Of a stretch of 59,752 nucleotides of DNA, positions 1-59,752 are shown piece after piece. The stretch comes from a virus (Duplodnaviria > Caudoviricetes). Within the stretch, counting starts at the first letter, position 1; each line of letters starts with the position of its first letter. Below the pieces are notes generated by a model. That model saw only the letters and a list, made by a program, of their open reading frames with translations, was not told the DNA's origin and did no database searches. The position numbers and the translations under genes were made by a program. Location: positions 1 to 59,752 of the IMG/VR virus record IMGVR_UViG_3300021514_000001. One strand, written 5' to 3'.

Positions 1-114
1 GGCGGATCGCTGCATCCTGGCGGATCGCTGCATCCTGGCGGATCGCTGCATCCTGGCGGATCGCTGCATCCTGGCGGATCGCTGCATCCTGGCGGATCGC
101 TGCATCCTGGCGGG
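1..114. repeat. 18-bp tandem repeat GGCGGATCGCTGCATCCT, 6 copies plus a partial
   Basis: Read directly; continues the array at the other end of the window. Confidence 0.98.
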
Positions 115-238
115 TCTCTTTCTTCTGTCGCTCCTGCGACATGGCGGAGCGGTGCGCTTCGCACACCATTACAAGTAGTCCCCCTCCCCTTCCCTGGTTG
201 GCGGCGTGTGGAACACTCGTCGCCGGAGACTAGATCAT

Positions 239-451
239 CAGCTATGGAATTGCGGAGTTTGAGGACTCTCAACACGCTTTGTATCGACACTGTGTTGGGA
301 GAGAGGGCCGCGCCGCGCCTGGCTGGGCCGGGGTAAATGACAGAAGAGACTGGAATTGGTTCTGTTTGTAGACTGGATCTGTTCTCGTGCTTAGGCCGAT
401 CTCAGGGTCAAACGCTCAGCAGCTATGGAATTGCCTTAAATTGGGACTCTC
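239..451 (+). repeat. Two 32-bp imperfect direct repeats CAGCTATGGAATTGC-N9-GGACTCTC (239-270, 420-451)
   Basis: 15-bp and 8-bp blocks identical, same spacing in both copies. Confidence 0.85.
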
Positions 452-711
452 TGCTCGTTTGTTCTAAATGGAGAACATTGAACTTAGGAGAGATTGTTCT
501 CAATGGAGGATATTTAGGGAATACGATCGTGTGGTGATAATCCTGGGAGATGGGATAAGTGAACAGAATCGTATGAATTGTTTCAGAACGGAACTGCTAA
601 TTTCTTTTTCTTGATTTGCTATGGCTGAATTCTGACTGATTTAAGACATAGAACATAAGAACTTCAATGAACTAAAATAAATACATGAGTATATCTCATA
701 ATGAGATAACG

Positions 712-773
712 TTGGATATGTTTGGGATATGTTTGGGATAAAAGTGGGATATGTTTGGGATAAATATAAATTA
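712..773 (+). repeat. Short iterated TGGGATA(T/A) / GGATATGTTTG repeats
   Basis: ttggatatgtttgggatatgtttgggataaaagtgggatatgtttgggataaa, followed by an AT-rich stretch. Confidence 0.8.
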
Positions 774-831
774 TTCAGAACAGTTTGATCTTTGTAATTG
801 TTATTGCAAAGATCTCTGATCGACTAATAGA

Positions 832-961
832 TTTTGCGGGACTATTGGGGGGTGTATAGTTTTGCGGGACTATTGGAGAGGATGAGCCGCGCTAGAGGAG
901 TAACGCGGCTCATAACAAAGGATAGGAAGAGAATTAGGACTATATAATTTTGCGGGACTAT
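832..961 (+). repeat. Three copies of TTTTGCGGGACTAT (832, 860, 948) with an internal 10-bp inverted repeat (ATGAGCCGCG/CGCGGCTCAT, 882-913)
   Basis: Read directly. Confidence 0.85.
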
Positions 962-1347
962 CAGCTAGGTTGCACCTCGACATCACGGAAGATCGGTTGC
1001 TTCTTTTTCCGCTTGTTGAGCCGGACTCTAGGCTCGTCTGTATCAAGGCTATCACCAAACAGGTAGAGGCGCAACGAATCGTATGCTCTGGTTGAGAAAA
1101 CTCCGCCTGGGCGCTTGGTTGTGGCAGTTCTTTCGTTGAGCGTTGGCCGGCCTACGTGAGCGAATAGGCGCTTTAGCTCTGGTTCGAGCTTGCCGATTAA
1201 TATTGTTCGGCCCGGCTCGATTAGCTTGACTGGTGATGCCTCATCGTAGAACTCGGTGCTTAGAATGGTGACTCTCGTTTGGAGACTGTTTCCAAATGTT
1301 TGGAAGTAAACCTCGTATGCGTCGAGTATTTTTACTTTTTCATCCAT
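961..1347 (-). CDS. Hypothetical protein
   Basis: ORF; start moved to ATG 1347 (MDEKVK), preceded by an AGGGG RBS and the leftward promoter. Confidence 0.65.
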   Translation of the reverse strand: MDEKVKILDAYEVYFQTFGNSLQTRVTILSTEFYDEASPVKLIEPGRTILIGKLEPELKRLFAHVGRPTLNERTATTKRPGGVFSTRAYDSLRLYLFGDSLDTDEPRVRLNKRKKKQPIFRDVEVQPS

Positions 1348-1471
1348 GTAGTTTCCCCTTGCTTGGACCTGTTTCCTGTGGCTGCTCGTTCGCCTGGGGC
1401 GCACCCTTATGAGAAGTGCGCCCCGTTTAACGAGGAGTTCAATTATGGCCCAACCACGAAACCATATAAGG

Positions 1472-1499
1472 AGTATAACACATAGTCCGTATGACGCAA
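1472..1499 (-). promoter_or_regulatory. Leftward sigma70-type promoter TTGCGT-N16-TATACT
   Basis: Near-consensus hexamers; spacer begins CATACGGACT, as in the rightward promoter at 1703. Confidence 0.6.
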
Positions 1500-1539
1500 G
1501 TAATTAGTGCGTAATCGCTAATCTGGCGTTTTGTAGATC

Positions 1540-1568
1540 TTGCCACGGTATCCGGCATAGGTTATAGT
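1540..1568 (+). promoter_or_regulatory. Promoter TTGCCA-N17-TATAGT for a candidate small RNA
   Basis: Near-consensus hexamers, 17-bp spacer. Confidence 0.55.
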
Positions 1569-1573
1569 GGATC

Positions 1574-1686
1574 TGCTCATTTCCTCTAACGAGGAAGCAT
1601 GGCAACAAGTTCGATACTGGAAGTCCTCCCGGAACATCCTGGCCTCTTTCCCCTTGAGGTCGCTTTGAGCTTGTTGCTTTTGTTTT
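1574..1686 (+). ncRNA. Candidate ~110-nt structured small RNA
   Basis: Downstream of a promoter; hairpin TTCCTC/GAGGAA, then a 14-bp stem (1601-1614 with 1665-1678, three G-U pairs on the + strand) followed by a T-tract. Confidence 0.5.
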
Positions 1687-1702
1687 ATCTACTCATAAAA
1701 GG

Positions 1703-1731
1703 TTGCAACATACGGACTGATACTGTATACT
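1703..1731 (+). promoter_or_regulatory. Rightward promoter TTGCAA-N17-TATACT for the replication operon
   Basis: Near-consensus, with TG extended -10; about 30 nt upstream of ORF 1763. Confidence 0.7.
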
Positions 1732-1762
1732 GTGTTGACTGAGCAAAATTAGCGAAGGGGTA

Positions 1763-2728
1763 ATGATTATGAAAGAACATGCGAAATTATTATTTCATGA
1801 AGTGCGGCGGGGATTAACACAATCCCCACTGGTACGAGTTGATGTGCAAAAGTTTGCAGATTCGCTTGGTGTTACATTGAGATCTGCACAAAGATACATT
1901 CAAGAACTTGATATTTATAAAGGCAAAAAGTATGAAACATATAGGCGAAAGAATGATGGTAGTCGCTATTTCAAAACGCTAGATTCAATATCTTTTGGCG
2001 CTTTGATGATGGACGAAGATCATGTCTTTTCCCCTATTCCTGAAACGACAAACGACAGGAACGACAGGAACGACAGCCTTCTTAGTATATATATATATAC
2101 TAAGAAGAAAAAAGAAGATCTTAAGAAGGGGCTGTCGTTTGTCGATCCTGAAACGACAGCGGTTTCAGGTAACGGTGGTAAACCGGAAGAAATTACTATC
2201 TGGTATGACGAAACTTCTGGTGCTATGCAGGAGCTTGCGTCTGCTGTTTGTCACGTCTGTAAACTGTCTGCTCTTCTTCTGCTTGATGAGGATGAATATA
2301 AGATCGCAAAGCTGTTCCGCGCTGGCGTTGAGGGACCGGCGGTTCTCGAACGATATGCTTTTGAAAATCGTCCTAATTATTGGTGGTCAGGTTTCTGGAA
2401 AGGCAGGGACAAGAACGCACGGCCGTCTATTGTTGATATTATGCAGACTTGGAAAAAATCCCATGGCTATGTCTATCATCCACATCATGCGTGGCCTGGC
2501 GTTGCTGAGATCCAAAAGACGATCAAAGCGATCATGATTGACAGTGGAGCAAAGAAGCCTAAAACTGCACTTGAGGAAATGTCAAAATACGGATACGATG
2601 AAATAGTGAACCGAATCCCTGGTGGATATATTCACATGACAAGAATGTCCGTTGACAAAATGAATATTGAAATCGCTAAGTCTGTAAGGGCGATTCGAGA
2701 AGAAGAAAAAGAGCTAATCAGGGAGTAA
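1763..2728 (+). CDS. Phage replication initiator (N-terminal HTH, lambda O-like organisation)
   Basis: HTH-like VQKFADSLGVTLRSAQRYIQEL; low-complexity linker encoded by iterons; directly upstream of DnaB. Confidence 0.7.
   Translation: MIMKEHAKLLFHEVRRGLTQSPLVRVDVQKFADSLGVTLRSAQRYIQELDIYKGKKYETYRRKNDGSRYFKTLDSISFGALMMDEDHVFSPIPETTNDRNDRNDSLLSIYIYTKKKKEDLKKGLSFVDPETTAVSGNGGKPEEITIWYDETSGAMQELASAVCHVCKLSALLLLDEDEYKIAKLFRAGVEGPAVLERYAFENRPNYWWSGFWKGRDKNARPSIVDIMQTWKKSHGYVYHPHHAWPGVAEIQKTIKAIMIDSGAKKPKTALEEMSKYGYDEIVNRIPGGYIHMTRMSVDKMNIEIAKSVRAIREEEKELIRE
2044..2160. other. Putative replication origin inside the initiator gene
   Basis: AACGACA(G) x4 (2044-2076), perfect 30-bp palindrome CTTCTTAG(TA)7CTAAGAAG (2078-2107), inverted iteron GCTGTCGTTTGTCG (2131-2144), another AACGACAG near 2152. 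Confidence 0.75.
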
Positions 2729-2734
2729 TTAAAT

Positions 2735-4111
2735 ATGACATCAACCACGAACCATAGCCGATCCAACGGCCATACGGCCGGCGTTCAAGAAGTAGAACAG
2801 CTTCCACCACATAACTATGAAGCAGAAGAGGCGTTGCTTGGATCTATATTTATTGATTCTGATCGTTTGGCAGAACTGACGCTTACGGCCGAAGCGTTCT
2901 TCGATGGTTTTCATCGCGCCACATTCAAAGCAATTAAAAAAATTCGGGCAGCTAGACAGCCAATAGACTTCATCACTGTTGCCGACGAGCTTCGTGGTAA
3001 AGGGATTGAGAAAGAGGACAAACTTATTGGCCTATTAACGGCCGTTCCGACCTCCACTAACATCCTAGGCTACGAAGAAATTGTACTTAACCTGTATAAC
3101 AAGCGGCAGATCATTGCGCTTGCGGGTCGTATGGCGACAAACGCTTTTGATGCTGAGGAAAGTACAGATGGCATTATTGCCGATACCCTGGAACGGGCGC
3201 GATCGATTGGGGCCGATAATGATAAAGACTCTCCACAAAGCTCTTACGATGTCAGTGTTGATGTCCTGGAAACACTGAGCCTAAGACGGACCGACAAGGA
3301 TGCGCGTGAAAAAGCAGGATTAAAGACGGGCCTCCTCGACATGGATAGATTACTGCAGGGGATCTCTCCCGGCTCCCTTGTCATTTGCGCGGCAAGACCA
3401 GGCATGGGCAAGAGCGTCTTGGAGCAGTCGATAAGACTGAATGTCGCAAAAGTCGAGAAGAAGGTTGCTACATTCAATTTGGAAATGACTGCTGAACAAT
3501 TAACTATTCGCGCCCTATCAGCCAGGATGCAGACTGACTTCAAGAGCATTGAACATCCGTTTGGCCTAAGCGATCAATATTGGGAACTACTAAACAAGTC
3601 TATTGGTGAGCTATCTGTCCTGCCTATGTTCATCGACACTTCGGCTGCGCTGTCCATTGCTCAGCTTGAATCGAAGGTACATCGGCTGTTCTCTGAGCAT
3701 GGGCATTTTGATTTAATTACAATTGATTACCTCCAGCTGATGCGGGGGAAGGAGGGGGAGAGAAATAGAGTTCTCGAAGTCGGGCAGATAAGTCGCGGAA
3801 TGAAGAAGCTGGCGAAAGAATTAAATACGGTGGTGTGGGCTAATGCACAGGTGAATCGCAATGTCGAGCTACGTGCAATTAAAAAACCAACTCTTTCGGA
3901 TCTGCGGGAAAGCGGTGATATTGAGCAGGATGCCGACATTGTGATGTTCCTTTATCGGGATGAGTATTACAACAAAGAAACGGAGCGAATGAATATTGTC
4001 GAGATTGATATTGCCAAGAACCGCAACGGAGAACTTGGGCAGGTCGATCTTTATTTTAGTGGCAAGAAAATGATGATTAGAAATCTTTCAGTGGGAAGTA
4101 TTAACTTATGA
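2735..4111 (+). CDS. dnaB: Replicative DNA helicase DnaB
   Basis: N-terminal PPHNYEAEEALLGS; Walker A AARPGMGKS; IDYLQLM; LSDLRESGDIEQDADIVMFLYRDEYY; IAKNRNG. Confidence 0.97.
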   Translation: MTSTTNHSRSNGHTAGVQEVEQLPPHNYEAEEALLGSIFIDSDRLAELTLTAEAFFDGFHRATFKAIKKIRAARQPIDFITVADELRGKGIEKEDKLIGLLTAVPTSTNILGYEEIVLNLYNKRQIIALAGRMATNAFDAEESTDGIIADTLERARSIGADNDKDSPQSSYDVSVDVLETLSLRRTDKDAREKAGLKTGLLDMDRLLQGISPGSLVICAARPGMGKSVLEQSIRLNVAKVEKKVATFNLEMTAEQLTIRALSARMQTDFKSIEHPFGLSDQYWELLNKSIGELSVLPMFIDTSAALSIAQLESKVHRLFSEHGHFDLITIDYLQLMRGKEGERNRVLEVGQISRGMKKLAKELNTVVWANAQVNRNVELRAIKKPTLSDLRESGDIEQDADIVMFLYRDEYYNKETERMNIVEIDIAKNRNGELGQVDLYFSGKKMMIRNLSVGSINL

Positions 4112-4596
4112 GCAACACACAATTTAATAAGCCAACACGTAGGCGCCGAAGAAAAACGGCCGACATTGAACACCAGATCCAAGTGTCTCAAGTTGCCTGG
4201 ACTGAATGGCAGGGAATTATTTGGCCGGAACTCCAATCAATCTATGCTGTTCCTAATCAGGGGAAAAGGAGTGTTCAGGGCTACGGCCGTATGAAAGACG
4301 AGGGCTTGAAAACTGGACAATGGGATCTTTGTCTCCCTGTCCCCCGGCGAGGGCATGGCGCTTTGTACATAGAGAATAAAATACCGGATAATCCAAAAAG
4401 CAAACTTTCTCCCCATCAGATTAAACGCGGTAAGATCCTTTCTGATGCCGGCAATCTTTGCTATGTGATTCGCTCCTATGAAGATTTTGTTACGCTTGTC
4501 ACCTGGTATTTGGGATATGAAGATCCAATGCACCCCGTTATTTTCTCGCAAGGGGAGCTGTGGGAGTATGAAATTGGCGCTGAGCTGCCATACTAA
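4108..4596 (+). CDS. VRR-NUC-like PD-(D/E)XK nuclease (putative junction resolvase)
   Basis: EHQIQ...AVPNQG...GLKTGQWDL...LYIENK...LSPHQ pattern. Confidence 0.8.
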   Translation: MSNTQFNKPTRRRRRKTADIEHQIQVSQVAWTEWQGIIWPELQSIYAVPNQGKRSVQGYGRMKDEGLKTGQWDLCLPVPRRGHGALYIENKIPDNPKSKLSPHQIKRGKILSDAGNLCYVIRSYEDFVTLVTWYLGYEDPMHPVIFSQGELWEYEIGAELPY

Positions 4597-4608
4597 AAGG
4601 GGAAATTT

Positions 4609-5526
4609 ATGAAACAAATAACACCTTCCAATCTCATGCCTGAGTTTACGGCAAATAACAAGCTTGTAGATACGCCACCAAAGCGGCCGTTGGCTCGCTA
4701 TCCTGGAAGTAAGAATCGTATCGCTGAATGGATCATCTCTTACTTTCCTGGCTACCATGATACTTTCATTCTGCCTTATGGTGGGATGACAGCCACACTG
4801 TTCAAGAAAGCCAGATCCGGCATTGAAGTTATCAATGATCTTAATGACGACATTATTCATCTGTTTCGCACCCTGCGAAATTATGAGGATGATCTGATCC
4901 ATGCCATTTGCTATACGCCATGGTCTGAGAAAAGCTTGGCTGAGGCACTTGAACCAACGGATGATCCTGTAGAACGTGCCAGGCGCTTTTTTGTTCTGCT
5001 GTGGATGTCACTTCAACCTTATGATAAGAATCCGTCTTTCCGCAGGCAGTATGTATACAGTCGTGGACATGATGGGAAAAACTCGATGGTAGCTGCGGCG
5101 AAGCTGTTCATGGATATTGACTATCTTCATGACATCGCGGGCAGATTGCGCGGGGTTGTAATCGAGCACATGGAGGCAACAGATATTATCCAGATGTACG
5201 ATTATTCTCGCGCTTTGTTTTATTGTGACCCGCCCTATGTTCATTCTACTCGTAAGCGAACTGTCCACTACCTGCACGAAATGAGCGTGCAGCATCATAC
5301 AAAGCTGGCAGATGTGTTAAATGAGATCTCCGGTATGGCGATTGTAAGCGGCTATGCTTGCGACTTGTACTCGGCTCTGTATGAGGACAATGGTTGGGAG
5401 CGTGTAGATCGCCTAGCCAGAACAAGCGGAAGGGACAAGGTTGAATCTGTTTGGCTTAACCCTCGTGTTATCCTTGAACTTGAAGAAGAACACGTTTCGA
5501 CTGAAACGCAGTTGAGTTTATTCTAA
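4609..5526 (+). CDS. DNA adenine methyltransferase, D12/Dam class
   Basis: RYPGSK, EVINDLNDDI and catalytic YCDPPY; motif I is atypical (LPYGG rather than EPFxG). Confidence 0.9.
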   Translation: MKQITPSNLMPEFTANNKLVDTPPKRPLARYPGSKNRIAEWIISYFPGYHDTFILPYGGMTATLFKKARSGIEVINDLNDDIIHLFRTLRNYEDDLIHAICYTPWSEKSLAEALEPTDDPVERARRFFVLLWMSLQPYDKNPSFRRQYVYSRGHDGKNSMVAAAKLFMDIDYLHDIAGRLRGVVIEHMEATDIIQMYDYSRALFYCDPPYVHSTRKRTVHYLHEMSVQHHTKLADVLNEISGMAIVSGYACDLYSALYEDNGWERVDRLARTSGRDKVESVWLNPRVILELEEEHVSTETQLSLF

Positions 5527-5536
5527 GGAGCAGTCT

Positions 5537-5764
5537 ATGTACGAAGAAACAAATCAGGAAACGATTGTTTATAAATGTCGCGTATGCGGTAAGGAACATG
5601 CCATAAGCGGCAGCTATATGACTGAAATCGCACAGCGTTTTATAGATCTTGGATGGGGAAACCATGCAGTAGATCGTGGTGCGCGCGTAGATTATATTGT
5701 TCTTTGCAAGGAACATAATACAGCGGATAGAGTTGCGCTCATGAGGGAGTATGGCAATGGCTAA
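5537..5764 (+). CDS. Small hypothetical protein, possible zinc-binding (CRVC...CKEH)
   Basis: ORF with AAGGAG RBS, in operon. Confidence 0.6.
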   Translation: MYEETNQETIVYKCRVCGKEHAISGSYMTEIAQRFIDLGWGNHAVDRGARVDYIVLCKEHNTADRVALMREYGNG

Positions 5765-5957
5765 AAAACTTAAACGAGGAACAAAGCACGGCCGTGGTAA
5801 AGGGAAATGGCGGATCGAAAGACGAAAGTATAAGAAAAAGGACGGGTCCGTGTCACATTACTGGAATTACCGTGAAAGGGCTATTCGCAAATCGTCAAGC
5901 GGCAAACGTAAGATACGCTATCGGAAGGGTGGAAAGGGACGAAAGGCAGGCAGATAA
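5751..5957 (+). CDS. Small, extremely basic (K/R/G-rich) protein, putative nucleic-acid binder
   Basis: ORF with GGGAG RBS, overlapping the upstream gene. Confidence 0.6.
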   Translation: MAMAKKLKRGTKHGRGKGKWRIERRKYKKKDGSVSHYWNYRERAIRKSSSGKRKIRYRKGGKGRKAGR

Positions 5958-5960
5958 TCC

Positions 5961-5989
5961 TTGCTTTTATTTCCTGTTGGGACTATACT
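5961..5989 (+). promoter_or_regulatory. Promoter TTGCTT-N17-TATACT
   Basis: Near-consensus hexamers in the intergenic gap before 6024. Confidence 0.5.
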
Positions 5990-6023
5990 CAGTACGTAAT
6001 TGAGCGTTACAAAAGGGGATTAA

Positions 6024-6752
6024 ATGGAAAAAATAGAAGATAAAGAAATAAACCAATATTTTATAAGCGGTCTGCCTATTCATGAATATGGTGTTGTCAT
6101 GGTGCGGGTTGCAGATGGTACGTATTTTACAAATGTTCCTGTAGCTGTTATCCATCACTCCCCGACTGGATTTTCCTGGGGCTATGGTGGTAGCGGGCCT
6201 GCCGATATGGCACTCAATATCCTTGAGTATGTGGTAAGGTTTCTTGGTTTGGCTAAGGGAGAATCTGTAAAGGTATATTCTGGTACATGCAGCGCCGAAG
6301 CCTGGGATCTGCATCAGTCATTTAAAAGACTATTCCTTGAGGATGTTCCCAAGAACGGGGGCGTTATATCCTGGTCTGAAATTCGTAACTGGCTGTCAGT
6401 TTCTCTTGATGCCCTGCTTCCAAATCCTGTTATCCCTGAGCGTAGATTGGTTATTGCTTACCCGAAAGAATATTTTGATGATTTTATTAAAGGGCATCCT
6501 AATTCTGATACAAGATTGAGCCGGTATGCGTTTCTTGCTCGTGTAGAAGAGATGGCCATGGAGGTTGATCCTGAGATAGATGTCGTAACTGCACCTTATT
6601 CGATGGAATATTACGGCGGCTCTTTTATCATTAATGATTCGAGCGATGGAAAAAAATCTGGCGAACTGGCAAAGTATATTAGGGAAACGATCTTTAATCT
6701 GTTTTCTAATCCTGGGGAATGGCTGATAAAAAAGGGATCTATTAATGTGTGA
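6024..6752 (+). CDS. DUF6166-like protein with an extra C-terminal domain
   Basis: Motif HHSPTGFSWGYGGSGPADMALNIL...LHQSFK. Confidence 0.7.
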   Translation: MEKIEDKEINQYFISGLPIHEYGVVMVRVADGTYFTNVPVAVIHHSPTGFSWGYGGSGPADMALNILEYVVRFLGLAKGESVKVYSGTCSAEAWDLHQSFKRLFLEDVPKNGGVISWSEIRNWLSVSLDALLPNPVIPERRLVIAYPKEYFDDFIKGHPNSDTRLSRYAFLARVEEMAMEVDPEIDVVTAPYSMEYYGGSFIINDSSDGKKSGELAKYIRETIFNLFSNPGEWLIKKGSINV

Positions 6753-7005
6753 TGCTACTGTGACAATTGAAAGACCAGAGAATATTAACTCTAAAGAGGC
6801 CTATAATATGGCTACGTTATGGGCAGCATGGGAGATAATGAATGATGATACTTCTCCAACAGCCGGGTTGTCGATTAACGAAAGGCGAGCATTGCGGCGA
6901 GATAAGTTAAAAGACCTGCACAGGATTAGCAAATTGAGACTGGCAATTGATGAGATCGCTCAAGAATATCAAGTAGATATGTCAAGATACAAGTATCTGA
7001 AATAG
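6745..7005 (+). CDS. Hypothetical protein
   Basis: ORF coupled to its neighbours. Confidence 0.6.
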   Translation: MCDATVTIERPENINSKEAYNMATLWAAWEIMNDDTSPTAGLSINERRALRRDKLKDLHRISKLRLAIDEIAQEYQVDMSRYKYLK

Positions 7006-7014
7006 AGAACCGGC

Positions 7015-7638
7015 GTGATAAAGATCTCGCCGGTGAGACTTGTTATGAAAACCCGTACGCAGCTTGATTTAATTAGTGAGACAAACCGAACAATGGGCAG
7101 CATGATTGTTTGGTTTGCTGTCTTTGTAGTTTCTTCTCTGACATATGCCTTTAGTGTTACTGATTTGTCAGATGCGGGGGCGATTGTGCTACTCTCCTCA
7201 ATTTCCGTTTCTTCGTTTGTTGTGGTTCTTTATTCTTTCAGATACTCACGGATGAATGGCATGATGCGGGAAGGCGAGAAAAAAAAGTCTCCACAGAAAA
7301 AGGCGGATGACATCCTTGAATTTAGAAGCGAACAGAAAACTACTCCCGTTCGTCTTGAAACAAGTGATAAAAATCAGATTAAGATAGGCAGATATGAATA
7401 CTCGCAAGCGGAATGGAGGGCGATCTATAATTCTCTTAAAGATGCAGGCTGGCATTGGAATAGGGAGAACGTTGCAGCCGCCGGTGTTATTAAATCGATC
7501 ACAGCAAAAGGTGTGTTTCCGGCTTTTCAAAAGGAGCTTGTAAAGCTCAATGTTTTGAACCTTGCTGACAGAAAAATCACATCTGATGGCCGTGCGGCAT
7601 TGCGTTGTGCGGCAGGGGTTAGGATCATTACAAGATGA
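7015..7638 (+). CDS. Membrane protein (two predicted TM helices, soluble C-terminal domain)
   Basis: Hydrophobic MIVWFAVFVVSSLTYAF and AGAIVLLSSISVSSFVVVLY. Confidence 0.7.
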   Translation: MIKISPVRLVMKTRTQLDLISETNRTMGSMIVWFAVFVVSSLTYAFSVTDLSDAGAIVLLSSISVSSFVVVLYSFRYSRMNGMMREGEKKKSPQKKADDILEFRSEQKTTPVRLETSDKNQIKIGRYEYSQAEWRAIYNSLKDAGWHWNRENVAAAGVIKSITAKGVFPAFQKELVKLNVLNLADRKITSDGRAALRCAAGVRIITR

Positions 7639-8117
7639 CCCCCCTACTGACTTCTGAGAAAAGCAATCCTCGCGCGGGCAGGCGAAAAGGAAATCCAGAT
7701 AATGTATCCAGGAGTGAATATCCAATGGATTATCGAGTATCCGGCCCTGCGGATAGTGCAGATCGCCCCGTTGCACCTGCAACCTGGCGCGTAGGGAGTA
7801 GAACGATGACTGAGCGCACCAATGAGCGTAATAACGAAAAACTGCGTAAGAGAGCGATTCTAGAGAGAGGGCAGTATTCGACGATTGCGGCTATGGAAAA
7901 GGAAACTGGCGTGAATCGCGGAACTATTTTTAGAGTTATATATGAAAAAGGAAACTCTCCTGGCTTACGTCGTTTGTGGGGTATTCCTAAGCACCCTCGC
8001 CGGGTAAGATTGACGATTAATTGCACAGAAGATGACCTTGAACGATATGACTACCTTCGAGGGGAGATGACACGGAACGAATTTCTTGCTATGCTGTTAG
8101 ATAAAGCAGTCTTTTAG
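7635..8117 (+). CDS. DNA-binding protein: HTH plus possible ribbon-helix-helix (start may be 7806)
   Basis: TIAAMEKETGVNRGTIFRVI (HTH); RVRLTINCTEDDLERYD...TRNEFLAMLL (RHH-like). Confidence 0.6.
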   Translation: MTPLLTSEKSNPRAGRRKGNPDNVSRSEYPMDYRVSGPADSADRPVAPATWRVGSRTMTERTNERNNEKLRKRAILERGQYSTIAAMEKETGVNRGTIFRVIYEKGNSPGLRRLWGIPKHPRRVRLTINCTEDDLERYDYLRGEMTRNEFLAMLLDKAVF

Positions 8118-8562
8118 CGTCGATGGTTTATTAACCATGTGCCGCTTGAGTGGCATCTACCACGAGGTACACAATAACCAAAACTGGAAACCTTTTAAAG
8201 ATAGTTAATGCGTTTTGCGAATCTATCGACGCTATTCTTATGTTATTCCCGTCCATCTGATGACGCTAACAAGCTCCAGATGTTGACTTTGTTTTATCAA
8301 AACTATTTAGCCTGGGACACCAAGTAAATGAATTACTGTAAAAAATGTTATGTGAGACTAACATTCCAATTCTTGTTGAGTGTGTCGCAGAAGGGAGATG
8401 CTATTTAATCAATTGGGTTTTTTGAGTACCCATACGAAGTGGGAAGCGTGTTTTATTGGTATCAAATACGCACGTAACGAAGCAGTTAGAGCCGGTACAC
8501 GCACAAGCGTACCGGCTCTTTCGTTTGAAATACAAAAAGCTGAGCTATTCGCTCAGCTTTTG
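8115..8562 (+). ncRNA. Candidate ~450-nt structured non-coding RNA between the convergent modules
   Basis: No credible ORF; many stems, with wobble pairs that are G-U on the + strand; ends in a terminator. Confidence 0.4.
8533..8562. terminator. Bidirectional intrinsic terminator AAAAGCTGAGC-tattc-GCTCAGCTTTT
   Basis: Perfect stem with A/T tails between convergent operons. Confidence 0.8.
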
Positions 8563-8610
8563 TGAGGAGAAAAGAAGAAGACCATTCTGATTTCTTTACG
8601 CTAACTTCAC

Positions 8611-8922
8611 CTATCTTTTTGTTTCAATAAAGAAGTAATGTTCTAGATCGTTTCCCCCTAATACAAAAGCAATTTCACACCGATATACCTTGCCAGCGGA
8701 CAAACTATGAATGGCTGGCAAGGTAATGATATTACCGACGGCGGCAGCAGGTCCATTCGTGACATCGCCTGTCACATCTATATTATCATTATATGTATCC
8801 TTAACAACCAAGACTGGCGAGGTGGGGCCATCGCCAACATTGGATACATCAATTGTGTAGACTATAGATTCATCTTCGCCCTGCTCTTGCGTTCCTTCAA
8901 CAACCTCCCTTATGTCAGACAT
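8611..8922 (-). CDS. Putative virion (fibre adaptor-like) protein
   Basis: Beta-rich acidic 103-aa ORF at the end of the late operon. Confidence 0.55.
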   Translation of the reverse strand: MSDIREVVEGTQEQGEDESIVYTIDVSNVGDGPTSPVLVVKDTYNDNIDVTGDVTNGPAAAVGNIITLPAIHSLSAGKVYRCEIAFVLGGNDLEHYFFIETKR

Positions 8923-8924
8923 TT

Positions 8925-9545
8925 TTAGCCACCGTCAGAAACAGTCAATTCATATGTGAATTGAATCGAGTCGCCATTATCAACATTAATTGCAGAAAAT
9001 ACGTGGCGATCCAGACAGATACCGGCAGTAGCGATATTTGCTAGAATATGCTCCGTGATAGCCTTCGTGGAGGTATAGGAGATCGTACCAACGCTCTTGT
9101 AGATTTCTCCTGATGCACCTTCCAGCTGCGTGCCGGTCGCACGAGTTTCACCATCTGTGGTTTCGATGTCAGTATCCCCGACTGCGGCGGCAGTTGTGCC
9201 AACACCGGAATCGTGGAACTTGAAATCACCCCATGCGCTATCTTCTGCGATCATCTGATCAACCATGTACTCGACAAAAGCTGTTGTGACAAGACGATAG
9301 CTGACAACTCCGTAATTTGTTACATCGCCATTAGCATGGATAACTTTGACCTTCAATTCAGAGGTCAAGGTAGGAATGCCAGAAAATCTGGTCAGTCCTT
9401 TGGCAAACCAGTTTGTGGCTCGACCAAACAGATAACCCCAGCGCGTCGAATTTTCAATGCGCCAGGCTAACGGTGCTTTCGGAGCCTTGAACAGCTTCGC
9501 AGCTACTACTCCAGAAACCCCTAGGTCAGAATTGTATGCAGACAT
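8925..9545 (-). CDS. Putative virion structural protein (tail/fibre associated)
   Basis: VVSYRLVTTAFV...GVGTTAAAVGDTDIET...AITEH...FSAINVDNGDSIQFTY; AAGGAG RBS. Confidence 0.65.
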   Translation of the reverse strand: MSAYNSDLGVSGVVAAKLFKAPKAPLAWRIENSTRWGYLFGRATNWFAKGLTRFSGIPTLTSELKVKVIHANGDVTNYGVVSYRLVTTAFVEYMVDQMIAEDSAWGDFKFHDSGVGTTAAAVGDTDIETTDGETRATGTQLEGASGEIYKSVGTISYTSTKAITEHILANIATAGICLDRHVFSAINVDNGDSIQFTYELTVSDGG

Positions 9546-9574
9546 ATCATCTCCTTGAGTCAGGTATTTCCTGA

Positions 9575-12500
9575 CTATTCAAAATCGCGATCGAATAAAG
9601 TGAAAACAAAATCGCGATCGAATAAAGTGAAAACAAACTTGCGATCGAATAAAGTGAAAACAAACTTGCGACTTCTTAATACTAAACCAAACGAACGTTC
9701 CTGCAAGGTTAGCGAAAAATTGCGTACTTGTAAGGTCAACGTTCGATATAAAATGATTGGATTGAAGTATGTTGCTATCCCTCCTGCTATGCCAAGCACC
9801 CCAACCAGGGCGGAATATGACAGTTTCACAGAGGTACCAATAAAGGTAATTGCACCAGCTAGGGCCACAGATATGGATCTGTGAATCGCACCAGAATTGG
9901 GTAAGGTGCCAGCAAACGAGAGAAAAATACCTTTGGTAATTGTCCCTGTAGACGTGATTGTTCCTGAAAGTGAAAGTATCAAATCCTTGGCTTGTATACC
10001 AATGGTTGATAACATTCCGGCATAGGAAACTGCTATATCTTTTGAGATAGTTCCGACAACTGATAATGTTCCCAGAATCACTTTTATTGGGATAGATGTG
10101 ACCACACCAGACGAAACCAGGGACCCCGCAACCGATTGGTAGAACTCTTCCGTTCCTACAACCAGTTGCTTAGCTAATGATCCTGCGCTAGATAGTACAC
10201 CACCAAGTGACAGTAACATCTCCTTAATGAACGTACCAACAAGAATAATTGATCCAGCTAGAGCAATGGCTATGGATCTGTGAATTGCACCTGAGCTTGG
10301 CAAGGCGCCAACAAACGAGAAAAACATTCTTTTAGTAACTGTACCTGTAGATGTAATTGTTCCGGCAAATGGAAGTGACGTATCCTTGACTATTACACCA
10401 ACGGATGCCAAGGTTCCTGCAATAGATTGATAGAACTCTTCCGTTCCGACAATCAGTTGCTTAGCTAATGATCCCGCGCTGGCCAGCACGACATCAAATG
10501 TTACTGATGCCTTTTTAATAACTACGCCAGTTTTTGAAAGTACGCCTACTAAACTGGTAGAAAACTGTTTAATAACCGTCCCGGAGTTTGGAAGAGAGCC
10601 AGCCAAATTGGATGATATCAGCCTGGTCAACGTTCCCGCACTGGCGAGCGTTCCTGTCAGTGAAATCAAGACTGATTTGATTGATTCTAAAACGCCAGAA
10701 GATGCCATCGTGCCGACAAGGGAAACTAGCATTTTCTTGACAATTGATCCAGAACTGGTCACTCCTCCAGCAAGAGATGTTCTTATCTGTCTAACTACAT
10801 CGCCAGTGTTGCTCAAAACTCCTGTAAAAGATACACCCGCTCTCTTCGTAACCGATCCTGCCGATGTTAACGCTCCAGCAACAGATATGGACAATGCCTT
10901 GAGAGTAACTAAGGCGCTCGAACTAGAAACAGTTCCAGCAAACGATTTAAGCGACATTTTTATCAACAAGCCAGAGTTTGTAACAGTTCCAAGAAGTCTC
11001 TTGAGTGACAATCCAGCCAATGTTCCTGTAGACGTAAGTGTACCTTCCAGTGAAATCAAGACTGATTTGATTGATTCTAAAACGCCAGAAGATGCCATCG
11101 TGCCGACAAGAGAAACTAGCATTTTCTTGACGATTGCTCCAGAACTGGTCACTTCTCCAGCAAGAGATGTTCCTATATGCCTAACCACATCACCAGCGCT
11201 GGTCAACGCTCCGGTATAAGCAAGCGCAGTCTGTTTAACGACTATTCCAGCACTTGATACCGCTCCAGCCAAAGCTCTATAGAAAATAGAAAGGGCAGTA
11301 ACTACTCCTGCACCAGTTACTGTGCCTGCAAAAGATGCCGAAGTCTGCTTCACTAATATTCCAGCGCTAGTTAACACGCCTGCAAGCGCACGAAAGAAGG
11401 TACTTATTGTTGTAACAATACCGGAAGTAGCTAGCGCACCAACGTAGGAAACCGATGTCTGCTTAATAGCTGTTCCTGCGCCTGTTAACGTACCTGAGAA
11501 TGCCCTAAGGAATGCCTTGGCTACCGCAAGTATGCCAGACGATGTGAAAGTGCCCGCAAATGTAGCTGTTGTCTGTTTAACCAGAGCACCCGAAGCGGAA
11601 AGAGAGCCTGAAAGCGTACGAAGAAAACTGCCTATTGTTGTAACAATACCAGAACTTGTTAGAGATCCGGTATAGGATAGCGCAGTCTTTTTAACCGCAG
11701 TTCCCGCACTAGTCAACGCCCCTGCTACAGCCCACATGTACATCAAAGCGGTAGCTACCGCGCCGGAGCTGGTTAAAGCACCCGCGCAGAATTTGAACGT
11801 ATCGCGTACAATCACACCCGAACTAGTAAGCGATCCGAGATAAGTGCGGAAGAATAAGCCGATAGTTGCGGTTGTTCCAACAGAAGTAAGCGATCCTAAG
11901 ACCACCTTTCTAGGGCCGATTGCAATTACGCCAGTGAAAGTAAGCGTGCCGGCTACTGATTGTGGTGTTTCTGTTCCGCCACCTCCAAGCTCAAGCACAT
12001 TAAACCAGATGTCATAAGGCGATGATTCATCAACGAAAACATAGCTGATTTCGGCTGCGGCAGATGGTGTTACTGCGAGACAGGTGACGCGTAATTCTAT
12101 CTTGTATGCTTCTAAGTCACCCTGTAGCCCATCGGAATCGGGATAAAATCGCCCTTCTAACGCACCTATTATTTCCCATGTCCATCCACCTGTAGGAATC
12201 GTTAAATCTGAATAAGCTGTCCAATCAGCGGTAGCCGGAGTAAACGTTTCGTCACCGAGTTTATCCCCTGAAGAATATACGGCAACCTTGCAAGGGATGT
12301 TCCCATCCCCGGCAACATATGCTCTCATTTCTACCTTATTGACCGAACCCCCTCTAATAGGTGCATTTGTGCCAAATCCCGTTAGCAGGTCTGTAGCGCT
12401 TGTCGGGTTGTTGCTATAGTCAGCATAATCCCCCGCCCCTGTCAACCCGTCAAAACCCTTTGCGTCATTTGTCCATTTCGTGTTGGAATCGACCGGTCCA

Positions 12501-14083
12501 AAATCAGACATGTTGACATAGTAGTTGTAAACAGGAATGGTGACGGTAATAATCGGTCCAGTAGAATCGTTGTGAACCATGCTCGCCCACGCCACCTTGA
12601 CGTTATTATAATTTGCAGCATCGTCAAGAACAGTCTCGCCTGCCCATGTCGAACCGTCATACATATCATAGGCGATTTCGTTGGCATCGTTTTCATAGAA
12701 AACATATACGTCAGTGCCATTTATAAATAAACTCGGTTCTACACCCACATTGCTGTTTGTTGCTTGCGTCCCCCAGGTACTCCAAGCTTCACCTCTCACA
12801 TGCATCCGAATGTAGACATATGCACTATCGAGAATATAAGCAACCCAATGATTTCCAGATGAGTCTACTGCTATTGATTGCCCAAGTCCCACCGATGCGG
12901 CATGAAGCAAGTGTGTTGTAAAAGACGTGGCGTTATTTCCATTCCCTATTGCGACATTCAGATGTTCGCCAACCGTTGGCTCTGCACGATAAGCGACAAC
13001 CGGAATATTATCATAATCAATCGAAAGAGCGACGCGTGAGCAATTGTAGCTTTGCGTACGATGTACATCATAAACCGTTCCCCATGTCCCACTGACTTTG
13101 TTTATATAAGATAATGTGAAAGTGACCGCGCCGCTGATTTTCACAACCCGCGTGAATGTGATATGCGGAACGTCTGCGCTGTCAATAGCGATGGCAGTAT
13201 ACAGATTTGTGATCGCGGTCGGATCCTCACCAATATCCCCGACCAATGAAACGTCGGTCGTCAACCAATCATCGTTCGTACCATCTGCCCTGAACGTAGC
13301 GTAAAGCAGGGGTGACGCTTTGCCCGCGTCGGACATATAAGCGATGTGGATTATATCGTCAGAATCAATGGCTGCGCTGACTGCTCCGTAGTTCGTTCCG
13401 GTCGGCTTGTTGGCGATATCTTGTTCTGAAAAATAAGACGGAAGCGGATTATTTGTATATATCCTGAAAACCAAATCCCCATCATTCCATATAGACCAAG
13501 CGCCACTATAGTATCTGGAATCATTTCCGTCGTGAGTATTTGTAGTTTGGTCGCGATAGACATTGATATAGTTTGAAACATTCCCGTCAGAATATTTAAT
13601 TGCTATACAGTATTTCGCCCCCGCCGTCGTTGCATAGGGTGTAGAAAATTCAAATAAACACATCTCTTTTGTTGCGGGAATAGATGGAATAATGAATGCA
13701 TCGGAGGTGGCAATCGCCGAACCTGTTGGTTTCGCGTCAGTCCCGTATGTCCCAGTTATCTCATACAGTTCTGCATATACCCATCCTACCAGAGAGCCAA
13801 CCATGCTAAGCATAAATTCACATGCAACGATCGAATTCCCATCCCCTGTAAACGCCTGTGCAGCCCCCAGAAATAAAGAACCGGAATATAGGTTGAATGC
13901 GTGCAGCGGATCGGTAACATACTCATCAGAAACAGAATATCCTTTCCAAATGTCAATACTGCTATCGCTAATATTCCGCGTGATCACATAAGGTACACCA
14001 GCGGAATTGCGAACAAGAACCCTGCCACCGTTTACGATGTCGTTCGTGTCGGCGTTGTCTAATGTGACGTCTATTGCTGCCAT
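9575..14083 (-). CDS. Large fibre/adhesin-like virion protein (propeller-like N-terminal head, ~800-aa G/S/T-rich repeat shaft)
   Basis: Repeats xAxDSxxxxHxxY in the N-terminal half; ~20-aa GxLxSxGxxxK repeats in the C-terminal half. Confidence 0.75.
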   Translation of the reverse strand: MAAIDVTLDNADTNDIVNGGRVLVRNSAGVPYVITRNISDSSIDIWKGYSVSDEYVTDPLHAFNLYSGSLFLGAAQAFTGDGNSIVACEFMLSMVGSLVGWVYAELYEITGTYGTDAKPTGSAIATSDAFIIPSIPATKEMCLFEFSTPYATTAGAKYCIAIKYSDGNVSNYINVYRDQTTNTHDGNDSRYYSGAWSIWNDGDLVFRIYTNNPLPSYFSEQDIANKPTGTNYGAVSAAIDSDDIIHIAYMSDAGKASPLLYATFRADGTNDDWLTTDVSLVGDIGEDPTAITNLYTAIAIDSADVPHITFTRVVKISGAVTFTLSYINKVSGTWGTVYDVHRTQSYNCSRVALSIDYDNIPVVAYRAEPTVGEHLNVAIGNGNNATSFTTHLLHAASVGLGQSIAVDSSGNHWVAYILDSAYVYIRMHVRGEAWSTWGTQATNSNVGVEPSLFINGTDVYVFYENDANEIAYDMYDGSTWAGETVLDDAANYNNVKVAWASMVHNDSTGPIITVTIPVYNYYVNMSDFGPVDSNTKWTNDAKGFDGLTGAGDYADYSNNPTSATDLLTGFGTNAPIRGGSVNKVEMRAYVAGDGNIPCKVAVYSSGDKLGDETFTPATADWTAYSDLTIPTGGWTWEIIGALEGRFYPDSDGLQGDLEAYKIELRVTCLAVTPSAAAEISYVFVDESSPYDIWFNVLELGGGGTETPQSVAGTLTFTGVIAIGPRKVVLGSLTSVGTTATIGLFFRTYLGSLTSSGVIVRDTFKFCAGALTSSGAVATALMYMWAVAGALTSAGTAVKKTALSYTGSLTSSGIVTTIGSFLRTLSGSLSASGALVKQTTATFAGTFTSSGILAVAKAFLRAFSGTLTGAGTAIKQTSVSYVGALATSGIVTTISTFFRALAGVLTSAGILVKQTSASFAGTVTGAGVVTALSIFYRALAGAVSSAGIVVKQTALAYTGALTSAGDVVRHIGTSLAGEVTSSGAIVKKMLVSLVGTMASSGVLESIKSVLISLEGTLTSTGTLAGLSLKRLLGTVTNSGLLIKMSLKSFAGTVSSSSALVTLKALSISVAGALTSAGSVTKRAGVSFTGVLSNTGDVVRQIRTSLAGGVTSSGSIVKKMLVSLVGTMASSGVLESIKSVLISLTGTLASAGTLTRLISSNLAGSLPNSGTVIKQFSTSLVGVLSKTGVVIKKASVTFDVVLASAGSLAKQLIVGTEEFYQSIAGTLASVGVIVKDTSLPFAGTITSTGTVTKRMFFSFVGALPSSGAIHRSIAIALAGSIILVGTFIKEMLLSLGGVLSSAGSLAKQLVVGTEEFYQSVAGSLVSSGVVTSIPIKVILGTLSVVGTISKDIAVSYAGMLSTIGIQAKDLILSLSGTITSTGTITKGIFLSFAGTLPNSGAIHRSISVALAGAITFIGTSVKLSYSALVGVLGIAGGIATYFNPIILYRTLTLQVRNFSLTLQERSFGLVLRSRKFVFTLFDRKFVFTLFDRDFVFTLFDRDFE
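9580..9671. repeat. 27-bp tandem repeat x3.4, encoding FVFTLFDR(K/D)
   Basis: caaa(atc/ctt)gcgatcgaataaagtgaaaa units. Confidence 0.95.
10658..11175. repeat. Recent intragenic duplication (~125 bp, 10658 vs 11048, offset 390 bp)
   Basis: Near-identical DNA; further duplicated blocks near 9860/10260 and 10135/10430. Confidence 0.9.
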
Positions 14084-14087
14084 TTTT

Positions 14088-14699
14088 CTAGTTTATCTTA
14101 GTCAGATAATTGTCGAAATCCAGATCGGCTACCAAGATCGTGCCGACCTCCCAATCAAACAGATCGTGCCATTCTTGCAGGTTGTGAACATTGTAATAAT
14201 CGGGATTTGGATTGTTCATGAAGATGTGAACCTGCTGCTTGAAAACGCGGTTCATTTCCGCTATCAAAGATACCGCGCCTGCATCGTCAAAGCAGCACAT
14301 AAACCAACGCGAAAAACAAACGTCCCACTGATTGCGGCGCTGGTCTCCCAGCCAACTGAGAGCGTCTTGCACGATCAAGTAGGGCTGAACAATTGGGTCT
14401 GCTTGATCATACGCATACTGTGAAACGTCCACCCCCCAGGCTGCGACTCCAAGCGAACGCGCCGCCTGCACGATATAGCCGTAGGCACTGCCAAAATCGA
14501 CAAACTCCTGATTCATATTGAAACGGCCGTGCAGCATAGCGGCATAGTCTGAAAACTGTTCGCCAGAATCTTCAGGGAACAAACCAGGGTCGCGCCTCAT
14601 CCAACGACCATAAGACGTGTAGCCTGCATTATGGGATAGCGGGCCAACCTCTCCGTCGAAATACGACTGATCGTACTCTTCAAAAGTCAGAATGGGCAT
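14088..14699 (-). CDS. Class I SAM-dependent methyltransferase (non-DNA type)
   Basis: Motif I VDFGSAYG, post-I GVDVSQYA, QWDVCFS; no DPPY/NPPY. Confidence 0.8.
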   Translation of the reverse strand: MPILTFEEYDQSYFDGEVGPLSHNAGYTSYGRWMRRDPGLFPEDSGEQFSDYAAMLHGRFNMNQEFVDFGSAYGYIVQAARSLGVAAWGVDVSQYAYDQADPIVQPYLIVQDALSWLGDQRRNQWDVCFSRWFMCCFDDAGAVSLIAEMNRVFKQQVHIFMNNPNPDYYNVHNLQEWHDLFDWEVGTILVADLDFDNYLTKIN

Positions 14700-14778
14700 A
14701 TCATTCTATCCGCTTTTTCATTTTAAATTTCCCCTGCCATATATCTTGTACACATTAGGGGCCTCCGGAATTTAATAT

Positions 14779-15159
14779 TTATTCCTTCGCTTGAATAAAA
14801 TTATTAACTATGATTCGTGCTAATACATTTGTGCCAATATATTCAGGATGTTTAATCCAAAAATAATAATCAACCTCTGCTGCAATCGCATTATCTATCA
14901 TCCAGTGATGACTATCTTCCCCCGCACAATCAAATATCAATCCGTGATAAACATCATTGTTGACAATTAATTCAGCCTCGTGTCCGATTAAGTCACAGTT
15001 TGGCACAGAAAGAAATACATCGTAATCGCTTATATCTAGGGGTAGCTGCCCCCACTCCTGTCTTATTTTAATTGTACCAACCGTAGGCCGCATAGCGTAA
15101 CCGCTAAGGTAGCCCACTAGAGTAAAAATAATTAAAGCAAAATTAATCATTGCAAACAC
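14779..15159 (-). CDS. Membrane-anchored or secreted lysis-associated protein (possible DPBB/RlpA-like fold)
   Basis: N-terminal hydrophobic segment; NCDLIG...IFDCAG...EVDY; coupled to the endolysin. Confidence 0.45.
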   Translation of the reverse strand: MFAMINFALIIFTLVGYLSGYAMRPTVGTIKIRQEWGQLPLDISDYDVFLSVPNCDLIGHEAELIVNNDVYHGLIFDCAGEDSHHWMIDNAIAAEVDYYFWIKHPEYIGTNVLARIIVNNFIQAKE

Positions 15160-17438
15160 CCAGGCAGGATAACCTCATTGTCTGGCCTTTGACCAGGATC
15201 GTGTATTTCACTAATCGCAGACCAAGCAGGAGTGTTTGGGTCTTGATGCTTACGCATCCATTGGACTAAACCATATCCTTTTGCATAGAAATAAAGTTCG
15301 CCTCCATTTACCCACTCGATTTCAATTACATCATTAAGGGGAATCCCAGCCATGCTTGTCCATTGTGAATACCTTTTAACCAGCTTGCGCGTATCTTCGA
15401 CTTGCCCTGAGTTGGCTTCGGATTTGTTACAATTCCAATCATAGAACTGGACCCAGAGTCCTACACTAAATGATTTCCCAACCTCCATATGGCGCGGCAT
15501 CCACCTTGATTTAACAGATCCTTTCGGTTCTTGTAACTGATAGAATCTGCTACCGCCTGGGCTTGTATCCCAACCACGATAAATCCAATTAGACGAGAAG
15601 AACAATTGTTCAGCATTGGCATTCTTTGTTTGCCAAAACTCGCCATCACTCTTTGATTGTGTTTGGAATCTTTCTGATCCACCATTTGCATTGGAAACCT
15701 CATACAACATTCCATTGCCACAGAGGTAATCAAGCAGATCAATTGTAGTTGGAGTTACTGAGGGCGGAGCATCTTTCCCTTCTAAAAAAGGCCATGGATC
15801 AACACATTGACCAAAGCGCCACATGGGATAGCCATTGCCTGTATCACTACGCCACAGTAAACCGAAGTGAATATGAGGGCCGGAGGAAATGCCTGTATTA
15901 CCACTGAAGCCAACTATTTCGCCGGCTAAAACTTTTTCGCCAACAGATACGGGAAGGTTAGGTTTTGCATGAGCATAAACAGTATGGAATCTAACTCCTT
16001 TAACTTCATGCCTTAGATAGACGTGCCAGCCATAATTGCTAAGACTACCAGATCCGGTTCTATCTGAAGCCCAAACAACTTCTCCATCCTGAACGGCATA
16101 GTATGGCAAACCATAGCTAACTCCATAATCTATTCCTTCGTGACCAGGAAGACCATATGGTAAATAGGATTGTGGATTAGCACCAAAAACCTGTGTTACT
16201 CTATCAGTGCCGCATGGCCGATACATAAATAGATCGTCAATCGGCTGCGGCTTATTACCTTCGAAATACAAAACCTCATACTTAAAATTATTAGCCTTTA
16301 GTTCCCGTATGGTTTCTTTTTGCGATTCCAGTTCTGGATCAACAACAATCGCATAGGATTCTACATTGCCACCAAAGAGCATGGTTAATGTATCATCTAA
16401 ACTTGCCGTGATCGTCCTTTTGTAATTCTGGTAGGCATAAGAACCAGCGATAACCCATTCGGTTTCCAGATGCTCCTGTGCTAATTTTAAAATAACAATC
16501 TTTGGTTTAACACCTGGCAATGGTGGGTCTGGCAGCTCTGGTGGTTCTGGCATTACTGGCTGAGGCCAGTCGCGTTTAATGACATTGTTGGATAGGTTTG
16601 TCATATAGCCGTTGATTGTTTTGCCAAGGTCTGTCCACATGGGATCTTTGTCTAATGCCCACAACGAAAACATTTTTACATTGGGTACATTTTCAAGATA
16701 CCAATACATCATATCCATTATTTGCGGAGTGCCGGTATGCCATGTAGGTGCATCCCGATAATTCCAACCAAACTCGGTGATAAATATGGGGGGAGGTGTT
16801 ATTCCATTCTCAAAACAAGCAGCATTAACATCGGAACATCTGCCCATAAGATATGGGATTGTATCCTTCATGATCTGCTCGCCTTGCTCATTATTCAAAG
16901 CGTATTCATGAACAGCATGAGCCAGCTTGTCTGGATGTTCTTCTATCTTTCTGAACCAGGCCAACATGCCGGGTGTACGATTATGCTCAGGCTCCGGTTC
17001 CCCTGTTGACCATCCTGGACCACAGAATTTATAACCTTGTTCCATCATTTGATCTGCGAGTTCACAAAGAAAATGACCAATCCAATTGGATCTCTCTTTG
17101 TTTAATTCGTTAATCATTTCAACATAGAAGATGTCTTTGTCTAACTCTGGAGGCCAATTCTCGTTAATCTTTTGGACATATCTTGCGGCCTCTGCCGGGA
17201 TATTTGCACCATACATGGGAGCATCGTAGCCCTTTAAACATCGGTAGACACCATATCCAATAGAGCCTTTCTGGATTTCTGCCTGGAAGTCCATCATGCC
17301 AGACGTTCCATCAACGCACTTCATAGAAAGTGTTTGACTATCAGCAGCCATCTTGCGAATGTAGTCGCCAATTCCATCACAGTAACATAGAACTGACGCA
17401 TGAAAACCGGCGCCAATGGAAAGTTTGCCCTTAGCCAT
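15147..17438 (-). CDS. Multidomain endolysin: glycoside-hydrolase-like TIM barrel, M23 peptidase, C-terminal domain
   Basis: INELN and ITEFGW (GH-A clan-like glutamates); Pro-rich linker; HEGIDY, YAH, GPHIHF (M23). Confidence 0.85.
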   Translation of the reverse strand: MAKGKLSIGAGFHASVLCYCDGIGDYIRKMAADSQTLSMKCVDGTSGMMDFQAEIQKGSIGYGVYRCLKGYDAPMYGANIPAEAARYVQKINENWPPELDKDIFYVEMINELNKERSNWIGHFLCELADQMMEQGYKFCGPGWSTGEPEPEHNRTPGMLAWFRKIEEHPDKLAHAVHEYALNNEQGEQIMKDTIPYLMGRCSDVNAACFENGITPPPIFITEFGWNYRDAPTWHTGTPQIMDMMYWYLENVPNVKMFSLWALDKDPMWTDLGKTINGYMTNLSNNVIKRDWPQPVMPEPPELPDPPLPGVKPKIVILKLAQEHLETEWVIAGSYAYQNYKRTITASLDDTLTMLFGGNVESYAIVVDPELESQKETIRELKANNFKYEVLYFEGNKPQPIDDLFMYRPCGTDRVTQVFGANPQSYLPYGLPGHEGIDYGVSYGLPYYAVQDGEVVWASDRTGSGSLSNYGWHVYLRHEVKGVRFHTVYAHAKPNLPVSVGEKVLAGEIVGFSGNTGISSGPHIHFGLLWRSDTGNGYPMWRFGQCVDPWPFLEGKDAPPSVTPTTIDLLDYLCGNGMLYEVSNANGGSERFQTQSKSDGEFWQTKNANAEQLFFSSNWIYRGWDTSPGGSRFYQLQEPKGSVKSRWMPRHMEVGKSFSVGLWVQFYDWNCNKSEANSGQVEDTRKLVKRYSQWTSMAGIPLNDVIEIEWVNGGELYFYAKGYGLVQWMRKHQDPNTPAWSAISEIHDPGQRPDNEVILPGCLQ

Positions 17439-17763
17439 CGCTAGACTCTTTGTCAGACGTAACCTTCTTTAATATATTATGTACGCCTTCGTATCCACTG
17501 ATAGCCAATCCCGTCCCGAAGATGGTGAGTAGAATTAATTCAGCCCACACAGAAGGTTGAGCATCCCAACCGTTGTAGACTGAGATGACTAGCGCTGCTC
17601 CAAAAGCCAGCAATAATGTTGTGCCATTAATTACAATGCTCTTTGTATCCGGATCTTGGAACTTGTTGAATACTGGCTTAAGCAACTGGGTTAAGATACC
17701 TGCAATAACAGCAATCCCAACACTCTGTAATAATAAAGCTGCCACTTGTTCACTTGTCATCAC
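17431..17763 (-). CDS. Holin (3 TM)
   Basis: Three hydrophobic helices, charged C-terminus, adjacent to the endolysin. Confidence 0.75.
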   Translation of the reverse strand: MMTSEQVAALLLQSVGIAVIAGILTQLLKPVFNKFQDPDTKSIVINGTTLLLAFGAALVISVYNGWDAQPSVWAELILLTIFGTGLAISGYEGVHNILKKVTSDKESSDG

Positions 17764-18233
17764 GAATCTCCTTCCTTTGTCCTTTCCGAAATCTTAAATT
17801 CCTCTGTGACTAATTCAACTACTCGATCTGTTAAAAAATTTACATCATATCTTGCTAGAACTCGTCTTGTATAAAGACCAGGTGGTAAATAATGTGGAAT
17901 CTTTACAGATATGGTGGAAACAGAGCAGCCAGTAGGTAAATTATCAACAAAAACAGGAGCACCATCAAAGAGTTGTCTTGTATCAAGGTTTATAAATGTT
18001 GGAAACAAGGTGGCTCCAGATGTGGTGTTTCTACAAATATCTGCGGTAATACTCATTGTTTCACCAGCATGATAGCTATTCTTATCAAGAATAAGTGGCG
18101 AATTAAGTGTTATTGGAGGATTATCCTGAATAACAAGAAAGTAGAAAAACAAAAACATAGAACATAAGGCAAACAGAAGAATTAATGCCGAAACCACATT
18201 CAAGAATTTATAGTTATGATCGCTGATCTTCAT
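17760..18233 (-). CDS. Membrane-anchored lysis-cassette protein (N-terminal TM plus Ig-like beta domain)
   Basis: TM VVSALILLFALCSMFLFFYFLVI; paired Cys; ATGA-type coupling. Confidence 0.6.
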   Translation of the reverse strand: MKISDHNYKFLNVVSALILLFALCSMFLFFYFLVIQDNPPITLNSPLILDKNSYHAGETMSITADICRNTTSGATLFPTFINLDTRQLFDGAPVFVDNLPTGCSVSTISVKIPHYLPPGLYTRRVLARYDVNFLTDRVVELVTEEFKISERTKEGDS

Positions 18234-18475
18234 GGAACTTGCCCTCTTATTACTATTGCCAATAGAGCCGTGAGTACAGCTACTAAAACCAAACCAACCA
18301 TCCCATAAACAAGTCTCTGAACCGGCTCGAATTGAGACTTGGTTACAAACTGCTCCTTGCTTTCGTGTTTTAGTTCCTTTAAATCACCTTGCATACGTTC
18401 GAGGATAATCCGCTGCTTGGTAAGCTCGATGAGAATTTCAACATTGTCTATGTCTTTATCCATACTAATATCCAT
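18230..18475 (-). CDS. Small coiled-coil + C-terminal TM protein (XhlA/holin-like)
   Basis: Coiled coil followed by LVYGMVGLVLVAVLTALLAIVI. Confidence 0.65.
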   Translation of the reverse strand: MDISMDKDIDNVEILIELTKQRIILERMQGDLKELKHESKEQFVTKSQFEPVQRLVYGMVGLVLVAVLTALLAIVIRGQVP

Positions 18476-18751
18476 TTCTCACATACCAATACTCTTAAAA
18501 ACAAGGATTGCGTGGCAACCTCAAGCCTGCCCTCTCTGGGGCGCACCTGGCGTAGTATGTCAACTTGCTGTATGTCAATCTGCCCACTCGGATCTCTTAA
18601 CCTGCGTATTTGATTGTACCAACAGAAGGAAGATCTCCTTGATGTGAAATGCGCCACACGTTTGACGACGTGTATTAGCGCGATTAATAAACAGATTAGC
18701 GATGCTGCCTAAATTCCCCACGCAATCCTTATCCATTACTCTGGTACCTCA

Positions 18752-19366
18752 TTACTCTGGTACTATATCATCCCAATTGCCAGGCGGTAATAGCTCGGCC
18801 GGATAATCTGGCTCTGTTGCTGCCATCTCATCAATATAATCATTATCAACCCGTGCTGGGCCCTTCGTCGTTGTTATACCACAGTCTGAGATAGTGACAG
18901 TCCAAATATTTTGTAAGTTGGGAGTTGCTAAATGATAAACATGATACATTTCAATGGGCGGTTCAATGGGTGGTTCAATGGGTGGTTCAATGGGTGGTTC
19001 AATGGGTGGTTCATAAGGATAGATAAAATCTACATCAAAAAACGTTGCCTCTGCGGAGCTTCTCAACTCCATTCTTGCCCTATTTGCTCCAGGCGGAACT
19101 TCAATTACTTCACTAATTGAAAACTCAGTGAAGATCGTGGAAGTTACATAGTGACCCGATTGGAAATGGTCAACCCACCATGTAATCATTACTTGCCCAC
19201 TCCCCTCAATTTCGGCAACAATCTTTACCTCTTCGCCGACAGTGAAAACATCGTCAACATCACCTAGCCACCGGCCTCTTTCTCCAGGATCACATATTAT
19301 TGTGTACCGATCACCCTCTAGTGAAAATTCAGGAGAACCCTCATCGGAATATGGCCTAAATATCAT
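18752..19366 (-). CDS. Virion-associated protein with a jelly-roll/CBM-like domain and a PPIE linker
   Basis: VPPGANRARMELR...FFDVDF; (PPIE)5. Confidence 0.55.
   Translation of the reverse strand: MIFRPYSDEGSPEFSLEGDRYTIICDPGERGRWLGDVDDVFTVGEEVKIVAEIEGSGQVMITWWVDHFQSGHYVTSTIFTEFSISEVIEVPPGANRARMELRSSAEATFFDVDFIYPYEPPIEPPIEPPIEPPIEPPIEMYHVYHLATPNLQNIWTVTISDCGITTTKGPARVDNDYIDEMAATEPDYPAELLPPGNWDDIVPE
18950..19013. repeat. 12-bp tandem repeat TTCAATGGGTGG x5 (PPIE linker)
   Basis: Read directly. Confidence 0.95.
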
Positions 19367-19602
19367 CTGGCATCTCTTGGAGAATCGTCAATGTTCGGAA
19401 CGCGTTGGGTTGGGGGTGGAGTTGGTTGTTCCGGTCTCTTTACAATATGTCCCATTTTCGATCGCATCAAACTCTCGTTCAGCATGTTGGCAATCATTTC
19501 CAACTCAAGCATGTTCGTATCCTTTTGCTGCTTAAATACCGGCACAGGCCCATTTGGCCCAACAATAATATATACTGAAAAAACAAGGTCTTTTTCGTCC
19601 AT
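19363..19602 (-). CDS. Hypothetical protein
   Basis: ORF with AGGAG RBS. Confidence 0.6.
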   Translation of the reverse strand: MDEKDLVFSVYIIVGPNGPVPVFKQQKDTNMLELEMIANMLNESLMRSKMGHIVKRPEQPTPPPTQRVPNIDDSPRDAR

Positions 19603-19666
19603 TATTCTCCTATTTCTGGAATTATTAAATCACAATCATTATATAGCCATTTTCCCCAAACATTCA

Positions 19667-19906
19667 CTAAGTCATGTCGATTGGCTGAGTATCCAGAAGT
19701 TTCTGAGCCTCGCGATACTCGTAATCCTTCACCCATAATACCATCTGGGCGCGAAGTTTGCGTTTGCCAAACTGCGCTTTGGTTTCTGTGTTGGGTTCTT
19801 CGTCAATATCTAACTCTCGATAACCGAAATGCCCTGCAATTCCATCAATGAAACGCTGTAGGTGCTCGTCATTGATTTTGAATGTGACATCAGTGTATGT
19901 TGCCAA
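19667..19906 (-). CDS. Small tail-associated protein
   Basis: Overlaps the end of the large tail gene; GGAGG RBS. Confidence 0.6.
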   Translation of the reverse strand: MATYTDVTFKINDEHLQRFIDGIAGHFGYRELDIDEEPNTETKAQFGKRKLRAQMVLWVKDYEYREAQKLLDTQPIDMT

Positions 19907-22900
19907 GTCGTTCCTCCAATTCTTCTATCCGTTGATAAAGCTCCCATAACGCACCACTATGTAGGCGCATCATGCCTGTTGTGTTAATCATTGTGTTGCC
20001 ATCCGGCATTGTTTGAATCAGTCTTTGTTCTTCTAAATCATCACGGTTGTATCGCACAAAATCATCAAACTTTGTGCGAATCGCAGTTGGAGATAATAAG
20101 CTCACGGCCCTAACCATTTCGTTATCACTAGCTAGATGATCGAAGTTTTGATATAGCGTTCCCAATGTATAAAGATCGCCGTCACCCTTTGTTACCTGAA
20201 TTATTGAAGTGTTGTTTCGGACGACAACCACATTGCTTGTAAGTGGAATGGTTGTGTTATCAACCTTGCCAAGAAGTATAACCGGCGCTCTGTCGGTTGA
20301 ACTCGGTTGATTTGCGCTGCCAACCAACCATATCCCATGATTTATGTCACTAATTCCTCTAAGGTATGCGCCTCCATCTGATCCTCCAGCTTTATTGACT
20401 TGAAAATACGAATTGGCGTTATCCATTCCTTGAGCAAGCGACGTATCAACTCCCGTAGATCGACAATCAAAAATCACACCGCTATTACCAGCTTGATTAA
20501 GAACCAATTGCCCATAATCGGCGGCCACAGGCCCACTTGCTCCAACCGACAAGCCACTTCTACAAGTAACATCTTGGCTAAAGACTGCGCTGTCCTCTCT
20601 TAAATCCAAGACACCCGTTCCATTTATCTCGAAGTCAATGGCTGAGTATTCTGGCTCCCAAACATTTGCTCCTACTAACTCAATCTTTGCAGATCTTTGT
20701 CCAGAAAGTTCACCCGATAGTGCCTCAATAGCAACAAAAGCATTTTCATCATCAACTAAAGTTACTCCAAAGAGATTTAAACCAGATGAATTAATGCTTG
20801 CAAAGGCGCTAATCAGTCCTGTTGGTATTTCATGCGTTCCCCAAACAATCGTTGTTCCATCTGACGGGGCTGGCCCGCCATCAATGGGGATATCGTATCC
20901 AACGGCTAAAGCAAGCCCCGCGTCATCAAGGGTAGTAAGACCGGCTCTAATTTCTCCATCATCTCCTATTGACATCCTGCCGGAGAAATAGCTACCACCA
21001 GATCCGGAATCTAGCGTAATGACCTTTTCGCCATTACCATTTCTGAAATATGTTTCAACACCATCCCACACCATTGCGCCGCCACCGCTTATAGTTGTGC
21101 CGCCAAGCCGCATCTTGAAAACATCATCAATGTCATTGAAAACAATGAATCCATCACCACCCTCGTCGAGTCCTAATGGCAATGGGTTTCCTACAGCAAT
21201 GCTTGGAACGTCTGGATCAAGACGAATTGTTTCGCTATCAACATTTTGGGGAATAATATACCAATGGAGTCTTATCCTAGATCCGTCCCAATCGCCTTCC
21301 GACATGATTTCCAGCGGCTTGACGTAAACAGTTATTAAACCACTTGAGGTTTCCTGTGTAGCGATTGTCACCTCTCTGGAATGAGGGGCGTAGTCTGGGC
21401 CTGTATTATCTTGAATTTCGGCAACCAGGCGCATCTCAGTGTCAGGATCTACGACTACTGTGACATGCGCTTTTATTTGAATCATTTCAGTGGAAGAGAA
21501 TGATGAAGTCATATTGGTTAAATCAAAGGTGGCTACTGAGTGATGCTCTTGTCCTTCTGAATACAGCTTGTTGCGAATATAATCAGATCCCCCTCCTGAA
21601 TCTGGATCGTCATCAATTAATGAATAAGCAACTGTTCCCGTACTTAAAAGCAGATTATCTGTCCAAGGTTTTCCTTGTTCGTCATTTCCTAAATTAACAT
21701 CATTATTCGGCCGTATCGTTGTTGATCCCGCTCCATAATCAACAGTAACCTCAATCGCGTTTAATCTGATATATCCTGTATTGTCCCGGCCACCATTGTA
21801 AAGACTAAATGACATGCCATGTGATTCAAGTTTAAATTCGCTAGAAACAAAGTGCATACCAGCAGGATTGCCGACAAACAATCCCATGATGCCGCGATCA
21901 CCTGTGATTCCGCCAAGATCGCCAAGACGAATTGGATTCTTTATATTTGTAGGCGTATACGGATTGCTGCTCCAGCGGCCCAATCCGATGTATGGAGATC
22001 CCATTTGATCAATTGCATTGAGATTAATCCAACCATCGCCTGACTGGCCAAAATCAACAACGACATTACCTTCTCGAACGACCAGGCCGACTGGAGCCGC
22101 TCCTATATCACGAGCGGTAAATGTCCATCGCTGACTTCCATCACCTTGATCTAAGTAATTTGTAACCTGTCCCCAAACCTTAGCTTTGACTAAGCCTCCA
22201 CCACTACGATCGAGTGGGAGCAATAGACAATAATCATATTGACCAAATATAGGAACGCCCTCAAGACCATTTGCATCTTCGACAAAAATATTTGAACCGA
22301 CACCTACGGCCGTAATTGTAAAGTCTTTTGTAAGAAACGATCCTGACGGCGTAATGAAGTCCTGCCCCGTCTTTACACGAGCCTGTTCCATTGTAAATGT
22401 TGTTACAACAAGCTCTTCAAAATATGCTGACCGCATATCCATATGGCCACCATAGGAGATTCCCCACCCCGCTCCCATAAAGCCAGACACAAACTGATCG
22501 CTTTTTAGAAGAGGATAATTCCATCCTTCGCTTCCAATCCGAATTACTTCACCGACTGGTATGAGAATAAGACTATCCTCCGGCTGAACAGACAAATGTC
22601 CAGTACCGGTTGTTATATTGCCTACAGACTCGAAGTGCAGCTGATTGTTAATGGCAACGATAAATGAATCGGGGTATAAATAGATATTTTCGGCTGGCTG
22701 TAACGTCAATCCCCCCTCCTCGGTTTCGATGGAACCAGCCGCTTCGAATCGCAATTCATTAGCAATCCATACTGTTTCATAACCGGGGCGTAAGAATAGG
22801 TCTCCCTCCAGGACTATTTCAAGGTCTCCAGAGTCCACTTCAATACTATGACTGCCACCAACAAACACCAAGGAGCCGTCAATCACTAATTCATGATAGG

Positions 22901-24758
22901 ATGGTCCTGAGCCAATGCCCAAACCACCCAGTTGTACCATTCCACCGGAATCACCGGCGATAATAGTGTTTGGATGCGTTTCGGCATCGCTAGTTGTGTT
23001 TACGGATATTTGCTGGCCGCTTAATAATATATGGGAGCCTGCCGTTGCCTCATCATGATGTGCATCTGGATCTGCTACGTGAGCACTAAGATCAACACCA
23101 TCAAATCTTCCGCCTGCAAAAATATTTACATCCCCAGTGAATGCTCTACTGGCGGAAACTGGCATATATTGCAAATGATCATCGTCTGCTAGCCCTGTTA
23201 ATGCTCCATGATCTGTAACGCCTGGCGCTGCACCTCCATTACCCCCTGTAATAACAACATTGCCGCCCGATCCTCCCATCCGTTTTAATCTGTCAGCGAG
23301 GGCAGTATTCCCACTTAATTCGCCTTTGTACCAGAATTCTCCAAGATCGTAGGTAACATATCTAACGCCATCACTTGCATCTGCGGAACAGGTAAAACTT
23401 CTGATCCATAAATCTTTGTTTACATACCAAAGAACCTCTCCCCCGATCTCTCGTTCATATTTAAGATTTAACGATTGTCCGATATGGGCATCCCTAAGAG
23501 CAACGGTTTTGGCAGTATAATCGTCATTAAGAACAGTTCTGCTTAACAGGTAATCAGCACAGGCATTGACTAACCGCTGCTGTGCCGCCAATATGGCTTC
23601 GGGTGTATCTGTTTGCGCTTTGATATAATCAAATGACTCGCTGTTCTCAACGATTTGATGGAATGACATTCCAGCTTCACCGGAGTCATAAACAAGCATA
23701 GATTCATTTGGATAAAGTGTGAAGCCTGTTGGAATAACAAGATCGCCGACATCAACTCCAACAAAAGATAAACCATCACCTCCAGATGCTAATACGCGTG
23801 TCACACCGCTTTTGATACTTAAATGTTTATTGCAATCTATGATGGGGGCATAATTAATGTCGTTCTTAAAAAGAGCCAGACCAACATCTTTAACTGACCG
23901 CAAATTAAAAGAAGTGGACAAGGCAGCTTCATTAGTTTTGATCCAATAGAGCATACGCTGTGGTAAATCCGTGATGCTTGTTGTCCATTGCCACCCGGCT
24001 TGTGTCGCAATATCACTGAGTAGATCAATGCACTTGCGGCCCCCTACTTCATGAAATGATCCAAGAGGTGATTTTGATTGACCTGAACTCCAGCCCGTTT
24101 GACTATAAGCTATTGCTTGCTCAATGTCGTTTTGAGAATTACCAAAAAAAATATCGTATGTAGTTGTCGCGCCTGCAGTTGGTTCGCTAGGTTGCCAATC
24201 CTCTACATAAATTCTACTCTCTCCACTTGAATATTTTGTAATTGTGGCTACATAACCATCAATCTCAACAACGCCACCATTATAGAAATCTTCAGCTTCT
24301 TGATGAGCAGCATCAAGAAAAATATAATCCGTTGTCCACGCGGTTGTTTCCCCGCTGTAAACTTCTGAAATATAGGCAAGGCGTAACACCTTGCGCTGTA
24401 ATTCTTTTGATATGCCGGCCCCTGTCCAAGTAAGAGTCCCCGATCCATCAGCATTTTCCTGGTAATCTTCATCTTCAATAATGAATATCGCACAAACAGC
24501 ATCTCCTCCATCAAGAAACAAAGGATGGCGACAGAATGTTAATGCAATATCTCCCTTTTTTACGAGCGGGTGGTTGTCACGGTTCATGATGGTGGATACG
24601 GCCGATCCAGAACCGAATCCACCTCCTTCAAACTTGCCCTCAGTAGATAGGAGACTTATTTCATCAACGGTTCTCCCGTAATCGGCAACCGTTTTTCTTG
24701 TGGCGAGATTTGAAGGAGTAAATACATGAAGGAATGGACCTGACCAGTTTGTACTCAT
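19890..24758 (-). CDS. Large tail-tip / central fibre protein (Tal-like hub plus extensions)
   Basis: 1622 aa after TMP and Dit; DHGALTGLADDDHLQY motif; C-terminal coiled coil LYQRIEELEERL. Confidence 0.8.
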   Translation of the reverse strand: MSTNWSGPFLHVFTPSNLATRKTVADYGRTVDEISLLSTEGKFEGGGFGSGSAVSTIMNRDNHPLVKKGDIALTFCRHPLFLDGGDAVCAIFIIEDEDYQENADGSGTLTWTGAGISKELQRKVLRLAYISEVYSGETTAWTTDYIFLDAAHQEAEDFYNGGVVEIDGYVATITKYSSGESRIYVEDWQPSEPTAGATTTYDIFFGNSQNDIEQAIAYSQTGWSSGQSKSPLGSFHEVGGRKCIDLLSDIATQAGWQWTTSITDLPQRMLYWIKTNEAALSTSFNLRSVKDVGLALFKNDINYAPIIDCNKHLSIKSGVTRVLASGGDGLSFVGVDVGDLVIPTGFTLYPNESMLVYDSGEAGMSFHQIVENSESFDYIKAQTDTPEAILAAQQRLVNACADYLLSRTVLNDDYTAKTVALRDAHIGQSLNLKYEREIGGEVLWYVNKDLWIRSFTCSADASDGVRYVTYDLGEFWYKGELSGNTALADRLKRMGGSGGNVVITGGNGGAAPGVTDHGALTGLADDDHLQYMPVSASRAFTGDVNIFAGGRFDGVDLSAHVADPDAHHDEATAGSHILLSGQQISVNTTSDAETHPNTIIAGDSGGMVQLGGLGIGSGPSYHELVIDGSLVFVGGSHSIEVDSGDLEIVLEGDLFLRPGYETVWIANELRFEAAGSIETEEGGLTLQPAENIYLYPDSFIVAINNQLHFESVGNITTGTGHLSVQPEDSLILIPVGEVIRIGSEGWNYPLLKSDQFVSGFMGAGWGISYGGHMDMRSAYFEELVVTTFTMEQARVKTGQDFITPSGSFLTKDFTITAVGVGSNIFVEDANGLEGVPIFGQYDYCLLLPLDRSGGGLVKAKVWGQVTNYLDQGDGSQRWTFTARDIGAAPVGLVVREGNVVVDFGQSGDGWINLNAIDQMGSPYIGLGRWSSNPYTPTNIKNPIRLGDLGGITGDRGIMGLFVGNPAGMHFVSSEFKLESHGMSFSLYNGGRDNTGYIRLNAIEVTVDYGAGSTTIRPNNDVNLGNDEQGKPWTDNLLLSTGTVAYSLIDDDPDSGGGSDYIRNKLYSEGQEHHSVATFDLTNMTSSFSSTEMIQIKAHVTVVVDPDTEMRLVAEIQDNTGPDYAPHSREVTIATQETSSGLITVYVKPLEIMSEGDWDGSRIRLHWYIIPQNVDSETIRLDPDVPSIAVGNPLPLGLDEGGDGFIVFNDIDDVFKMRLGGTTISGGGAMVWDGVETYFRNGNGEKVITLDSGSGGSYFSGRMSIGDDGEIRAGLTTLDDAGLALAVGYDIPIDGGPAPSDGTTIVWGTHEIPTGLISAFASINSSGLNLFGVTLVDDENAFVAIEALSGELSGQRSAKIELVGANVWEPEYSAIDFEINGTGVLDLREDSAVFSQDVTCRSGLSVGASGPVAADYGQLVLNQAGNSGVIFDCRSTGVDTSLAQGMDNANSYFQVNKAGGSDGGAYLRGISDINHGIWLVGSANQPSSTDRAPVILLGKVDNTTIPLTSNVVVVRNNTSIIQVTKGDGDLYTLGTLYQNFDHLASDNEMVRAVSLLSPTAIRTKFDDFVRYNRDDLEEQRLIQTMPDGNTMINTTGMMRLHSGALWELYQRIEELEERLGNIH

Positions 24759-25207
24759 GAAAACATTTCCACGGGCCTAAATGTGACAGAAAGACCACTA
24801 ATTATGCTTTTATAGGAATCGTACCATCGGACATCTTGTGTAAAAGTATAACTTTCAAGCTCGCATTCTGCAGTCATAAAGGCAAGAGAACCATGTACTC
24901 TAGCTTTAAAAGTTTTTGTTAATCCATAAAGACCAACAGGAGGAATTCCAAAGAACCCATTAAATGCAGTTTGAAAGCCATAATCATCATTGCTGTAACA
25001 AACCATAATTAAGACAAACGGCCGTGGAGTAAGTTTGGCGCCATTTCCGTAATTGAAATCAAATAGATCGCCTCCGGCAACTGGGATGATGCCTGATTTT
25101 ACTGTGGGGACAGGTAATTCAAAAGCCTGGGTATCAAGTCCACTAGGCGAATTACCACCTCGAATATTAACCGCATTAAATGATTCTGGAACTAAATAGG
25201 TGGTCAT
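24755..25207 (-). CDS. Putative distal tail protein
   Basis: Position between tape measure and tail tip; beta-rich. Confidence 0.6.
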   Translation of the reverse strand: MTTYLVPESFNAVNIRGGNSPSGLDTQAFELPVPTVKSGIIPVAGGDLFDFNYGNGAKLTPRPFVLIMVCYSNDDYGFQTAFNGFFGIPPVGLYGLTKTFKARVHGSLAFMTAECELESYTFTQDVRWYDSYKSIISGLSVTFRPVEMFS

Positions 25208-28200
25208 ATTAACCCCGCTTTTTCTAGCGCAGAGTATAAACCATCACTGGAGGCTGCCGCAACCTGACTCGGATTATGAACGCCTGTGGCAAACTGATTT
25301 ATAACTTCAATGTTTATCCCTCCTGCTCCCGATGGCGCTTGCCCGGCTGGGGTTACATTGACATACTCGCCGCTAGAAACGCCGATCAAATAGTCATCAT
25401 TGCTATAACCAGCTGGAACAACCATTGATCCACCTGTCGCAAACTCGGAATCTCCACGGCTGGTACTATCATCTGAAGATCCTCCTACTTTATAATGAAC
25501 AAAGATGGTCATATGCCGATCTCTAGCTGCTATATCAGCACTTAAACTAAAATCAGCAACATCAGTCATTGCTTGCCCGGTGATAGCCTGAACTGTTGCT
25601 TCCCAAGGGGTAATTGTTATGGCTTCTAGCTGCTCTTCCAATGCCGTAAGTTTTGCCTCATCTGCTTCTGGTATGTTTACAATCGAAGGAGCGTCTTGGT
25701 ATCCCAGTTCCCATTCCGCCGGCGTATAATATTTGATTGCATCATTTGCTGACATTATGCCATTTGCAACGTTTTGTGCCGCAGCGGCCTGAGCATCAAG
25801 GTCTAGATTCTTAAACCCTTCCGATACGGCGAGCTTATCTATTTCAATGTTGATTCTGATAAAATCTTTTTGGAGTTTCCCAGCTTCTTCTGTGATAAGT
25901 CCTAAATTGACGGCTAGATCGATAGCAGATTCACTGAATCCAGCATCAACAATCATAGCATCAATAAGAGCCTCTTTGTAATGGGTGTTTATTGCTTCGC
26001 TAGCTTCTTCGAGTTGTGCCTTAATCTCTTCTATTTCTTCTGGGTCAGTAGCTAAAGAAAGGGCGATTTGGAGATCGCTGATGTTATCAATATAAGATTT
26101 ACTTGTACCATATGCCTCAAGCAAGTTTTCGTTTTGATTACTAATTCTATCCGCTATTTGCCCTTCTACCCGCATCCTATTTTCGGCAACGGCTAATGCC
26201 TTCTCTTCACTTAAAGCCTCTTCTAATGCTAAAGCTGCTGCTTCCTTGCCGAGTGCGATGAAATTTTTGTCAGCATTAAGCTGCTTTTCTTTTGTTGTAA
26301 GAATATCTTTTTCGAGGTCTGATTTTTCTTTTGCGGCATCCAACTCGTCTTGAGCGGCTTGTTTTTCGTTCCTTTTCAACGCTATAGATTTAAGCTTAAT
26401 CTCCAATCCTTCCAGGGAGAGATCGTTATTCTCTCTAATTAAGCGGGCGGCTTCTCGTTGTAGATCGTTGTATTGCTGTTCAGCATCAACAGCATCCCAA
26501 TCAACAAGATCCGAAACTACTCCGCGAACCTGGAAAACTCCCTCCCCAAAGTCGGAACCTGATATTGCACTACTTAATTCATCAAACGCAACAATACTGC
26601 TCGAAAAGCCAGAAACCAGATCATAAAGGTTTGTTTTAGCCTCAACCAAACCTACCGCTAAATTTTTAGTTAAAGATCCTTCGAGGGCATATGCTGCATC
26701 CTTAGCAGAATTCATTTCCTCTGTTGCAAGATACAATGTGCCATCAAATTCAGCGACCTGAGCATCAAGCGTTCCAACTGCAACATTCGCTCCCTTATAC
26801 GCTTCGGCAAGCTCAGCCGTGTGCCGGCCTGTTAATTCGAGAATGCCACGGCCAGCAAGCATATCACGATAAAATTTACTGTTTCCTTGGGCCAGCTCGC
26901 TTACTGACTGCCCTGTATCTTCGGCGTGTTCCTCAATGAGTATGAGTCCTTCTACGAGTGTGCCTCCGGCGGAAGTAAATTCTCTGAAACCCATACCTGC
27001 GGCATCAACAAAGGCATTACTAAGTTGTGTTCCTCTGACCGCAATCTGCGTGAGCATATTGCCTAAGAGATCTCCAATCTCTCTGAAATCATCACCCTGG
27101 CGATTCATGACGATCATCGCGGCGGTTACCTCTTCAAGGCTTACGCCTGCTTCGGCAGCGGGAGAGATAATCTTTGCCATGCCGCTGATCAGATCTTGTG
27201 TTTCAAGATTGGAGTTTTGAACGAGGTATGCGTACTGATCTAAAACTTCATTAATGTCATATACGCCCGTTCCATAGGCATTGACAGTACTCATGCCTGA
27301 TACAAGCGTACCTGTCATGTCTGCGTTAGCGACTCGTGCGGCATCTGTTGAAACGGCGACAGCTTTCATAGCCTCGCCGTATTCAAGGCCAAGATTCATG
27401 GCCTTTCTAATGGCTGTTTGTGTTTCTAATGTTCCACGGCCCAAACTTCTCGCAGCTCTAACTGTTGACTCGTAAAGCTCATCCTGACTAGCCATAAGCT
27501 CAGGAACTTGCGCCTTGGTTCTGGCAACTTCTTCTTCTAGGGAAGAGAAAGTTTCTGTGGATTGTCGCTGGAATTCCTTGGCTGCTTCAGCCCCTCTGCG
27601 GAAGGCATCCCCTATGATGCTCATGCCTTTGAAAACTAAACCGGCTACGCCACCGGCGGCTACGGCCGTGATCAATGATTCCTTTAGTTTTCCGACTTCA
27701 ACCCCAAATAATCTGGTTTCACTTCTAGCTCTTACTTCGGCCTGGGCAAGCCTCTGCGTCTCGGCTTGTTGCGCTCGCAAGGCGATTGCAGTATCACTAA
27801 CACCGAGTTCTAGTCTCTTCTCATCGGTAGCGAGCTGCTGTGTAGCCTGACCTAATGCTTTGGTGCTAACAAATGCTTTATCTTGCTCCAAATCCATTTG
27901 CTTTAATGCTGTTGCATGACGAATCGTAGCGTCAGTAGTCGATTTGATCGCTACATGGTTTTCTTCTTGCTCTAGAACCAGTCGCTTTAATCCTGATTCA
28001 TACTGTTGGTTTGCATCTGTTATGGATTTTTGAGCAACATATCCTTCTTCCAAGGAAAGAGTTAATTTCTCTTCGGCAACGGCATGTTGTTTTATCGCAT
28101 CGGCTGATGCTTCTGATTTCTGTGTTCCCTCATGTAGTTCTCGATTTAATTGGCTTTGTGAATCTGCGAAGTCTCTTGTAATTGCAGAAAGTTTTGATGC

Positions 28201-28521
28201 TTCTTGTACCTGTTCGCTGGTCGCACTTTCCATTCCTGCAAGTTGAACGGCATATTCCTTTGCTTCTTGGGTGGTCTTTTGCATGGTGGCCGCAACACGA
28301 TCAAGATCGCCGTTAAGAACGCGCATTTCTTCACCGGCAGTATCACCTGAAGCATCAACACGGCGAATGGCCTCTGCTATTTTCTGAGATGCAGACGCAG
28401 CTTGCTCTTGTGCGGTTGCGAGTTGTAGAAGCTCGTCTGTCAGCTTATCTACCGCTGCGGCAGCCTGCGTTACCCCTTTTGTTTCGGCATCGACAACGAT
28501 TTTTGCGCTTACTTCTGGCAT
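25204..28521 (-). CDS. Tail tape measure protein
   Basis: 1105 aa, Ala-rich helical; TMP-core AAEAGVSLEEVTAAM; C-terminal FATGGSMVVP...SSGEYVNVTP. Confidence 0.93.
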   Translation of the reverse strand: MPEVSAKIVVDAETKGVTQAAAAVDKLTDELLQLATAQEQAASASQKIAEAIRRVDASGDTAGEEMRVLNGDLDRVAATMQKTTQEAKEYAVQLAGMESATSEQVQEASKLSAITRDFADSQSQLNRELHEGTQKSEASADAIKQHAVAEEKLTLSLEEGYVAQKSITDANQQYESGLKRLVLEQEENHVAIKSTTDATIRHATALKQMDLEQDKAFVSTKALGQATQQLATDEKRLELGVSDTAIALRAQQAETQRLAQAEVRARSETRLFGVEVGKLKESLITAVAAGGVAGLVFKGMSIIGDAFRRGAEAAKEFQRQSTETFSSLEEEVARTKAQVPELMASQDELYESTVRAARSLGRGTLETQTAIRKAMNLGLEYGEAMKAVAVSTDAARVANADMTGTLVSGMSTVNAYGTGVYDINEVLDQYAYLVQNSNLETQDLISGMAKIISPAAEAGVSLEEVTAAMIVMNRQGDDFREIGDLLGNMLTQIAVRGTQLSNAFVDAAGMGFREFTSAGGTLVEGLILIEEHAEDTGQSVSELAQGNSKFYRDMLAGRGILELTGRHTAELAEAYKGANVAVGTLDAQVAEFDGTLYLATEEMNSAKDAAYALEGSLTKNLAVGLVEAKTNLYDLVSGFSSSIVAFDELSSAISGSDFGEGVFQVRGVVSDLVDWDAVDAEQQYNDLQREAARLIRENNDLSLEGLEIKLKSIALKRNEKQAAQDELDAAKEKSDLEKDILTTKEKQLNADKNFIALGKEAAALALEEALSEEKALAVAENRMRVEGQIADRISNQNENLLEAYGTSKSYIDNISDLQIALSLATDPEEIEEIKAQLEEASEAINTHYKEALIDAMIVDAGFSESAIDLAVNLGLITEEAGKLQKDFIRINIEIDKLAVSEGFKNLDLDAQAAAAQNVANGIMSANDAIKYYTPAEWELGYQDAPSIVNIPEADEAKLTALEEQLEAITITPWEATVQAITGQAMTDVADFSLSADIAARDRHMTIFVHYKVGGSSDDSTSRGDSEFATGGSMVVPAGYSNDDYLIGVSSGEYVNVTPAGQAPSGAGGINIEVINQFATGVHNPSQVAAASSDGLYSALEKAGLI

Positions 28522-28530
28522 ATTTAACCT

Positions 28531-28830
28531 TTACAAAACCTCAGCTACTTTGTCGAGCAGCTTATCTTCTTCCTTTGTAAGTTTTTCGCCTTTATTAGTT
28601 TTGTAACCTAAGACAGCCACCTTTTTAGCTGTATCCATTAGATACAATAGGTAGCTGTTTCGCCGCTTTTCTGTTATCCAATCACCTCCAGGGTAGGGGA
28701 GTTTAAATACGAATCGTCCTGCCGCCTGGCTCGCCTGTGGATCAAATAGCCAATTAGACATTGAAAGTATTGGATGAATCGGTAAAAGTTCATCGTCACT
28801 TGCTGTTGCCCAATTCCAGACGAGCCTCAT
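28531..28830 (-). CDS. Tail assembly chaperone, C-terminal frameshift part (gpT-like)
   Basis: In the -1 frame relative to the upstream chaperone; LPYPGG motif; directly before TMP. Confidence 0.7.
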   Translation of the reverse strand: MRLVWNWATASDDELLPIHPILSMSNWLFDPQASQAAGRFVFKLPYPGGDWITEKRRNSYLLYLMDTAKKVAVLGYKTNKGEKLTKEEDKLLDKVAEVL

Positions 28831-29177
28831 GAGTTTGGGAGGTTTAGTGCATCGTCAATTAAGGGTTCTAATAATGGCATAACTACGTTTGTCAGCGCAG
28901 GGAAAGGCCGGTCACCGTTTCTAAAGTTCTTAATTGTGGTCCCTGGAAAATCTATGGCCCGCACAAGATGCTTTCGAGCATCGACCGTTGTGTGTGATTT
29001 TAGAAGGATTTCATCTCCTTCTTTCCATTCTGTGACAATATCGATTGCTTTTTGCGCCTCTTTCATGTAAGTAGCGAGATCTCCATCGGTCATAATGAAT
29101 GGAATCGTTACTGTTCCTTTCATTCCTGCTGCTTCGATCTCTATTACTTGTTCATTGACAAACTTCTTTTCAGCCAT
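28827..29177 (-). CDS. Tail assembly chaperone (gpG-like)
   Basis: Between tail tube and TMP; slippery site at its 3' end. Confidence 0.75.
   Translation of the reverse strand: MAEKKFVNEQVIEIEAAGMKGTVTIPFIMTDGDLATYMKEAQKAIDIVTEWKEGDEILLKSHTTVDARKHLVRAIDFPGTTIKNFRNGDRPFPALTNVVMPLLEPLIDDALNLPNS
28833..28839 (-). promoter_or_regulatory. Programmed -1 frameshift slippery heptamer C CCA AAC
   Basis: In-frame X XXY YYZ separated from the chaperone stop by one codon; a -1 shift enters ORF 28531-28830. Confidence 0.75.
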
Positions 29178-29227
29178 CTATTCCCCTTCTATATTCACGA
29201 TATACACGATTGGTAGCCTATTTGCGA

Positions 29228-29692
29228 CTATGCTACTGCGGCTGGTGTGATTTCCTCGGTGACAACGATCACAGCGGCTACGGCTTCTTCCTCGGTATCT
29301 GCATCCATATCTGAATGAGGAGGGCATGATACGACGTGGATGCTGCCGCCGAAGGTATAGCCGGTCATTCCGGCTGTTACTCCAGCTGGTATAACTACCA
29401 TTGAAGCAAGCTCGGTGTTATTTTCATATGCTTCCCAAAGCTCGACCATTAAACCGCCAGCGCCGGCCGTTTCATCAAGGGACCGATCGTCGAGAATGCT
29501 CATGGCAACCTCGAAATTCCCAGCCTTCGCTCTAGTCTGGGTTTCTGTTTTACTTCCACCCAAACTGTTCACGATTCTTTCGCTTTTACGGGGAACGTTG
29601 TAGGAAAGCGTTTTAACACTTCCGTTCTGCTCTGTTCCGCCGATGTTGACGGACCCGCGATCAGGTATGTAAAGTTGCGTTGTTATTGGCAT
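29228..29692 (-). CDS. Major tail (tube) protein, paralog 2
   Basis: 154 aa; position; highly similar to 29733-30197. Confidence 0.75.
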   Translation of the reverse strand: MPITTQLYIPDRGSVNIGGTEQNGSVKTLSYNVPRKSERIVNSLGGSKTETQTRAKAGNFEVAMSILDDRSLDETAGAGGLMVELWEAYENNTELASMVVIPAGVTAGMTGYTFGGSIHVVSCPPHSDMDADTEEEAVAAVIVVTEEITPAAVA

Positions 29693-29732
29693 ATTTCTTA
29701 TCCTTATTTGTTAAAGATTGAAAAACCTTCTT

Positions 29733-30197
29733 TTATGCAATCGCGGCAGGGGTAATATCCTCAGTAACGACGATAACTGGGACAACGGCTTCTTCTTCGG
29801 TATCTGCATCCAAATCTGCATGAGGAGGACAAGACACCACATGGATGCTGCCGCCGAAGGTATAACCGGTCATGCCGGTCGTGCTTCCAGCAGGAACAAC
29901 GACCATGTTTGTTAGCTCGGTGTTGTTTTCGTAAGCATCCCAAAGCATTTTCAAGACTCCGGTTCCCGCTGCGCTTTCCAGAAGGGATCGATCGTCAAGA
30001 ACGCTAAGAGCTACCTCGAAATTGCCTGCCTTTGCTCTGGATTGGGTTTCTGTCTTGTTTCCACCCAGGCTGTTTACGATCCTTTCGCTTTTGCGCGGGA
30101 CGTTGTAGGAAAGGGTCTTTACGCTTCCGTTGTGTTCACTACTGTTGATTGTAACTGATCCGCGATCAGGTATGTAAAGTTGATTTGTTATTGCCAT
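29733..30197 (-). CDS. Major tail (tube) protein, paralog 1
   Basis: 154 aa; between terminator and chaperone genes. Confidence 0.75.
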   Translation of the reverse strand: MAITNQLYIPDRGSVTINSSEHNGSVKTLSYNVPRKSERIVNSLGGNKTETQSRAKAGNFEVALSVLDDRSLLESAAGTGVLKMLWDAYENNTELTNMVVVPAGSTTGMTGYTFGGSIHVVSCPPHADLDADTEEEAVVPVIVVTEDITPAAIA

Positions 30198-30198
30198 G

Positions 30199-30450
30199 CT
30201 ATTCTCCTGTCTCTACTTTATCTTCGGCAATTATTCGCCGCATGAGTAGACGATTTATATCTTTTTCTCCTAAATGTTCAAAAGGCCGGCGTGGAGAGCT
30301 ATCGGCGTATGGATCTTCTTCCGGCTTGATTAATTCAAACTCTTCCGGGATCATCGCTTTGTACAACACGGCCTTGAGGATTACGTACTGGGTTTGTGCC
30401 TCTTCGTTTTCGCTTTCTTCTTTTGGACTGACGCTTTTCCTTTTTGTCAT
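30199..30450 (-). CDS. Hypothetical neck/tail-region protein
   Basis: ORF coupled to its neighbours. Confidence 0.6.
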   Translation of the reverse strand: MTKRKSVSPKEESENEEAQTQYVILKAVLYKAMIPEEFELIKPEEDPYADSSPRRPFEHLGEKDINRLLMRRIIAEDKVETGE

Positions 30451-30884
30451 GTAATAATCCTTACTATTGTGCGACCTGGATGTGAGTTGTTGACACCTCC
30501 CGGCGCTAACGGCCGTAAACTGAAATTAGGAAAGACGATCTTTCGCCACATTGTATTGCTGTAATTCTCCGTGCCTAAAACGCGATAGATTGCATTTTCA
30601 ATATCGTCGCATAGATCTTCTTTTTCTTCAAGCTGACCTTGATCGAATTTAACGAGCCAGTAAAGTATATACTGATAGACTGGCCTGCCAGACGACTTTC
30701 CGATCACTGGATATTGAGAAGGGGAGGAGCCACCGGAATAGACGCATAGCTCGTTGTTATACTTTCCTGGAAGCTGCGAAGAGTTATAGACATGAACTTG
30801 AAATGTTCCGCCAATTTCGGCATCTAAACTTAATAACCTGGCTATCTCTTTTCGGATCTCTTTGATAAGCATTAGCTGTTCCAC
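30447..30884 (-). CDS. Putative tail terminator / completion protein
   Basis: Synteny and size. Confidence 0.55.
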   Translation of the reverse strand: MEQLMLIKEIRKEIARLLSLDAEIGGTFQVHVYNSSQLPGKYNNELCVYSGGSSPSQYPVIGKSSGRPVYQYILYWLVKFDQGQLEEKEDLCDDIENAIYRVLGTENYSNTMWRKIVFPNFSLRPLAPGGVNNSHPGRTIVRIIT

Positions 30885-31348
30885 AAATCAACTATGTAGG
30901 CATTAAACATTTCGTTGCTGACTCTCTTTACTAGCGGTTCTATTGCCTGTGTGGCAAGTGCAAACCATTGAAATCTTTCAGCATGGTATTCAGCGCCATA
31001 TATGATGGGGTAGCCACCCCATTTGATATTTTGCGGCGCACTAGCATTAATGTCTACGATCACGGATGCGGTAACGCTGTTTGCTGAGGAAAAAAGCTCT
31101 TCTTGACCTAACTGGTGTTCTTTCCGTAACAGCCCAGTATCAACCGGAGAAAAAGACTTTGCTAAGGTTAGATATGCTTCTCCTAGCACTAACGCGATCT
31201 GCATGGCGATGTTTTCCCGGCCCGGCTTGGTTATATCGTTGAGCGACCTTAATTTGTCGGCCTGCTCATCAACTTGCGCGGCGAATACATCTAGGGGAGG
31301 TTTCGCGTACCAACTAAGCATTGCCGTCTCCTTGTAATACGATTTCAA
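30872..31348 (-). CDS. HK97 gp10-like neck protein
   Basis: AKSFSPVDTGLLRK motif. Confidence 0.7.
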   Translation of the reverse strand: MKSYYKETAMLSWYAKPPLDVFAAQVDEQADKLRSLNDITKPGRENIAMQIALVLGEAYLTLAKSFSPVDTGLLRKEHQLGQEELFSSANSVTASVIVDINASAPQNIKWGGYPIIYGAEYHAERFQWFALATQAIEPLVKRVSNEMFNAYIVDLWNS

Positions 31349-31628
31349 GAAACTTAGGAGATGTTAAAGGCCATTTGTTGACGCTGTGAATCCTGAAATC
31401 CTCGCCTGTATTGAATACAAGACGCATGTTTTCGCTGATCCTTTTTTTAGATACTTTGGTTACTATTTGAGCCGGGATAAAATCGTAGGCTGTTTCCGCG
31501 CGGGATTGCCGAAAAATGTATGGAAAGACGTTGGAACAGCGCAAACTTGCGGTTACTTCAACCTGATCTCCGGTTTCTTGATCGACCTGCATGATTGAGC
31601 AGTATGTGACCATTAGATGTTCGTACAC
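31314..31628 (-). CDS. Putative head closure protein
   Basis: Synteny; beta-rich 104 aa. Confidence 0.6.
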   Translation of the reverse strand: MYEHLMVTYCSIMQVDQETGDQVEVTASLRCSNVFPYIFRQSRAETAYDFIPAQIVTKVSKKRISENMRLVFNTGEDFRIHSVNKWPLTSPKFLEIVLQGDGNA

Positions 31629-32026
31629 TAATTAATACCCGGAATTGATGGATACATGCCGACACCAACATACGATGATGCCGATCTTGTTTTTGATCCT
31701 TCGCCTAGTTCTGGAGATCCGTATCCCCATTCTGCTCGATATTTCGCAGCTTTTCTGGCAAGTAGGACTGAGGCATTGTTGACTTCGCTTGCCGGCCCTA
31801 ATTCGGATTCTAATGGCTGAGATGCCCACGATGTTGAAGCGATCTCAAGTAGTTTCGCGCTGACACGTCCTATGTCCCGCTGCGATGGCTCGGTCACTTC
31901 GGTAACGCTTTCTGCATTTGCAGCGTAGGCTATTTCGATGGCTGTAAACTGCCTGCGACCGGGAAGGATTCCTGCTTCGTAGTCGGTGTCGCCAATTTCG
32001 GTACGAACGGCTGTTGTTAGTTCCAT
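31628..32026 (-). CDS. Putative head-tail connector/adaptor
   Basis: AVRTEIGDTD...FTAIEI N-terminus; synteny. Confidence 0.65.
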   Translation of the reverse strand: MELTTAVRTEIGDTDYEAGILPGRRQFTAIEIAYAANAESVTEVTEPSQRDIGRVSAKLLEIASTSWASQPLESELGPASEVNNASVLLARKAAKYRAEWGYGSPELGEGSKTRSASSYVGVGMYPSIPGIN

Positions 32027-32406
32027 TACTCACCGCCTCTTGATGGATCAGGAGCATCCCCGTATATGTTGAGTCCCCGATTCACGCGCAGCCAATGCGC
32101 TATGTCATCTGCTGACTTTTTCCCGATACCATCTAAAGCCTTCAGGCTGATGAATGTCTTGGGGATTTCGGAGATTGTTTCAATGCCGTTTTTCTTTAGA
32201 AGGCGAATGTGCGGGATTCCGCTTCCTTTTAGTTTGTCTGATGGAAGGGGAACCTCTTCCGGCTCTTCTTCAAGATCGACTGATGGGAATGGTAGGGGGA
32301 CATCACCGATTTCGGCGTGGTAAGCTTGGTATTGTTCAAAGGTCGCCTGTCGGCCATACCAATCTACGTATTTACGGCCGTTTTTAAGAACGGGTAGCAA
32401 TGTCAT
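32026..32406 (-). CDS. Helix-hairpin-helix protein downstream of the capsid gene
   Basis: LLKKNGIETI...LKALDGIGKKSADDI. Confidence 0.75.
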   Translation of the reverse strand: MTLLPVLKNGRKYVDWYGRQATFEQYQAYHAEIGDVPLPFPSVDLEEEPEEVPLPSDKLKGSGIPHIRLLKKNGIETISEIPKTFISLKALDGIGKKSADDIAHWLRVNRGLNIYGDAPDPSRGGE

Positions 32407-32423
32407 TGTTCACACCTTTTTGT

Positions 32424-32467
32424 GTAAGAGCCAGAGGTCTGTGATAAACCGACCTCTGCACTCTTAC
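32424..32467 (-). terminator. Stem-loop downstream of the major capsid gene
   Basis: GTAAGAG-CAGAGGTC...GACCTCTG-CTCTTAC inverted repeat. Confidence 0.45.
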
Positions 32468-32501
32468 TTTAACTGCGGAGCCAGGCTCCTTTTAAGGTTG
32501 T

Positions 32502-33617
32502 CTATGTCAGATCGCTTGACGCGATTGCGATTTTCTCAGGTACTTCGATGACTGGAAGCCCGTTTGTCACGGCTCGGCCGTGAAGCTGCATAGGCATAGC
32601 TTCAGGTGTAAACAACTGCGCCCATCGACCTGGCGCTCCGCCACCTTCGACGGTTGGCCCGATGTGGGTATAGCCAAGTGCCATTGACTTGTATGGATCG
32701 TCAACAGACCCTTCTCCCACGCGATAGCCGGTTCGCCCGGCGTTTGCAACGGCGAGGATCTTTCCTTCCGGCATGAATGGTAATAGCTGGGTCGCATCCG
32801 GCCCGGCAGGATTCATAACTTCTGCTTCAAGTCCGTATGCTTTGATCTTGATCGTGCGGCGCATGTCACTGTCACGCCGTTCGGTTGTTCCGATCAGCCG
32901 CGTGAAGGTGTATTCCTGCGTTCCGTTTGCCATGTCGGTGAAGTTGATCAACTCGATGTTGTTCACTGCATTGTCGATGACTTTGGTCAGGGTGTTGGGA
33001 TGGACAATGAAAGCATTAACGTTGTAATGCAGTACACGCTGCAATTCAGCAATGTCGGCCCAGAATCCTGATGCGGTGCTGTCCCAGGCTGCGGTTCCTG
33101 TTCTGGTTGTCAGGATGTTCGCTGCCGGGATTCCATAATCAACGGCGATTGCCATGTCGTTGAAGGTCCAGGCGATTGCTCCGCTGGTTAGTGCCTGCGC
33201 TCGTAGCCACTCAAAGGCATCAACATGCGCCTGCACGATTACTTTATCTAGGAAGTTTAACGCTTCGTTTTGGATGAAGTCGATTGAATCGCTTAATCCT
33301 AGATTACGCAAGATGCCTTGCATACGACGAATCGCACGCTCAGGCAATATCACGTAGTTTGCGAGCTTGGCAACTTCTTCCATGAAGGTGCTGACCTCGG
33401 TTATCCCGGTCGGGGGATAAGGAGAGTCAGTCCCGGCAAGGCCGGCCATCGCTGAACGAACGGTCATTGATCCGTTTTCTACGTTATAGGATGGCTCGTT
33501 CATTTCGGGTAAATACTGGTTAAAGAGATACCAGGCTGGCGGCCGTACTTCATTCGCAAACACGAAGGAAGCGTCGGCTCCAAGTTCTTTCAATGCTTCA
33601 GCAAAGTTTAGATTCAT
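32502..33617 (-). CDS. Major capsid protein (HK97 fold, lambda gpE-like family)
   Basis: EWLRAQALTSG...VDYGIPAAN...W...DI; follows scaffold and decoration genes. Confidence 0.9.
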   Translation of the reverse strand: MNLNFAEALKELGADASFVFANEVRPPAWYLFNQYLPEMNEPSYNVENGSMTVRSAMAGLAGTDSPYPPTGITEVSTFMEEVAKLANYVILPERAIRRMQGILRNLGLSDSIDFIQNEALNFLDKVIVQAHVDAFEWLRAQALTSGAIAWTFNDMAIAVDYGIPAANILTTRTGTAAWDSTASGFWADIAELQRVLHYNVNAFIVHPNTLTKVIDNAVNNIELINFTDMANGTQEYTFTRLIGTTERRDSDMRRTIKIKAYGLEAEVMNPAGPDATQLLPFMPEGKILAVANAGRTGYRVGEGSVDDPYKSMALGYTHIGPTVEGGGAPGRWAQLFTPEAMPMQLHGRAVTNGLPVIEVPEKIAIASSDLT

Positions 33618-33644
33618 TTTTTATTTCCTTTATCCTTACTTTGC

Positions 33645-34031
33645 CTAAACTACCCGATCGTCAGAATAGGTGAGCCATATGACTGCGGCGCCTATTTCTG
33701 ATTTGATCGTTGCCCATGCGCCATCGCCGAAGTCGGGGGTTAGGTTCTCGAAGAGAACGCCGCCGATGATCAGGCCATGTCCGGGCAAACCGGATTTATC
33801 ATTTTTGTCTGCGCTCGCCACCAAAACGCCATATGCAACTTCGGTTCCCGGCCGTGTTAGCCTGGGGCACATTTTGCCACTGGCTACTATAAGGGACATG
33901 GGTGTCCCGGCTGGAATCAAGGTTTCATCGTCGGTGTTATCCCAATCTATGTCTCGGCCCATGTCAAATAAGAGTGAATTAGGCTGCGCCACAAATGGGA
34001 GAGCATCATCATGTGTTACTACTCGTGCCAT
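33645..34031 (-). CDS. Head decoration protein
   Basis: LIPAGTPM...AYGVL; between scaffold and MCP. Confidence 0.7.
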   Translation of the reverse strand: MARVVTHDDALPFVAQPNSLLFDMGRDIDWDNTDDETLIPAGTPMSLIVASGKMCPRLTRPGTEVAYGVLVASADKNDKSGLPGHGLIIGGVLFENLTPDFGDGAWATIKSEIGAAVIWLTYSDDRVV

Positions 34032-34067
34032 TTATCTTACCTCTCGCGTCTATAAAATGACGCTTAG

Positions 34068-34784
34068 TTAATCTGAGCTGGTGACAGGCTCGCTTCGCTT
34101 TTTTACCTGATCCAACTTCGCCTGGAGCAATGGGTTCCTACCGTTTCCGGCATCGCCGGAGGTGCTGCCTTGCTGCTGTATCCAAGTCTGCCCTGTTTCA
34201 ACTTCTCCTGCCGCTTTCAGCGCAGGAAGAAAATCATTCCAGTTTTTCTCGGCGTAAACGTTAAGGCCGGTTTTGTCATTGCCTTCGACTACGTTGACGA
34301 CTCGCATCGCTTTGCCGTCATCATCTGAGGCTTCGCCTATTTCTAGTGTTGCTCCGTCTGGTAGGAGCTTTGACAATACCTTGGGATTAACACCGGCGAC
34401 TGCGGCCGCGTCGCTAACCATTTGGTACTTTTCTAGCTGTATGAGTTTGCTTCCCCTGTCTCCGATCTCTTTGACTGTGCCCATCCCCTTATACTCTTTC
34501 CACGTTGCTCCATCTTCGGCGGTTAGGATAACGCTTCCTTCTTTTGGGATTAATGCTTCGGCTTTTTGTGCTCGCTGCCGTAAATAGTAAGACCGCTCAT
34601 GTAGTTTCTCGGCATAGCGTAAGGCATCCCCTTGGTTTCTGGCTAACTGGCTTTTGAAGTCGGCGGCACGAGCAGCGTCGTCGTTGGCTGTCGTTTGTGT
34701 CGTTCCACCTGTCGTTCCTGTCGTTCCACCGTTTCCTTCGCCATTTCCTTCTGGATAACGATGCAATCCGTTCATTAATAACAT
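34068..34784 (-). CDS. Capsid scaffolding protein
   Basis: G/T-rich disordered N-terminus, coiled coil, synteny. Confidence 0.7.
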   Translation of the reverse strand: MLLMNGLHRYPEGNGEGNGGTTGTTGGTTQTTANDDAARAADFKSQLARNQGDALRYAEKLHERSYYLRQRAQKAEALIPKEGSVILTAEDGATWKEYKGMGTVKEIGDRGSKLIQLEKYQMVSDAAAVAGVNPKVLSKLLPDGATLEIGEASDDDGKAMRVVNVVEGNDKTGLNVYAEKNWNDFLPALKAAGEVETGQTWIQQQGSTSGDAGNGRNPLLQAKLDQVKKRSEPVTSSD

Positions 34785-34863
34785 TTATAACCCCTTCTGT
34801 TCTTTCTTCGTTCTTACTGTTTAATATAATCTATGATCTGTCTAAAATCAAGTGATACTATTT

Positions 34864-36450
34864 TTAGGGTGTTGTATTTGAGGCTGTTGGCTTTTCAACT
34901 TTGTTTTTCTCTGTCCTTAACTGTGTTCCTTCTCCTGTTCCTCCGGCCGCATCAACCAGCCCCGGCTTGACTACCGCTTCAACGCTCAACTCTGCGTTTT
35001 CGAGTGCTTGAATGATTTTGAGGATCTCGGCCGTGGGCTGGCTGTAGCCTGCTTCTGCAAGGGCTGTTTCATGACTGATAAACCGATCTGTTCTTAGTTG
35101 ACTGAGTAATAGTTTCTGCTCGGTTGTAACTACGCCTGTGTCAATTCGCACTTCTACTAATGCTCGATAAGGAGTTGGTTCTCCTCCTCCTAGGATGAAC
35201 TGACCCATCAATAAGGCTGTTTCGATCACCCATCGCACCATGAGCCGCGTCTCATTTGCCATGTCTGTGGCGCTGGCTTCAAAGTCTCCTTTTGCTAGTT
35301 GTAGTTTTTCGCCGCTGGCCTGGGCCAAGCCTGTCAGCAATGTATACTCTTGAAAGGCGCTGGCGATCATGCTGTTCCTTAGTTCTTTTCTCGCTTCTGT
35401 GAACAGATTGGGACTGACTGGCTGTGTGCGGGTAAATCCTCCGCTCATGGCTGCTTTTTCTACTTCGTTGTCATCTATAACCATGGCCGGTTGTAGAAAA
35501 TGACTTCTTCCCGCTCCTCGCACCATTGGATCTGGGATGAAGGCTTCTTTGCCATCTTCGCTTTCTTCCCAGTGGCCCGGCGGTAATAATCCGAAGAAGA
35601 AATCTTCTGGCCAGGCGGCTCCCATGATTGCGGCTTGAAATGCGGTATAAACATGGTTTAAGAATCGCTGCTGGCTGCGCTGGCTGCTGGTCATTAGTAA
35701 CGGCCGCTCCAGCTGATACATGGTCAAGTTGCCTAATAATGGCAGTTCAACTGTTCCGGTGCTTACTTCTTCGCTGTCTATCAGGCTTTCCAGGACGGTT
35801 AATCCTTGCTCGTTGATGAATACTAACTCGGCTCGATCGAATTCTTTGCCTGCTTTTTCTTCGCTCCAGGAGATGAAGCCTGTCTTTTCGTATTCTGAAT
35901 CGGCATCTTCAAAGACGACAGCCGTGCCTGGATCGGGCGCTTCTAATTCAATGAGACTTAATGCCATGCCCAAATTCTCGGCTTTGATTGTCCCGCCTTG
36001 CTCTAGTCTCTGCTCAGGTATGAAAAACCGCAATACGCCCCGACCTTCTTGTCCTTCATCTCCGGCCCACCCGCTGTTTTCTATGGCGTCGGCTACGGTG
36101 GATACGACTTGCTTTTCTTCTAGCCAGTTCTCTACAAATTGTTTTAGTTCTAATGCCTCTGCTTCTGCAAGAGGCTTGTTGTCTAAATCGTGGATTTCCC
36201 ATGTCCACGCTTTCCCCGTTAAGGCCCAGCGCTCTCTCTTTCGGATCTCGTTTAATACGTCTTCACTGACGAAGATCCTTTGCATCTCGGCTGCCCACTG
36301 TCCGTACTGTGGGTGATCCGCTGGCAGGCGCGGTCCTGTGTATCCAAAGCCTGCTTGCCAATGATCGCCGATACTGTACAACCTGTTGCTCTCGTTTATG
36401 CTGGGTATTTTCTTTTCGAGATCTTCTACTTCTAGTTCCGGCCGTGCCAT
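34864..36450 (-). CDS. Portal protein
   Basis: 528 aa directly after TerL; ASGEKL, ISHETAL motifs. Confidence 0.85.
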   Translation of the reverse strand: MARPELEVEDLEKKIPSINESNRLYSIGDHWQAGFGYTGPRLPADHPQYGQWAAEMQRIFVSEDVLNEIRKRERWALTGKAWTWEIHDLDNKPLAEAEALELKQFVENWLEEKQVVSTVADAIENSGWAGDEGQEGRGVLRFFIPEQRLEQGGTIKAENLGMALSLIELEAPDPGTAVVFEDADSEYEKTGFISWSEEKAGKEFDRAELVFINEQGLTVLESLIDSEEVSTGTVELPLLGNLTMYQLERPLLMTSSQRSQQRFLNHVYTAFQAAIMGAAWPEDFFFGLLPPGHWEESEDGKEAFIPDPMVRGAGRSHFLQPAMVIDDNEVEKAAMSGGFTRTQPVSPNLFTEARKELRNSMIASAFQEYTLLTGLAQASGEKLQLAKGDFEASATDMANETRLMVRWVIETALLMGQFILGGGEPTPYRALVEVRIDTGVVTTEQKLLLSQLRTDRFISHETALAEAGYSQPTAEILKIIQALENAELSVEAVVKPGLVDAAGGTGEGTQLRTEKNKVEKPTASNTTP

Positions 36451-36489
36451 GCTGATTCTCCTATTGAGCGCCGTATCTTCGGCGTATTC

Positions 36490-38064
36490 TTATATGGTCA
36501 AACTATGTAATCTTCTGCGCCGCTGTCTCTTCCTCTTGCTTGTCCATGTTAATGCTGCGGCAGCCAATACGGCGACCATGGCGGCATCGTCATGATCTCC
36601 TTCCGGCGCGGCTTGTGTGCTTGCGTCTATGTTGGCGATCTGCGCTAATATGATGGGACTCTTGATTCCTAGCTCTCCGATTTCCATCAACTCGGCTAGT
36701 TTATCCATGGCTAATGTTTTTGTTCTTTGGGTGGTGAGCCAGCCTGTTTTGTTGTCAAAGGGATTCTTGTATAACCACTTATAATCGTAGAGATCTCGCA
36801 AGGCGAGCTGCACAGCATGACCATGATTGTTCCTCTCTACACAAACGGTGGCCTGGTTGAACGCCTGCGCTAATCTGTAAATGTATCCGGCGAAGGTGCT
36901 TGGCTCCCACGCTCCTTCGGCATAGGCTACTTCCTCGAAGAGTAATGCGTCCCATATGGCGACTGCAGATGGATCGTTTACGGTGTCTCCCTCAGCCGGG
37001 TCAGCGGTGATGAGGTACGGCCGTCCTAATAGGATCTGCTCGTAATAGACGATCCCCGGTATTCTTGGCAAACCAGCCCGACCTAATCTGCTTAATGGAT
37101 CTGCTTCTCTTGTCGCGGCTTTGATCCAACTAGGCAAAAAACGCTTGTTGGCGCTCAGCCCGGCTAATGCCTGCGCTGGTATTTCTGGATATTCCTGCCA
37201 CAGATCGTCTTGCTCTTTGGTTTTTACTTTATGCTCGTACCACGCTTGATCTCTGCTTGGCCTGGCGTACCATGGCAGGAAGAGGGGGATGTAGTCGCTC
37301 TCTCCTTTTACGCTGCGTCTGTATAATGCTGCAAAATTGTTGTTTGGAACTTCTTTGTCATTCGTGGAAATTATTGCTAACTTCCCGCCTGCATCTGCGG
37401 TTTCTTCGGCCGCGTTTAGCAACTGTTTGAGGAAGGGAATAAAGGCTCCTTCATCAATCAATACGAAGCTGGCGGTGAAACTGCGGCCGCTGTGCTTTGT
37501 GGTCATGAAGCTCTTGGCCCGACTACCGTTCTTTAGGATCAACTGCTGCTCTAATACTTTGTCTGACTCTGGCCGTATCCAGTCTGGCAGTCTTTCCCAC
37601 ATGCCTGCTATTCTTCTGGCAAGTTCTCGTGAATCTTCTCCGTTCTTGGAAAATAATAGGATCATTGATCCTGGCTTGAATACCATTAACCACAGGCTGT
37701 ATCCGATTAGCAGCCATGTAATTCCTAGCTGCCTTGCTTTTAGGATGACAACTTTGTTGTTTTTGTGTACAACTTTGATTGCTTCTCGCTGTGCCGACCA
37801 TAGTTTAAAATCGTACCAAGCTGTTCCCGGCCGGTTTGGATCTTCTATCTGACAATAGTTGTCAATGAAGTATCCTGGGGACATGCCGCATTTGGCGATT
37901 TCTAGTGCGTGATGATCTTTTTCTGGGGCGATGATTGGGACGATAGAGTCTTTGGCCGGCGAGGTTTCATGCTCGCCAGCCATCGTTGTCTCTTCGCGCA
38001 ACGTTATTTCCTGATCTCTGGGGGGTGTCTCTGTGTCGATCTCTTTTGTATCTTCGCCTTGCAT
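36490..38064 (-). CDS. terL: Terminase large subunit
   Basis: ILKARQLGITW (Walker A), VLIDEGAF (Walker B), QEYP, ITADPAEG, VERNNHG, HDDAAM. Confidence 0.96.
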   Translation of the reverse strand: MQGEDTKEIDTETPPRDQEITLREETTMAGEHETSPAKDSIVPIIAPEKDHHALEIAKCGMSPGYFIDNYCQIEDPNRPGTAWYDFKLWSAQREAIKVVHKNNKVVILKARQLGITWLLIGYSLWLMVFKPGSMILLFSKNGEDSRELARRIAGMWERLPDWIRPESDKVLEQQLILKNGSRAKSFMTTKHSGRSFTASFVLIDEGAFIPFLKQLLNAAEETADAGGKLAIISTNDKEVPNNNFAALYRRSVKGESDYIPLFLPWYARPSRDQAWYEHKVKTKEQDDLWQEYPEIPAQALAGLSANKRFLPSWIKAATREADPLSRLGRAGLPRIPGIVYYEQILLGRPYLITADPAEGDTVNDPSAVAIWDALLFEEVAYAEGAWEPSTFAGYIYRLAQAFNQATVCVERNNHGHAVQLALRDLYDYKWLYKNPFDNKTGWLTTQRTKTLAMDKLAELMEIGELGIKSPIILAQIANIDASTQAAPEGDHDDAAMVAVLAAAALTWTSKRKRQRRRRLHSLTI

Positions 38065-38105
38065 GACAAAACGAGTATACCATATTTGAGGTTTTGACTA
38101 GATTT

Positions 38106-38339
38106 CTATTCTTCTAAACTCTCTAACCACCTCGCTGCATTAACTATGCGCTGCACGATCTCCGGCCGCTGTGTCCTCGACCACGCGATCATCTTCACGT
38201 CTCGCTCTGTCGCCCCGGCCGCTATTGCTGCTTCCAACGCTGCCGCGATGGGAGGATGCTGCATTAATAACCAGTTCCAACTCTCTTGATCTAATGTGAC
38301 TCCGAAATAGTCTAATGCTTGCTCTTTCTGTTGTGCCAT
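38106..38339 (-). CDS. Hypothetical protein
   Basis: Start moved to MAQQKEQ, which has an AAGGAG RBS. Confidence 0.65.
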   Translation of the reverse strand: MAQQKEQALDYFGVTLDQESWNWLLMQHPPIAAALEAAIAAGATERDVKMIAWSRTQRPEIVQRIVNAARWLESLEE

Positions 38340-38349
38340 TGAATTCTCC

Positions 38350-38745
38350 TTATTTGTGATAATCGCCAAACTGCTTGATAAACCTGTCACATAATTGTCT
38401 TACTGTTTCTTTTGATCCTGGAAACCACGTATGGTTATATCTATGCCACGAAACTATACAATTGGCTGCATCTACATCTTGTTCTTCATCTTCTGTTTCA
38501 TGCTCGGCTAAGATGAAAATCGTTGGCTTTGTTATTTGCAGGTCATCTGTCAATCTTTGAAATGCCATTGCTTGACCACGGCTCATACTCTTGCCTTTGC
38601 TTTTTAGTTCAATGAATATGTAGCAGCTATCTCTATATTCTATTAATCCGTCGATATCTGTTGGAGATATACCATAATCGAATACTAATCCAGAAAAATC
38701 GTTTAATTGCCTGGCTCGCGATCTCCATACTATTTTACCTAGCAT
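38350..38745 (-). CDS. PD-(D/E)XK-fold nuclease-like protein
   Basis: SPTDIDGLIEY...IFIELK...GQ; overlaps the end of the MTase. Confidence 0.6.
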   Translation of the reverse strand: MLGKIVWRSRARQLNDFSGLVFDYGISPTDIDGLIEYRDSCYIFIELKSKGKSMSRGQAMAFQRLTDDLQITKPTIFILAEHETEDEEQDVDAANCIVSWHRYNHTWFPGSKETVRQLCDRFIKQFGDYHK

Positions 38746-39667
38746 ATAATATTGTCCCGTATTGCTTAAATTCAGCCGCAAATATGTCCACTTTTGTGCT
38801 TGGCCCTATGTATATTATTGCTTGGGCTTGTAATGGTGTTTTGCCTTTGTTTCCTTCTTTGTCTATGAACCTGATCCTGCTCCTGGGAAAACATATGACT
38901 CCGCATTGTTCTGCTAATTGCCTGAACCACTTTGTTTCTGTCGCATTGTTCACCAGGATGATGGCTTCTTCTACTGTTCCGCTTGTTATGCTTTCTGCTA
39001 GTTTCTGACAGAATTGCGCGATTAATGGCTGTGAATAAGGTGGGTTCATCCATATTCTCCCGCCCCACTCCCATAGCAGTCCGTCATCTTCTTCTGTGAA
39101 GTAGGCAATTGCTTGTACTATTTCGTTTGCTGTTTCTGAGGAGGCAGGATCTAGGTCGATCTCTCCCATTACTTTTCTTGCGGATTCTATATATGTTTTT
39201 GGGGTATACCATTCGTTTTCGCCACTGGCTTGACCTACGTGCGCCCCATTGATTGCTCGCAATACGCCAGCCTGAGACAGCTCCTTTCCGCTGTCTTTCA
39301 TGTCGTTTATTATCTTGTCAAATTTTTCTTCGGGAATGCTTGCCATTTTCTGCCATCGGGACGACGACATCTTGCTGATGTTGTTATCTTCAAGCGCCTG
39401 GGCGTATTCGGAGATAGGTAACACGCTGTTACTTATCTTTTTCCCTGGCGGCTTCCCCCTCTCGTATTCCTCTAAAAATGTGCCTCCTTTTCTCTCGGCC
39501 CGTATCTGTACCTCTTTCGCTTCTTGGGCAACTTCTCCCATGTTTCTTGCTGTTGCTAATGCGTTTGCTGCCATTGCGGCATCCTTTATGTCTAATACGT
39601 CGACCATTTCACCGGCTTCTCTTAGAGCTAGTTTCATTCTGCTTATTGGTATTAGTTCTGTTGGCAT
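38735..39667 (-). CDS. Phage Dam-type N6-adenine DNA methyltransferase with an N-terminal helical domain
   Basis: ENEWYTP, IDLDPAS, WMNPPYS, NNATETKWF. Confidence 0.92.
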   Translation of the reverse strand: MPTELIPISRMKLALREAGEMVDVLDIKDAAMAANALATARNMGEVAQEAKEVQIRAERKGGTFLEEYERGKPPGKKISNSVLPISEYAQALEDNNISKMSSSRWQKMASIPEEKFDKIINDMKDSGKELSQAGVLRAINGAHVGQASGENEWYTPKTYIESARKVMGEIDLDPASSETANEIVQAIAYFTEEDDGLLWEWGGRIWMNPPYSQPLIAQFCQKLAESITSGTVEEAIILVNNATETKWFRQLAEQCGVICFPRSRIRFIDKEGNKGKTPLQAQAIIYIGPSTKVDIFAAEFKQYGTILYAR

Positions 39668-39685
39668 TTTGCCCCTTATAATAAA

Positions 39686-39829
39686 AAACGCCTTCTCTTG
39701 GCTGAGAAGGCGTTTGTGTTACAATTTCGTTAGTGACCGTGTCTCAGCGGTTGCTCGTTCCCCGGCTGTTTGTGCAGTGCGGGGTTTTTTGATCAACGAG
39801 AGTATATCACTACGTCTCTTTCTTGGCTA
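39686..39829 (-). promoter_or_regulatory. Promoter plus structured leader/attenuator upstream of the MTase
   Basis: TAGCCA-N17-TATACT; hairpins; 12-bp terminator stem with T-tract just before the RBS. Confidence 0.5.
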
Positions 39830-40034
39830 ACTGCAACAACACTTGCCCCCGCTGCACATCGTTTATATGCACCACCTCCTCCCATTCCTCTTTGTAGTCT
39901 TTTACCCAATATGCGATGAGGTCGTTGAGCGATACTAATACAATTTTGACTTCAATCCTGATCTCAGGATCGCTTCCTGTTATTTCCGCTTCGCCTCGCT
40001 CTCCTATCTCGTATGTTGGTTTTGACTCACTCAT
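39810..40034 (-). CDS. Hypothetical protein
   Basis: Small coupled ORF. Confidence 0.6.
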   Translation of the reverse strand: MSESKPTYEIGERGEAEITGSDPEIRIEVKIVLVSLNDLIAYWVKDYKEEWEEVVHINDVQRGQVLLQLAKKET

Positions 40035-40251
40035 CTGCTAGATACTCGCCCTTCTCTTCACATTCAATGAATAGCCACTCCTCTTTTGTGTTTAATCTTT
40101 CTAACCTGCTGACTTTTTCGCGGAGTTTTTCGATCTCTTCTTTTAGTTCTTGCTCTTTCGAGGAGGACACTCGCTTTGCTTTTTCCAATTCCTTTTCTAA
40201 CCACTTTATGTAGTTGACGGTTTTTGCGAAGCCTGATTCTTCGTTGCTCAT
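40027..40251 (-). CDS. Hypothetical coiled-coil protein
   Basis: GAGG RBS; coupled. Confidence 0.6.
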   Translation of the reverse strand: MSNEESGFAKTVNYIKWLEKELEKAKRVSSSKEQELKEEIEKLREKVSRLERLNTKEEWLFIECEEKGEYLADE

Positions 40252-40264
40252 TTATACCTCTCTC

Positions 40265-40519
40265 TTAACTGTCATAATATCGCCCATGCTCCACGTACAT
40301 TAAGCCGGCCTCTACCATACGCTCACATAGGTTATGGTGATCTTCTCTTAATGCTTTTAGCTCGTCTAGTATTTCTTGCTCTTTTGGGGAGAGTAAGGCC
40401 CGGCACAGGAGTAGCTTCTTGTTTATGGCTGCGTTTTCTGCGCTGAGGTTCTCGACTCGCTCTTCTAACCATTTTATGTGGGGTGGGAAATCATGGAATG
40501 TTGGTTCTTGCTCACTCAT
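40265..40519 (-). CDS. Hypothetical coiled-coil protein
   Basis: Coupled ORF; IKWLEE resembles IKWLEK of its neighbour. Confidence 0.6.
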   Translation of the reverse strand: MSEQEPTFHDFPPHIKWLEERVENLSAENAAINKKLLLCRALLSPKEQEILDELKALREDHHNLCERMVEAGLMYVEHGRYYDS

Positions 40520-40764
40520 TACTCTTTCCTCGCGGTAGACTCGGCGCTCGCTATGATCGCCTGCATCTCTGCTTTCTCTGTCACGCTGTCGTCAGCAATA
40601 CGGTTTAGCTTCTCGGCGCCATCTTCTACGGCCGCACGGTTGCTGCTTTTTGCTATTACCCGTATGCCGGTCTTGAAATCGAATAAGGTCCACTTGTTGC
40701 CCCATTCCCGAACTGCCCTAAACCTGGGCTTGTCGTTGTGGATCGCTCCGTACTTGTCGTTCAT
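40519..40764 (-). CDS. Hypothetical protein
   Basis: AGGAG RBS; coupled. Confidence 0.6.
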   Translation of the reverse strand: MNDKYGAIHNDKPRFRAVREWGNKWTLFDFKTGIRVIAKSSNRAAVEDGAEKLNRIADDSVTEKAEMQAIIASAESTARKE

Positions 40765-40940
40765 AGTTTCTCCTGGATGATCTTCGCGGCGCTGATTAGT
40801 CCAGCTATCCGACCTTCGTTGAAAATTCCGGTTACTCTATCCCCTTCCCGCCTGGCGCTTTTGGCTTTGTTTTTGCTGTCATTGATCTCTTTGCTGATCT
40901 TCCAAAGTTGGTTCTCGCTGGTTTCTTTTGCGCTGCTCAT
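40761..40940 (-). CDS. Hypothetical protein
   Basis: ATGA overlap with the upstream MTase. Confidence 0.55.
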   Translation of the reverse strand: MSSAKETSENQLWKISKEINDSKNKAKSARREGDRVTGIFNEGRIAGLISAAKIIQEKL

Positions 40941-41656
40941 AGTAGCCCTCTCTCCTTCATTGATAAAAGATGCCACGGTATGTCTATGCTCCCGCCAAGT
41001 TTTAGGAATGCCGTGGCAAATGTCTCTGTGTTATCACCAAAGTATGTGACCATGCTCGCTTTGCTTACGCCTTTGGCTACTTTTCCCGATTCTCCGTCTA
41101 TATAATTTATCCGCACGTCAGGCTTCCACCTGGGATACTCTTTTAATATGTTGCCCCATCCTGTGCTTTCGCTGGCGAAGGTTAGCATTAATCCTTCGAC
41201 GATCTCGCCTGTTCTCCAGGCATACTCCATTCTGCTTACCCATTCTAATATGCCCGGCCGGAACTGTAGGATGTGGTAATCTCTTTTCTGACACCTTTTC
41301 TTGTAACAGCTAAAGTTCCCGTCTTTGTTCACGTTGCAGGCGCTCTCTCCCTGCCCGAAGGGTGGGTTGAGCCACACACGCCCTTCCCAATCTTTTGTCA
41401 GTCCGTCTTGCCCTCTATACCTGCGATAGAATCTTGCGTCGCCTGACCATCTTGGATTGATTGGTACTTCTTCGTAGCCAGGTTCGAGATAGCTTCTTCT
41501 CGCTTCGATTCGCAGGTTCGCTTTTTCGCTGGTGGCCGGGTCGAGATCGATTTCTCCTCCGAATACTTCTTTTGCTGCTTCTATGATGTCCATTGGCGTC
41601 CACCACTCGACGTTCCCGCTGCTTTGGTTGATTAGTTCGTGATTTTCCATGCTCAT
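40937..41656 (-). CDS. Second phage Dam-type N6-adenine DNA methyltransferase
   Basis: NVEWWTP, IDLDPAT, VWLNPPFG; Cys-containing insertion. Confidence 0.88.
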   Translation of the reverse strand: MSMENHELINQSSGNVEWWTPMDIIEAAKEVFGGEIDLDPATSEKANLRIEARRSYLEPGYEEVPINPRWSGDARFYRRYRGQDGLTKDWEGRVWLNPPFGQGESACNVNKDGNFSCYKKRCQKRDYHILQFRPGILEWVSRMEYAWRTGEIVEGLMLTFASESTGWGNILKEYPRWKPDVRINYIDGESGKVAKGVSKASMVTYFGDNTETFATAFLKLGGSIDIPWHLLSMKERGLL

Positions 41657-41660
41657 CTCC

Positions 41661-41870
41661 TTACCAGAACCAAGCTGGCTTTACTTCTCCACACTTGCTG
41701 CACATCCATCCTACAAGTTTTACTTCTCCTAGTCCGTTGGTTAGGAATTTCCCTTCGCTAATAAATCGCCCGCACTTAGGACAACGCCTGAATACGTACC
41801 CCAGGCCATTTCCTCCGCAGTCAAAACAGACTAATGCCTCTCTCTTCCCCCATTCGTAATCAACTGGCAT
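41661..41870 (-). CDS. Small zinc-ribbon protein
   Basis: CFDC, CPKC, CSKC; start MPVDY with GAGG RBS. Confidence 0.65.
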   Translation of the reverse strand: MPVDYEWGKREALVCFDCGGNGLGYVFRRCPKCGRFISEGKFLTNGLGEVKLVGWMCSKCGEVKPAWFW

Positions 41871-41872
41871 CG

Positions 41873-42115
41873 CTACCTCTTCGGCGTGAGCCAATCTGCA
41901 TAGACCCAACCATCTGCTATGCCCTTCTCGTGACATTCGGTTTTTTGTACTACTCCGGTAATGTTCCCGTAATCGTCTTTGAGAATGGATAGATCGCAGA
42001 TGTATCGCCGCTGCTCTCCTAGTGGATCGCTGCTGGCCCGAACATACACGCGCATGGGATGATACTCTTGCCCGCAGTAGTAACATTTGTCGATTTCTGC
42101 TGCCGCTTTTTTCAT
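41873..42115 (-). CDS. Small Cys-containing hypothetical protein
   Basis: CYYC; AAGGGG RBS. Confidence 0.6.
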   Translation of the reverse strand: MKKAAAEIDKCYYCGQEYHPMRVYVRASSDPLGEQRRYICDLSILKDDYGNITGVVQKTECHEKGIADGWVYADWLTPKR

Positions 42116-42162
42116 GCTGTTTCCCCTTTATTTGCTCCACTCCTGCTCAGGAATGTCCTTAG

Positions 42163-42190
42163 ATTATACCATAGAATACGTACTGGGCAA
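42163..42190 (-). promoter_or_regulatory. Promoter TTGCCC-N16-TATAAT (extended -10) driving the small-gene/MTase block
   Basis: Consensus TGGTATAAT in the intergenic gap. Confidence 0.6.
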
Positions 42191-42200
42191 TAGATTGCGC

Positions 42201-43124
42201 TTATTGCTCAGCGGCTCCCGGTAGCTTTTCGTCGTCGCTCGCTTCTGCCTGATCTAAGATAACAACTGGTCGGCCGTTCTCCGTACCTGGCGCTGCTCCC
42301 AATTCGTCCCAACTGCTGAGCTGACTGGTTGCTTTTTCCATTAGCTGCGCGACTTGCCCTTCGCTTAATTCCGCTTTTATGTTGATGTTGGTATTTACAG
42401 AGCCTTTTGCTGCGGTGGATCGGTCTGCGGCTTGCATGATGTCTCGCGCCGCTTGCAGCTGCACCCACGGGTTTGGATGCTCTAATAATGTGGTCCTGAC
42501 TTCTGCGGCCCGACCTGCACTGGTCCGGGTGATTCGCGTCGCCTTCCTGATCTCGCTTAATTCGTGATCCAGAACCTCGCTCTCCATTAGGCTGTAGATC
42601 TCGTCGTAGATGCTGCGGATCTTGGGTTTCATCATCCACTGTTCCCAGGCTACCCGGCTTGAGGTAATGGCTAGGTCAAAGACTTGCTTCCTTGGCTTGC
42701 TTAGGTAATCTGCGGTAACAACGAGTAGGATGGTCCTTTTCATGACGAGCATTTGTAGGTTTTTGACTTTCCAGGTGTCTATCCTGTCTAATATTGGCTT
42801 GGTCTTTGCTAACCACCTGATGTGATGCTCGGTTATCCCTTCTTCTATGGCGGTTTTTTGTACCCACTTGGTCATTTCGCTGAAATCTTCGTGCTTGGGC
42901 TTGCCTAGACTCCTGGCAAACCATTCCATTGGCCCCTCATCTTTCCCCTTGGCTTCCGGTAGCTCTACTTCTGCGAATTCTGCGGCCGGCCCTTGCTGTA
43001 TCTTGTGACTCTTTTCGTGCCACCACTTCTTTTCTCGCTCTTTCGCTGCTTTTTCTGCTTCTATGTCAGGGGGATCTGTCCTTCTGTTTCGCCTGGTGTT
43101 GCTGCTGCTGCTTTCTGCGCTCAT
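42201..43124 (-). CDS. Putative terminase small subunit
   Basis: First gene of the late strand; HTH-like centre; AAEVRTTLL...VQLQAARDIM helical motif typical of TerS-like proteins. Confidence 0.5.
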   Translation of the reverse strand: MSAESSSSNTRRNRRTDPPDIEAEKAAKEREKKWWHEKSHKIQQGPAAEFAEVELPEAKGKDEGPMEWFARSLGKPKHEDFSEMTKWVQKTAIEEGITEHHIRWLAKTKPILDRIDTWKVKNLQMLVMKRTILLVVTADYLSKPRKQVFDLAITSSRVAWEQWMMKPKIRSIYDEIYSLMESEVLDHELSEIRKATRITRTSAGRAAEVRTTLLEHPNPWVQLQAARDIMQAADRSTAAKGSVNTNINIKAELSEGQVAQLMEKATSQLSSWDELGAAPGTENGRPVVILDQAEASDDEKLPGAAEQ

Positions 43125-43223
43125 TGGTTGCCTCCTTCGGCGGCCGTTTGCTTACTCTGTTTTATATTACCACGTTTTTACGGGCTTTCCGTACTGTTAC
43201 GCGCCGTGTCTTCGGAGTTTTAA

Positions 43224-44048
43224 TGCTAGGGGAGGGGGATCTGGTATAATATTGGGGTGTTTATTGTGCGGTTCGCGCTGCGACTACAGCCAACCGCTCT
43301 ACACCTTCAAAGGAGGTGCAGCTTGGATCAAGACTCTATCATCAATCCAAAACATTTCCACGGTAAACCTTGCAAGAAATGTGGGGCTACGCTTCGGTAT
43401 AAGCGCAATCGTAGGTGTGTCGAATGTAAGAAGAAAGAAAACCATTGTTGGTCAGAAGGTAATAGAGAAAGAACGCGAAGTAATAGTCGTCGTTATTATT
43501 ATGCAAATTTAGAGGAGCGCCTTAAAAAAAATCGCGCTTATCGAAAAGCTAATCCTGGAAAGGACCGTGAACAAAGGCGTAGATATCGTCAGGAAAATCG
43601 AGAAAGGATTCGGAAAATAAATCGTCGTTATTATTATGCAAATCCAGAGAAGGTTCGAGCAGGGGTCCGCCGATGGGGGCTGGCAAATCCAAATAGATTG
43701 CGTTTTTATAGCCAGCGGCGCCGTGCTCTAAAGTATACCGCAACGGTTGAAAACGTCATTGATACAAAAGTCTTTGCGCGTAACAAATGGACCTGCGGGA
43801 TCTGTGATAAGCCTGTAGATCCAGACCTCAGGCATCCAGATCCGATGAGCGCAAGCCTTGATCACATCATCCCGCTGTCAAGGGGTGGGGATCACTCTTA
43901 TGCGAATACTCAATGTACACACCTGGTTTGTAACTTGAGGAAGCATAATAAATATGATGGTCCGAATCCTGATGGTTCTTCTCGTTGGTTTCAGTTAACA
44001 CTTTTTTGATTTACGACCGTTTGATCAGTTTTGCTAGGGGAGGGGGAT
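43224..44048. repeat. 17-bp exact direct repeat TGCTAGGGGAGGGGGAT flanking the HNH gene (43224-43240, 44032-44048)
   Basis: Read directly. Confidence 0.9.
43257..44009 (+). CDS. HNH endonuclease with N-terminal zinc finger and basic repeats
   Basis: CKKC...CVEC; CGIC...SLDHIIPLSRGGDHSYANTQCTHLVCNLRK. Confidence 0.92.
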   Translation: MFIVRFALRLQPTALHLQRRCSLDQDSIINPKHFHGKPCKKCGATLRYKRNRRCVECKKKENHCWSEGNRERTRSNSRRYYYANLEERLKKNRAYRKANPGKDREQRRRYRQENRERIRKINRRYYYANPEKVRAGVRRWGLANPNRLRFYSQRRRALKYTATVENVIDTKVFARNKWTCGICDKPVDPDLRHPDPMSASLDHIIPLSRGGDHSYANTQCTHLVCNLRKHNKYDGPNPDGSSRWFQLTLF

Positions 44049-44049
44049 T

Positions 44050-44900
44050 GAAAATATATTTTAGACTTTCTTCGCCTTTCTTCCTTATTCCAAGTCTCTT
44101 TTACTAACTGTCGGTGTGCCTGTCGGGTTCCTTTATAGGGTTGCTCCGGTGTCGTAACCTCTTTTGGTTGAGGAGGGATTTTCTAGGGAGTCCCTCAGCG
44201 TAAGCTTTCGATGACCTCTCCTAAGCCGGCGCACCGGCTACGACCGGCACTCCGGCCGGTCGTCACGTATCTGTATCTGTATCTTAGTCTCTGTATCTAT
44301 ACTAGATACAGAGACGCATCAGCTTCCATGCTATCACATGCTCGCAGATGCCCACACCACACGGCCGTCACGTATGTATAGTCCGTGTGGTGTGTGTGTG
44401 TGTGTGGGGAAACCTCGTCGTTTTGTGTTACCTAAAGGTAACAGTCACTCCTCGGTTTCCCCACTGGGGGGGTGTGTGTATGTAGTGTGTAGGCATGTGA
44501 CCATACCTACGGCCGTAAAGAAAGACCGGCTCCACGGTCCCCCATAATTTTGGGAGAGCATGAAGCCGGTGCTTGCATGAGCGTGCACGTGTGGGGTGGG
44601 GGATGTATCCGTATGTATAGTGACGGCATGTGTGCCTCGGCTTGCCTCCGACGGGCGGTTCCGATCGGCATCGGGTTCGCCTTCGCCCCGGCCGTGAAGG
44701 GATGCCCCTGCATGATAAAGCATGTGGTGTACACGTGTGTGCATGGTGGTGCATGTGTCAGATACCCAGGGGTGACGGGGGTACACAGGTGTGCCGGGGG
44801 CATATACATATATATGCACAATGCAGAATCCATTAATACTATATGGCTTCGACTTGCCGTGTGTGCGTAGCACTAGAGGACTATGCGAAAACAAGGGGGG
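44050..44900. other. Non-coding region rich in palindromes and purine-pyrimidine alternation (candidate pac/terminus or second origin)
   Basis: (GTATCT)3, hairpin GTCTCTGTATCTA/TAGATACAGAGAC, a (GT)n run and many GCATG; ORFs here look spurious. Confidence 0.5.
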
Positions 44901-44907
44901 TGTATGA

Positions 44908-45537
44908 TCATTCCTTATTTTGCGGCCCTGCACGAAGAGTCTTTAATAGTGCTTCCTGAGCATCATGCTGTTGCTTCGACTTGTCGGGTGCTTGCTCGAC
45001 ATTAGCACAGAGTACAGATAATTCCCTGAGATATGCTGCCTGTACTACTGGATCGGGATGGGGGGCTGGGATATGGATGATTTTATCCTCCAGAGCAGCC
45101 AGGTAGATGTCAGCTTCAAGATCGGATGGAGCAGGGGCTTCATCCTCTTCGTGGCCTACGATGAGGTCAATGATCTTATCGTGCGGCCAGCGACGAAGTA
45201 ACTGGCGAGCAGCTTTGGAAGCTGGGCCACCTTGTTCTGCAAGCAATTCGTTGCTGTCAAGCAGCATAAAGTCCTCTGCTCCAGCTACTTTGTAAGAAAC
45301 TTCGATGTCGTAGAAAACATTAACAGACAAGATCTCAACGTCTTTCCGCAGGGGAGCGTTGCTGGGCTTGGCCCTGGGCATGAACTCTTCATCGTGAAAA
45401 ACTGCGTATTCGTCCATTCCTGCTTCAACTTCTTCTGCAAACGCTGCATCCGATGCCTGCTTGTTCCATGCTTTGTATTCGTCGCTGCCGATGTCCATAG
45501 ATTTGTACTCTTTACCGTTAATAATCATAATGTACAC
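44908..45537 (-). CDS. Hypothetical acidic protein
   Basis: GAGGAG RBS; 209 aa. Confidence 0.7.
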   Translation of the reverse strand: MYIMIINGKEYKSMDIGSDEYKAWNKQASDAAFAEEVEAGMDEYAVFHDEEFMPRAKPSNAPLRKDVEILSVNVFYDIEVSYKVAGAEDFMLLDSNELLAEQGGPASKAARQLLRRWPHDKIIDLIVGHEEDEAPAPSDLEADIYLAALEDKIIHIPAPHPDPVVQAAYLRELSVLCANVEQAPDKSKQQHDAQEALLKTLRAGPQNKE

Positions 45538-45576
45538 TCCTCGTGTAACTAAATGTGTGATTGCTCTAAATAAATA

Positions 45577-45809
45577 GCGACCGGCTCATGCGGGCGGGTG
45601 GAGTCCTCGGAAGTCGTCCGTGTGAGCCGGTGCGGGCATGTGATTAACTAGAACAGTTGTCGAGAGAGGATCTTCGCACCGTCGCAGGCGAAGCGAGGGT
45701 CCTCCCGTACATTCGGTGGAGGCAGGCTGTCCTCAGTCTGACTCCGCCGAACCTCCTGGTGTTCATGCACCAGGAGGAAGTGCCGGGATGTTTCCTACAG
45801 CCCGGTCGC
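45577..45809 (+). ncRNA. Candidate structured RNA or ssDNA element (five GC-rich hairpins, ends GCGACCGG/CCGGTCGC)
   Basis: Consecutive long stems; wobble pairs are G-U on the + strand. Confidence 0.5.
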
Positions 45810-45810
45810 C

Positions 45811-46035
45811 CTAGAGAAATGCTTGAAGTTCCTCTCTAGTATATTGCGTGATGGGGGGCGCCAGATGTGGGTAACGACGGAGTACCTCAACCTCCAAACA
45901 GTAGATACACTGGACTGGCTCCATTTTGCCATTGACTCGATGGTAGTCACGGCCGTTATCACATCCTGATTTACATCCATAATACTTGATCTTGGGGTTA
46001 GCTGCCGGATTGAATAACTTTGATAGAAAGCTCAT
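45811..46035 (-). CDS. Small Cys-rich protein
   Basis: CKSGC...CIYC; AAGGAG RBS. Confidence 0.65.
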   Translation of the reverse strand: MSFLSKLFNPAANPKIKYYGCKSGCDNGRDYHRVNGKMEPVQCIYCLEVEVLRRYPHLAPPITQYTREELQAFL

Positions 46036-46051
46036 GTGGGTGTCTCCTTGT

Positions 46052-46492
46052 TTAGCACCAATCTGTTTTGTCTAACACGGTTAGCCTGGCGCAAATGACT
46101 GCAAGTTCATCCTCATCTTCGGGGGAGAGGTTAAACTCTAATCCGTTTTCACCTTCCGTGGATCGTTCGCAAAGCTCCTGCCGCCGGTCCTCAAGATTGT
46201 CCCACTCACTAAGAAGGGCGTGTATACGCATTGTTCTGAACCAATCAATGATTTCTTGAAGGGTGAATATGCTAAAAAATTGTGTGTCGTAGGAGAGTAC
46301 AACACCAAACAATTCGCCCTTGATGACAAATAGACAAATTTCGTTTAGTTCATCCTCAACAATGGTTACGCTTGCGTTTCCCTCGTGAGCATTGCGAAGC
46401 AAGATGCGCTGCCATGCAGGTGAAAGCATGTCCGTTCCATCGGATTGAAGCAGGGTCATTGGTTGTTCGATTGTTCTTTCTGTATGTAACAT
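46052..46492 (-). CDS. Hypothetical protein
   Basis: GAGGAG RBS. Confidence 0.7.
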   Translation of the reverse strand: MLHTERTIEQPMTLLQSDGTDMLSPAWQRILLRNAHEGNASVTIVEDELNEICLFVIKGELFGVVLSYDTQFFSIFTLQEIIDWFRTMRIHALLSEWDNLEDRRQELCERSTEGENGLEFNLSPEDEDELAVICARLTVLDKTDWC

Positions 46493-46586
46493 GCGGTTGT
46501 CTCCTCGCGGAGCAGGTGGGGCGTATTATGCCTGACCTGCTCCATAGTTAATTTAATAGATATTAAATGAGATATGGGAACCTCTC

Positions 46587-47204
46587 TTAACGAGTGGGGT
46601 CTGGCCCAAAATCCTTTGTAGCTTCGGCCTGCTGATCAAGAAGCTGATCGGTAAGGTCTTGGATGGTTTTGTCACGACGGTCAATGTCTGCGTTAAGACT
46701 TTTGATAGCCGCGTTACGCTGTTTGATCGTTCTTACATAGCCAGTGATGAGTTTTGGCTCATCCGGCAAACTTGGATTATCAAGCGTTTCAATCTGACCC
46801 TCAAGATCAACGATGGTTGCGCGAAACTCGGCCGCATCTTCCATGTAAGTACGGAGATTGTTCTGGTAGCCCCTGACGAGATCTTTACCCCTGCGCTTTT
46901 CCTCATTGAGCGAGTTGTAAAAGAAGTCGCGGTTGGCACGCATTGAATCAAGTTCCTCCTTGAGTTCTATGATAGTTTTCGGATGATCAATGTCACGAAT
47001 CTTTTCAAGCTCCTCGCGCAGATCCTTGTTGCCTCTCCATGCGTTATGCAAATGCCGGCCAACTTCGACCAAATCAGCTTCGCGCTCGCTGATGACTTTC
47101 AAAAGACCTTGGATGCGATCATGATCGGAATCGTCGCTGATTGCCAGCATGATCTTGACTAACTTCTCTTCGGTTACGTAGTTGTTCATAGTTATATCCT
47201 CCAT
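46587..47204 (-). CDS. Coiled-coil protein
   Basis: Heptad-rich; start probably MNNYV near 47189. Confidence 0.7.
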   Translation of the reverse strand: MEDITMNNYVTEEKLVKIMLAISDDSDHDRIQGLLKVISEREADLVEVGRHLHNAWRGNKDLREELEKIRDIDHPKTIIELKEELDSMRANRDFFYNSLNEEKRRGKDLVRGYQNNLRTYMEDAAEFRATIVDLEGQIETLDNPSLPDEPKLITGYVRTIKQRNAAIKSLNADIDRRDKTIQDLTDQLLDQQAEATKDFGPDPTR

Positions 47205-47590
47205 CCGTATACGGTGTTCAAAACGTTGATGCCGTTAAAGGCTTTCTCGATGTAAATGTTAGCAATAGAAAAGCCGGATTTTTCCTCGGCTTCTATCGCG
47301 TACCAGGATGACTTTAAGATATTCGTGACAATAGTATGTTGTTCACCTGGGCAATTAAGATCTCGTATTTCTTTGTCAATACCCTGCCCTTGGGATAAGG
47401 CGTTCTCGTAAGCCATAGTACCACGAGCATACTGAACGTATGTTGCAGCTGCGTCGTTTATCGCAGAGACGACAATGGGATGATACTCAGGACTATCGCA
47501 GATGGGCGATGGTTTCTTGGGACCACATCCCATAAGCAAGAGTGCGAAAAAGAAAAAGACGAATACATTGGTTCGGTTGTGATTGGACAT
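47192..47590 (-). CDS. Lipoprotein
   Basis: Signal peptide with lipobox FFALLLMG-C. Confidence 0.75.
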   Translation of the reverse strand: MSNHNRTNVFVFFFFALLLMGCGPKKPSPICDSPEYHPIVVSAINDAAATYVQYARGTMAYENALSQGQGIDKEIRDLNCPGEQHTIVTNILKSSWYAIEAEEKSGFSIANIYIEKAFNGINVLNTVYGWRI

Positions 47591-47641
47591 AGGTTTCCCC
47601 TTGGCCCCGCTGATTGCTCAAATCAACGGGGCGATAATAAG

Positions 47642-47941
47642 CTAACTGTTATTGGCTTCTTGAAGCTCAGCTAAGACATCAACGTTTAGCTCCTCCTTGC
47701 TAAACACATAAGTTAAAGAATTATCACCGACATTTTCTGGGACAAACAATGGTTGTCTGTTTCCCGATAGGATGTCATGCAAGGCCGGTACTTTGACGAT
47801 TCCGCTAAACATATCGTTACCAAGCTGGAGTGCCGTTTTCTTGTCGGCTTTATACATATGCTCAATGTAACTCATCATGCCTGGTATGTGGAATATCGGT
47901 GTTGATTCTATCCTGAGTTTGATGTGAGTTTCTTCATTCAT
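47642..47941 (-). CDS. Hypothetical protein
   Basis: Coupled ORF. Confidence 0.65.
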   Translation of the reverse strand: MNEETHIKLRIESTPIFHIPGMMSYIEHMYKADKKTALQLGNDMFSGIVKVPALHDILSGNRQPLFVPENVGDNSLTYVFSKEELNVDVLAELQEANNS

Positions 47942-48179
47942 TTAGTTGCTCCTCTGTAAAGAAAACCAGAACAAAATTATGTTCGTGGTAGAGATATGAT
48001 TTGATCGTGCCGTTCAATATCTGCTCAATGATATTAACGCTTATCCCTGGAAATAGATTATATACCAGTTCGTAAGCATCATCAAGACGATGTGAAGCGT
48101 AAAGCTCCTTGCCTAGCTCAAGCCTTGTTGGGGCGTGAACTAGGCGGCTGCCGTTGATGCGATGTTCTGTCATATTCAT
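47934..48179 (-). CDS. Hypothetical protein
   Basis: Coupled ORF. Confidence 0.6.
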   Translation of the reverse strand: MNMTEHRINGSRLVHAPTRLELGKELYASHRLDDAYELVYNLFPGISVNIIEQILNGTIKSYLYHEHNFVLVFFTEEQLNE

Positions 48180-48181
48180 AG

Positions 48182-51100
48182 CTAGAACAATGACATCTGC
48201 GCCGCATTGACTTTAGCGGGTTTACGTTTAGATACGGTTATCTTTGATTTGCCAAAGACCAGACGCTCAGGTTCGTTTGGCTCTACATCAATAACTTCGA
48301 CAACCTCTACAACTTCCGGTTTTTCGATTACCTGGGCAACTACCCCTGCCGGCGTGTGGACGATCCGCGCTTTAGTCCAGGTGTACTTGATGCCATTAAG
48401 TTCCTCTGTATTCTCGTCTACCGGCGTGGGTTCCTGATCCTCAACGACATATTCAGGATCTTCGTCATCTGTGATAGATTCCTCGCTGGTATAAGCAGAC
48501 TCTTCAGCAAAAGCCTTGTTTGCGCGTTCAAACAAGTCTTGAAGAGACTCGACTTTGACGGTTTCACCATCAACCTGTCCTCCCTTGTCCGGGTGATTAG
48601 CTTTCGCCAACTCTCGAAAGAGTTTCTTTGCTTCAGTAGGGGATTCGCAATCAGTAAAGTGCCCGGTGAAGATGCCATCGGATACCATTTCGTAGTCCAG
48701 GTTGATCTGAACCATCTTGGCTTTCTGCTCAACTCCCGAACGCATTAGCTTCGCTAATTCATTCTCGATGGATGAAGAGGCAAGTTTGTCAAGGTCTGCC
48801 AGATCATCTGACTCGATTGTGTCTCCGTTGACTCGCTTAGCTGCCGCTGCCTTAGCAATGATTAACTTTAAGGCTTGACCCTGGATCGTGTCAGTGTATG
48901 CAAAATGATACACTTTGCAATCATTGGTTTGCCCTAGCCGGTAAGCTCTGCCGCTGGCTTGAATCACTGTGTAGATAGAGAAGTCAGGAGCCATCCAGAT
49001 GATTGTTGGATAACTAAGGATGTCTAATCCCGTTTCAACTTTCTTAGGATGCGAGATTATGACCTGAACGTTGTCCTTCTCTGCCTTCCTGATCCATGCT
49101 TCACGTTTTGCAGGCGTACCCTTGAGGATAGCGGCGTGGATGTTGTGCTGCGCGAGGAACGCTTTCCATTGAGGCTGTATGTCTAGCGTGTTTGTCTGTC
49201 CCAAAACTAAGAGGCAGTTACGGCCGTTATCAATTTCATCCTTGATTAACTCAAGAATCTGCGATTCCTTTGGCGCAATTCCTAGAGGTTGGCCTGTGCC
49301 GGGGATAGATACAAGTGGTTCCTCCTCATTAGGCAGATAAACTTCCTTTGCTCGCCATGGCGCGTCTGGCCAGAACATGAGAGAGGCAATGTATTTACCC
49401 AACAGCGAACGATCACCTCTGATTAAGCGTTTAGATAACTCTTCGCTTAACCTGCTGTAAAGTTTGTCGTATTGAAGCTTCATCTGGGCATCCATTTCAA
49501 CTTCAATCACGTGCTCGCTGAACTTGGGCAAAGCAATGCCCATATCCTTGAGGCTGACAAAGATCGAGCGATTTAGCAGCCATGGCAGCATGGCCGGCGA
49601 TGAACCTGGGATTTCCCTGCTTGTGGTTCTCGTTCGTGATGCTCCTGTGCTCTTGGATGATATGTCATCGCTTTCCGTGCTGGTGTATTCGGTGACACCG
49701 TACTCCGTTTCCCATGCCTTTGCCATGATACGTCCCTTCTCGCTGGCCGTGAAATCTGTCCAATGTTCGCGGAACCCAGCTGATAGACGATACAAGAGCA
49801 AGAAGAGGGTGCTGGCTTTGCCGCCGTAGATCGTGCCGGTCATGATAAGAAACTTCTTTGAAGCAGCAACCATACGAGCATATGCTTCCCCTCGATCTGA
49901 ATCACCCTTGTATTGATGGGCTTCATCAACAATGGTGATGTCGATCATCCGGCGATAATGACGCTTGATGTAGGTGGCTATCGGATAGCGGCCCTTGGTC
50001 TTGCGTTCATCTTGCCAGAGTGGGGTATTGCAATGACGACAAGAATGTTTGATGTTCTTAAAGTCGCTAAGCTGAACAGGCAGGAAAGCATCCTTATGTT
50101 TTCTGTCTGCCACTGTTACCGCCTTGCCACAAGTAGGGCATGTGATGCGTGAGAAGGAAAACTGCTTTGCAACTTTTTTGCGCTCAGGAGTACCTTCTAC
50201 CGACTCGTTGTAATCCTCAATCATGCGATCGTAGAGCTTGGAACTTTTAACGATCTCGTATGGCTTAGTTTTCTTGTCAACGTAATCAAGAACCATCGGC
50301 CCAAAGTAGTTGATTCGGTGAGTCCAACCATCGCCTAACGACGCGGCCGTACTCTTGACTATGCCAAAGATGGGGCCCTGTGTACGAAAGAATCTATCAA
50401 CATCTGTGACGCTGTAGATACCCATTGCCATTGAGTCCGGCCATGTCGCTAATACCTCCCTGATCCATTTGTTAACCAGGTGCGGGGGACACATAACAAT
50501 AAAGTGATCGCGGTTGTTGTTCTTGTGCCATTGAGCATAAGCTGCGGAAACCGAAATCACTGTCTTGCCCGTACCTACCTGCCCTACTAGAATCGCGTCG
50601 TCGTGTTCCTCCCATTGCTGGCATATGGCCGCTGCACTATGCTTTTGTGCAGGTAGCAAGCCTGTTCGATTTGTGTTAGGTATTCTCCTTGGATTAACTC
50701 CCTTGAGATACTTTTTCCACTTGCCCAGCTTGAACATATATCTTGGCGGATACAACTCCTTGAGAAGCTCTGTAACCTTTATGATGTTATCTTTTAAGAA
50801 AGAGGCCAAAGAGCTGTTTTTCAGAACCCCAATCTCTCCCTTTTCGTCAATCGTTGTGATAACAGAACGTGGATCGTGAACAGTGACCGTCTTGGTTTTG
50901 TGAGTAGATTCGGTAGAAGAGGTTGATATTTCGGCTACTACCTGCTCGTTGTAAACAGAACCCTTGATTAAGATGCGGCCTTTGTCTGTCATCAACTCCT
51001 TGTTGTTGATATGGCCGGCGGCAATCGTGCTTGCAATATGTCCAATTTTCATTGGCGTAAGTGGGTCAAGCTCAATCTTGGGCGCCGGGGACAAGTATGT

Positions 51101-51880
51101 CCGGTACTCAGGGCGCGTTTCGATGCCATGACCTTTAACTTCTGCAATGACAGCTTCCGGGTTTGGGGACATACCAAAGAACCAGAACTTTTTCGATTCC
51201 TCAACATAGCTAAGGTCGAAAAGAGGTTTCACAAACGTTGGATGCTCTGGTAGATCGGCGTGTAGCGTAGCTAATTGGCGTAGGTTGCGCGTTACGGTTA
51301 CATCTGCACGTAAGGCTACCTTTCGCACGGTTCCGTAGATTACGACCTGCTTGTATGCGTTGTACGTATCACCTACGAAGCGGTACGCAAGCAAGTCTGT
51401 AAACCAGGAAGCGAGATAACGCTGCACAAGTCTGTCGCCTAAGATGCGTTCAGGCACTATCCAGATGAGCAAGCCACCTTCTGCAAGGTAGGGACGCATT
51501 GCCTTGAGCCAGGTGTATTCCTCCCGCCCTGATTCTTTGTCAAAGTCATACGGGGGGTTGAGATACAACACGGTGAATGACTTTCGCTCGGTGCGGATAT
51601 TCCTGTAATCATCATTGATTACACTGGCGCTGGTCGTATTCTCGATTACTTTCACGGCATCAGCCGCGTAGGATGCACGTTGTTCGTGCAGTTCGCAACC
51701 AAATGGGAGCAGGTTAGCTCCCCTTGCTATGCCGGTTAATGCGACTCCTTCGCCGCATCCCGGATCTAATATTTTCGATGTCCTCTCTCCATTCATCCTG
51801 GAGATCGTAGATAGAATCGGGGGTATCATCATTTCCGGAAGCGGGTAAAACCCCGCCTTTGCTGTTCCTGCTAGTCTCAT
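48182..51880 (-). CDS. Fusion: DUF6094-like N6-adenine MTase + SNF2/SF2 helicase (zinc ribbon insert) + C-terminal J-domain-like module
   Basis: AKAGFYPLP, ILDPGCGEG, LYLNPPYD; GQVGTGKT, IVDEAHQYK, MTGT, ETGLDI, QASGRAYRLGQ; AKKLFRELAKANHPDKGG. Confidence 0.9.
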   Translation of the reverse strand: MRLAGTAKAGFYPLPEMMIPPILSTISRMNGERTSKILDPGCGEGVALTGIARGANLLPFGCELHEQRASYAADAVKVIENTTSASVINDDYRNIRTERKSFTVLYLNPPYDFDKESGREEYTWLKAMRPYLAEGGLLIWIVPERILGDRLVQRYLASWFTDLLAYRFVGDTYNAYKQVVIYGTVRKVALRADVTVTRNLRQLATLHADLPEHPTFVKPLFDLSYVEESKKFWFFGMSPNPEAVIAEVKGHGIETRPEYRTYLSPAPKIELDPLTPMKIGHIASTIAAGHINNKELMTDKGRILIKGSVYNEQVVAEISTSSTESTHKTKTVTVHDPRSVITTIDEKGEIGVLKNSSLASFLKDNIIKVTELLKELYPPRYMFKLGKWKKYLKGVNPRRIPNTNRTGLLPAQKHSAAAICQQWEEHDDAILVGQVGTGKTVISVSAAYAQWHKNNNRDHFIVMCPPHLVNKWIREVLATWPDSMAMGIYSVTDVDRFFRTQGPIFGIVKSTAASLGDGWTHRINYFGPMVLDYVDKKTKPYEIVKSSKLYDRMIEDYNESVEGTPERKKVAKQFSFSRITCPTCGKAVTVADRKHKDAFLPVQLSDFKNIKHSCRHCNTPLWQDERKTKGRYPIATYIKRHYRRMIDITIVDEAHQYKGDSDRGEAYARMVAASKKFLIMTGTIYGGKASTLFLLLYRLSAGFREHWTDFTASEKGRIMAKAWETEYGVTEYTSTESDDISSKSTGASRTRTTSREIPGSSPAMLPWLLNRSIFVSLKDMGIALPKFSEHVIEVEMDAQMKLQYDKLYSRLSEELSKRLIRGDRSLLGKYIASLMFWPDAPWRAKEVYLPNEEEPLVSIPGTGQPLGIAPKESQILELIKDEIDNGRNCLLVLGQTNTLDIQPQWKAFLAQHNIHAAILKGTPAKREAWIRKAEKDNVQVIISHPKKVETGLDILSYPTIIWMAPDFSIYTVIQASGRAYRLGQTNDCKVYHFAYTDTIQGQALKLIIAKAAAAKRVNGDTIESDDLADLDKLASSSIENELAKLMRSGVEQKAKMVQINLDYEMVSDGIFTGHFTDCESPTEAKKLFRELAKANHPDKGGQVDGETVKVESLQDLFERANKAFAEESAYTSEESITDDEDPEYVVEDQEPTPVDENTEELNGIKYTWTKARIVHTPAGVVAQVIEKPEVVEVVEVIDVEPNEPERLVFGKSKITVSKRKPAKVNAAQMSLF

Positions 51881-52166
51881 AAGATTTACTCCTCGTTATA
51901 GGTGGAATGGTGTCTGAATCAAGCGATTCAAAATCAATCCAAATAGGCTTGATTACATGCCCATAATCTTCAATTAACTTGACGTAGAATGGGTAATCCC
52001 AATTAGGATGATTACCCCTGTATTCGTCGATGTGGTTGTAGCGGATTTGCTCCCATGTAAGATCACTTGCTGACAACGATTCAACCAATCGCTCTGCGTT
52101 GTGTTCTTCCAATGTGAAGCAAATCACGCCATCGACTTCGTGAATGGAGCCGAATACTACGAACAT
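51714..52166 (-). CDS. Hypothetical protein (3' end overlaps the MTase-helicase start)
   Basis: Fills the gap between two large genes; overlap of about 165 nt is unusual. Confidence 0.5.
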   Translation of the reverse strand: MFVVFGSIHEVDGVICFTLEEHNAERLVESLSASDLTWEQIRYNHIDEYRGNHPNWDYPFYVKLIEDYGHVIKPIWIDFESLDSDTIPPITRSKSYETSRNSKGGVLPASGNDDTPDSIYDLQDEWREDIENIRSGMRRRSRINRHSKGS

Positions 52167-53791
52167 GAAAATACTAAATCCTTTGAGGCAACACCTGCGG
52201 ATATGAGTGTTCCCCAATCAGTGCTGCTTAAGCCGCGCTTGATCGTCCAGGATGTGCCGCCGATTTGTTTGTTTGGGTTACCTGTGTAAGTAATCATCCC
52301 GATTGAACGACCTAATACCCAAAGATACTCGGCCCAATGCGGCATGATAGGAACCTTTAGGAAACGATCTAGCGTTGCCAAGAAGTGATTGGGCATTGCG
52401 TCAGATCTCTCGGTGGTCAGCAGATAGAATTTGCTATCTAGCGGCGTTAGCTCAGTTGGTGAAGCATCATGGTTGATTAAGATCATCTGGTATAAACCGG
52501 ATGGGAGTTCTGATTCAAATCGCTTGTGATTCTTTGCATTTGCGACTTTGAAATATTCTCCTTCGTAGTAGTGCTGCTTCTTACTCATAAGCTCTGCCCA
52601 ATTTGCCCGGACACTATTTCGTGGACCTACCATGTTTAGATATATCAACTCCTCTGATGCGGGATTCAAGATGAATCCGACAAGCGTAACAGGTAAACCT
52701 GCGGCGAATGATGCCTTGTGGCTGTGTTGAAGAGAAGCCTCGGTCATTCGCTGTTTTTGAACACATACGAACCGTTCGTTTGGTGTGCCAAAACTAAAGT
52801 GATCGCTCCAATACTCTTCCGTGTAAAGATCAAAGCCGTTGATAACAAGAGGTTTCGCCCATTCCCCGGTACTACCCATAAGCTGAAACTTGATTTTAGA
52901 CGTTGGCAGGTTAATCCCATGATCCAGGAGTCGATCTCGGATCGTCTGTAATGGCATTACCTGATAGCCATGATCACTAAAAACCAGATTGCCATCATCG
53001 GACAAGATCTGCCGGCCAATATCCTCGATATTGTCGGGCATCTCAATGGGCTTGGGGATGAAGCGATCTTGCACATGATTGTACTTGTAGAGTTCAGCCA
53101 TTTGCTCGACATACTCTTGAAAATCCTGCGGGAAAAGATCCGGCTTTGAGTAATAGGAACGGCCGTAAGCATCCTGAGCCACGATGTCGTAGAAACCACT
53201 GTCGGAGAAGGAGTTATCACCATCAAACTCCTGATCCATCTTTGCTGTAGGAGTCGGTGTCCATTTAGGATATGCGGTGAAAAGCTGACGATCGGGCTGG
53301 TATGTCCACTCTCCAGCATCAAGCACGGCATTGATGATGTTCTTGACGAGCTGCATACGACTATCCTGTGCTATGCCGACGTACATATGATTCCAAACAT
53401 GCTCGTAAATCACGGAGTCGTAAAGATAGACTTCAGGGTAAGCACGTTGGTTGTACGCTCTTGTGTAGAAGTCGAACGAGGAAAGAGCTTCTTTCACGGC
53501 CTCAATGTCGGGCGGGTTGACAACCTGGTAATACGCTCCGCGTTCAGTAAAATCAACGTCTGGCGGCATGAACTCGCGCTCTGTCCCTAAGTTGCTCAAA
53601 CCACGGGCGCTATCCAGATGATCCATAAGCAGTTGGAACCTCTTGGGGGACATATTCCCCTCAGTCATTATCCAATCAATGAGTGAATCTTTGCTGACGT
53701 AGGTGAGGTTTTTAATAACAAACCGCCTGACGTGATTCGCCTCCATCGCATTGTTTAACAAAGTTTCGAGTGACGATTCTGTATGATCCAT
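52157..53791 (-). CDS. Hypothetical protein; C-terminal domain resembles plasmid/ICE proteins found next to DUF6094 MTases
   Basis: LIYLNMVGPRNSVRANWAEL...VPIMPHWAEYLW; GGAGG RBS. Confidence 0.65.
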   Translation of the reverse strand: MDHTESSLETLLNNAMEANHVRRFVIKNLTYVSKDSLIDWIMTEGNMSPKRFQLLMDHLDSARGLSNLGTEREFMPPDVDFTERGAYYQVVNPPDIEAVKEALSSFDFYTRAYNQRAYPEVYLYDSVIYEHVWNHMYVGIAQDSRMQLVKNIINAVLDAGEWTYQPDRQLFTAYPKWTPTPTAKMDQEFDGDNSFSDSGFYDIVAQDAYGRSYYSKPDLFPQDFQEYVEQMAELYKYNHVQDRFIPKPIEMPDNIEDIGRQILSDDGNLVFSDHGYQVMPLQTIRDRLLDHGINLPTSKIKFQLMGSTGEWAKPLVINGFDLYTEEYWSDHFSFGTPNERFVCVQKQRMTEASLQHSHKASFAAGLPVTLVGFILNPASEELIYLNMVGPRNSVRANWAELMSKKQHYYEGEYFKVANAKNHKRFESELPSGLYQMILINHDASPTELTPLDSKFYLLTTERSDAMPNHFLATLDRFLKVPIMPHWAEYLWVLGRSIGMITYTGNPNKQIGGTSWTIKRGLSSTDWGTLISAGVASKDLVFSCS

Positions 53792-53794
53792 AAC

Positions 53795-54361
53795 CTATAC
53801 CTCCAGATGTGCTTTGCGGATCTGTTCGATTTCTGCGGCCGTGATGCCGTTCACCCATGCTTGAAGCTCTAATGCGAACGTCTGTAGTTCGCTTAGGCTG
53901 TACTTGAGCGTGGTGAATGTCCATGCCTCCTTAGGCGCTTTGGCATCGGGCAGAACGACTCCGTTAGTCTCTCGGCCTGGGCCAATGCCCACCGTCAAGA
54001 AATACTTGTGCGATTCGTCTGCGCGATTCTTTTTGCTGTCGGCCAGACTGCCACGTCGGATCTTCATGACACGGCAAGTAGGTGTGCCCTTTGATACAAT
54101 GCCCTTGACGGAAGTCCAAGCGTTCTCTGGGCCAGGCTCAATGCCGCGAAGAATGTTGAAGCACATGAAACGAACGTCTGGAAAGTCCAGATAGTGACTA
54201 GCATCCTGGATGGTAGACCCATTCTGCGTTTTACCGGCCCAAATCTTGATCTTACGAAAGTCGGTGTCCTGTCCTGGCAAGCAATACTCTGCATGGAGGA
54301 AGGCGCTGAGATTATGAAATGTGTAGAAGCGGTGATCTTTGTTATCCCAAATGTTTGACAT
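53795..54361 (-). CDS. Hypothetical protein
   Basis: GAGGAG RBS; 188 aa. Confidence 0.7.
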   Translation of the reverse strand: MSNIWDNKDHRFYTFHNLSAFLHAEYCLPGQDTDFRKIKIWAGKTQNGSTIQDASHYLDFPDVRFMCFNILRGIEPGPENAWTSVKGIVSKGTPTCRVMKIRRGSLADSKKNRADESHKYFLTVGIGPGRETNGVVLPDAKAPKEAWTFTTLKYSLSELQTFALELQAWVNGITAAEIEQIRKAHLEV

Positions 54362-54441
54362 GGTTGTACTCCTCGATTAGTTGTGGTTGGTTGATAAAAC
54401 GAGCGAGCAGGAAATACTCCTGCTCGCTTTGCTTGAATATA

Positions 54442-54951
54442 CTAGAACGGGAACCCGTCCTCGCTGTCCTCATCCTCTCCGTAGTGGACGGTTCCGTCAG
54501 CCATAGTGACGGTGGTGAAGTCCGTGGTCGGTTCGTCAACCTTCTGATCCTGGGAGCTGAACTCTTCGGAATCGCTAACAGCAGATTGTTGCTGAGGATT
54601 TTCACCAAACTCGACGGTCCAGGCGAGCAGCTCGAAGGTTGTACGAGGGTCTGCACGCTCAGTGTCGTCAGTCTTGAACCAGATGCGCGGATTGCCCCAA
54701 TCATTCGAGCGCATTTTCCCTTCGACAAGAACCTTGCGGCCTTTCTTCAGGTGACGGTTGCAGGCCTCAGCCTGGTTGTTGCTAACTCGAACTGTGTACC
54801 AGGTCGTGTCCTTCTGCCGGTTACCATTTGAATCTGTCCACTCGTCGTTGACTGCAACGGGAAAAACGCTGCCGGTTGAACCGCTGGGTAAACGAACTTC
54901 TTTCGGATCTCTGCCTAAATTACCAATGATCATTACTTTGTGTAGTTTCAT
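54442..54951 (-). CDS. ssb: Single-stranded DNA-binding protein
   Basis: KVMIIGNLGRDP, DTTWYTV, LKKGRKVLVEG, acidic tail ending DGFPF. Confidence 0.95.
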   Translation of the reverse strand: MKLHKVMIIGNLGRDPKEVRLPSGSTGSVFPVAVNDEWTDSNGNRQKDTTWYTVRVSNNQAEACNRHLKKGRKVLVEGKMRSNDWGNPRIWFKTDDTERADPRTTFELLAWTVEFGENPQQQSAVSDSEEFSSQDQKVDEPTTDFTTVTMADGTVHYGEDEDSEDGFPF

Positions 54952-54999
54952 AACTACTCCTCGTCTGCATCGCAGACTTATTGTGCCAGGTTTCGGCGT

Positions 55000-55448
55000 G
55001 GTTGATAAAATCGCCCTGGCCTACATAGACCAGGGCGTGAAAGACTAAAATAACAAGTACGGTATGTCAGCGTCCCATATGGTTACATTCAAATAGCCGA
55101 TAAGATCCGTCATGTCAATATCGTAGGTACAGTAATCTTCAGCTAAGAGGACAAACCCCTCGATTGCACTTGAATCACGCCTGACAAGTCCGAAGCTAAA
55201 ATCCTCCTCGCCCATAGGCGTTAAGTATGGGAACTTGTAGAGAAGCGAGATGCCGAATTCTTCGGTGAAGTAGACGATGGCCTGCCAATCGCGGCCGTAT
55301 GGGTGGAGGTTTATATCAACTATTTCTAAACTTGCTTTACGTGCAATCTCTTCGATTAATTCAATGGTGAGCATTGGTTGTGTCCTCGTTAACTAGAAAA
55401 GTGGGTTGATAAAATCGCCCTGGCCTACATAGACCAGGGCGTGAAAGA
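55000..55448. repeat. 45-bp exact direct repeat (55000-55044, 55404-55448) containing a terminator-like hairpin, flanking one gene
   Basis: GGTTGATAAAATCGCCCTGGCCTACATAGACCAGGGCGTGAAAGA occurs twice. Confidence 0.95.
55045..55374 (-). CDS. Hypothetical acidic protein
   Basis: GAGGA RBS; bracketed by the 45-bp repeats. Confidence 0.7.
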   Translation of the reverse strand: MLTIELIEEIARKASLEIVDINLHPYGRDWQAIVYFTEEFGISLLYKFPYLTPMGEEDFSFGLVRRDSSAIEGFVLLAEDYCTYDIDMTDLIGYLNVTIWDADIPYLLF

Positions 55449-55453
55449 TGATC

Positions 55454-55642
55454 CTAGAGGCTGATTACCTCCAAAACTTTCAGTTCTGCGGCCGTATTGC
55501 GACGGTCGTGCCGGTGGGAAAGCTGCCGGTCACTTTTTGACGGGCGGATCTCTTCCTCAGCCTGAGTGTAAACGACCTGAATGGGAGGAGTGGACATTGA
55601 TGAAAAACTAGCGGATACGGTGATACGTGGTTGTTGAAACAT
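55454..55642 (-). CDS. Small hypothetical protein
   Basis: Start MFQQP with AAGGGG RBS. Confidence 0.5.
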   Translation of the reverse strand: MFQQPRITVSASFSSMSTPPIQVVYTQAEEEIRPSKSDRQLSHRHDRRNTAAELKVLEVISL

Positions 55643-55694
55643 GAAAATTCCCCTTGAGGAACCGGCGCTCAAGCCGATTCCTCGCTAAAACTAA

Positions 55695-56192
55695 TTACGA
55701 TAAAACCTTACACGGTGTGCCATAATATGATTGATGCCAATCCCTCAGGTATTGAGTGATATTGCTGTGATCTGATATTTCGGCGCGCACCTTCATAAGC
55801 AGAATGCCAAGCATATTACCCTTCTCTTTATCGGCACATTTGGGGCAAACACAACTCGCCCAATAATTATCATGCCAATGAACTAGATGGATGATTTCCT
55901 GATCGCCTGTGCCTATCAATGCTTCTTTCATATGAGGATCTGTAAACTTCTGACGCAGCGCGAAAAGCATTACACTTCGATTTACTCTGTGCCAATCATT
56001 TCGGCGATCGAATCCTTTGCCATATTTCTTGGCCTCTGCCGGATGTTCTATACCGGCAATCTTTAAACGCTCGGCGATGTCTGTGGTCATCATAGCCACA
56101 AAGAAATGCTCAATGCTGGGGTAAGCTATATGCTCATACAAAATATGCTTGTGTGCGGGCAAATAAAAATTGCTAAATTCTTTGATCCACAT
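55695..56192 (-). CDS. NADAR family protein (YbiA-like; putative ADP-ribosyl/N-glycosidase)
   Basis: FSNFY, YPSIEHFF, AKKYG, W...VM..ALRQKF, LIGTG, DNYW, GNMLGILLMKVR. Confidence 0.9.
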   Translation of the reverse strand: MWIKEFSNFYLPAHKHILYEHIAYPSIEHFFVAMMTTDIAERLKIAGIEHPAEAKKYGKGFDRRNDWHRVNRSVMLFALRQKFTDPHMKEALIGTGDQEIIHLVHWHDNYWASCVCPKCADKEKGNMLGILLMKVRAEISDHSNITQYLRDWHQSYYGTPCKVLS

Positions 56193-56437
56193 TTTATTAC
56201 CTCCTCGTAATAACTAAGCGGTTGCACTAATACGTACTAGACGCTGAGCGGAAAGATCATCCTGTTTTTAACAGAACTATGTAAGCTCCGGATCACTTCC
56301 CCGCCAGCGCAGCGAAAAAATTTTTTTTGAGAAATATATAGTATTATGATTGCCGTGTACGAACACGGTGCAATCTTTCGCCTGGCTGCGGGTTTGGATT
56401 TTTCTTCAGCCAGTCGCTTATTTTCTTTGGCGCCAAA

Positions 56438-56863
56438 TTATCGGGGGGACAACCTGCGGCGCGATCTCCGGTTGGATTTTTTTCCTGTTGGGTAAACTTT
56501 GGGGGGGGTCGCGTGGGGCCGGCTGTTTTCTTTCGTTGGAAGTATGACGGCCGTCTTTGCCTGGTGCGTATAGGCGGAGCGGGTACGGTGTGCCTTCAAG
56601 CTGCCGGCTATGGGGTAGTCAAGAATAATTAAGCGGCTGGCGGATAACATTCGACTATATAAAATCGTGGGGTGGCGGTCCATGTCGCGGAGCATGGGTA
56701 ACCTTTCGCCTTGTGCATATTGGCGGAGCGTGGCGGCTGTGTGATCATCTCCATGATATAAAATTGATGGGCTTTCGATCTCCAGCAACAAGTTGTCAAG
56801 CTGCGCGATCATGTTTTCTTCTTTACCTGGTGGGATGGTTCCTACAATGTAAATTGATTGCAT
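56438..56863 (-). CDS. Divergent SLOG/YspA(DUF2493)-like protein
   Basis: IYIVG...LDNLL...ILYHGD...YAQ...RMLSASRLIIL topology; AGGAG RBS. Confidence 0.5.
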   Translation of the reverse strand: MQSIYIVGTIPPGKEENMIAQLDNLLLEIESPSILYHGDDHTAATLRQYAQGERLPMLRDMDRHPTILYSRMLSASRLIILDYPIAGSLKAHRTRSAYTHQAKTAVILPTKENSRPHATPPKVYPTGKKSNRRSRRRLSPR

Positions 56864-57552
56864 CGGGTTGGGTTCTCCTAGTGGTTGTAAGTGGTGGATA
56901 AAATAGGGGGGGTGATCGCTTTTTCGTTAGTGTGCTAGGCTGCCGTTCCTCTAGTAGCGAATAACTAAAATTACTATGACCATGATCTTTGTTTTTTCCT
57001 GTTCGCGTCGTTCTGGCTTACTCGGCGTTTCCCTTCTTCGTTCCGTTTTCTACGGCAAGTCATGAAGAGGATCGCTATAAAATCGTGGGCGTTTCATCAT
57101 TCTGGTTAGGCTTTCTCTAGCTGATGCCGCATAGATCATCGTTGATCATTATTCCGTCGTTTTCGGGTGGTTCTCGTTGTCGAGTCCTAGTATCTTACTC
57201 TCGGCGGTGCGTCCATATGGAAATAACTAGCGGTGGGATTTCTCAGCGTTGCCGTATGCGCGTTTTCCTCATGTCGGGCGTGATGTCGCTAAAATTAGGC
57301 GATGTTTTGCATAATTTGAGGGGCGATCTGATGTCTAGGCGTTTATACGGGGCTTGGCTGATCCTTTGATCCTACTGTCGCGTGGTCTGGCGTGGGGCTT
57401 TATTGCGTTTTTCCCTTTACAATAAGTCCGGTCAATAGCGGATCGCTTCGCGGTCGTTTGCTGTGTTGGTCTAGTTATTCGTTTTGTAAAGTTCGGGCGC
57501 TGTGTCTGCGCTGATCTTGGTCGTTATCTGGTGCGGGTAGCGGGTGCTCGTT

Positions 57553-58980
57553 TTACTTGGAAGCTCTGCGGGCTATGTTTTTCGCTGTGCCTGATCTTTC
57601 TTTTCCTTCTCTCACCCAAGCGATGTCTGTATTGCTTGCGGCTGTCATGGCGGCATCTCTGGCGGTATAGTGCGCGAATCCTCCGACCTCTTTTATGGTG
57701 CTGTGATAATTACGGGATAATTCGCCTGCGTGGTATTTAGTAGATCGATCTCCAGCTTTTAGCATCTGTAAAAGGCTGCCTGCTTTTTGATCGCAACCTT
57801 TAGCATCTCCAAGCACAAATAGTGCTTGTGGGTTTTTTGCCGCGTCCATTATGCGGCGCATATAATGAAGTTGAAACTCGTTTTCTGTTAGGTCAAGATG
57901 TCCACTGATCATATATGTAATTTCGCGGGTTACGTTTTGGGCTTTGCTGATCCTGGTGTCCAGCTGGCTTAACTGTTGGCGGAGCGTTTCACGTTGGCGG
58001 AGCATGGCGGATAGTGTGATCTTGTCGTTGTTGGTGTCAATGTCGGCGGTATATTTTTTTACAGCTTTGTTAAAATAGGCTTGGTTTTTCGCGTCTTGTT
58101 TGTGGATATATGCGGCGGCGGTTCGTATCACGTCGGTATGGCAATCTTTCCGGTTATCACAATAACATATTAACGGGGTCGTTGGCTCGATCTTTCGTAA
58201 TTCTGCCATAATTTCGGGATCATTGGCTTTGATCTTGCGGTCTAGATCGATTCTGTATGCGGCTATATTTTCGGCCGTTGTGCCTTTGGTGTTGTAGTTT
58301 GCTAGGGGTGATGCTTTCGCCTTTCGCGCTTTGTGTGTTCGGCCGCAGTAGATCGCGGCTGTCGGGCGTGATACGTGCGGATCATCTATGCAATCCTGCA
58401 AGGTATTCCAGCGTCTTTTTCCGTTCGTGTATTGGTTCAGGTTCACGCGGTAGGCAGCAGCGGGCTTGATCGGTTGTGATTTTTTTGGCTGATCTTTTAG
58501 CGGGGTTGGTTCGCGTGGCGTGTCGGGCGTGATCTTGATCTTGCGGTTGATGATCTTTACGTCGTGCGCTCGTGCCATGTTCAGCAGATCATTATCGCCT
58601 ATGCTCAGGGCTCTAGTTGATCCTTCAAGTACCATTAGATAATCGCTATTGGTGATCAAGTTCCCTAATGCTCGGCGTTTGGCGTTTGCGTTGTGTTTTT
58701 TGTCGTTGTTTTTGTATCGGGGGTGGTACGTCTTGGCGGTGATCCTGGTGTATTTTTTTACTGCGTTGTGAAGATAATCGGAGGCTTTGCGTTTATTGTC
58801 GGGTAGGTGGATCACAACTGGCTTTGTGGTTCGTTCTATAAAATAAGCAAGTTGTCGATCGATCTCGGCGTTTATGTCGTGGGTCGTTGTCTCGCTTAAA
58901 AAAGCGGGGGGTAAAATCATGGCGAGATCGTGGTGATCTTTTGTCTTGGCGGTTGTCTCGGTCTGCGGTTGGTTTTTCAT
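57553..58980 (-). CDS. Multidomain protein: SLOG-like + DUF4326-like + SLOG-like
   Basis: Centre AIYCGR...SPLAN...IAAY...LICYC...CHTDVI; C-terminal ISGH...VLGDAKGCD...RDAAMTAAS...SGTAKNI; N-terminal LITNSDYLMVL...ARAHDVKI. Confidence 0.75.
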   Translation of the reverse strand: MKNQPQTETTAKTKDHHDLAMILPPAFLSETTTHDINAEIDRQLAYFIERTTKPVVIHLPDNKRKASDYLHNAVKKYTRITAKTYHPRYKNNDKKHNANAKRRALGNLITNSDYLMVLEGSTRALSIGDNDLLNMARAHDVKIINRKIKITPDTPREPTPLKDQPKKSQPIKPAAAYRVNLNQYTNGKRRWNTLQDCIDDPHVSRPTAAIYCGRTHKARKAKASPLANYNTKGTTAENIAAYRIDLDRKIKANDPEIMAELRKIEPTTPLICYCDNRKDCHTDVIRTAAAYIHKQDAKNQAYFNKAVKKYTADIDTNNDKITLSAMLRQRETLRQQLSQLDTRISKAQNVTREITYMISGHLDLTENEFQLHYMRRIMDAAKNPQALFVLGDAKGCDQKAGSLLQMLKAGDRSTKYHAGELSRNYHSTIKEVGGFAHYTARDAAMTAASNTDIAWVREGKERSGTAKNIARRASK

Positions 58981-59034
58981 TGGTTCTCCAGGGTGCGCTC
59001 CATGTGGAGCACACCTATAAATGATGCGGGTCTG

Positions 59035-59514
59035 TTATCTAACTTCGTGCAATTGGTCAAGAAGTGCGGCGATCTTTTTGTCTAGGTGATCGATCATCGC
59101 CTGCGGGGGCGTATCGTCGCTTAGGTGGATCGCTTCGTATCTTACAAGTGTGTATGCCTGCAAGTATGCGGCGGTCACGTCAAAAATATAGCCATTGGGG
59201 TTAGGGCTGCCAGCGCAAGCGGTCAAGTATCGATCTTTTACTTCCATGTATTCGGATACGGTGCGGGCGAGTTCTTCAACGGTGGGCATGTTTTCGGGCG
59301 AGATCTCCATGATAGGGAAGTTTTGATCTTGCCATAATCTGAGGGCGTACTCTTGCCTGCCGTTTTCAGACATTTTATTCTCAAGTCCATAAAAAGAGCT
59401 GTAGCTATTGGTTTCCTCTACCATAGCTAAATAAACAAATGGGGTAGCGTGTGCGGGATCTAAGAATAATACTGCGGCGTATGTCTTGGTCTCGGTCTGC
59501 GGTTGGTTTGTCAT
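59035..59514 (-). CDS. Hypothetical protein sharing its N-terminus with 57553-58980
   Basis: AGGAG RBS; MTNQPQTETKT. Confidence 0.7.
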   Translation of the reverse strand: MTNQPQTETKTYAAVLFLDPAHATPFVYLAMVEETNSYSSFYGLENKMSENGRQEYALRLWQDQNFPIMEISPENMPTVEELARTVSEYMEVKDRYLTACAGSPNPNGYIFDVTAAYLQAYTLVRYEAIHLSDDTPPQAMIDHLDKKIAALLDQLHEVR

Positions 59515-59654
59515 GTTTCAATCTCCTATTGTATAACTATAAAATTGCTAACTTTATGAGCATCCGCCCACAAAGTATTCTACCTCCTTTTTACGTATTG
59601 AGCAACTATTAAGGGGGGCAAATTGGAAACTCGTTTTTTGCTCATAATCGGGTT

Positions 59655-59752
59655 GGCGGATCGCTGCATCCTGGCGGATCGCTGCATCCTGGCGGATCGC
59701 TGCATCCTGGCGGATCGCTGCATCCTGGCGGATCGCTGCATCCTGGCGGATC
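59655..59752. repeat. 18-bp tandem repeat GGCGGATCGCTGCATCCT, 5 copies plus a partial
   Basis: Identical to nt 1-98. Confidence 0.98.

What the first reader, a model, noticed from the sequence alone, without database searches (positions are those of the whole stretch)
48182..51880. Methyltransferase-SNF2 helicase fusion carrying a J-domain
Seen: complete MTase and SF2 motifs, then FTDCESPTEAKKLFRELAKANHPDKGG...LFERANKAF (HPD at 48587-48595) and an acidic tail ending AQMSLF, a clamp-binding-like motif. Established: MTase-helicase fusions such as P1 DarB act in anti-restriction, and HPD J-domains recruit DnaK. Inference: a translocating methylase that recruits Hsp70 and possibly the beta clamp to protect incoming or nascent DNA. 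I do not know this architecture from described systems.
Basis: partly seen in the sequence, partly recalled or inferred. Interest (0 to 1): 0.75.

Follow-up and report, generated by a model that had tools for sequence, protein, structure and literature searches.

The report
Phage methylase-motor with J-domain, clamp tail
A phage of probably Chloroflexota bacteria encodes one large protein joining a DNA adenine methylase, a Snf2-type DNA motor, a chaperone-recruiting J-domain and a sliding-clamp-binding tail, which suggests that the phage methylates its DNA while it is being copied.

Summary
ORF 48182-51880 (-) encodes 1232 aa: a DUF6094 N6-adenine methylase (NPPY), a Snf2-like ATPase with a zinc ribbon, a J-like segment with HPD at 48587-48595, an acidic linker, and a tail ending QMSLF.

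The J-domain is real by sequence. A profile of 11 relatives hits solved J-domains at E 1.8e-6, and 146 of 148 library hits carry HPD. Two AlphaFold models were low-confidence, so the fold test is inconclusive. The J-domain is patchy: 11 of 120 listed relatives.

The clamp motif is the stronger feature. A strict QL[SD]LF-like motif ends 34 of 120 relatives, against 1 of 12126 internal windows. 13 of 82 related loci encode their own beta-clamp. The phage's Dam-like methylase and its HNH protein also end in QLSLF and QLTLF. A co-fold with a Chloroflexota clamp gave weak support only.

The window is a complete tailed-phage genome. The gene lies in a replication/recombination operon, behind a conserved partner of unknown function.

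Best reading: a replisome-tethered methylase-translocase that protects new phage DNA and recruits DnaK. This is a new variant of the known MTase-SNF2 dyad. Function is inferred.

The parts
48182..51880 (-). Whole gene: MTase-Snf2-J-domain-clamp-tail protein, 1232 aa (stop codon 48182-48184)
   Evidence: strong GAGGAG Shine-Dalgarno before the ATG, identical in relative L001
51308..51877 (-). N-terminal SAM-dependent N6-adenine DNA methyltransferase (DUF6094), residues 2-191. Motif I LDPGCGEG at 51746-51769; motif IV NPPY at 51548-51559
   Evidence: Pfam 70.5 bits vs cut-off 22.8. NPPY invariant in 29 of 29 aligned relatives. Profile hit to M.BseCI at E 3.4e-9
50660..51307 (-). Middle region, residues 192-407, conserved in the family, no known domain
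   Evidence: invariant columns P273, G280, G289, G348, F361, P379, Y381 in A2; no Pfam hit
48929..50659 (-). Snf2-like SF2 ATPase core, residues 408-984. Walker A 50561-50584, DEAH 49916-49927, motif III 49820-49843, Helicase_C 48932-49261, motif VI 48929-48961
   Evidence: Pfam SNF2-rel_dom 34.0 vs 24.9, ResIII, DEAD, Helicase_C. Family profile vs PDB: best hits are Snf2 remodelers, Rad26 at 2.8e-17, then CHD1L, Fft3, INO80
50027..50140 (-). Four-cysteine zinc ribbon inserted in ATPase lobe 1 (CPTC 581-584 ... CRHC 614-617)
   Evidence: C581, C584, C614, C617 nearly invariant in A2; weak zf-LITAF-like hit
48497..48709 (-). J-domain-like segment, residues 1058-1128. Helix I INLDYEMV, helix II PTEAKKLFRELAKAN, HPD 48587-48595, helix III LQDLFERANKAFAEE
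   Evidence: AF2 places helices at the expected spots but with low confidence
48272..48508 (-). Acidic, proline/valine-rich linker, residues 1125-1203
   Evidence: 23 D/E vs 4 K/R of 79; length and sequence vary among relatives
48185..48271 (-). Conserved bipartite tail. ERLVFG at 48251-48268, basic stretch KRKPAKV at 48209-48229, terminal QMSLF at 48185-48199 (beta-clamp-binding-type motif)
   Evidence: co-fold gave weak support
52157..53791 (-). Protein X, 544 aa, unknown family. Conserved upstream partner on the same strand
   Evidence: relatives upstream of the gene on the same strand, median gap 122 bases, at 57 of the 59 placed ORFs of its cluster, which spans 59 of 82 loci. No Pfam, PHROG, PADLOC, NCBIfam or PDB-profile hit
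51881..52166 (-). Small conserved coding stretch between X and the gene. The frame stays open to 51714, overlapping the gene's start
   Evidence: 82% mean column identity (consensus-based) to L001
54442..54951 (-). SSB, same operon
   Evidence: phrog_44 at E 5.9e-20; SSB also near the gene in 13-26 of 82 related loci
4609..5526 (+). Dam-like D12 adenine methylase whose last five residues are QLSLF (5509-5523)
   Evidence: Pfam MethyltransfD12 at E 3.7e-18; tail; tail kept in a 74%-identical relative although the linker before it differs
43257..44009 (+). HNH endonuclease-domain protein whose last five residues are QLTLF (43992-44006)
   Evidence: Pfam HNH at E 1e-8; tail

Best explanation
The gene encodes a replisome-tethered DNA adenine methyltransferase driven by a Snf2-type double-strand DNA translocase. 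It belongs to the replication/recombination operon of a complete tailed phage whose host is probably a Chloroflexota bacterium.

Shown by sequence:
- intact methylase motifs I and IV
- intact ATPase motifs I, II, III and VI
- a conserved 4-Cys zinc ribbon
- a divergent J-domain with HPD
- a conserved tail: RLVFG, a basic stretch, then QMSLF

Inferred:
[quoted passage not shown] The phage has no clamp of its own.
- This places the enzyme on freshly replicated or primed phage DNA. The motor then carries the methylase along the duplex.
- New DNA is N6-adenine methylated before host restriction can act. This would be a prokaryotic counterpart of Dnmt1 on PCNA.
- The J-domain, through HPD, triggers ATP hydrolysis in host DnaK at that site. 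This would remodel or release protein-DNA or protein-clamp complexes, or the enzyme itself. It is an accessory gained in one branch of the family and is not needed for the core function.
For: Architecture:
- Pfam and motif positions.
- Catalytic residues are invariant in 29 of 29 aligned relatives.
- The family profile's best PDB hits are Snf2 remodelers, with M.BseCI for the methylase part.

J-domain:
- All 10 weak PDB hits of the single segment are J-domain proteins.
- The 11-sequence profile gave 77 PDB hits at E<=1, best 1.8e-6. The 60 shown are J-domain proteins apart from one heme oxygenase at E 0.11.
- Against 1.84 billion representatives it gave 459 hits at E<=1e-3. 146 of the 148 examined carry HPD.
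- HPD is invariant in an alignment of 44.
- 3 relatives carry precomputed PF00226.

Clamp tail:
- A strict motif lies in the last 12 residues of 34 of 120 relatives, against 1 of 12126 internal windows. The loose motif gives 53 of 120 against 39 of 12126.
- It is found in 0 of 1164 unrelated ORFs of the same loci.
- Q1228 is invariant and L1231 nearly invariant in A2. I chose many motif-bearing rows for A2, so this is biased.
- 13 of 82 related loci encode a beta-clamp homologue upstream (PF02768, E 1.2e-8). 10 of those 13 have QMGLGI/QMGFGI-type tails.
- The window has no clamp.
- In the same phage the Dam-like methylase ends QLSLF and an HNH protein ends QLTLF. The Dam tail is kept in a 74%-identical relative.
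- Co-fold of the last 45 residues with a Chloroflexota DnaN gave weak support. Score 0.38, best of 3 controls 0.01. The mark was reached by 58 of 80 solved complexes and 2 of 110 mismatched pairs. At 0.60 or under it was reached by only 7 of those 80 and by both mismatches that passed. The runs agree in at least 81% of contacts and the partner pLDDT is at least 52. Clamp-peptide complexes are solved, so the pass may come from memory.

Context:
- Same operon as SSB.
- Relatives sit with a Rad52-like annealase (37 loci), a DnaG-like primase (15), SSB and a clamp.
- Split DUF6094 plus helicase pairs lie beside Rad52 or SSB on plasmids.

Precedent (passages read):
- DarB-type MTase-SNF2 dyads protect transferred DNA (PMC5512222).
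- Dnmt1 binds PCNA (PMC9690074).
Against: - No experiment bears on any activity.
- The single sequence is below Pfam's DnaJ cut-off (16.7 vs 27.8 bits).
- Two AF2 models of the segment have pLDDT 69.3 and 57.9 and gave no fold match at E<=1e-3.
- The J-domain is present in only 11 of 120 listed relatives and in 4 of 82 genomic loci, with HPD in 2.
- In close relatives P0006-P0008 the helices remain but HPD is lost. P0011 and P0012 lack helices I-II. DnaK recruitment is therefore dispensable for the family.
- QMSLF has M where the recalled consensus has L.
- The co-fold pass is weak, and by the tool's own counts such a pass is more often wrong than right unless the guess was likely beforehand.
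- The phage carries two further methylases (4609-5526, 38735-39667), so protective methylation does not need this protein.
- The conserved partner X is unexplained and could change the reading.
- The host is inferred, not shown.
Confidence: 0.45

Rival explanations
1. Replication or recombination remodeler. The Snf2 motor, J-domain and clamp tail serve to assemble or clear the phage replisome. One example is freeing the phage DnaB-like helicase or the origin complex with DnaK, as lambda P-DnaB needs DnaK/DnaJ and as SV40 large T carries a J-domain on a helicase (recalled). Methylation would be regulatory or secondary.
For: - The gene lies in the operon with SSB, and the phage has a DnaB-like helicase at 2735-4111.
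- Relatives sit with Rad52-like, primase, SSB and clamp genes.
- Several relatives carry inteins in the helicase (PF14528, PF07591). Inteins favour essential replication proteins (recalled).
- One weak PDB hit of the J segment is large T antigen.
Against: - Methylase catalytic motifs are invariant across the family, so methylation is under selection.
- The J-domain is absent from most members.
- No origin-binding domain was recognised.
Confidence: 0.18
2. DarB-like virion-carried anti-restriction protein. It would be packaged in the head, injected with the DNA, and would methylate or shield the incoming genome in cis before any replication.
For: - Same MTase-then-SNF2 plan as the DarB archetype described in PMC5512222 (passages).
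- phrog_62 'DNA helicase' hit at E 5e-33.
- Split plasmid forms sit near T4SS genes and an ADP-ribosyltransferase.
Against: - tblastn of the protein against 50,697 phage records matched only 6 metagenomic records, and no P1 record.
- The MTase match starts at residue 2, so there is no room for the N-terminal LPD36 domain said to precede DarB-type methylases.
- The gene lies among replication genes, not head genes.
- A clamp-binding tail and element-encoded clamps point to replication.
Confidence: 0.12
3. Prophage-borne defence or exclusion module. The MTase-Snf2 protein with partner X would form a restriction-like or BREX/DISARM/Zorya-like system that marks self DNA and attacks other invaders.
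For: - Domain-level PADLOC hits: ZorD 4e-13, DpdE 3.7e-12, mad2 6.7e-8, BrxHII, DrmD.
- A tightly linked unknown partner X.
- Prok-E2_D and ThiF genes lie downstream in 10-12 of 82 loci.
Against: - All PADLOC hits cover single domains only, and X has none.
- No nuclease domain was found in the protein or in X.
- The neighbours are replication and recombination genes.
Confidence: 0.08
4. Host take-over by sequestration. The clamp motif and J-domain would titrate the host beta clamp and DnaK away from host replication and the heat-shock circuit, as clamp-binding phage inhibitors and the phage J-protein Rki do.
For: - Rki is a phage J-domain protein acting on DnaK and sigma32 (PMC3486835, abstract and passages).
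- Three proteins of this phage end in the motif.
Against: - A 1232-aa enzyme with all catalytic motifs conserved is an unlikely mere decoy.
- The motif is kept in elements that bring their own clamp.
Confidence: 0.07

Closest known systems
MTase-SWI2/SNF2 'dyad' of phages, plasmids and conjugative elements; archetype P1 DarB (Iyer et al. 2017, PMC5512222; passages read)
   Same: An N6-adenine methylase of the EcoKI/TaqI-like (gamma) type lies N-terminal to a Snf2-clade ATPase on a mobile element. The proposed job is processive methylation or protection of the element's DNA.
   Different: - No N-terminal LPD36-type domain, and it is not a giant polyvalent protein.
- No detectable similarity to P1 at tblastn E 1e-5.
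- It carries a zinc ribbon, a J-domain and a clamp-binding tail. That paper's main text mentions none of these with the dyad (0 hits for DnaJ, J-domain, clamp).
- It lies in a replication operon.
Pfam DUF6094 methyltransferases with adjacent DEAD/SNF2 helicases on plasmids (e.g. Thermoanaerobacterium pMU3262, Thermus pTTJL1802)
   Same: Same methylase family and helicase, at 26-32% identity in the 12 listed of 330 plasmid records. Rad52 or SSB genes lie nearby.
   Different: There the two halves are separate genes in either order, with no J-domain. Their helicase tails (…GQLMFDF, …GQPVLFAEVL) are only loosely motif-like.
Class C (type III) J-domain proteins of phages and viruses: RB43 Rki (PMC3486835); polyomavirus large T antigen (recalled)
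   Same: HPD loop with a basic helix II. The HPDKGG variant is shared with T antigen and TIM14. Large T also joins a J-domain to a helicase.
   Different: The J-domain is near the C-terminus of a methylase-Snf2 enzyme rather than at the N-terminus of a small protein or an SF3 helicase. The HPD-to-helix-III loop is longer. The fold is not confirmed.
Beta-clamp-binding motif QL[SD]LF (Dalrymple et al. 2001, recalled; cited in PMC9690074) and Dnmt1-PCNA coupling (PMC9690074, passage)
   Same: A terminal pentapeptide of consensus type, and a methyltransferase tethered to the sliding clamp.
   Different: My searches found no bacterial or phage DNA methylase reported to carry this motif. Here two methylases and an HNH protein of one phage have it.

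Membership tests
J-domain (Pfam PF00226 DnaJ) | HPD tripeptide in the loop between helices II and III | tested here: met
   HPD at 1096-1098. Invariant in the 11 J-bearing relatives and in an alignment of 44 with canonical J proteins.
J-domain (Pfam PF00226 DnaJ) | Significant match to the family model | tested here: inconclusive
   The single segment scores 16.7 bits, below the 27.8 cut-off. The 11-sequence profile reaches E 1.8e-6 against solved J-domains. 146 of 148 library hits carry HPD. 3 relatives have precomputed PF00226.
J-domain (Pfam PF00226 DnaJ) | Compact helical fold with an antiparallel helix II/III hairpin | tested here: inconclusive
   AF2 models have pLDDT 69.3 and 57.9, with helices at the expected places. 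No Foldseek hit at E<=1e-3. In one search, 4 of the top 5 weak rows are J-domains at E 2.7-5.2.
J-domain (Pfam PF00226 DnaJ) | Stimulates Hsp70/DnaK ATPase in an HPD-dependent way | not testable with these tools
   Needs a biochemical or complementation assay.
Beta-clamp-binding proteins (QL[SD]LF motif) | Consensus pentapeptide, usually at a terminus | tested here: met
   QMSLF forms the last five residues. Nearest relatives have QLSLF. The consensus itself is recalled.
Beta-clamp-binding proteins (QL[SD]LF motif) | Motif conserved in relatives beyond chance | tested here: met
   34 of 120 against 1 of 12126 internal windows. 0 of 1164 unrelated ORFs.
Beta-clamp-binding proteins (QL[SD]LF motif) | Peptide docks in the clamp's hydrophobic cleft | tested here: inconclusive
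   Co-fold gave weak support: score 0.38 against best control 0.01. No interface was reported, and the pass may come from memory of solved complexes.
SWI2/SNF2 ATPases | SF2 motifs I, II, III and VI, and a match to the SNF2 model | tested here: met
   Motifs located. SNF2-rel_dom scores 34.0 bits vs 24.9 but covers only profile positions 2-88 of 290. The best PDB profile hits are Snf2 remodelers, in two stretches.
DUF6094 / gamma-class N6-adenine DNA methyltransferases | SAM motif I followed by NPPY motif IV; match to the family model | tested here: met
   70.5 bits vs 22.8, though only profile positions 128-311 of 344 are matched. LDPGCGEG then NPPY. M.BseCI at E 3.4e-9.
DarB-type polyvalent MTase-helicase proteins | N-terminal LPD36 domain before the methylase (as stated in PMC5512222) | tested here: not met
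   The methylase match begins at residue 2, so nothing precedes it. LPD36 itself could not be searched because no model is on hand.
DarB-type polyvalent MTase-helicase proteins | Sequence similarity to P1 DarB | tested here: not met
   tblastn against 50,697 phage records at E<=1e-5 matched 6 metagenomic records and none from P1. More sensitive profile comparison was not done.
DarB-type polyvalent MTase-helicase proteins | Packaged in the virion and acting in cis on injected DNA | not testable with these tools
   Needs virion proteomics.
Known anti-phage defence systems (PADLOC: Zorya, Dpd, DISARM, BREX, MADS) | Full-length match to a system component, with the system's other genes nearby | tested here: not met
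   Only single-domain partial hits (ZorD 4e-13 over residues 859-994, and others). X and three other neighbours gave no specific hit.

The most novel reading that the evidence does not exclude
This phage, and a wide family of Chloroflexota mobile elements, would use the beta sliding clamp as a landing pad for DNA-modifying enzymes. Two methyltransferases and an HNH nuclease each end in a QLSLF-type peptide. Epigenetic marking and cutting would then be coupled directly to the replication fork, making a bacterial-virus counterpart of Dnmt1-PCNA maintenance methylation. The large enzyme would add a motor and its own J-domain, so that host Hsp70 is brought to the fork to clear or recycle complexes. 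Some relatives would even bring a private clamp for this purpose.
Probability: 0.3. Interest if true: 0.8.

Novelty: new variant of a known kind. Interest (0 to 1): 0.62.

Why it matters
MTase-Snf2 fusions on phages and plasmids are common, but how they are aimed at the right DNA at the right time is unknown. A conserved clamp-binding tail gives a concrete, testable answer: they ride on the replisome's clamp. Three observations back it: element-encoded clamps in relatives, a second clamp-tailed methylase, and a clamp-tailed HNH protein in the same phage.

If true, it would be the first replication-coupled DNA methylation device described in a bacterial virus. It would add DNA methylases to the list of beta-clamp clients. 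It would also give a new context for J-domain proteins, namely Hsp70 recruited to a DNA-modifying motor.

The finding also defines a large uncharacterised module in Chloroflexota, a phylum with almost no phage biology. At least 583 hits were found among one genome per species. The module comprises X, the MTase-Snf2 protein, a Rad52-like protein, SSB, a primase and a clamp.

Tried and rejected
- **Fold test of the J segment.** The AF2 model of residues 1040-1140 gave no Foldseek PDB match at E<=1e-3. VIA-align wide returned only generic helical hairpins at Z<=6.7, dominated by a long N-terminal helix. A trimmed model of 1058-1135 with 44 rows had pLDDT 57.9 and again gave no significant match. 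This neither confirms nor refutes the fold.
- **Megablast of the gene against phages.** No match.
- **Protein X.** No Pfam, PHROG, PADLOC or NCBIfam hit. No hit for its 36-row profile against PDB sequences. The ESM Atlas feature search gave RNA-virus polymerase clusters at 0.91-0.93 with at most 149 shared features. The tool's own guidance marks that as probably wrong, so I rejected it.
- **Clamp, Rad52 or primase in the window.** HMMs built from the neighbours of relatives found none; the best E for a clamp was 0.1. PF00712 also found none.
- **HNH protein in two related phage records.** None found, but both records are fragments.
- **Frameshifted N-terminal extension.** I considered that the small upstream ORF is joined to the gene by a frameshift and rejected it. 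A conserved GAGGAG Shine-Dalgarno and ATG precede the gene in both phages.
- **Tail alignment for the co-fold.** The co-fold was therefore run with the window's tail alone.
- **Tools and papers not available.** Barriot et al. [quoted passage not shown] Supplements are closed. The architecture lists in that paper and in the supplements of PMC5512222 and PMC10410713 could already contain such a fusion.

Full report
**What is there**

The window is a complete virus record with direct terminal repeats. Both ends lie in the same 18-base tandem repeat. It is a tailed phage:
- large terminase at 36490-38064
- major head protein at 32502-33617
- tape measure at 25204-28521
- a DnaB-like helicase at 2735-4111

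The finding's ORF, 48182-51880 on the minus strand, encodes 1232 residues.

**Domains**

- Pfam gives DUF6094 methyltransferase over residues 2-191 (70.5 bits, cut-off 22.8). It also gives ResIII, DEAD, SNF2-rel_dom and Helicase_C above their cut-offs.
- Methylase motif I (LDPGCGEG) precedes motif IV (NPPY), the gamma arrangement of N6-adenine methylases.
- ATPase motifs I, II, III and VI are intact.
- In an alignment of 29 diverse relatives, NPPY, the Walker A lysine, the DE of motif II, TGT of motif III and the motif VI arginines are invariant. Four cysteines of an inserted zinc ribbon are nearly invariant.
- The family profile's best solved relatives are Snf2 remodelers (Rad26 at 2.8e-17, then CHD1L, Fft3, INO80). 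For the methylase part it is M.BseCI at 3.4e-9.
- The motor is therefore a double-strand translocase of the Snf2 kind, joined to an adenine methylase. This is the 'dyad' described for DarB and many mobile elements (PMC5512222, passages).

**The J-domain**

On its own the segment is weak. Pfam DnaJ scores 16.7 bits against a cut-off of 27.8. Even so, all 10 weak PDB sequence hits are J-domain proteins.

Eleven of the 120 listed relatives (of 176 found) carry HPD at the same place, and three of them have a precomputed PF00226 hit. A profile of those eleven segments gives these results:
- It finds solved J-domains at E 1.8e-6. There were 77 hits at E<=1, and the 60 shown are J-domain proteins except one heme oxygenase at E 0.11.
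- Against 1.84 billion representatives it finds 459 proteins at E<=1e-3. Of the 148 examined, 146 carry HPD, many with the canonical DYYxxLGV…HPD pattern.
- Aligned with 41 such proteins and two relatives, HPD is invariant and the helix II positions K, Y/F and L are nearly so.
- The segment belongs to a subtype with 'F-x-x-C' before helix II and 'HPDxGG' after it. Small J proteins among the hits share this subtype.

Two AlphaFold models (pLDDT 69.3 and 57.9) place helices where helices I, II and III should be. Neither gave a fold match at E<=1e-3. In the second search, four of the five best weak rows were J-domains at E 2.7-5.2.

The domain is patchy. Close relatives P0006-P0008 keep the helices but have lost HPD, and P0011 and P0012 lack helices I-II. 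Only 4 of 82 genomic loci match the J profile, 2 of them with HPD. I conclude that it is a true J-domain homologue, probably functional here, and an accessory of one branch.

**The tail**

This turned out to be the family's hallmark. The last 29 residues read ERLVFG, then a basic stretch, then QMSLF.

| Set examined | Strict motif Q[LM]x[LF]F in last 12 residues | Loose motif |
|---|---|---|
| 120 listed relatives | 34 | 53 |
| 12126 internal 12-residue windows | 1 | 39 |
| 1164 unrelated ORFs of the same loci | 0 | 8 |

- Variants include QLSLF(G), QMGLGI and QISLF. In Dehalococcoidia the variant is TLSLFEW, and several members have two copies.
- Another sub-branch ends in PPVPRPRLLIxQLGLK.
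- The motif matches the beta-clamp-binding consensus QL[SD]LF. I recall that consensus from Dalrymple et al. 2001, which is cited in PMC9690074.

**Independent support from context**

I fetched 82 related loci: 2 from viral contigs and 80 from genomes. The genome loci are nearly all Chloroflexota MAGs, taken from at least 583 hits.
- 13 loci encode a divergent beta-clamp homologue upstream on the same strand (PF02768, E 1.2e-8). Ten of those 13 have QMG[LF]GI tails, one has QVSLF, and two ORFs were truncated in my ORF call.
- The window phage has no clamp, so it would use the host's.

**A second observation within the window**

Of the 55 proteins I listed, three end in the motif:
- this protein
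- the Dam-like D12 methylase (…TETQLSLF)
- an HNH-domain protein (…WFQLTLF)

The Dam-like tail is kept in a 74%-identical relative although the linker before it differs. It recurs among that enzyme's relatives: strict in 6 and loose in 15 of the 120 listed, out of 950 found.

**Co-fold**

I co-folded the last 45 residues with the chromosomal DnaN of an Ardenticatenaceae MAG. The result was weak support:
- Score 0.38; best of 3 controls 0.01.
- The mark was reached by 58 of 80 solved complexes and 2 of 110 mismatched pairs. At 0.60 or under it was reached by only 7 of the 80 and by both mismatches that passed.
- The runs agree in at least 81% of contacts, and the partner pLDDT is at least 52.

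Clamp-peptide complexes are solved, so this may only reflect likeness.

**Surroundings**

The gene is in a minus-strand operon. In transcription order it reads: NADAR protein, SSB (54442-54951), a 188-aa protein, protein X (52157-53791), a small conserved ORF, the gene itself, then small ORFs.
- A 75%-identical phage has the same order.
- Relatives of X lie upstream on the same strand (median gap 122 bases) at 57 of the 59 placed ORFs of a cluster present in 59 of 82 loci. X matches no family or solved sequence.
- Other recurrent neighbours are a Rad52-like annealase (37 loci), a DnaG-like primase (15), SSB (13-26), and Prok-E2_D with ThiF downstream (10-12).
- On plasmids the methylase and helicase occur as separate adjacent genes beside Rad52 or SSB.
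- The host is probably Chloroflexota. The best genomic relatives of this gene and the 63%-identical Dam-like relative are both from that phylum. This is an inference.

**Mechanism**

The best-supported reading is a clamp-tethered, motor-driven adenine methylase. It would mark newly made phage DNA before host restriction acts. The J-domain would bring DnaK to the same site.
- Shown: the domains, their conserved catalytic residues, and the conservation and context of the tail.
- Inferred: clamp binding, DnaK recruitment, the target of methylation, and the benefit to the phage.

Against this reading:
- The phage has two further methylases.
- The J-domain is dispensable in relatives.
- X is unexplained.

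The rivals are a replisome remodeler, a DarB-like injected protector, a prophage defence module, and sequestration of clamp and DnaK. They are set out with their tests in the Rival explanations section.

**Comparison and novelty**

The MTase-Snf2 dyad is known. I found no description of one with a J-domain or a clamp-binding tail, nor of any bacterial or phage DNA methylase with that motif.
- Searches found nothing relevant.
- The main text of PMC5512222 has 0 mentions of DnaJ, J-domain or clamp.
- PMC10410713 has 0 mentions of helicase or methyltransferase.

I file this as a new variant of a known kind.

Noticed in passing
window 4609-5526 (+), tail 5509-5523: The Dam-like D12 adenine methylase ends in QLSLF. 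The tail is kept in 96%- and 74%-identical relatives (L089, L090). It recurs among its relatives: strict in 6 and loose in 15 of 120 listed.
   Followed up: yes
window 43257-44009 (+), tail 43992-44006: An HNH endonuclease-domain protein, on the opposite strand to its neighbours, ends in QLTLF. This is a third clamp-motif tail in one phage. No relative was found in two fragmentary related records.
   Followed up: partly
window 52157-53791 (-): Protein X (544 aa) has no recognisable family. Its relatives lie upstream of the MTase-Snf2 gene on the same strand (median gap 122 bases) in most related loci. W486 is invariant in a C-terminal block of its alignment.
   Followed up: partly
window 51714-52217 (-): A small coding stretch lies between X and the gene and is conserved in L001. 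Its frame stays open 167 bases into the gene in both phages.
   Followed up: partly
window 1-116 and 59655-59752: Both ends of the record lie in a tandem array of an 18-base unit. The terminal repeat or assembly join therefore sits in a repeat array that could be iterons or a packaging site.
   Followed up: no
window 55000-55044 and 55404-55448: A perfect 45-base direct repeat brackets the 109-aa ORF 55045-55374.
   Followed up: no
L033, L035, L036, L039, L040, L043-L046, L051, L056, L065, L068: Related Chloroflexota elements encode a divergent beta-clamp homologue upstream of the gene. Others carry Rad52-like, DnaG-like primase, and Prok-E2_D plus ThiF genes.
   Followed up: partly
relatives P0045, P0049, P0053, P0054, P0059, P0075, P0109, P0117; loci L065, L068: Several family members carry intein-type domains (PF14528, PF07591) and matches stretched to about 5.5 kb. 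This suggests inteins inside the helicase.
   Followed up: no
window 55695-56192 (-) and 38735-39667 (-): A NADAR-domain protein lies in the same early operon, and there is a third DNA methyltransferase (phrog_111). The phage carries three methylases in all.
   Followed up: no
window 29228-29692 / 29733-30197 and 9580-11220: A tandemly duplicated 154-aa gene (79% identical copies), and several internal repeats in the 1502-aa ORF 9575-14083, including a 27-base triple repeat at its 3' end.
   Followed up: no
L084, L085 (genome G002): The Ornatilinea genome that hosts a relative has two full-length dnaN-type genes on different contigs.
   Followed up: no
L087, L088 (plasmids): Split DUF6094 and helicase genes on Thermoanaerobacterium and Thermus plasmids. 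An ADP-ribosyltransferase and Rad52 (L087) or SSB (L088) lie nearby. The helicase tails are loosely clamp-motif-like.
   Followed up: partly
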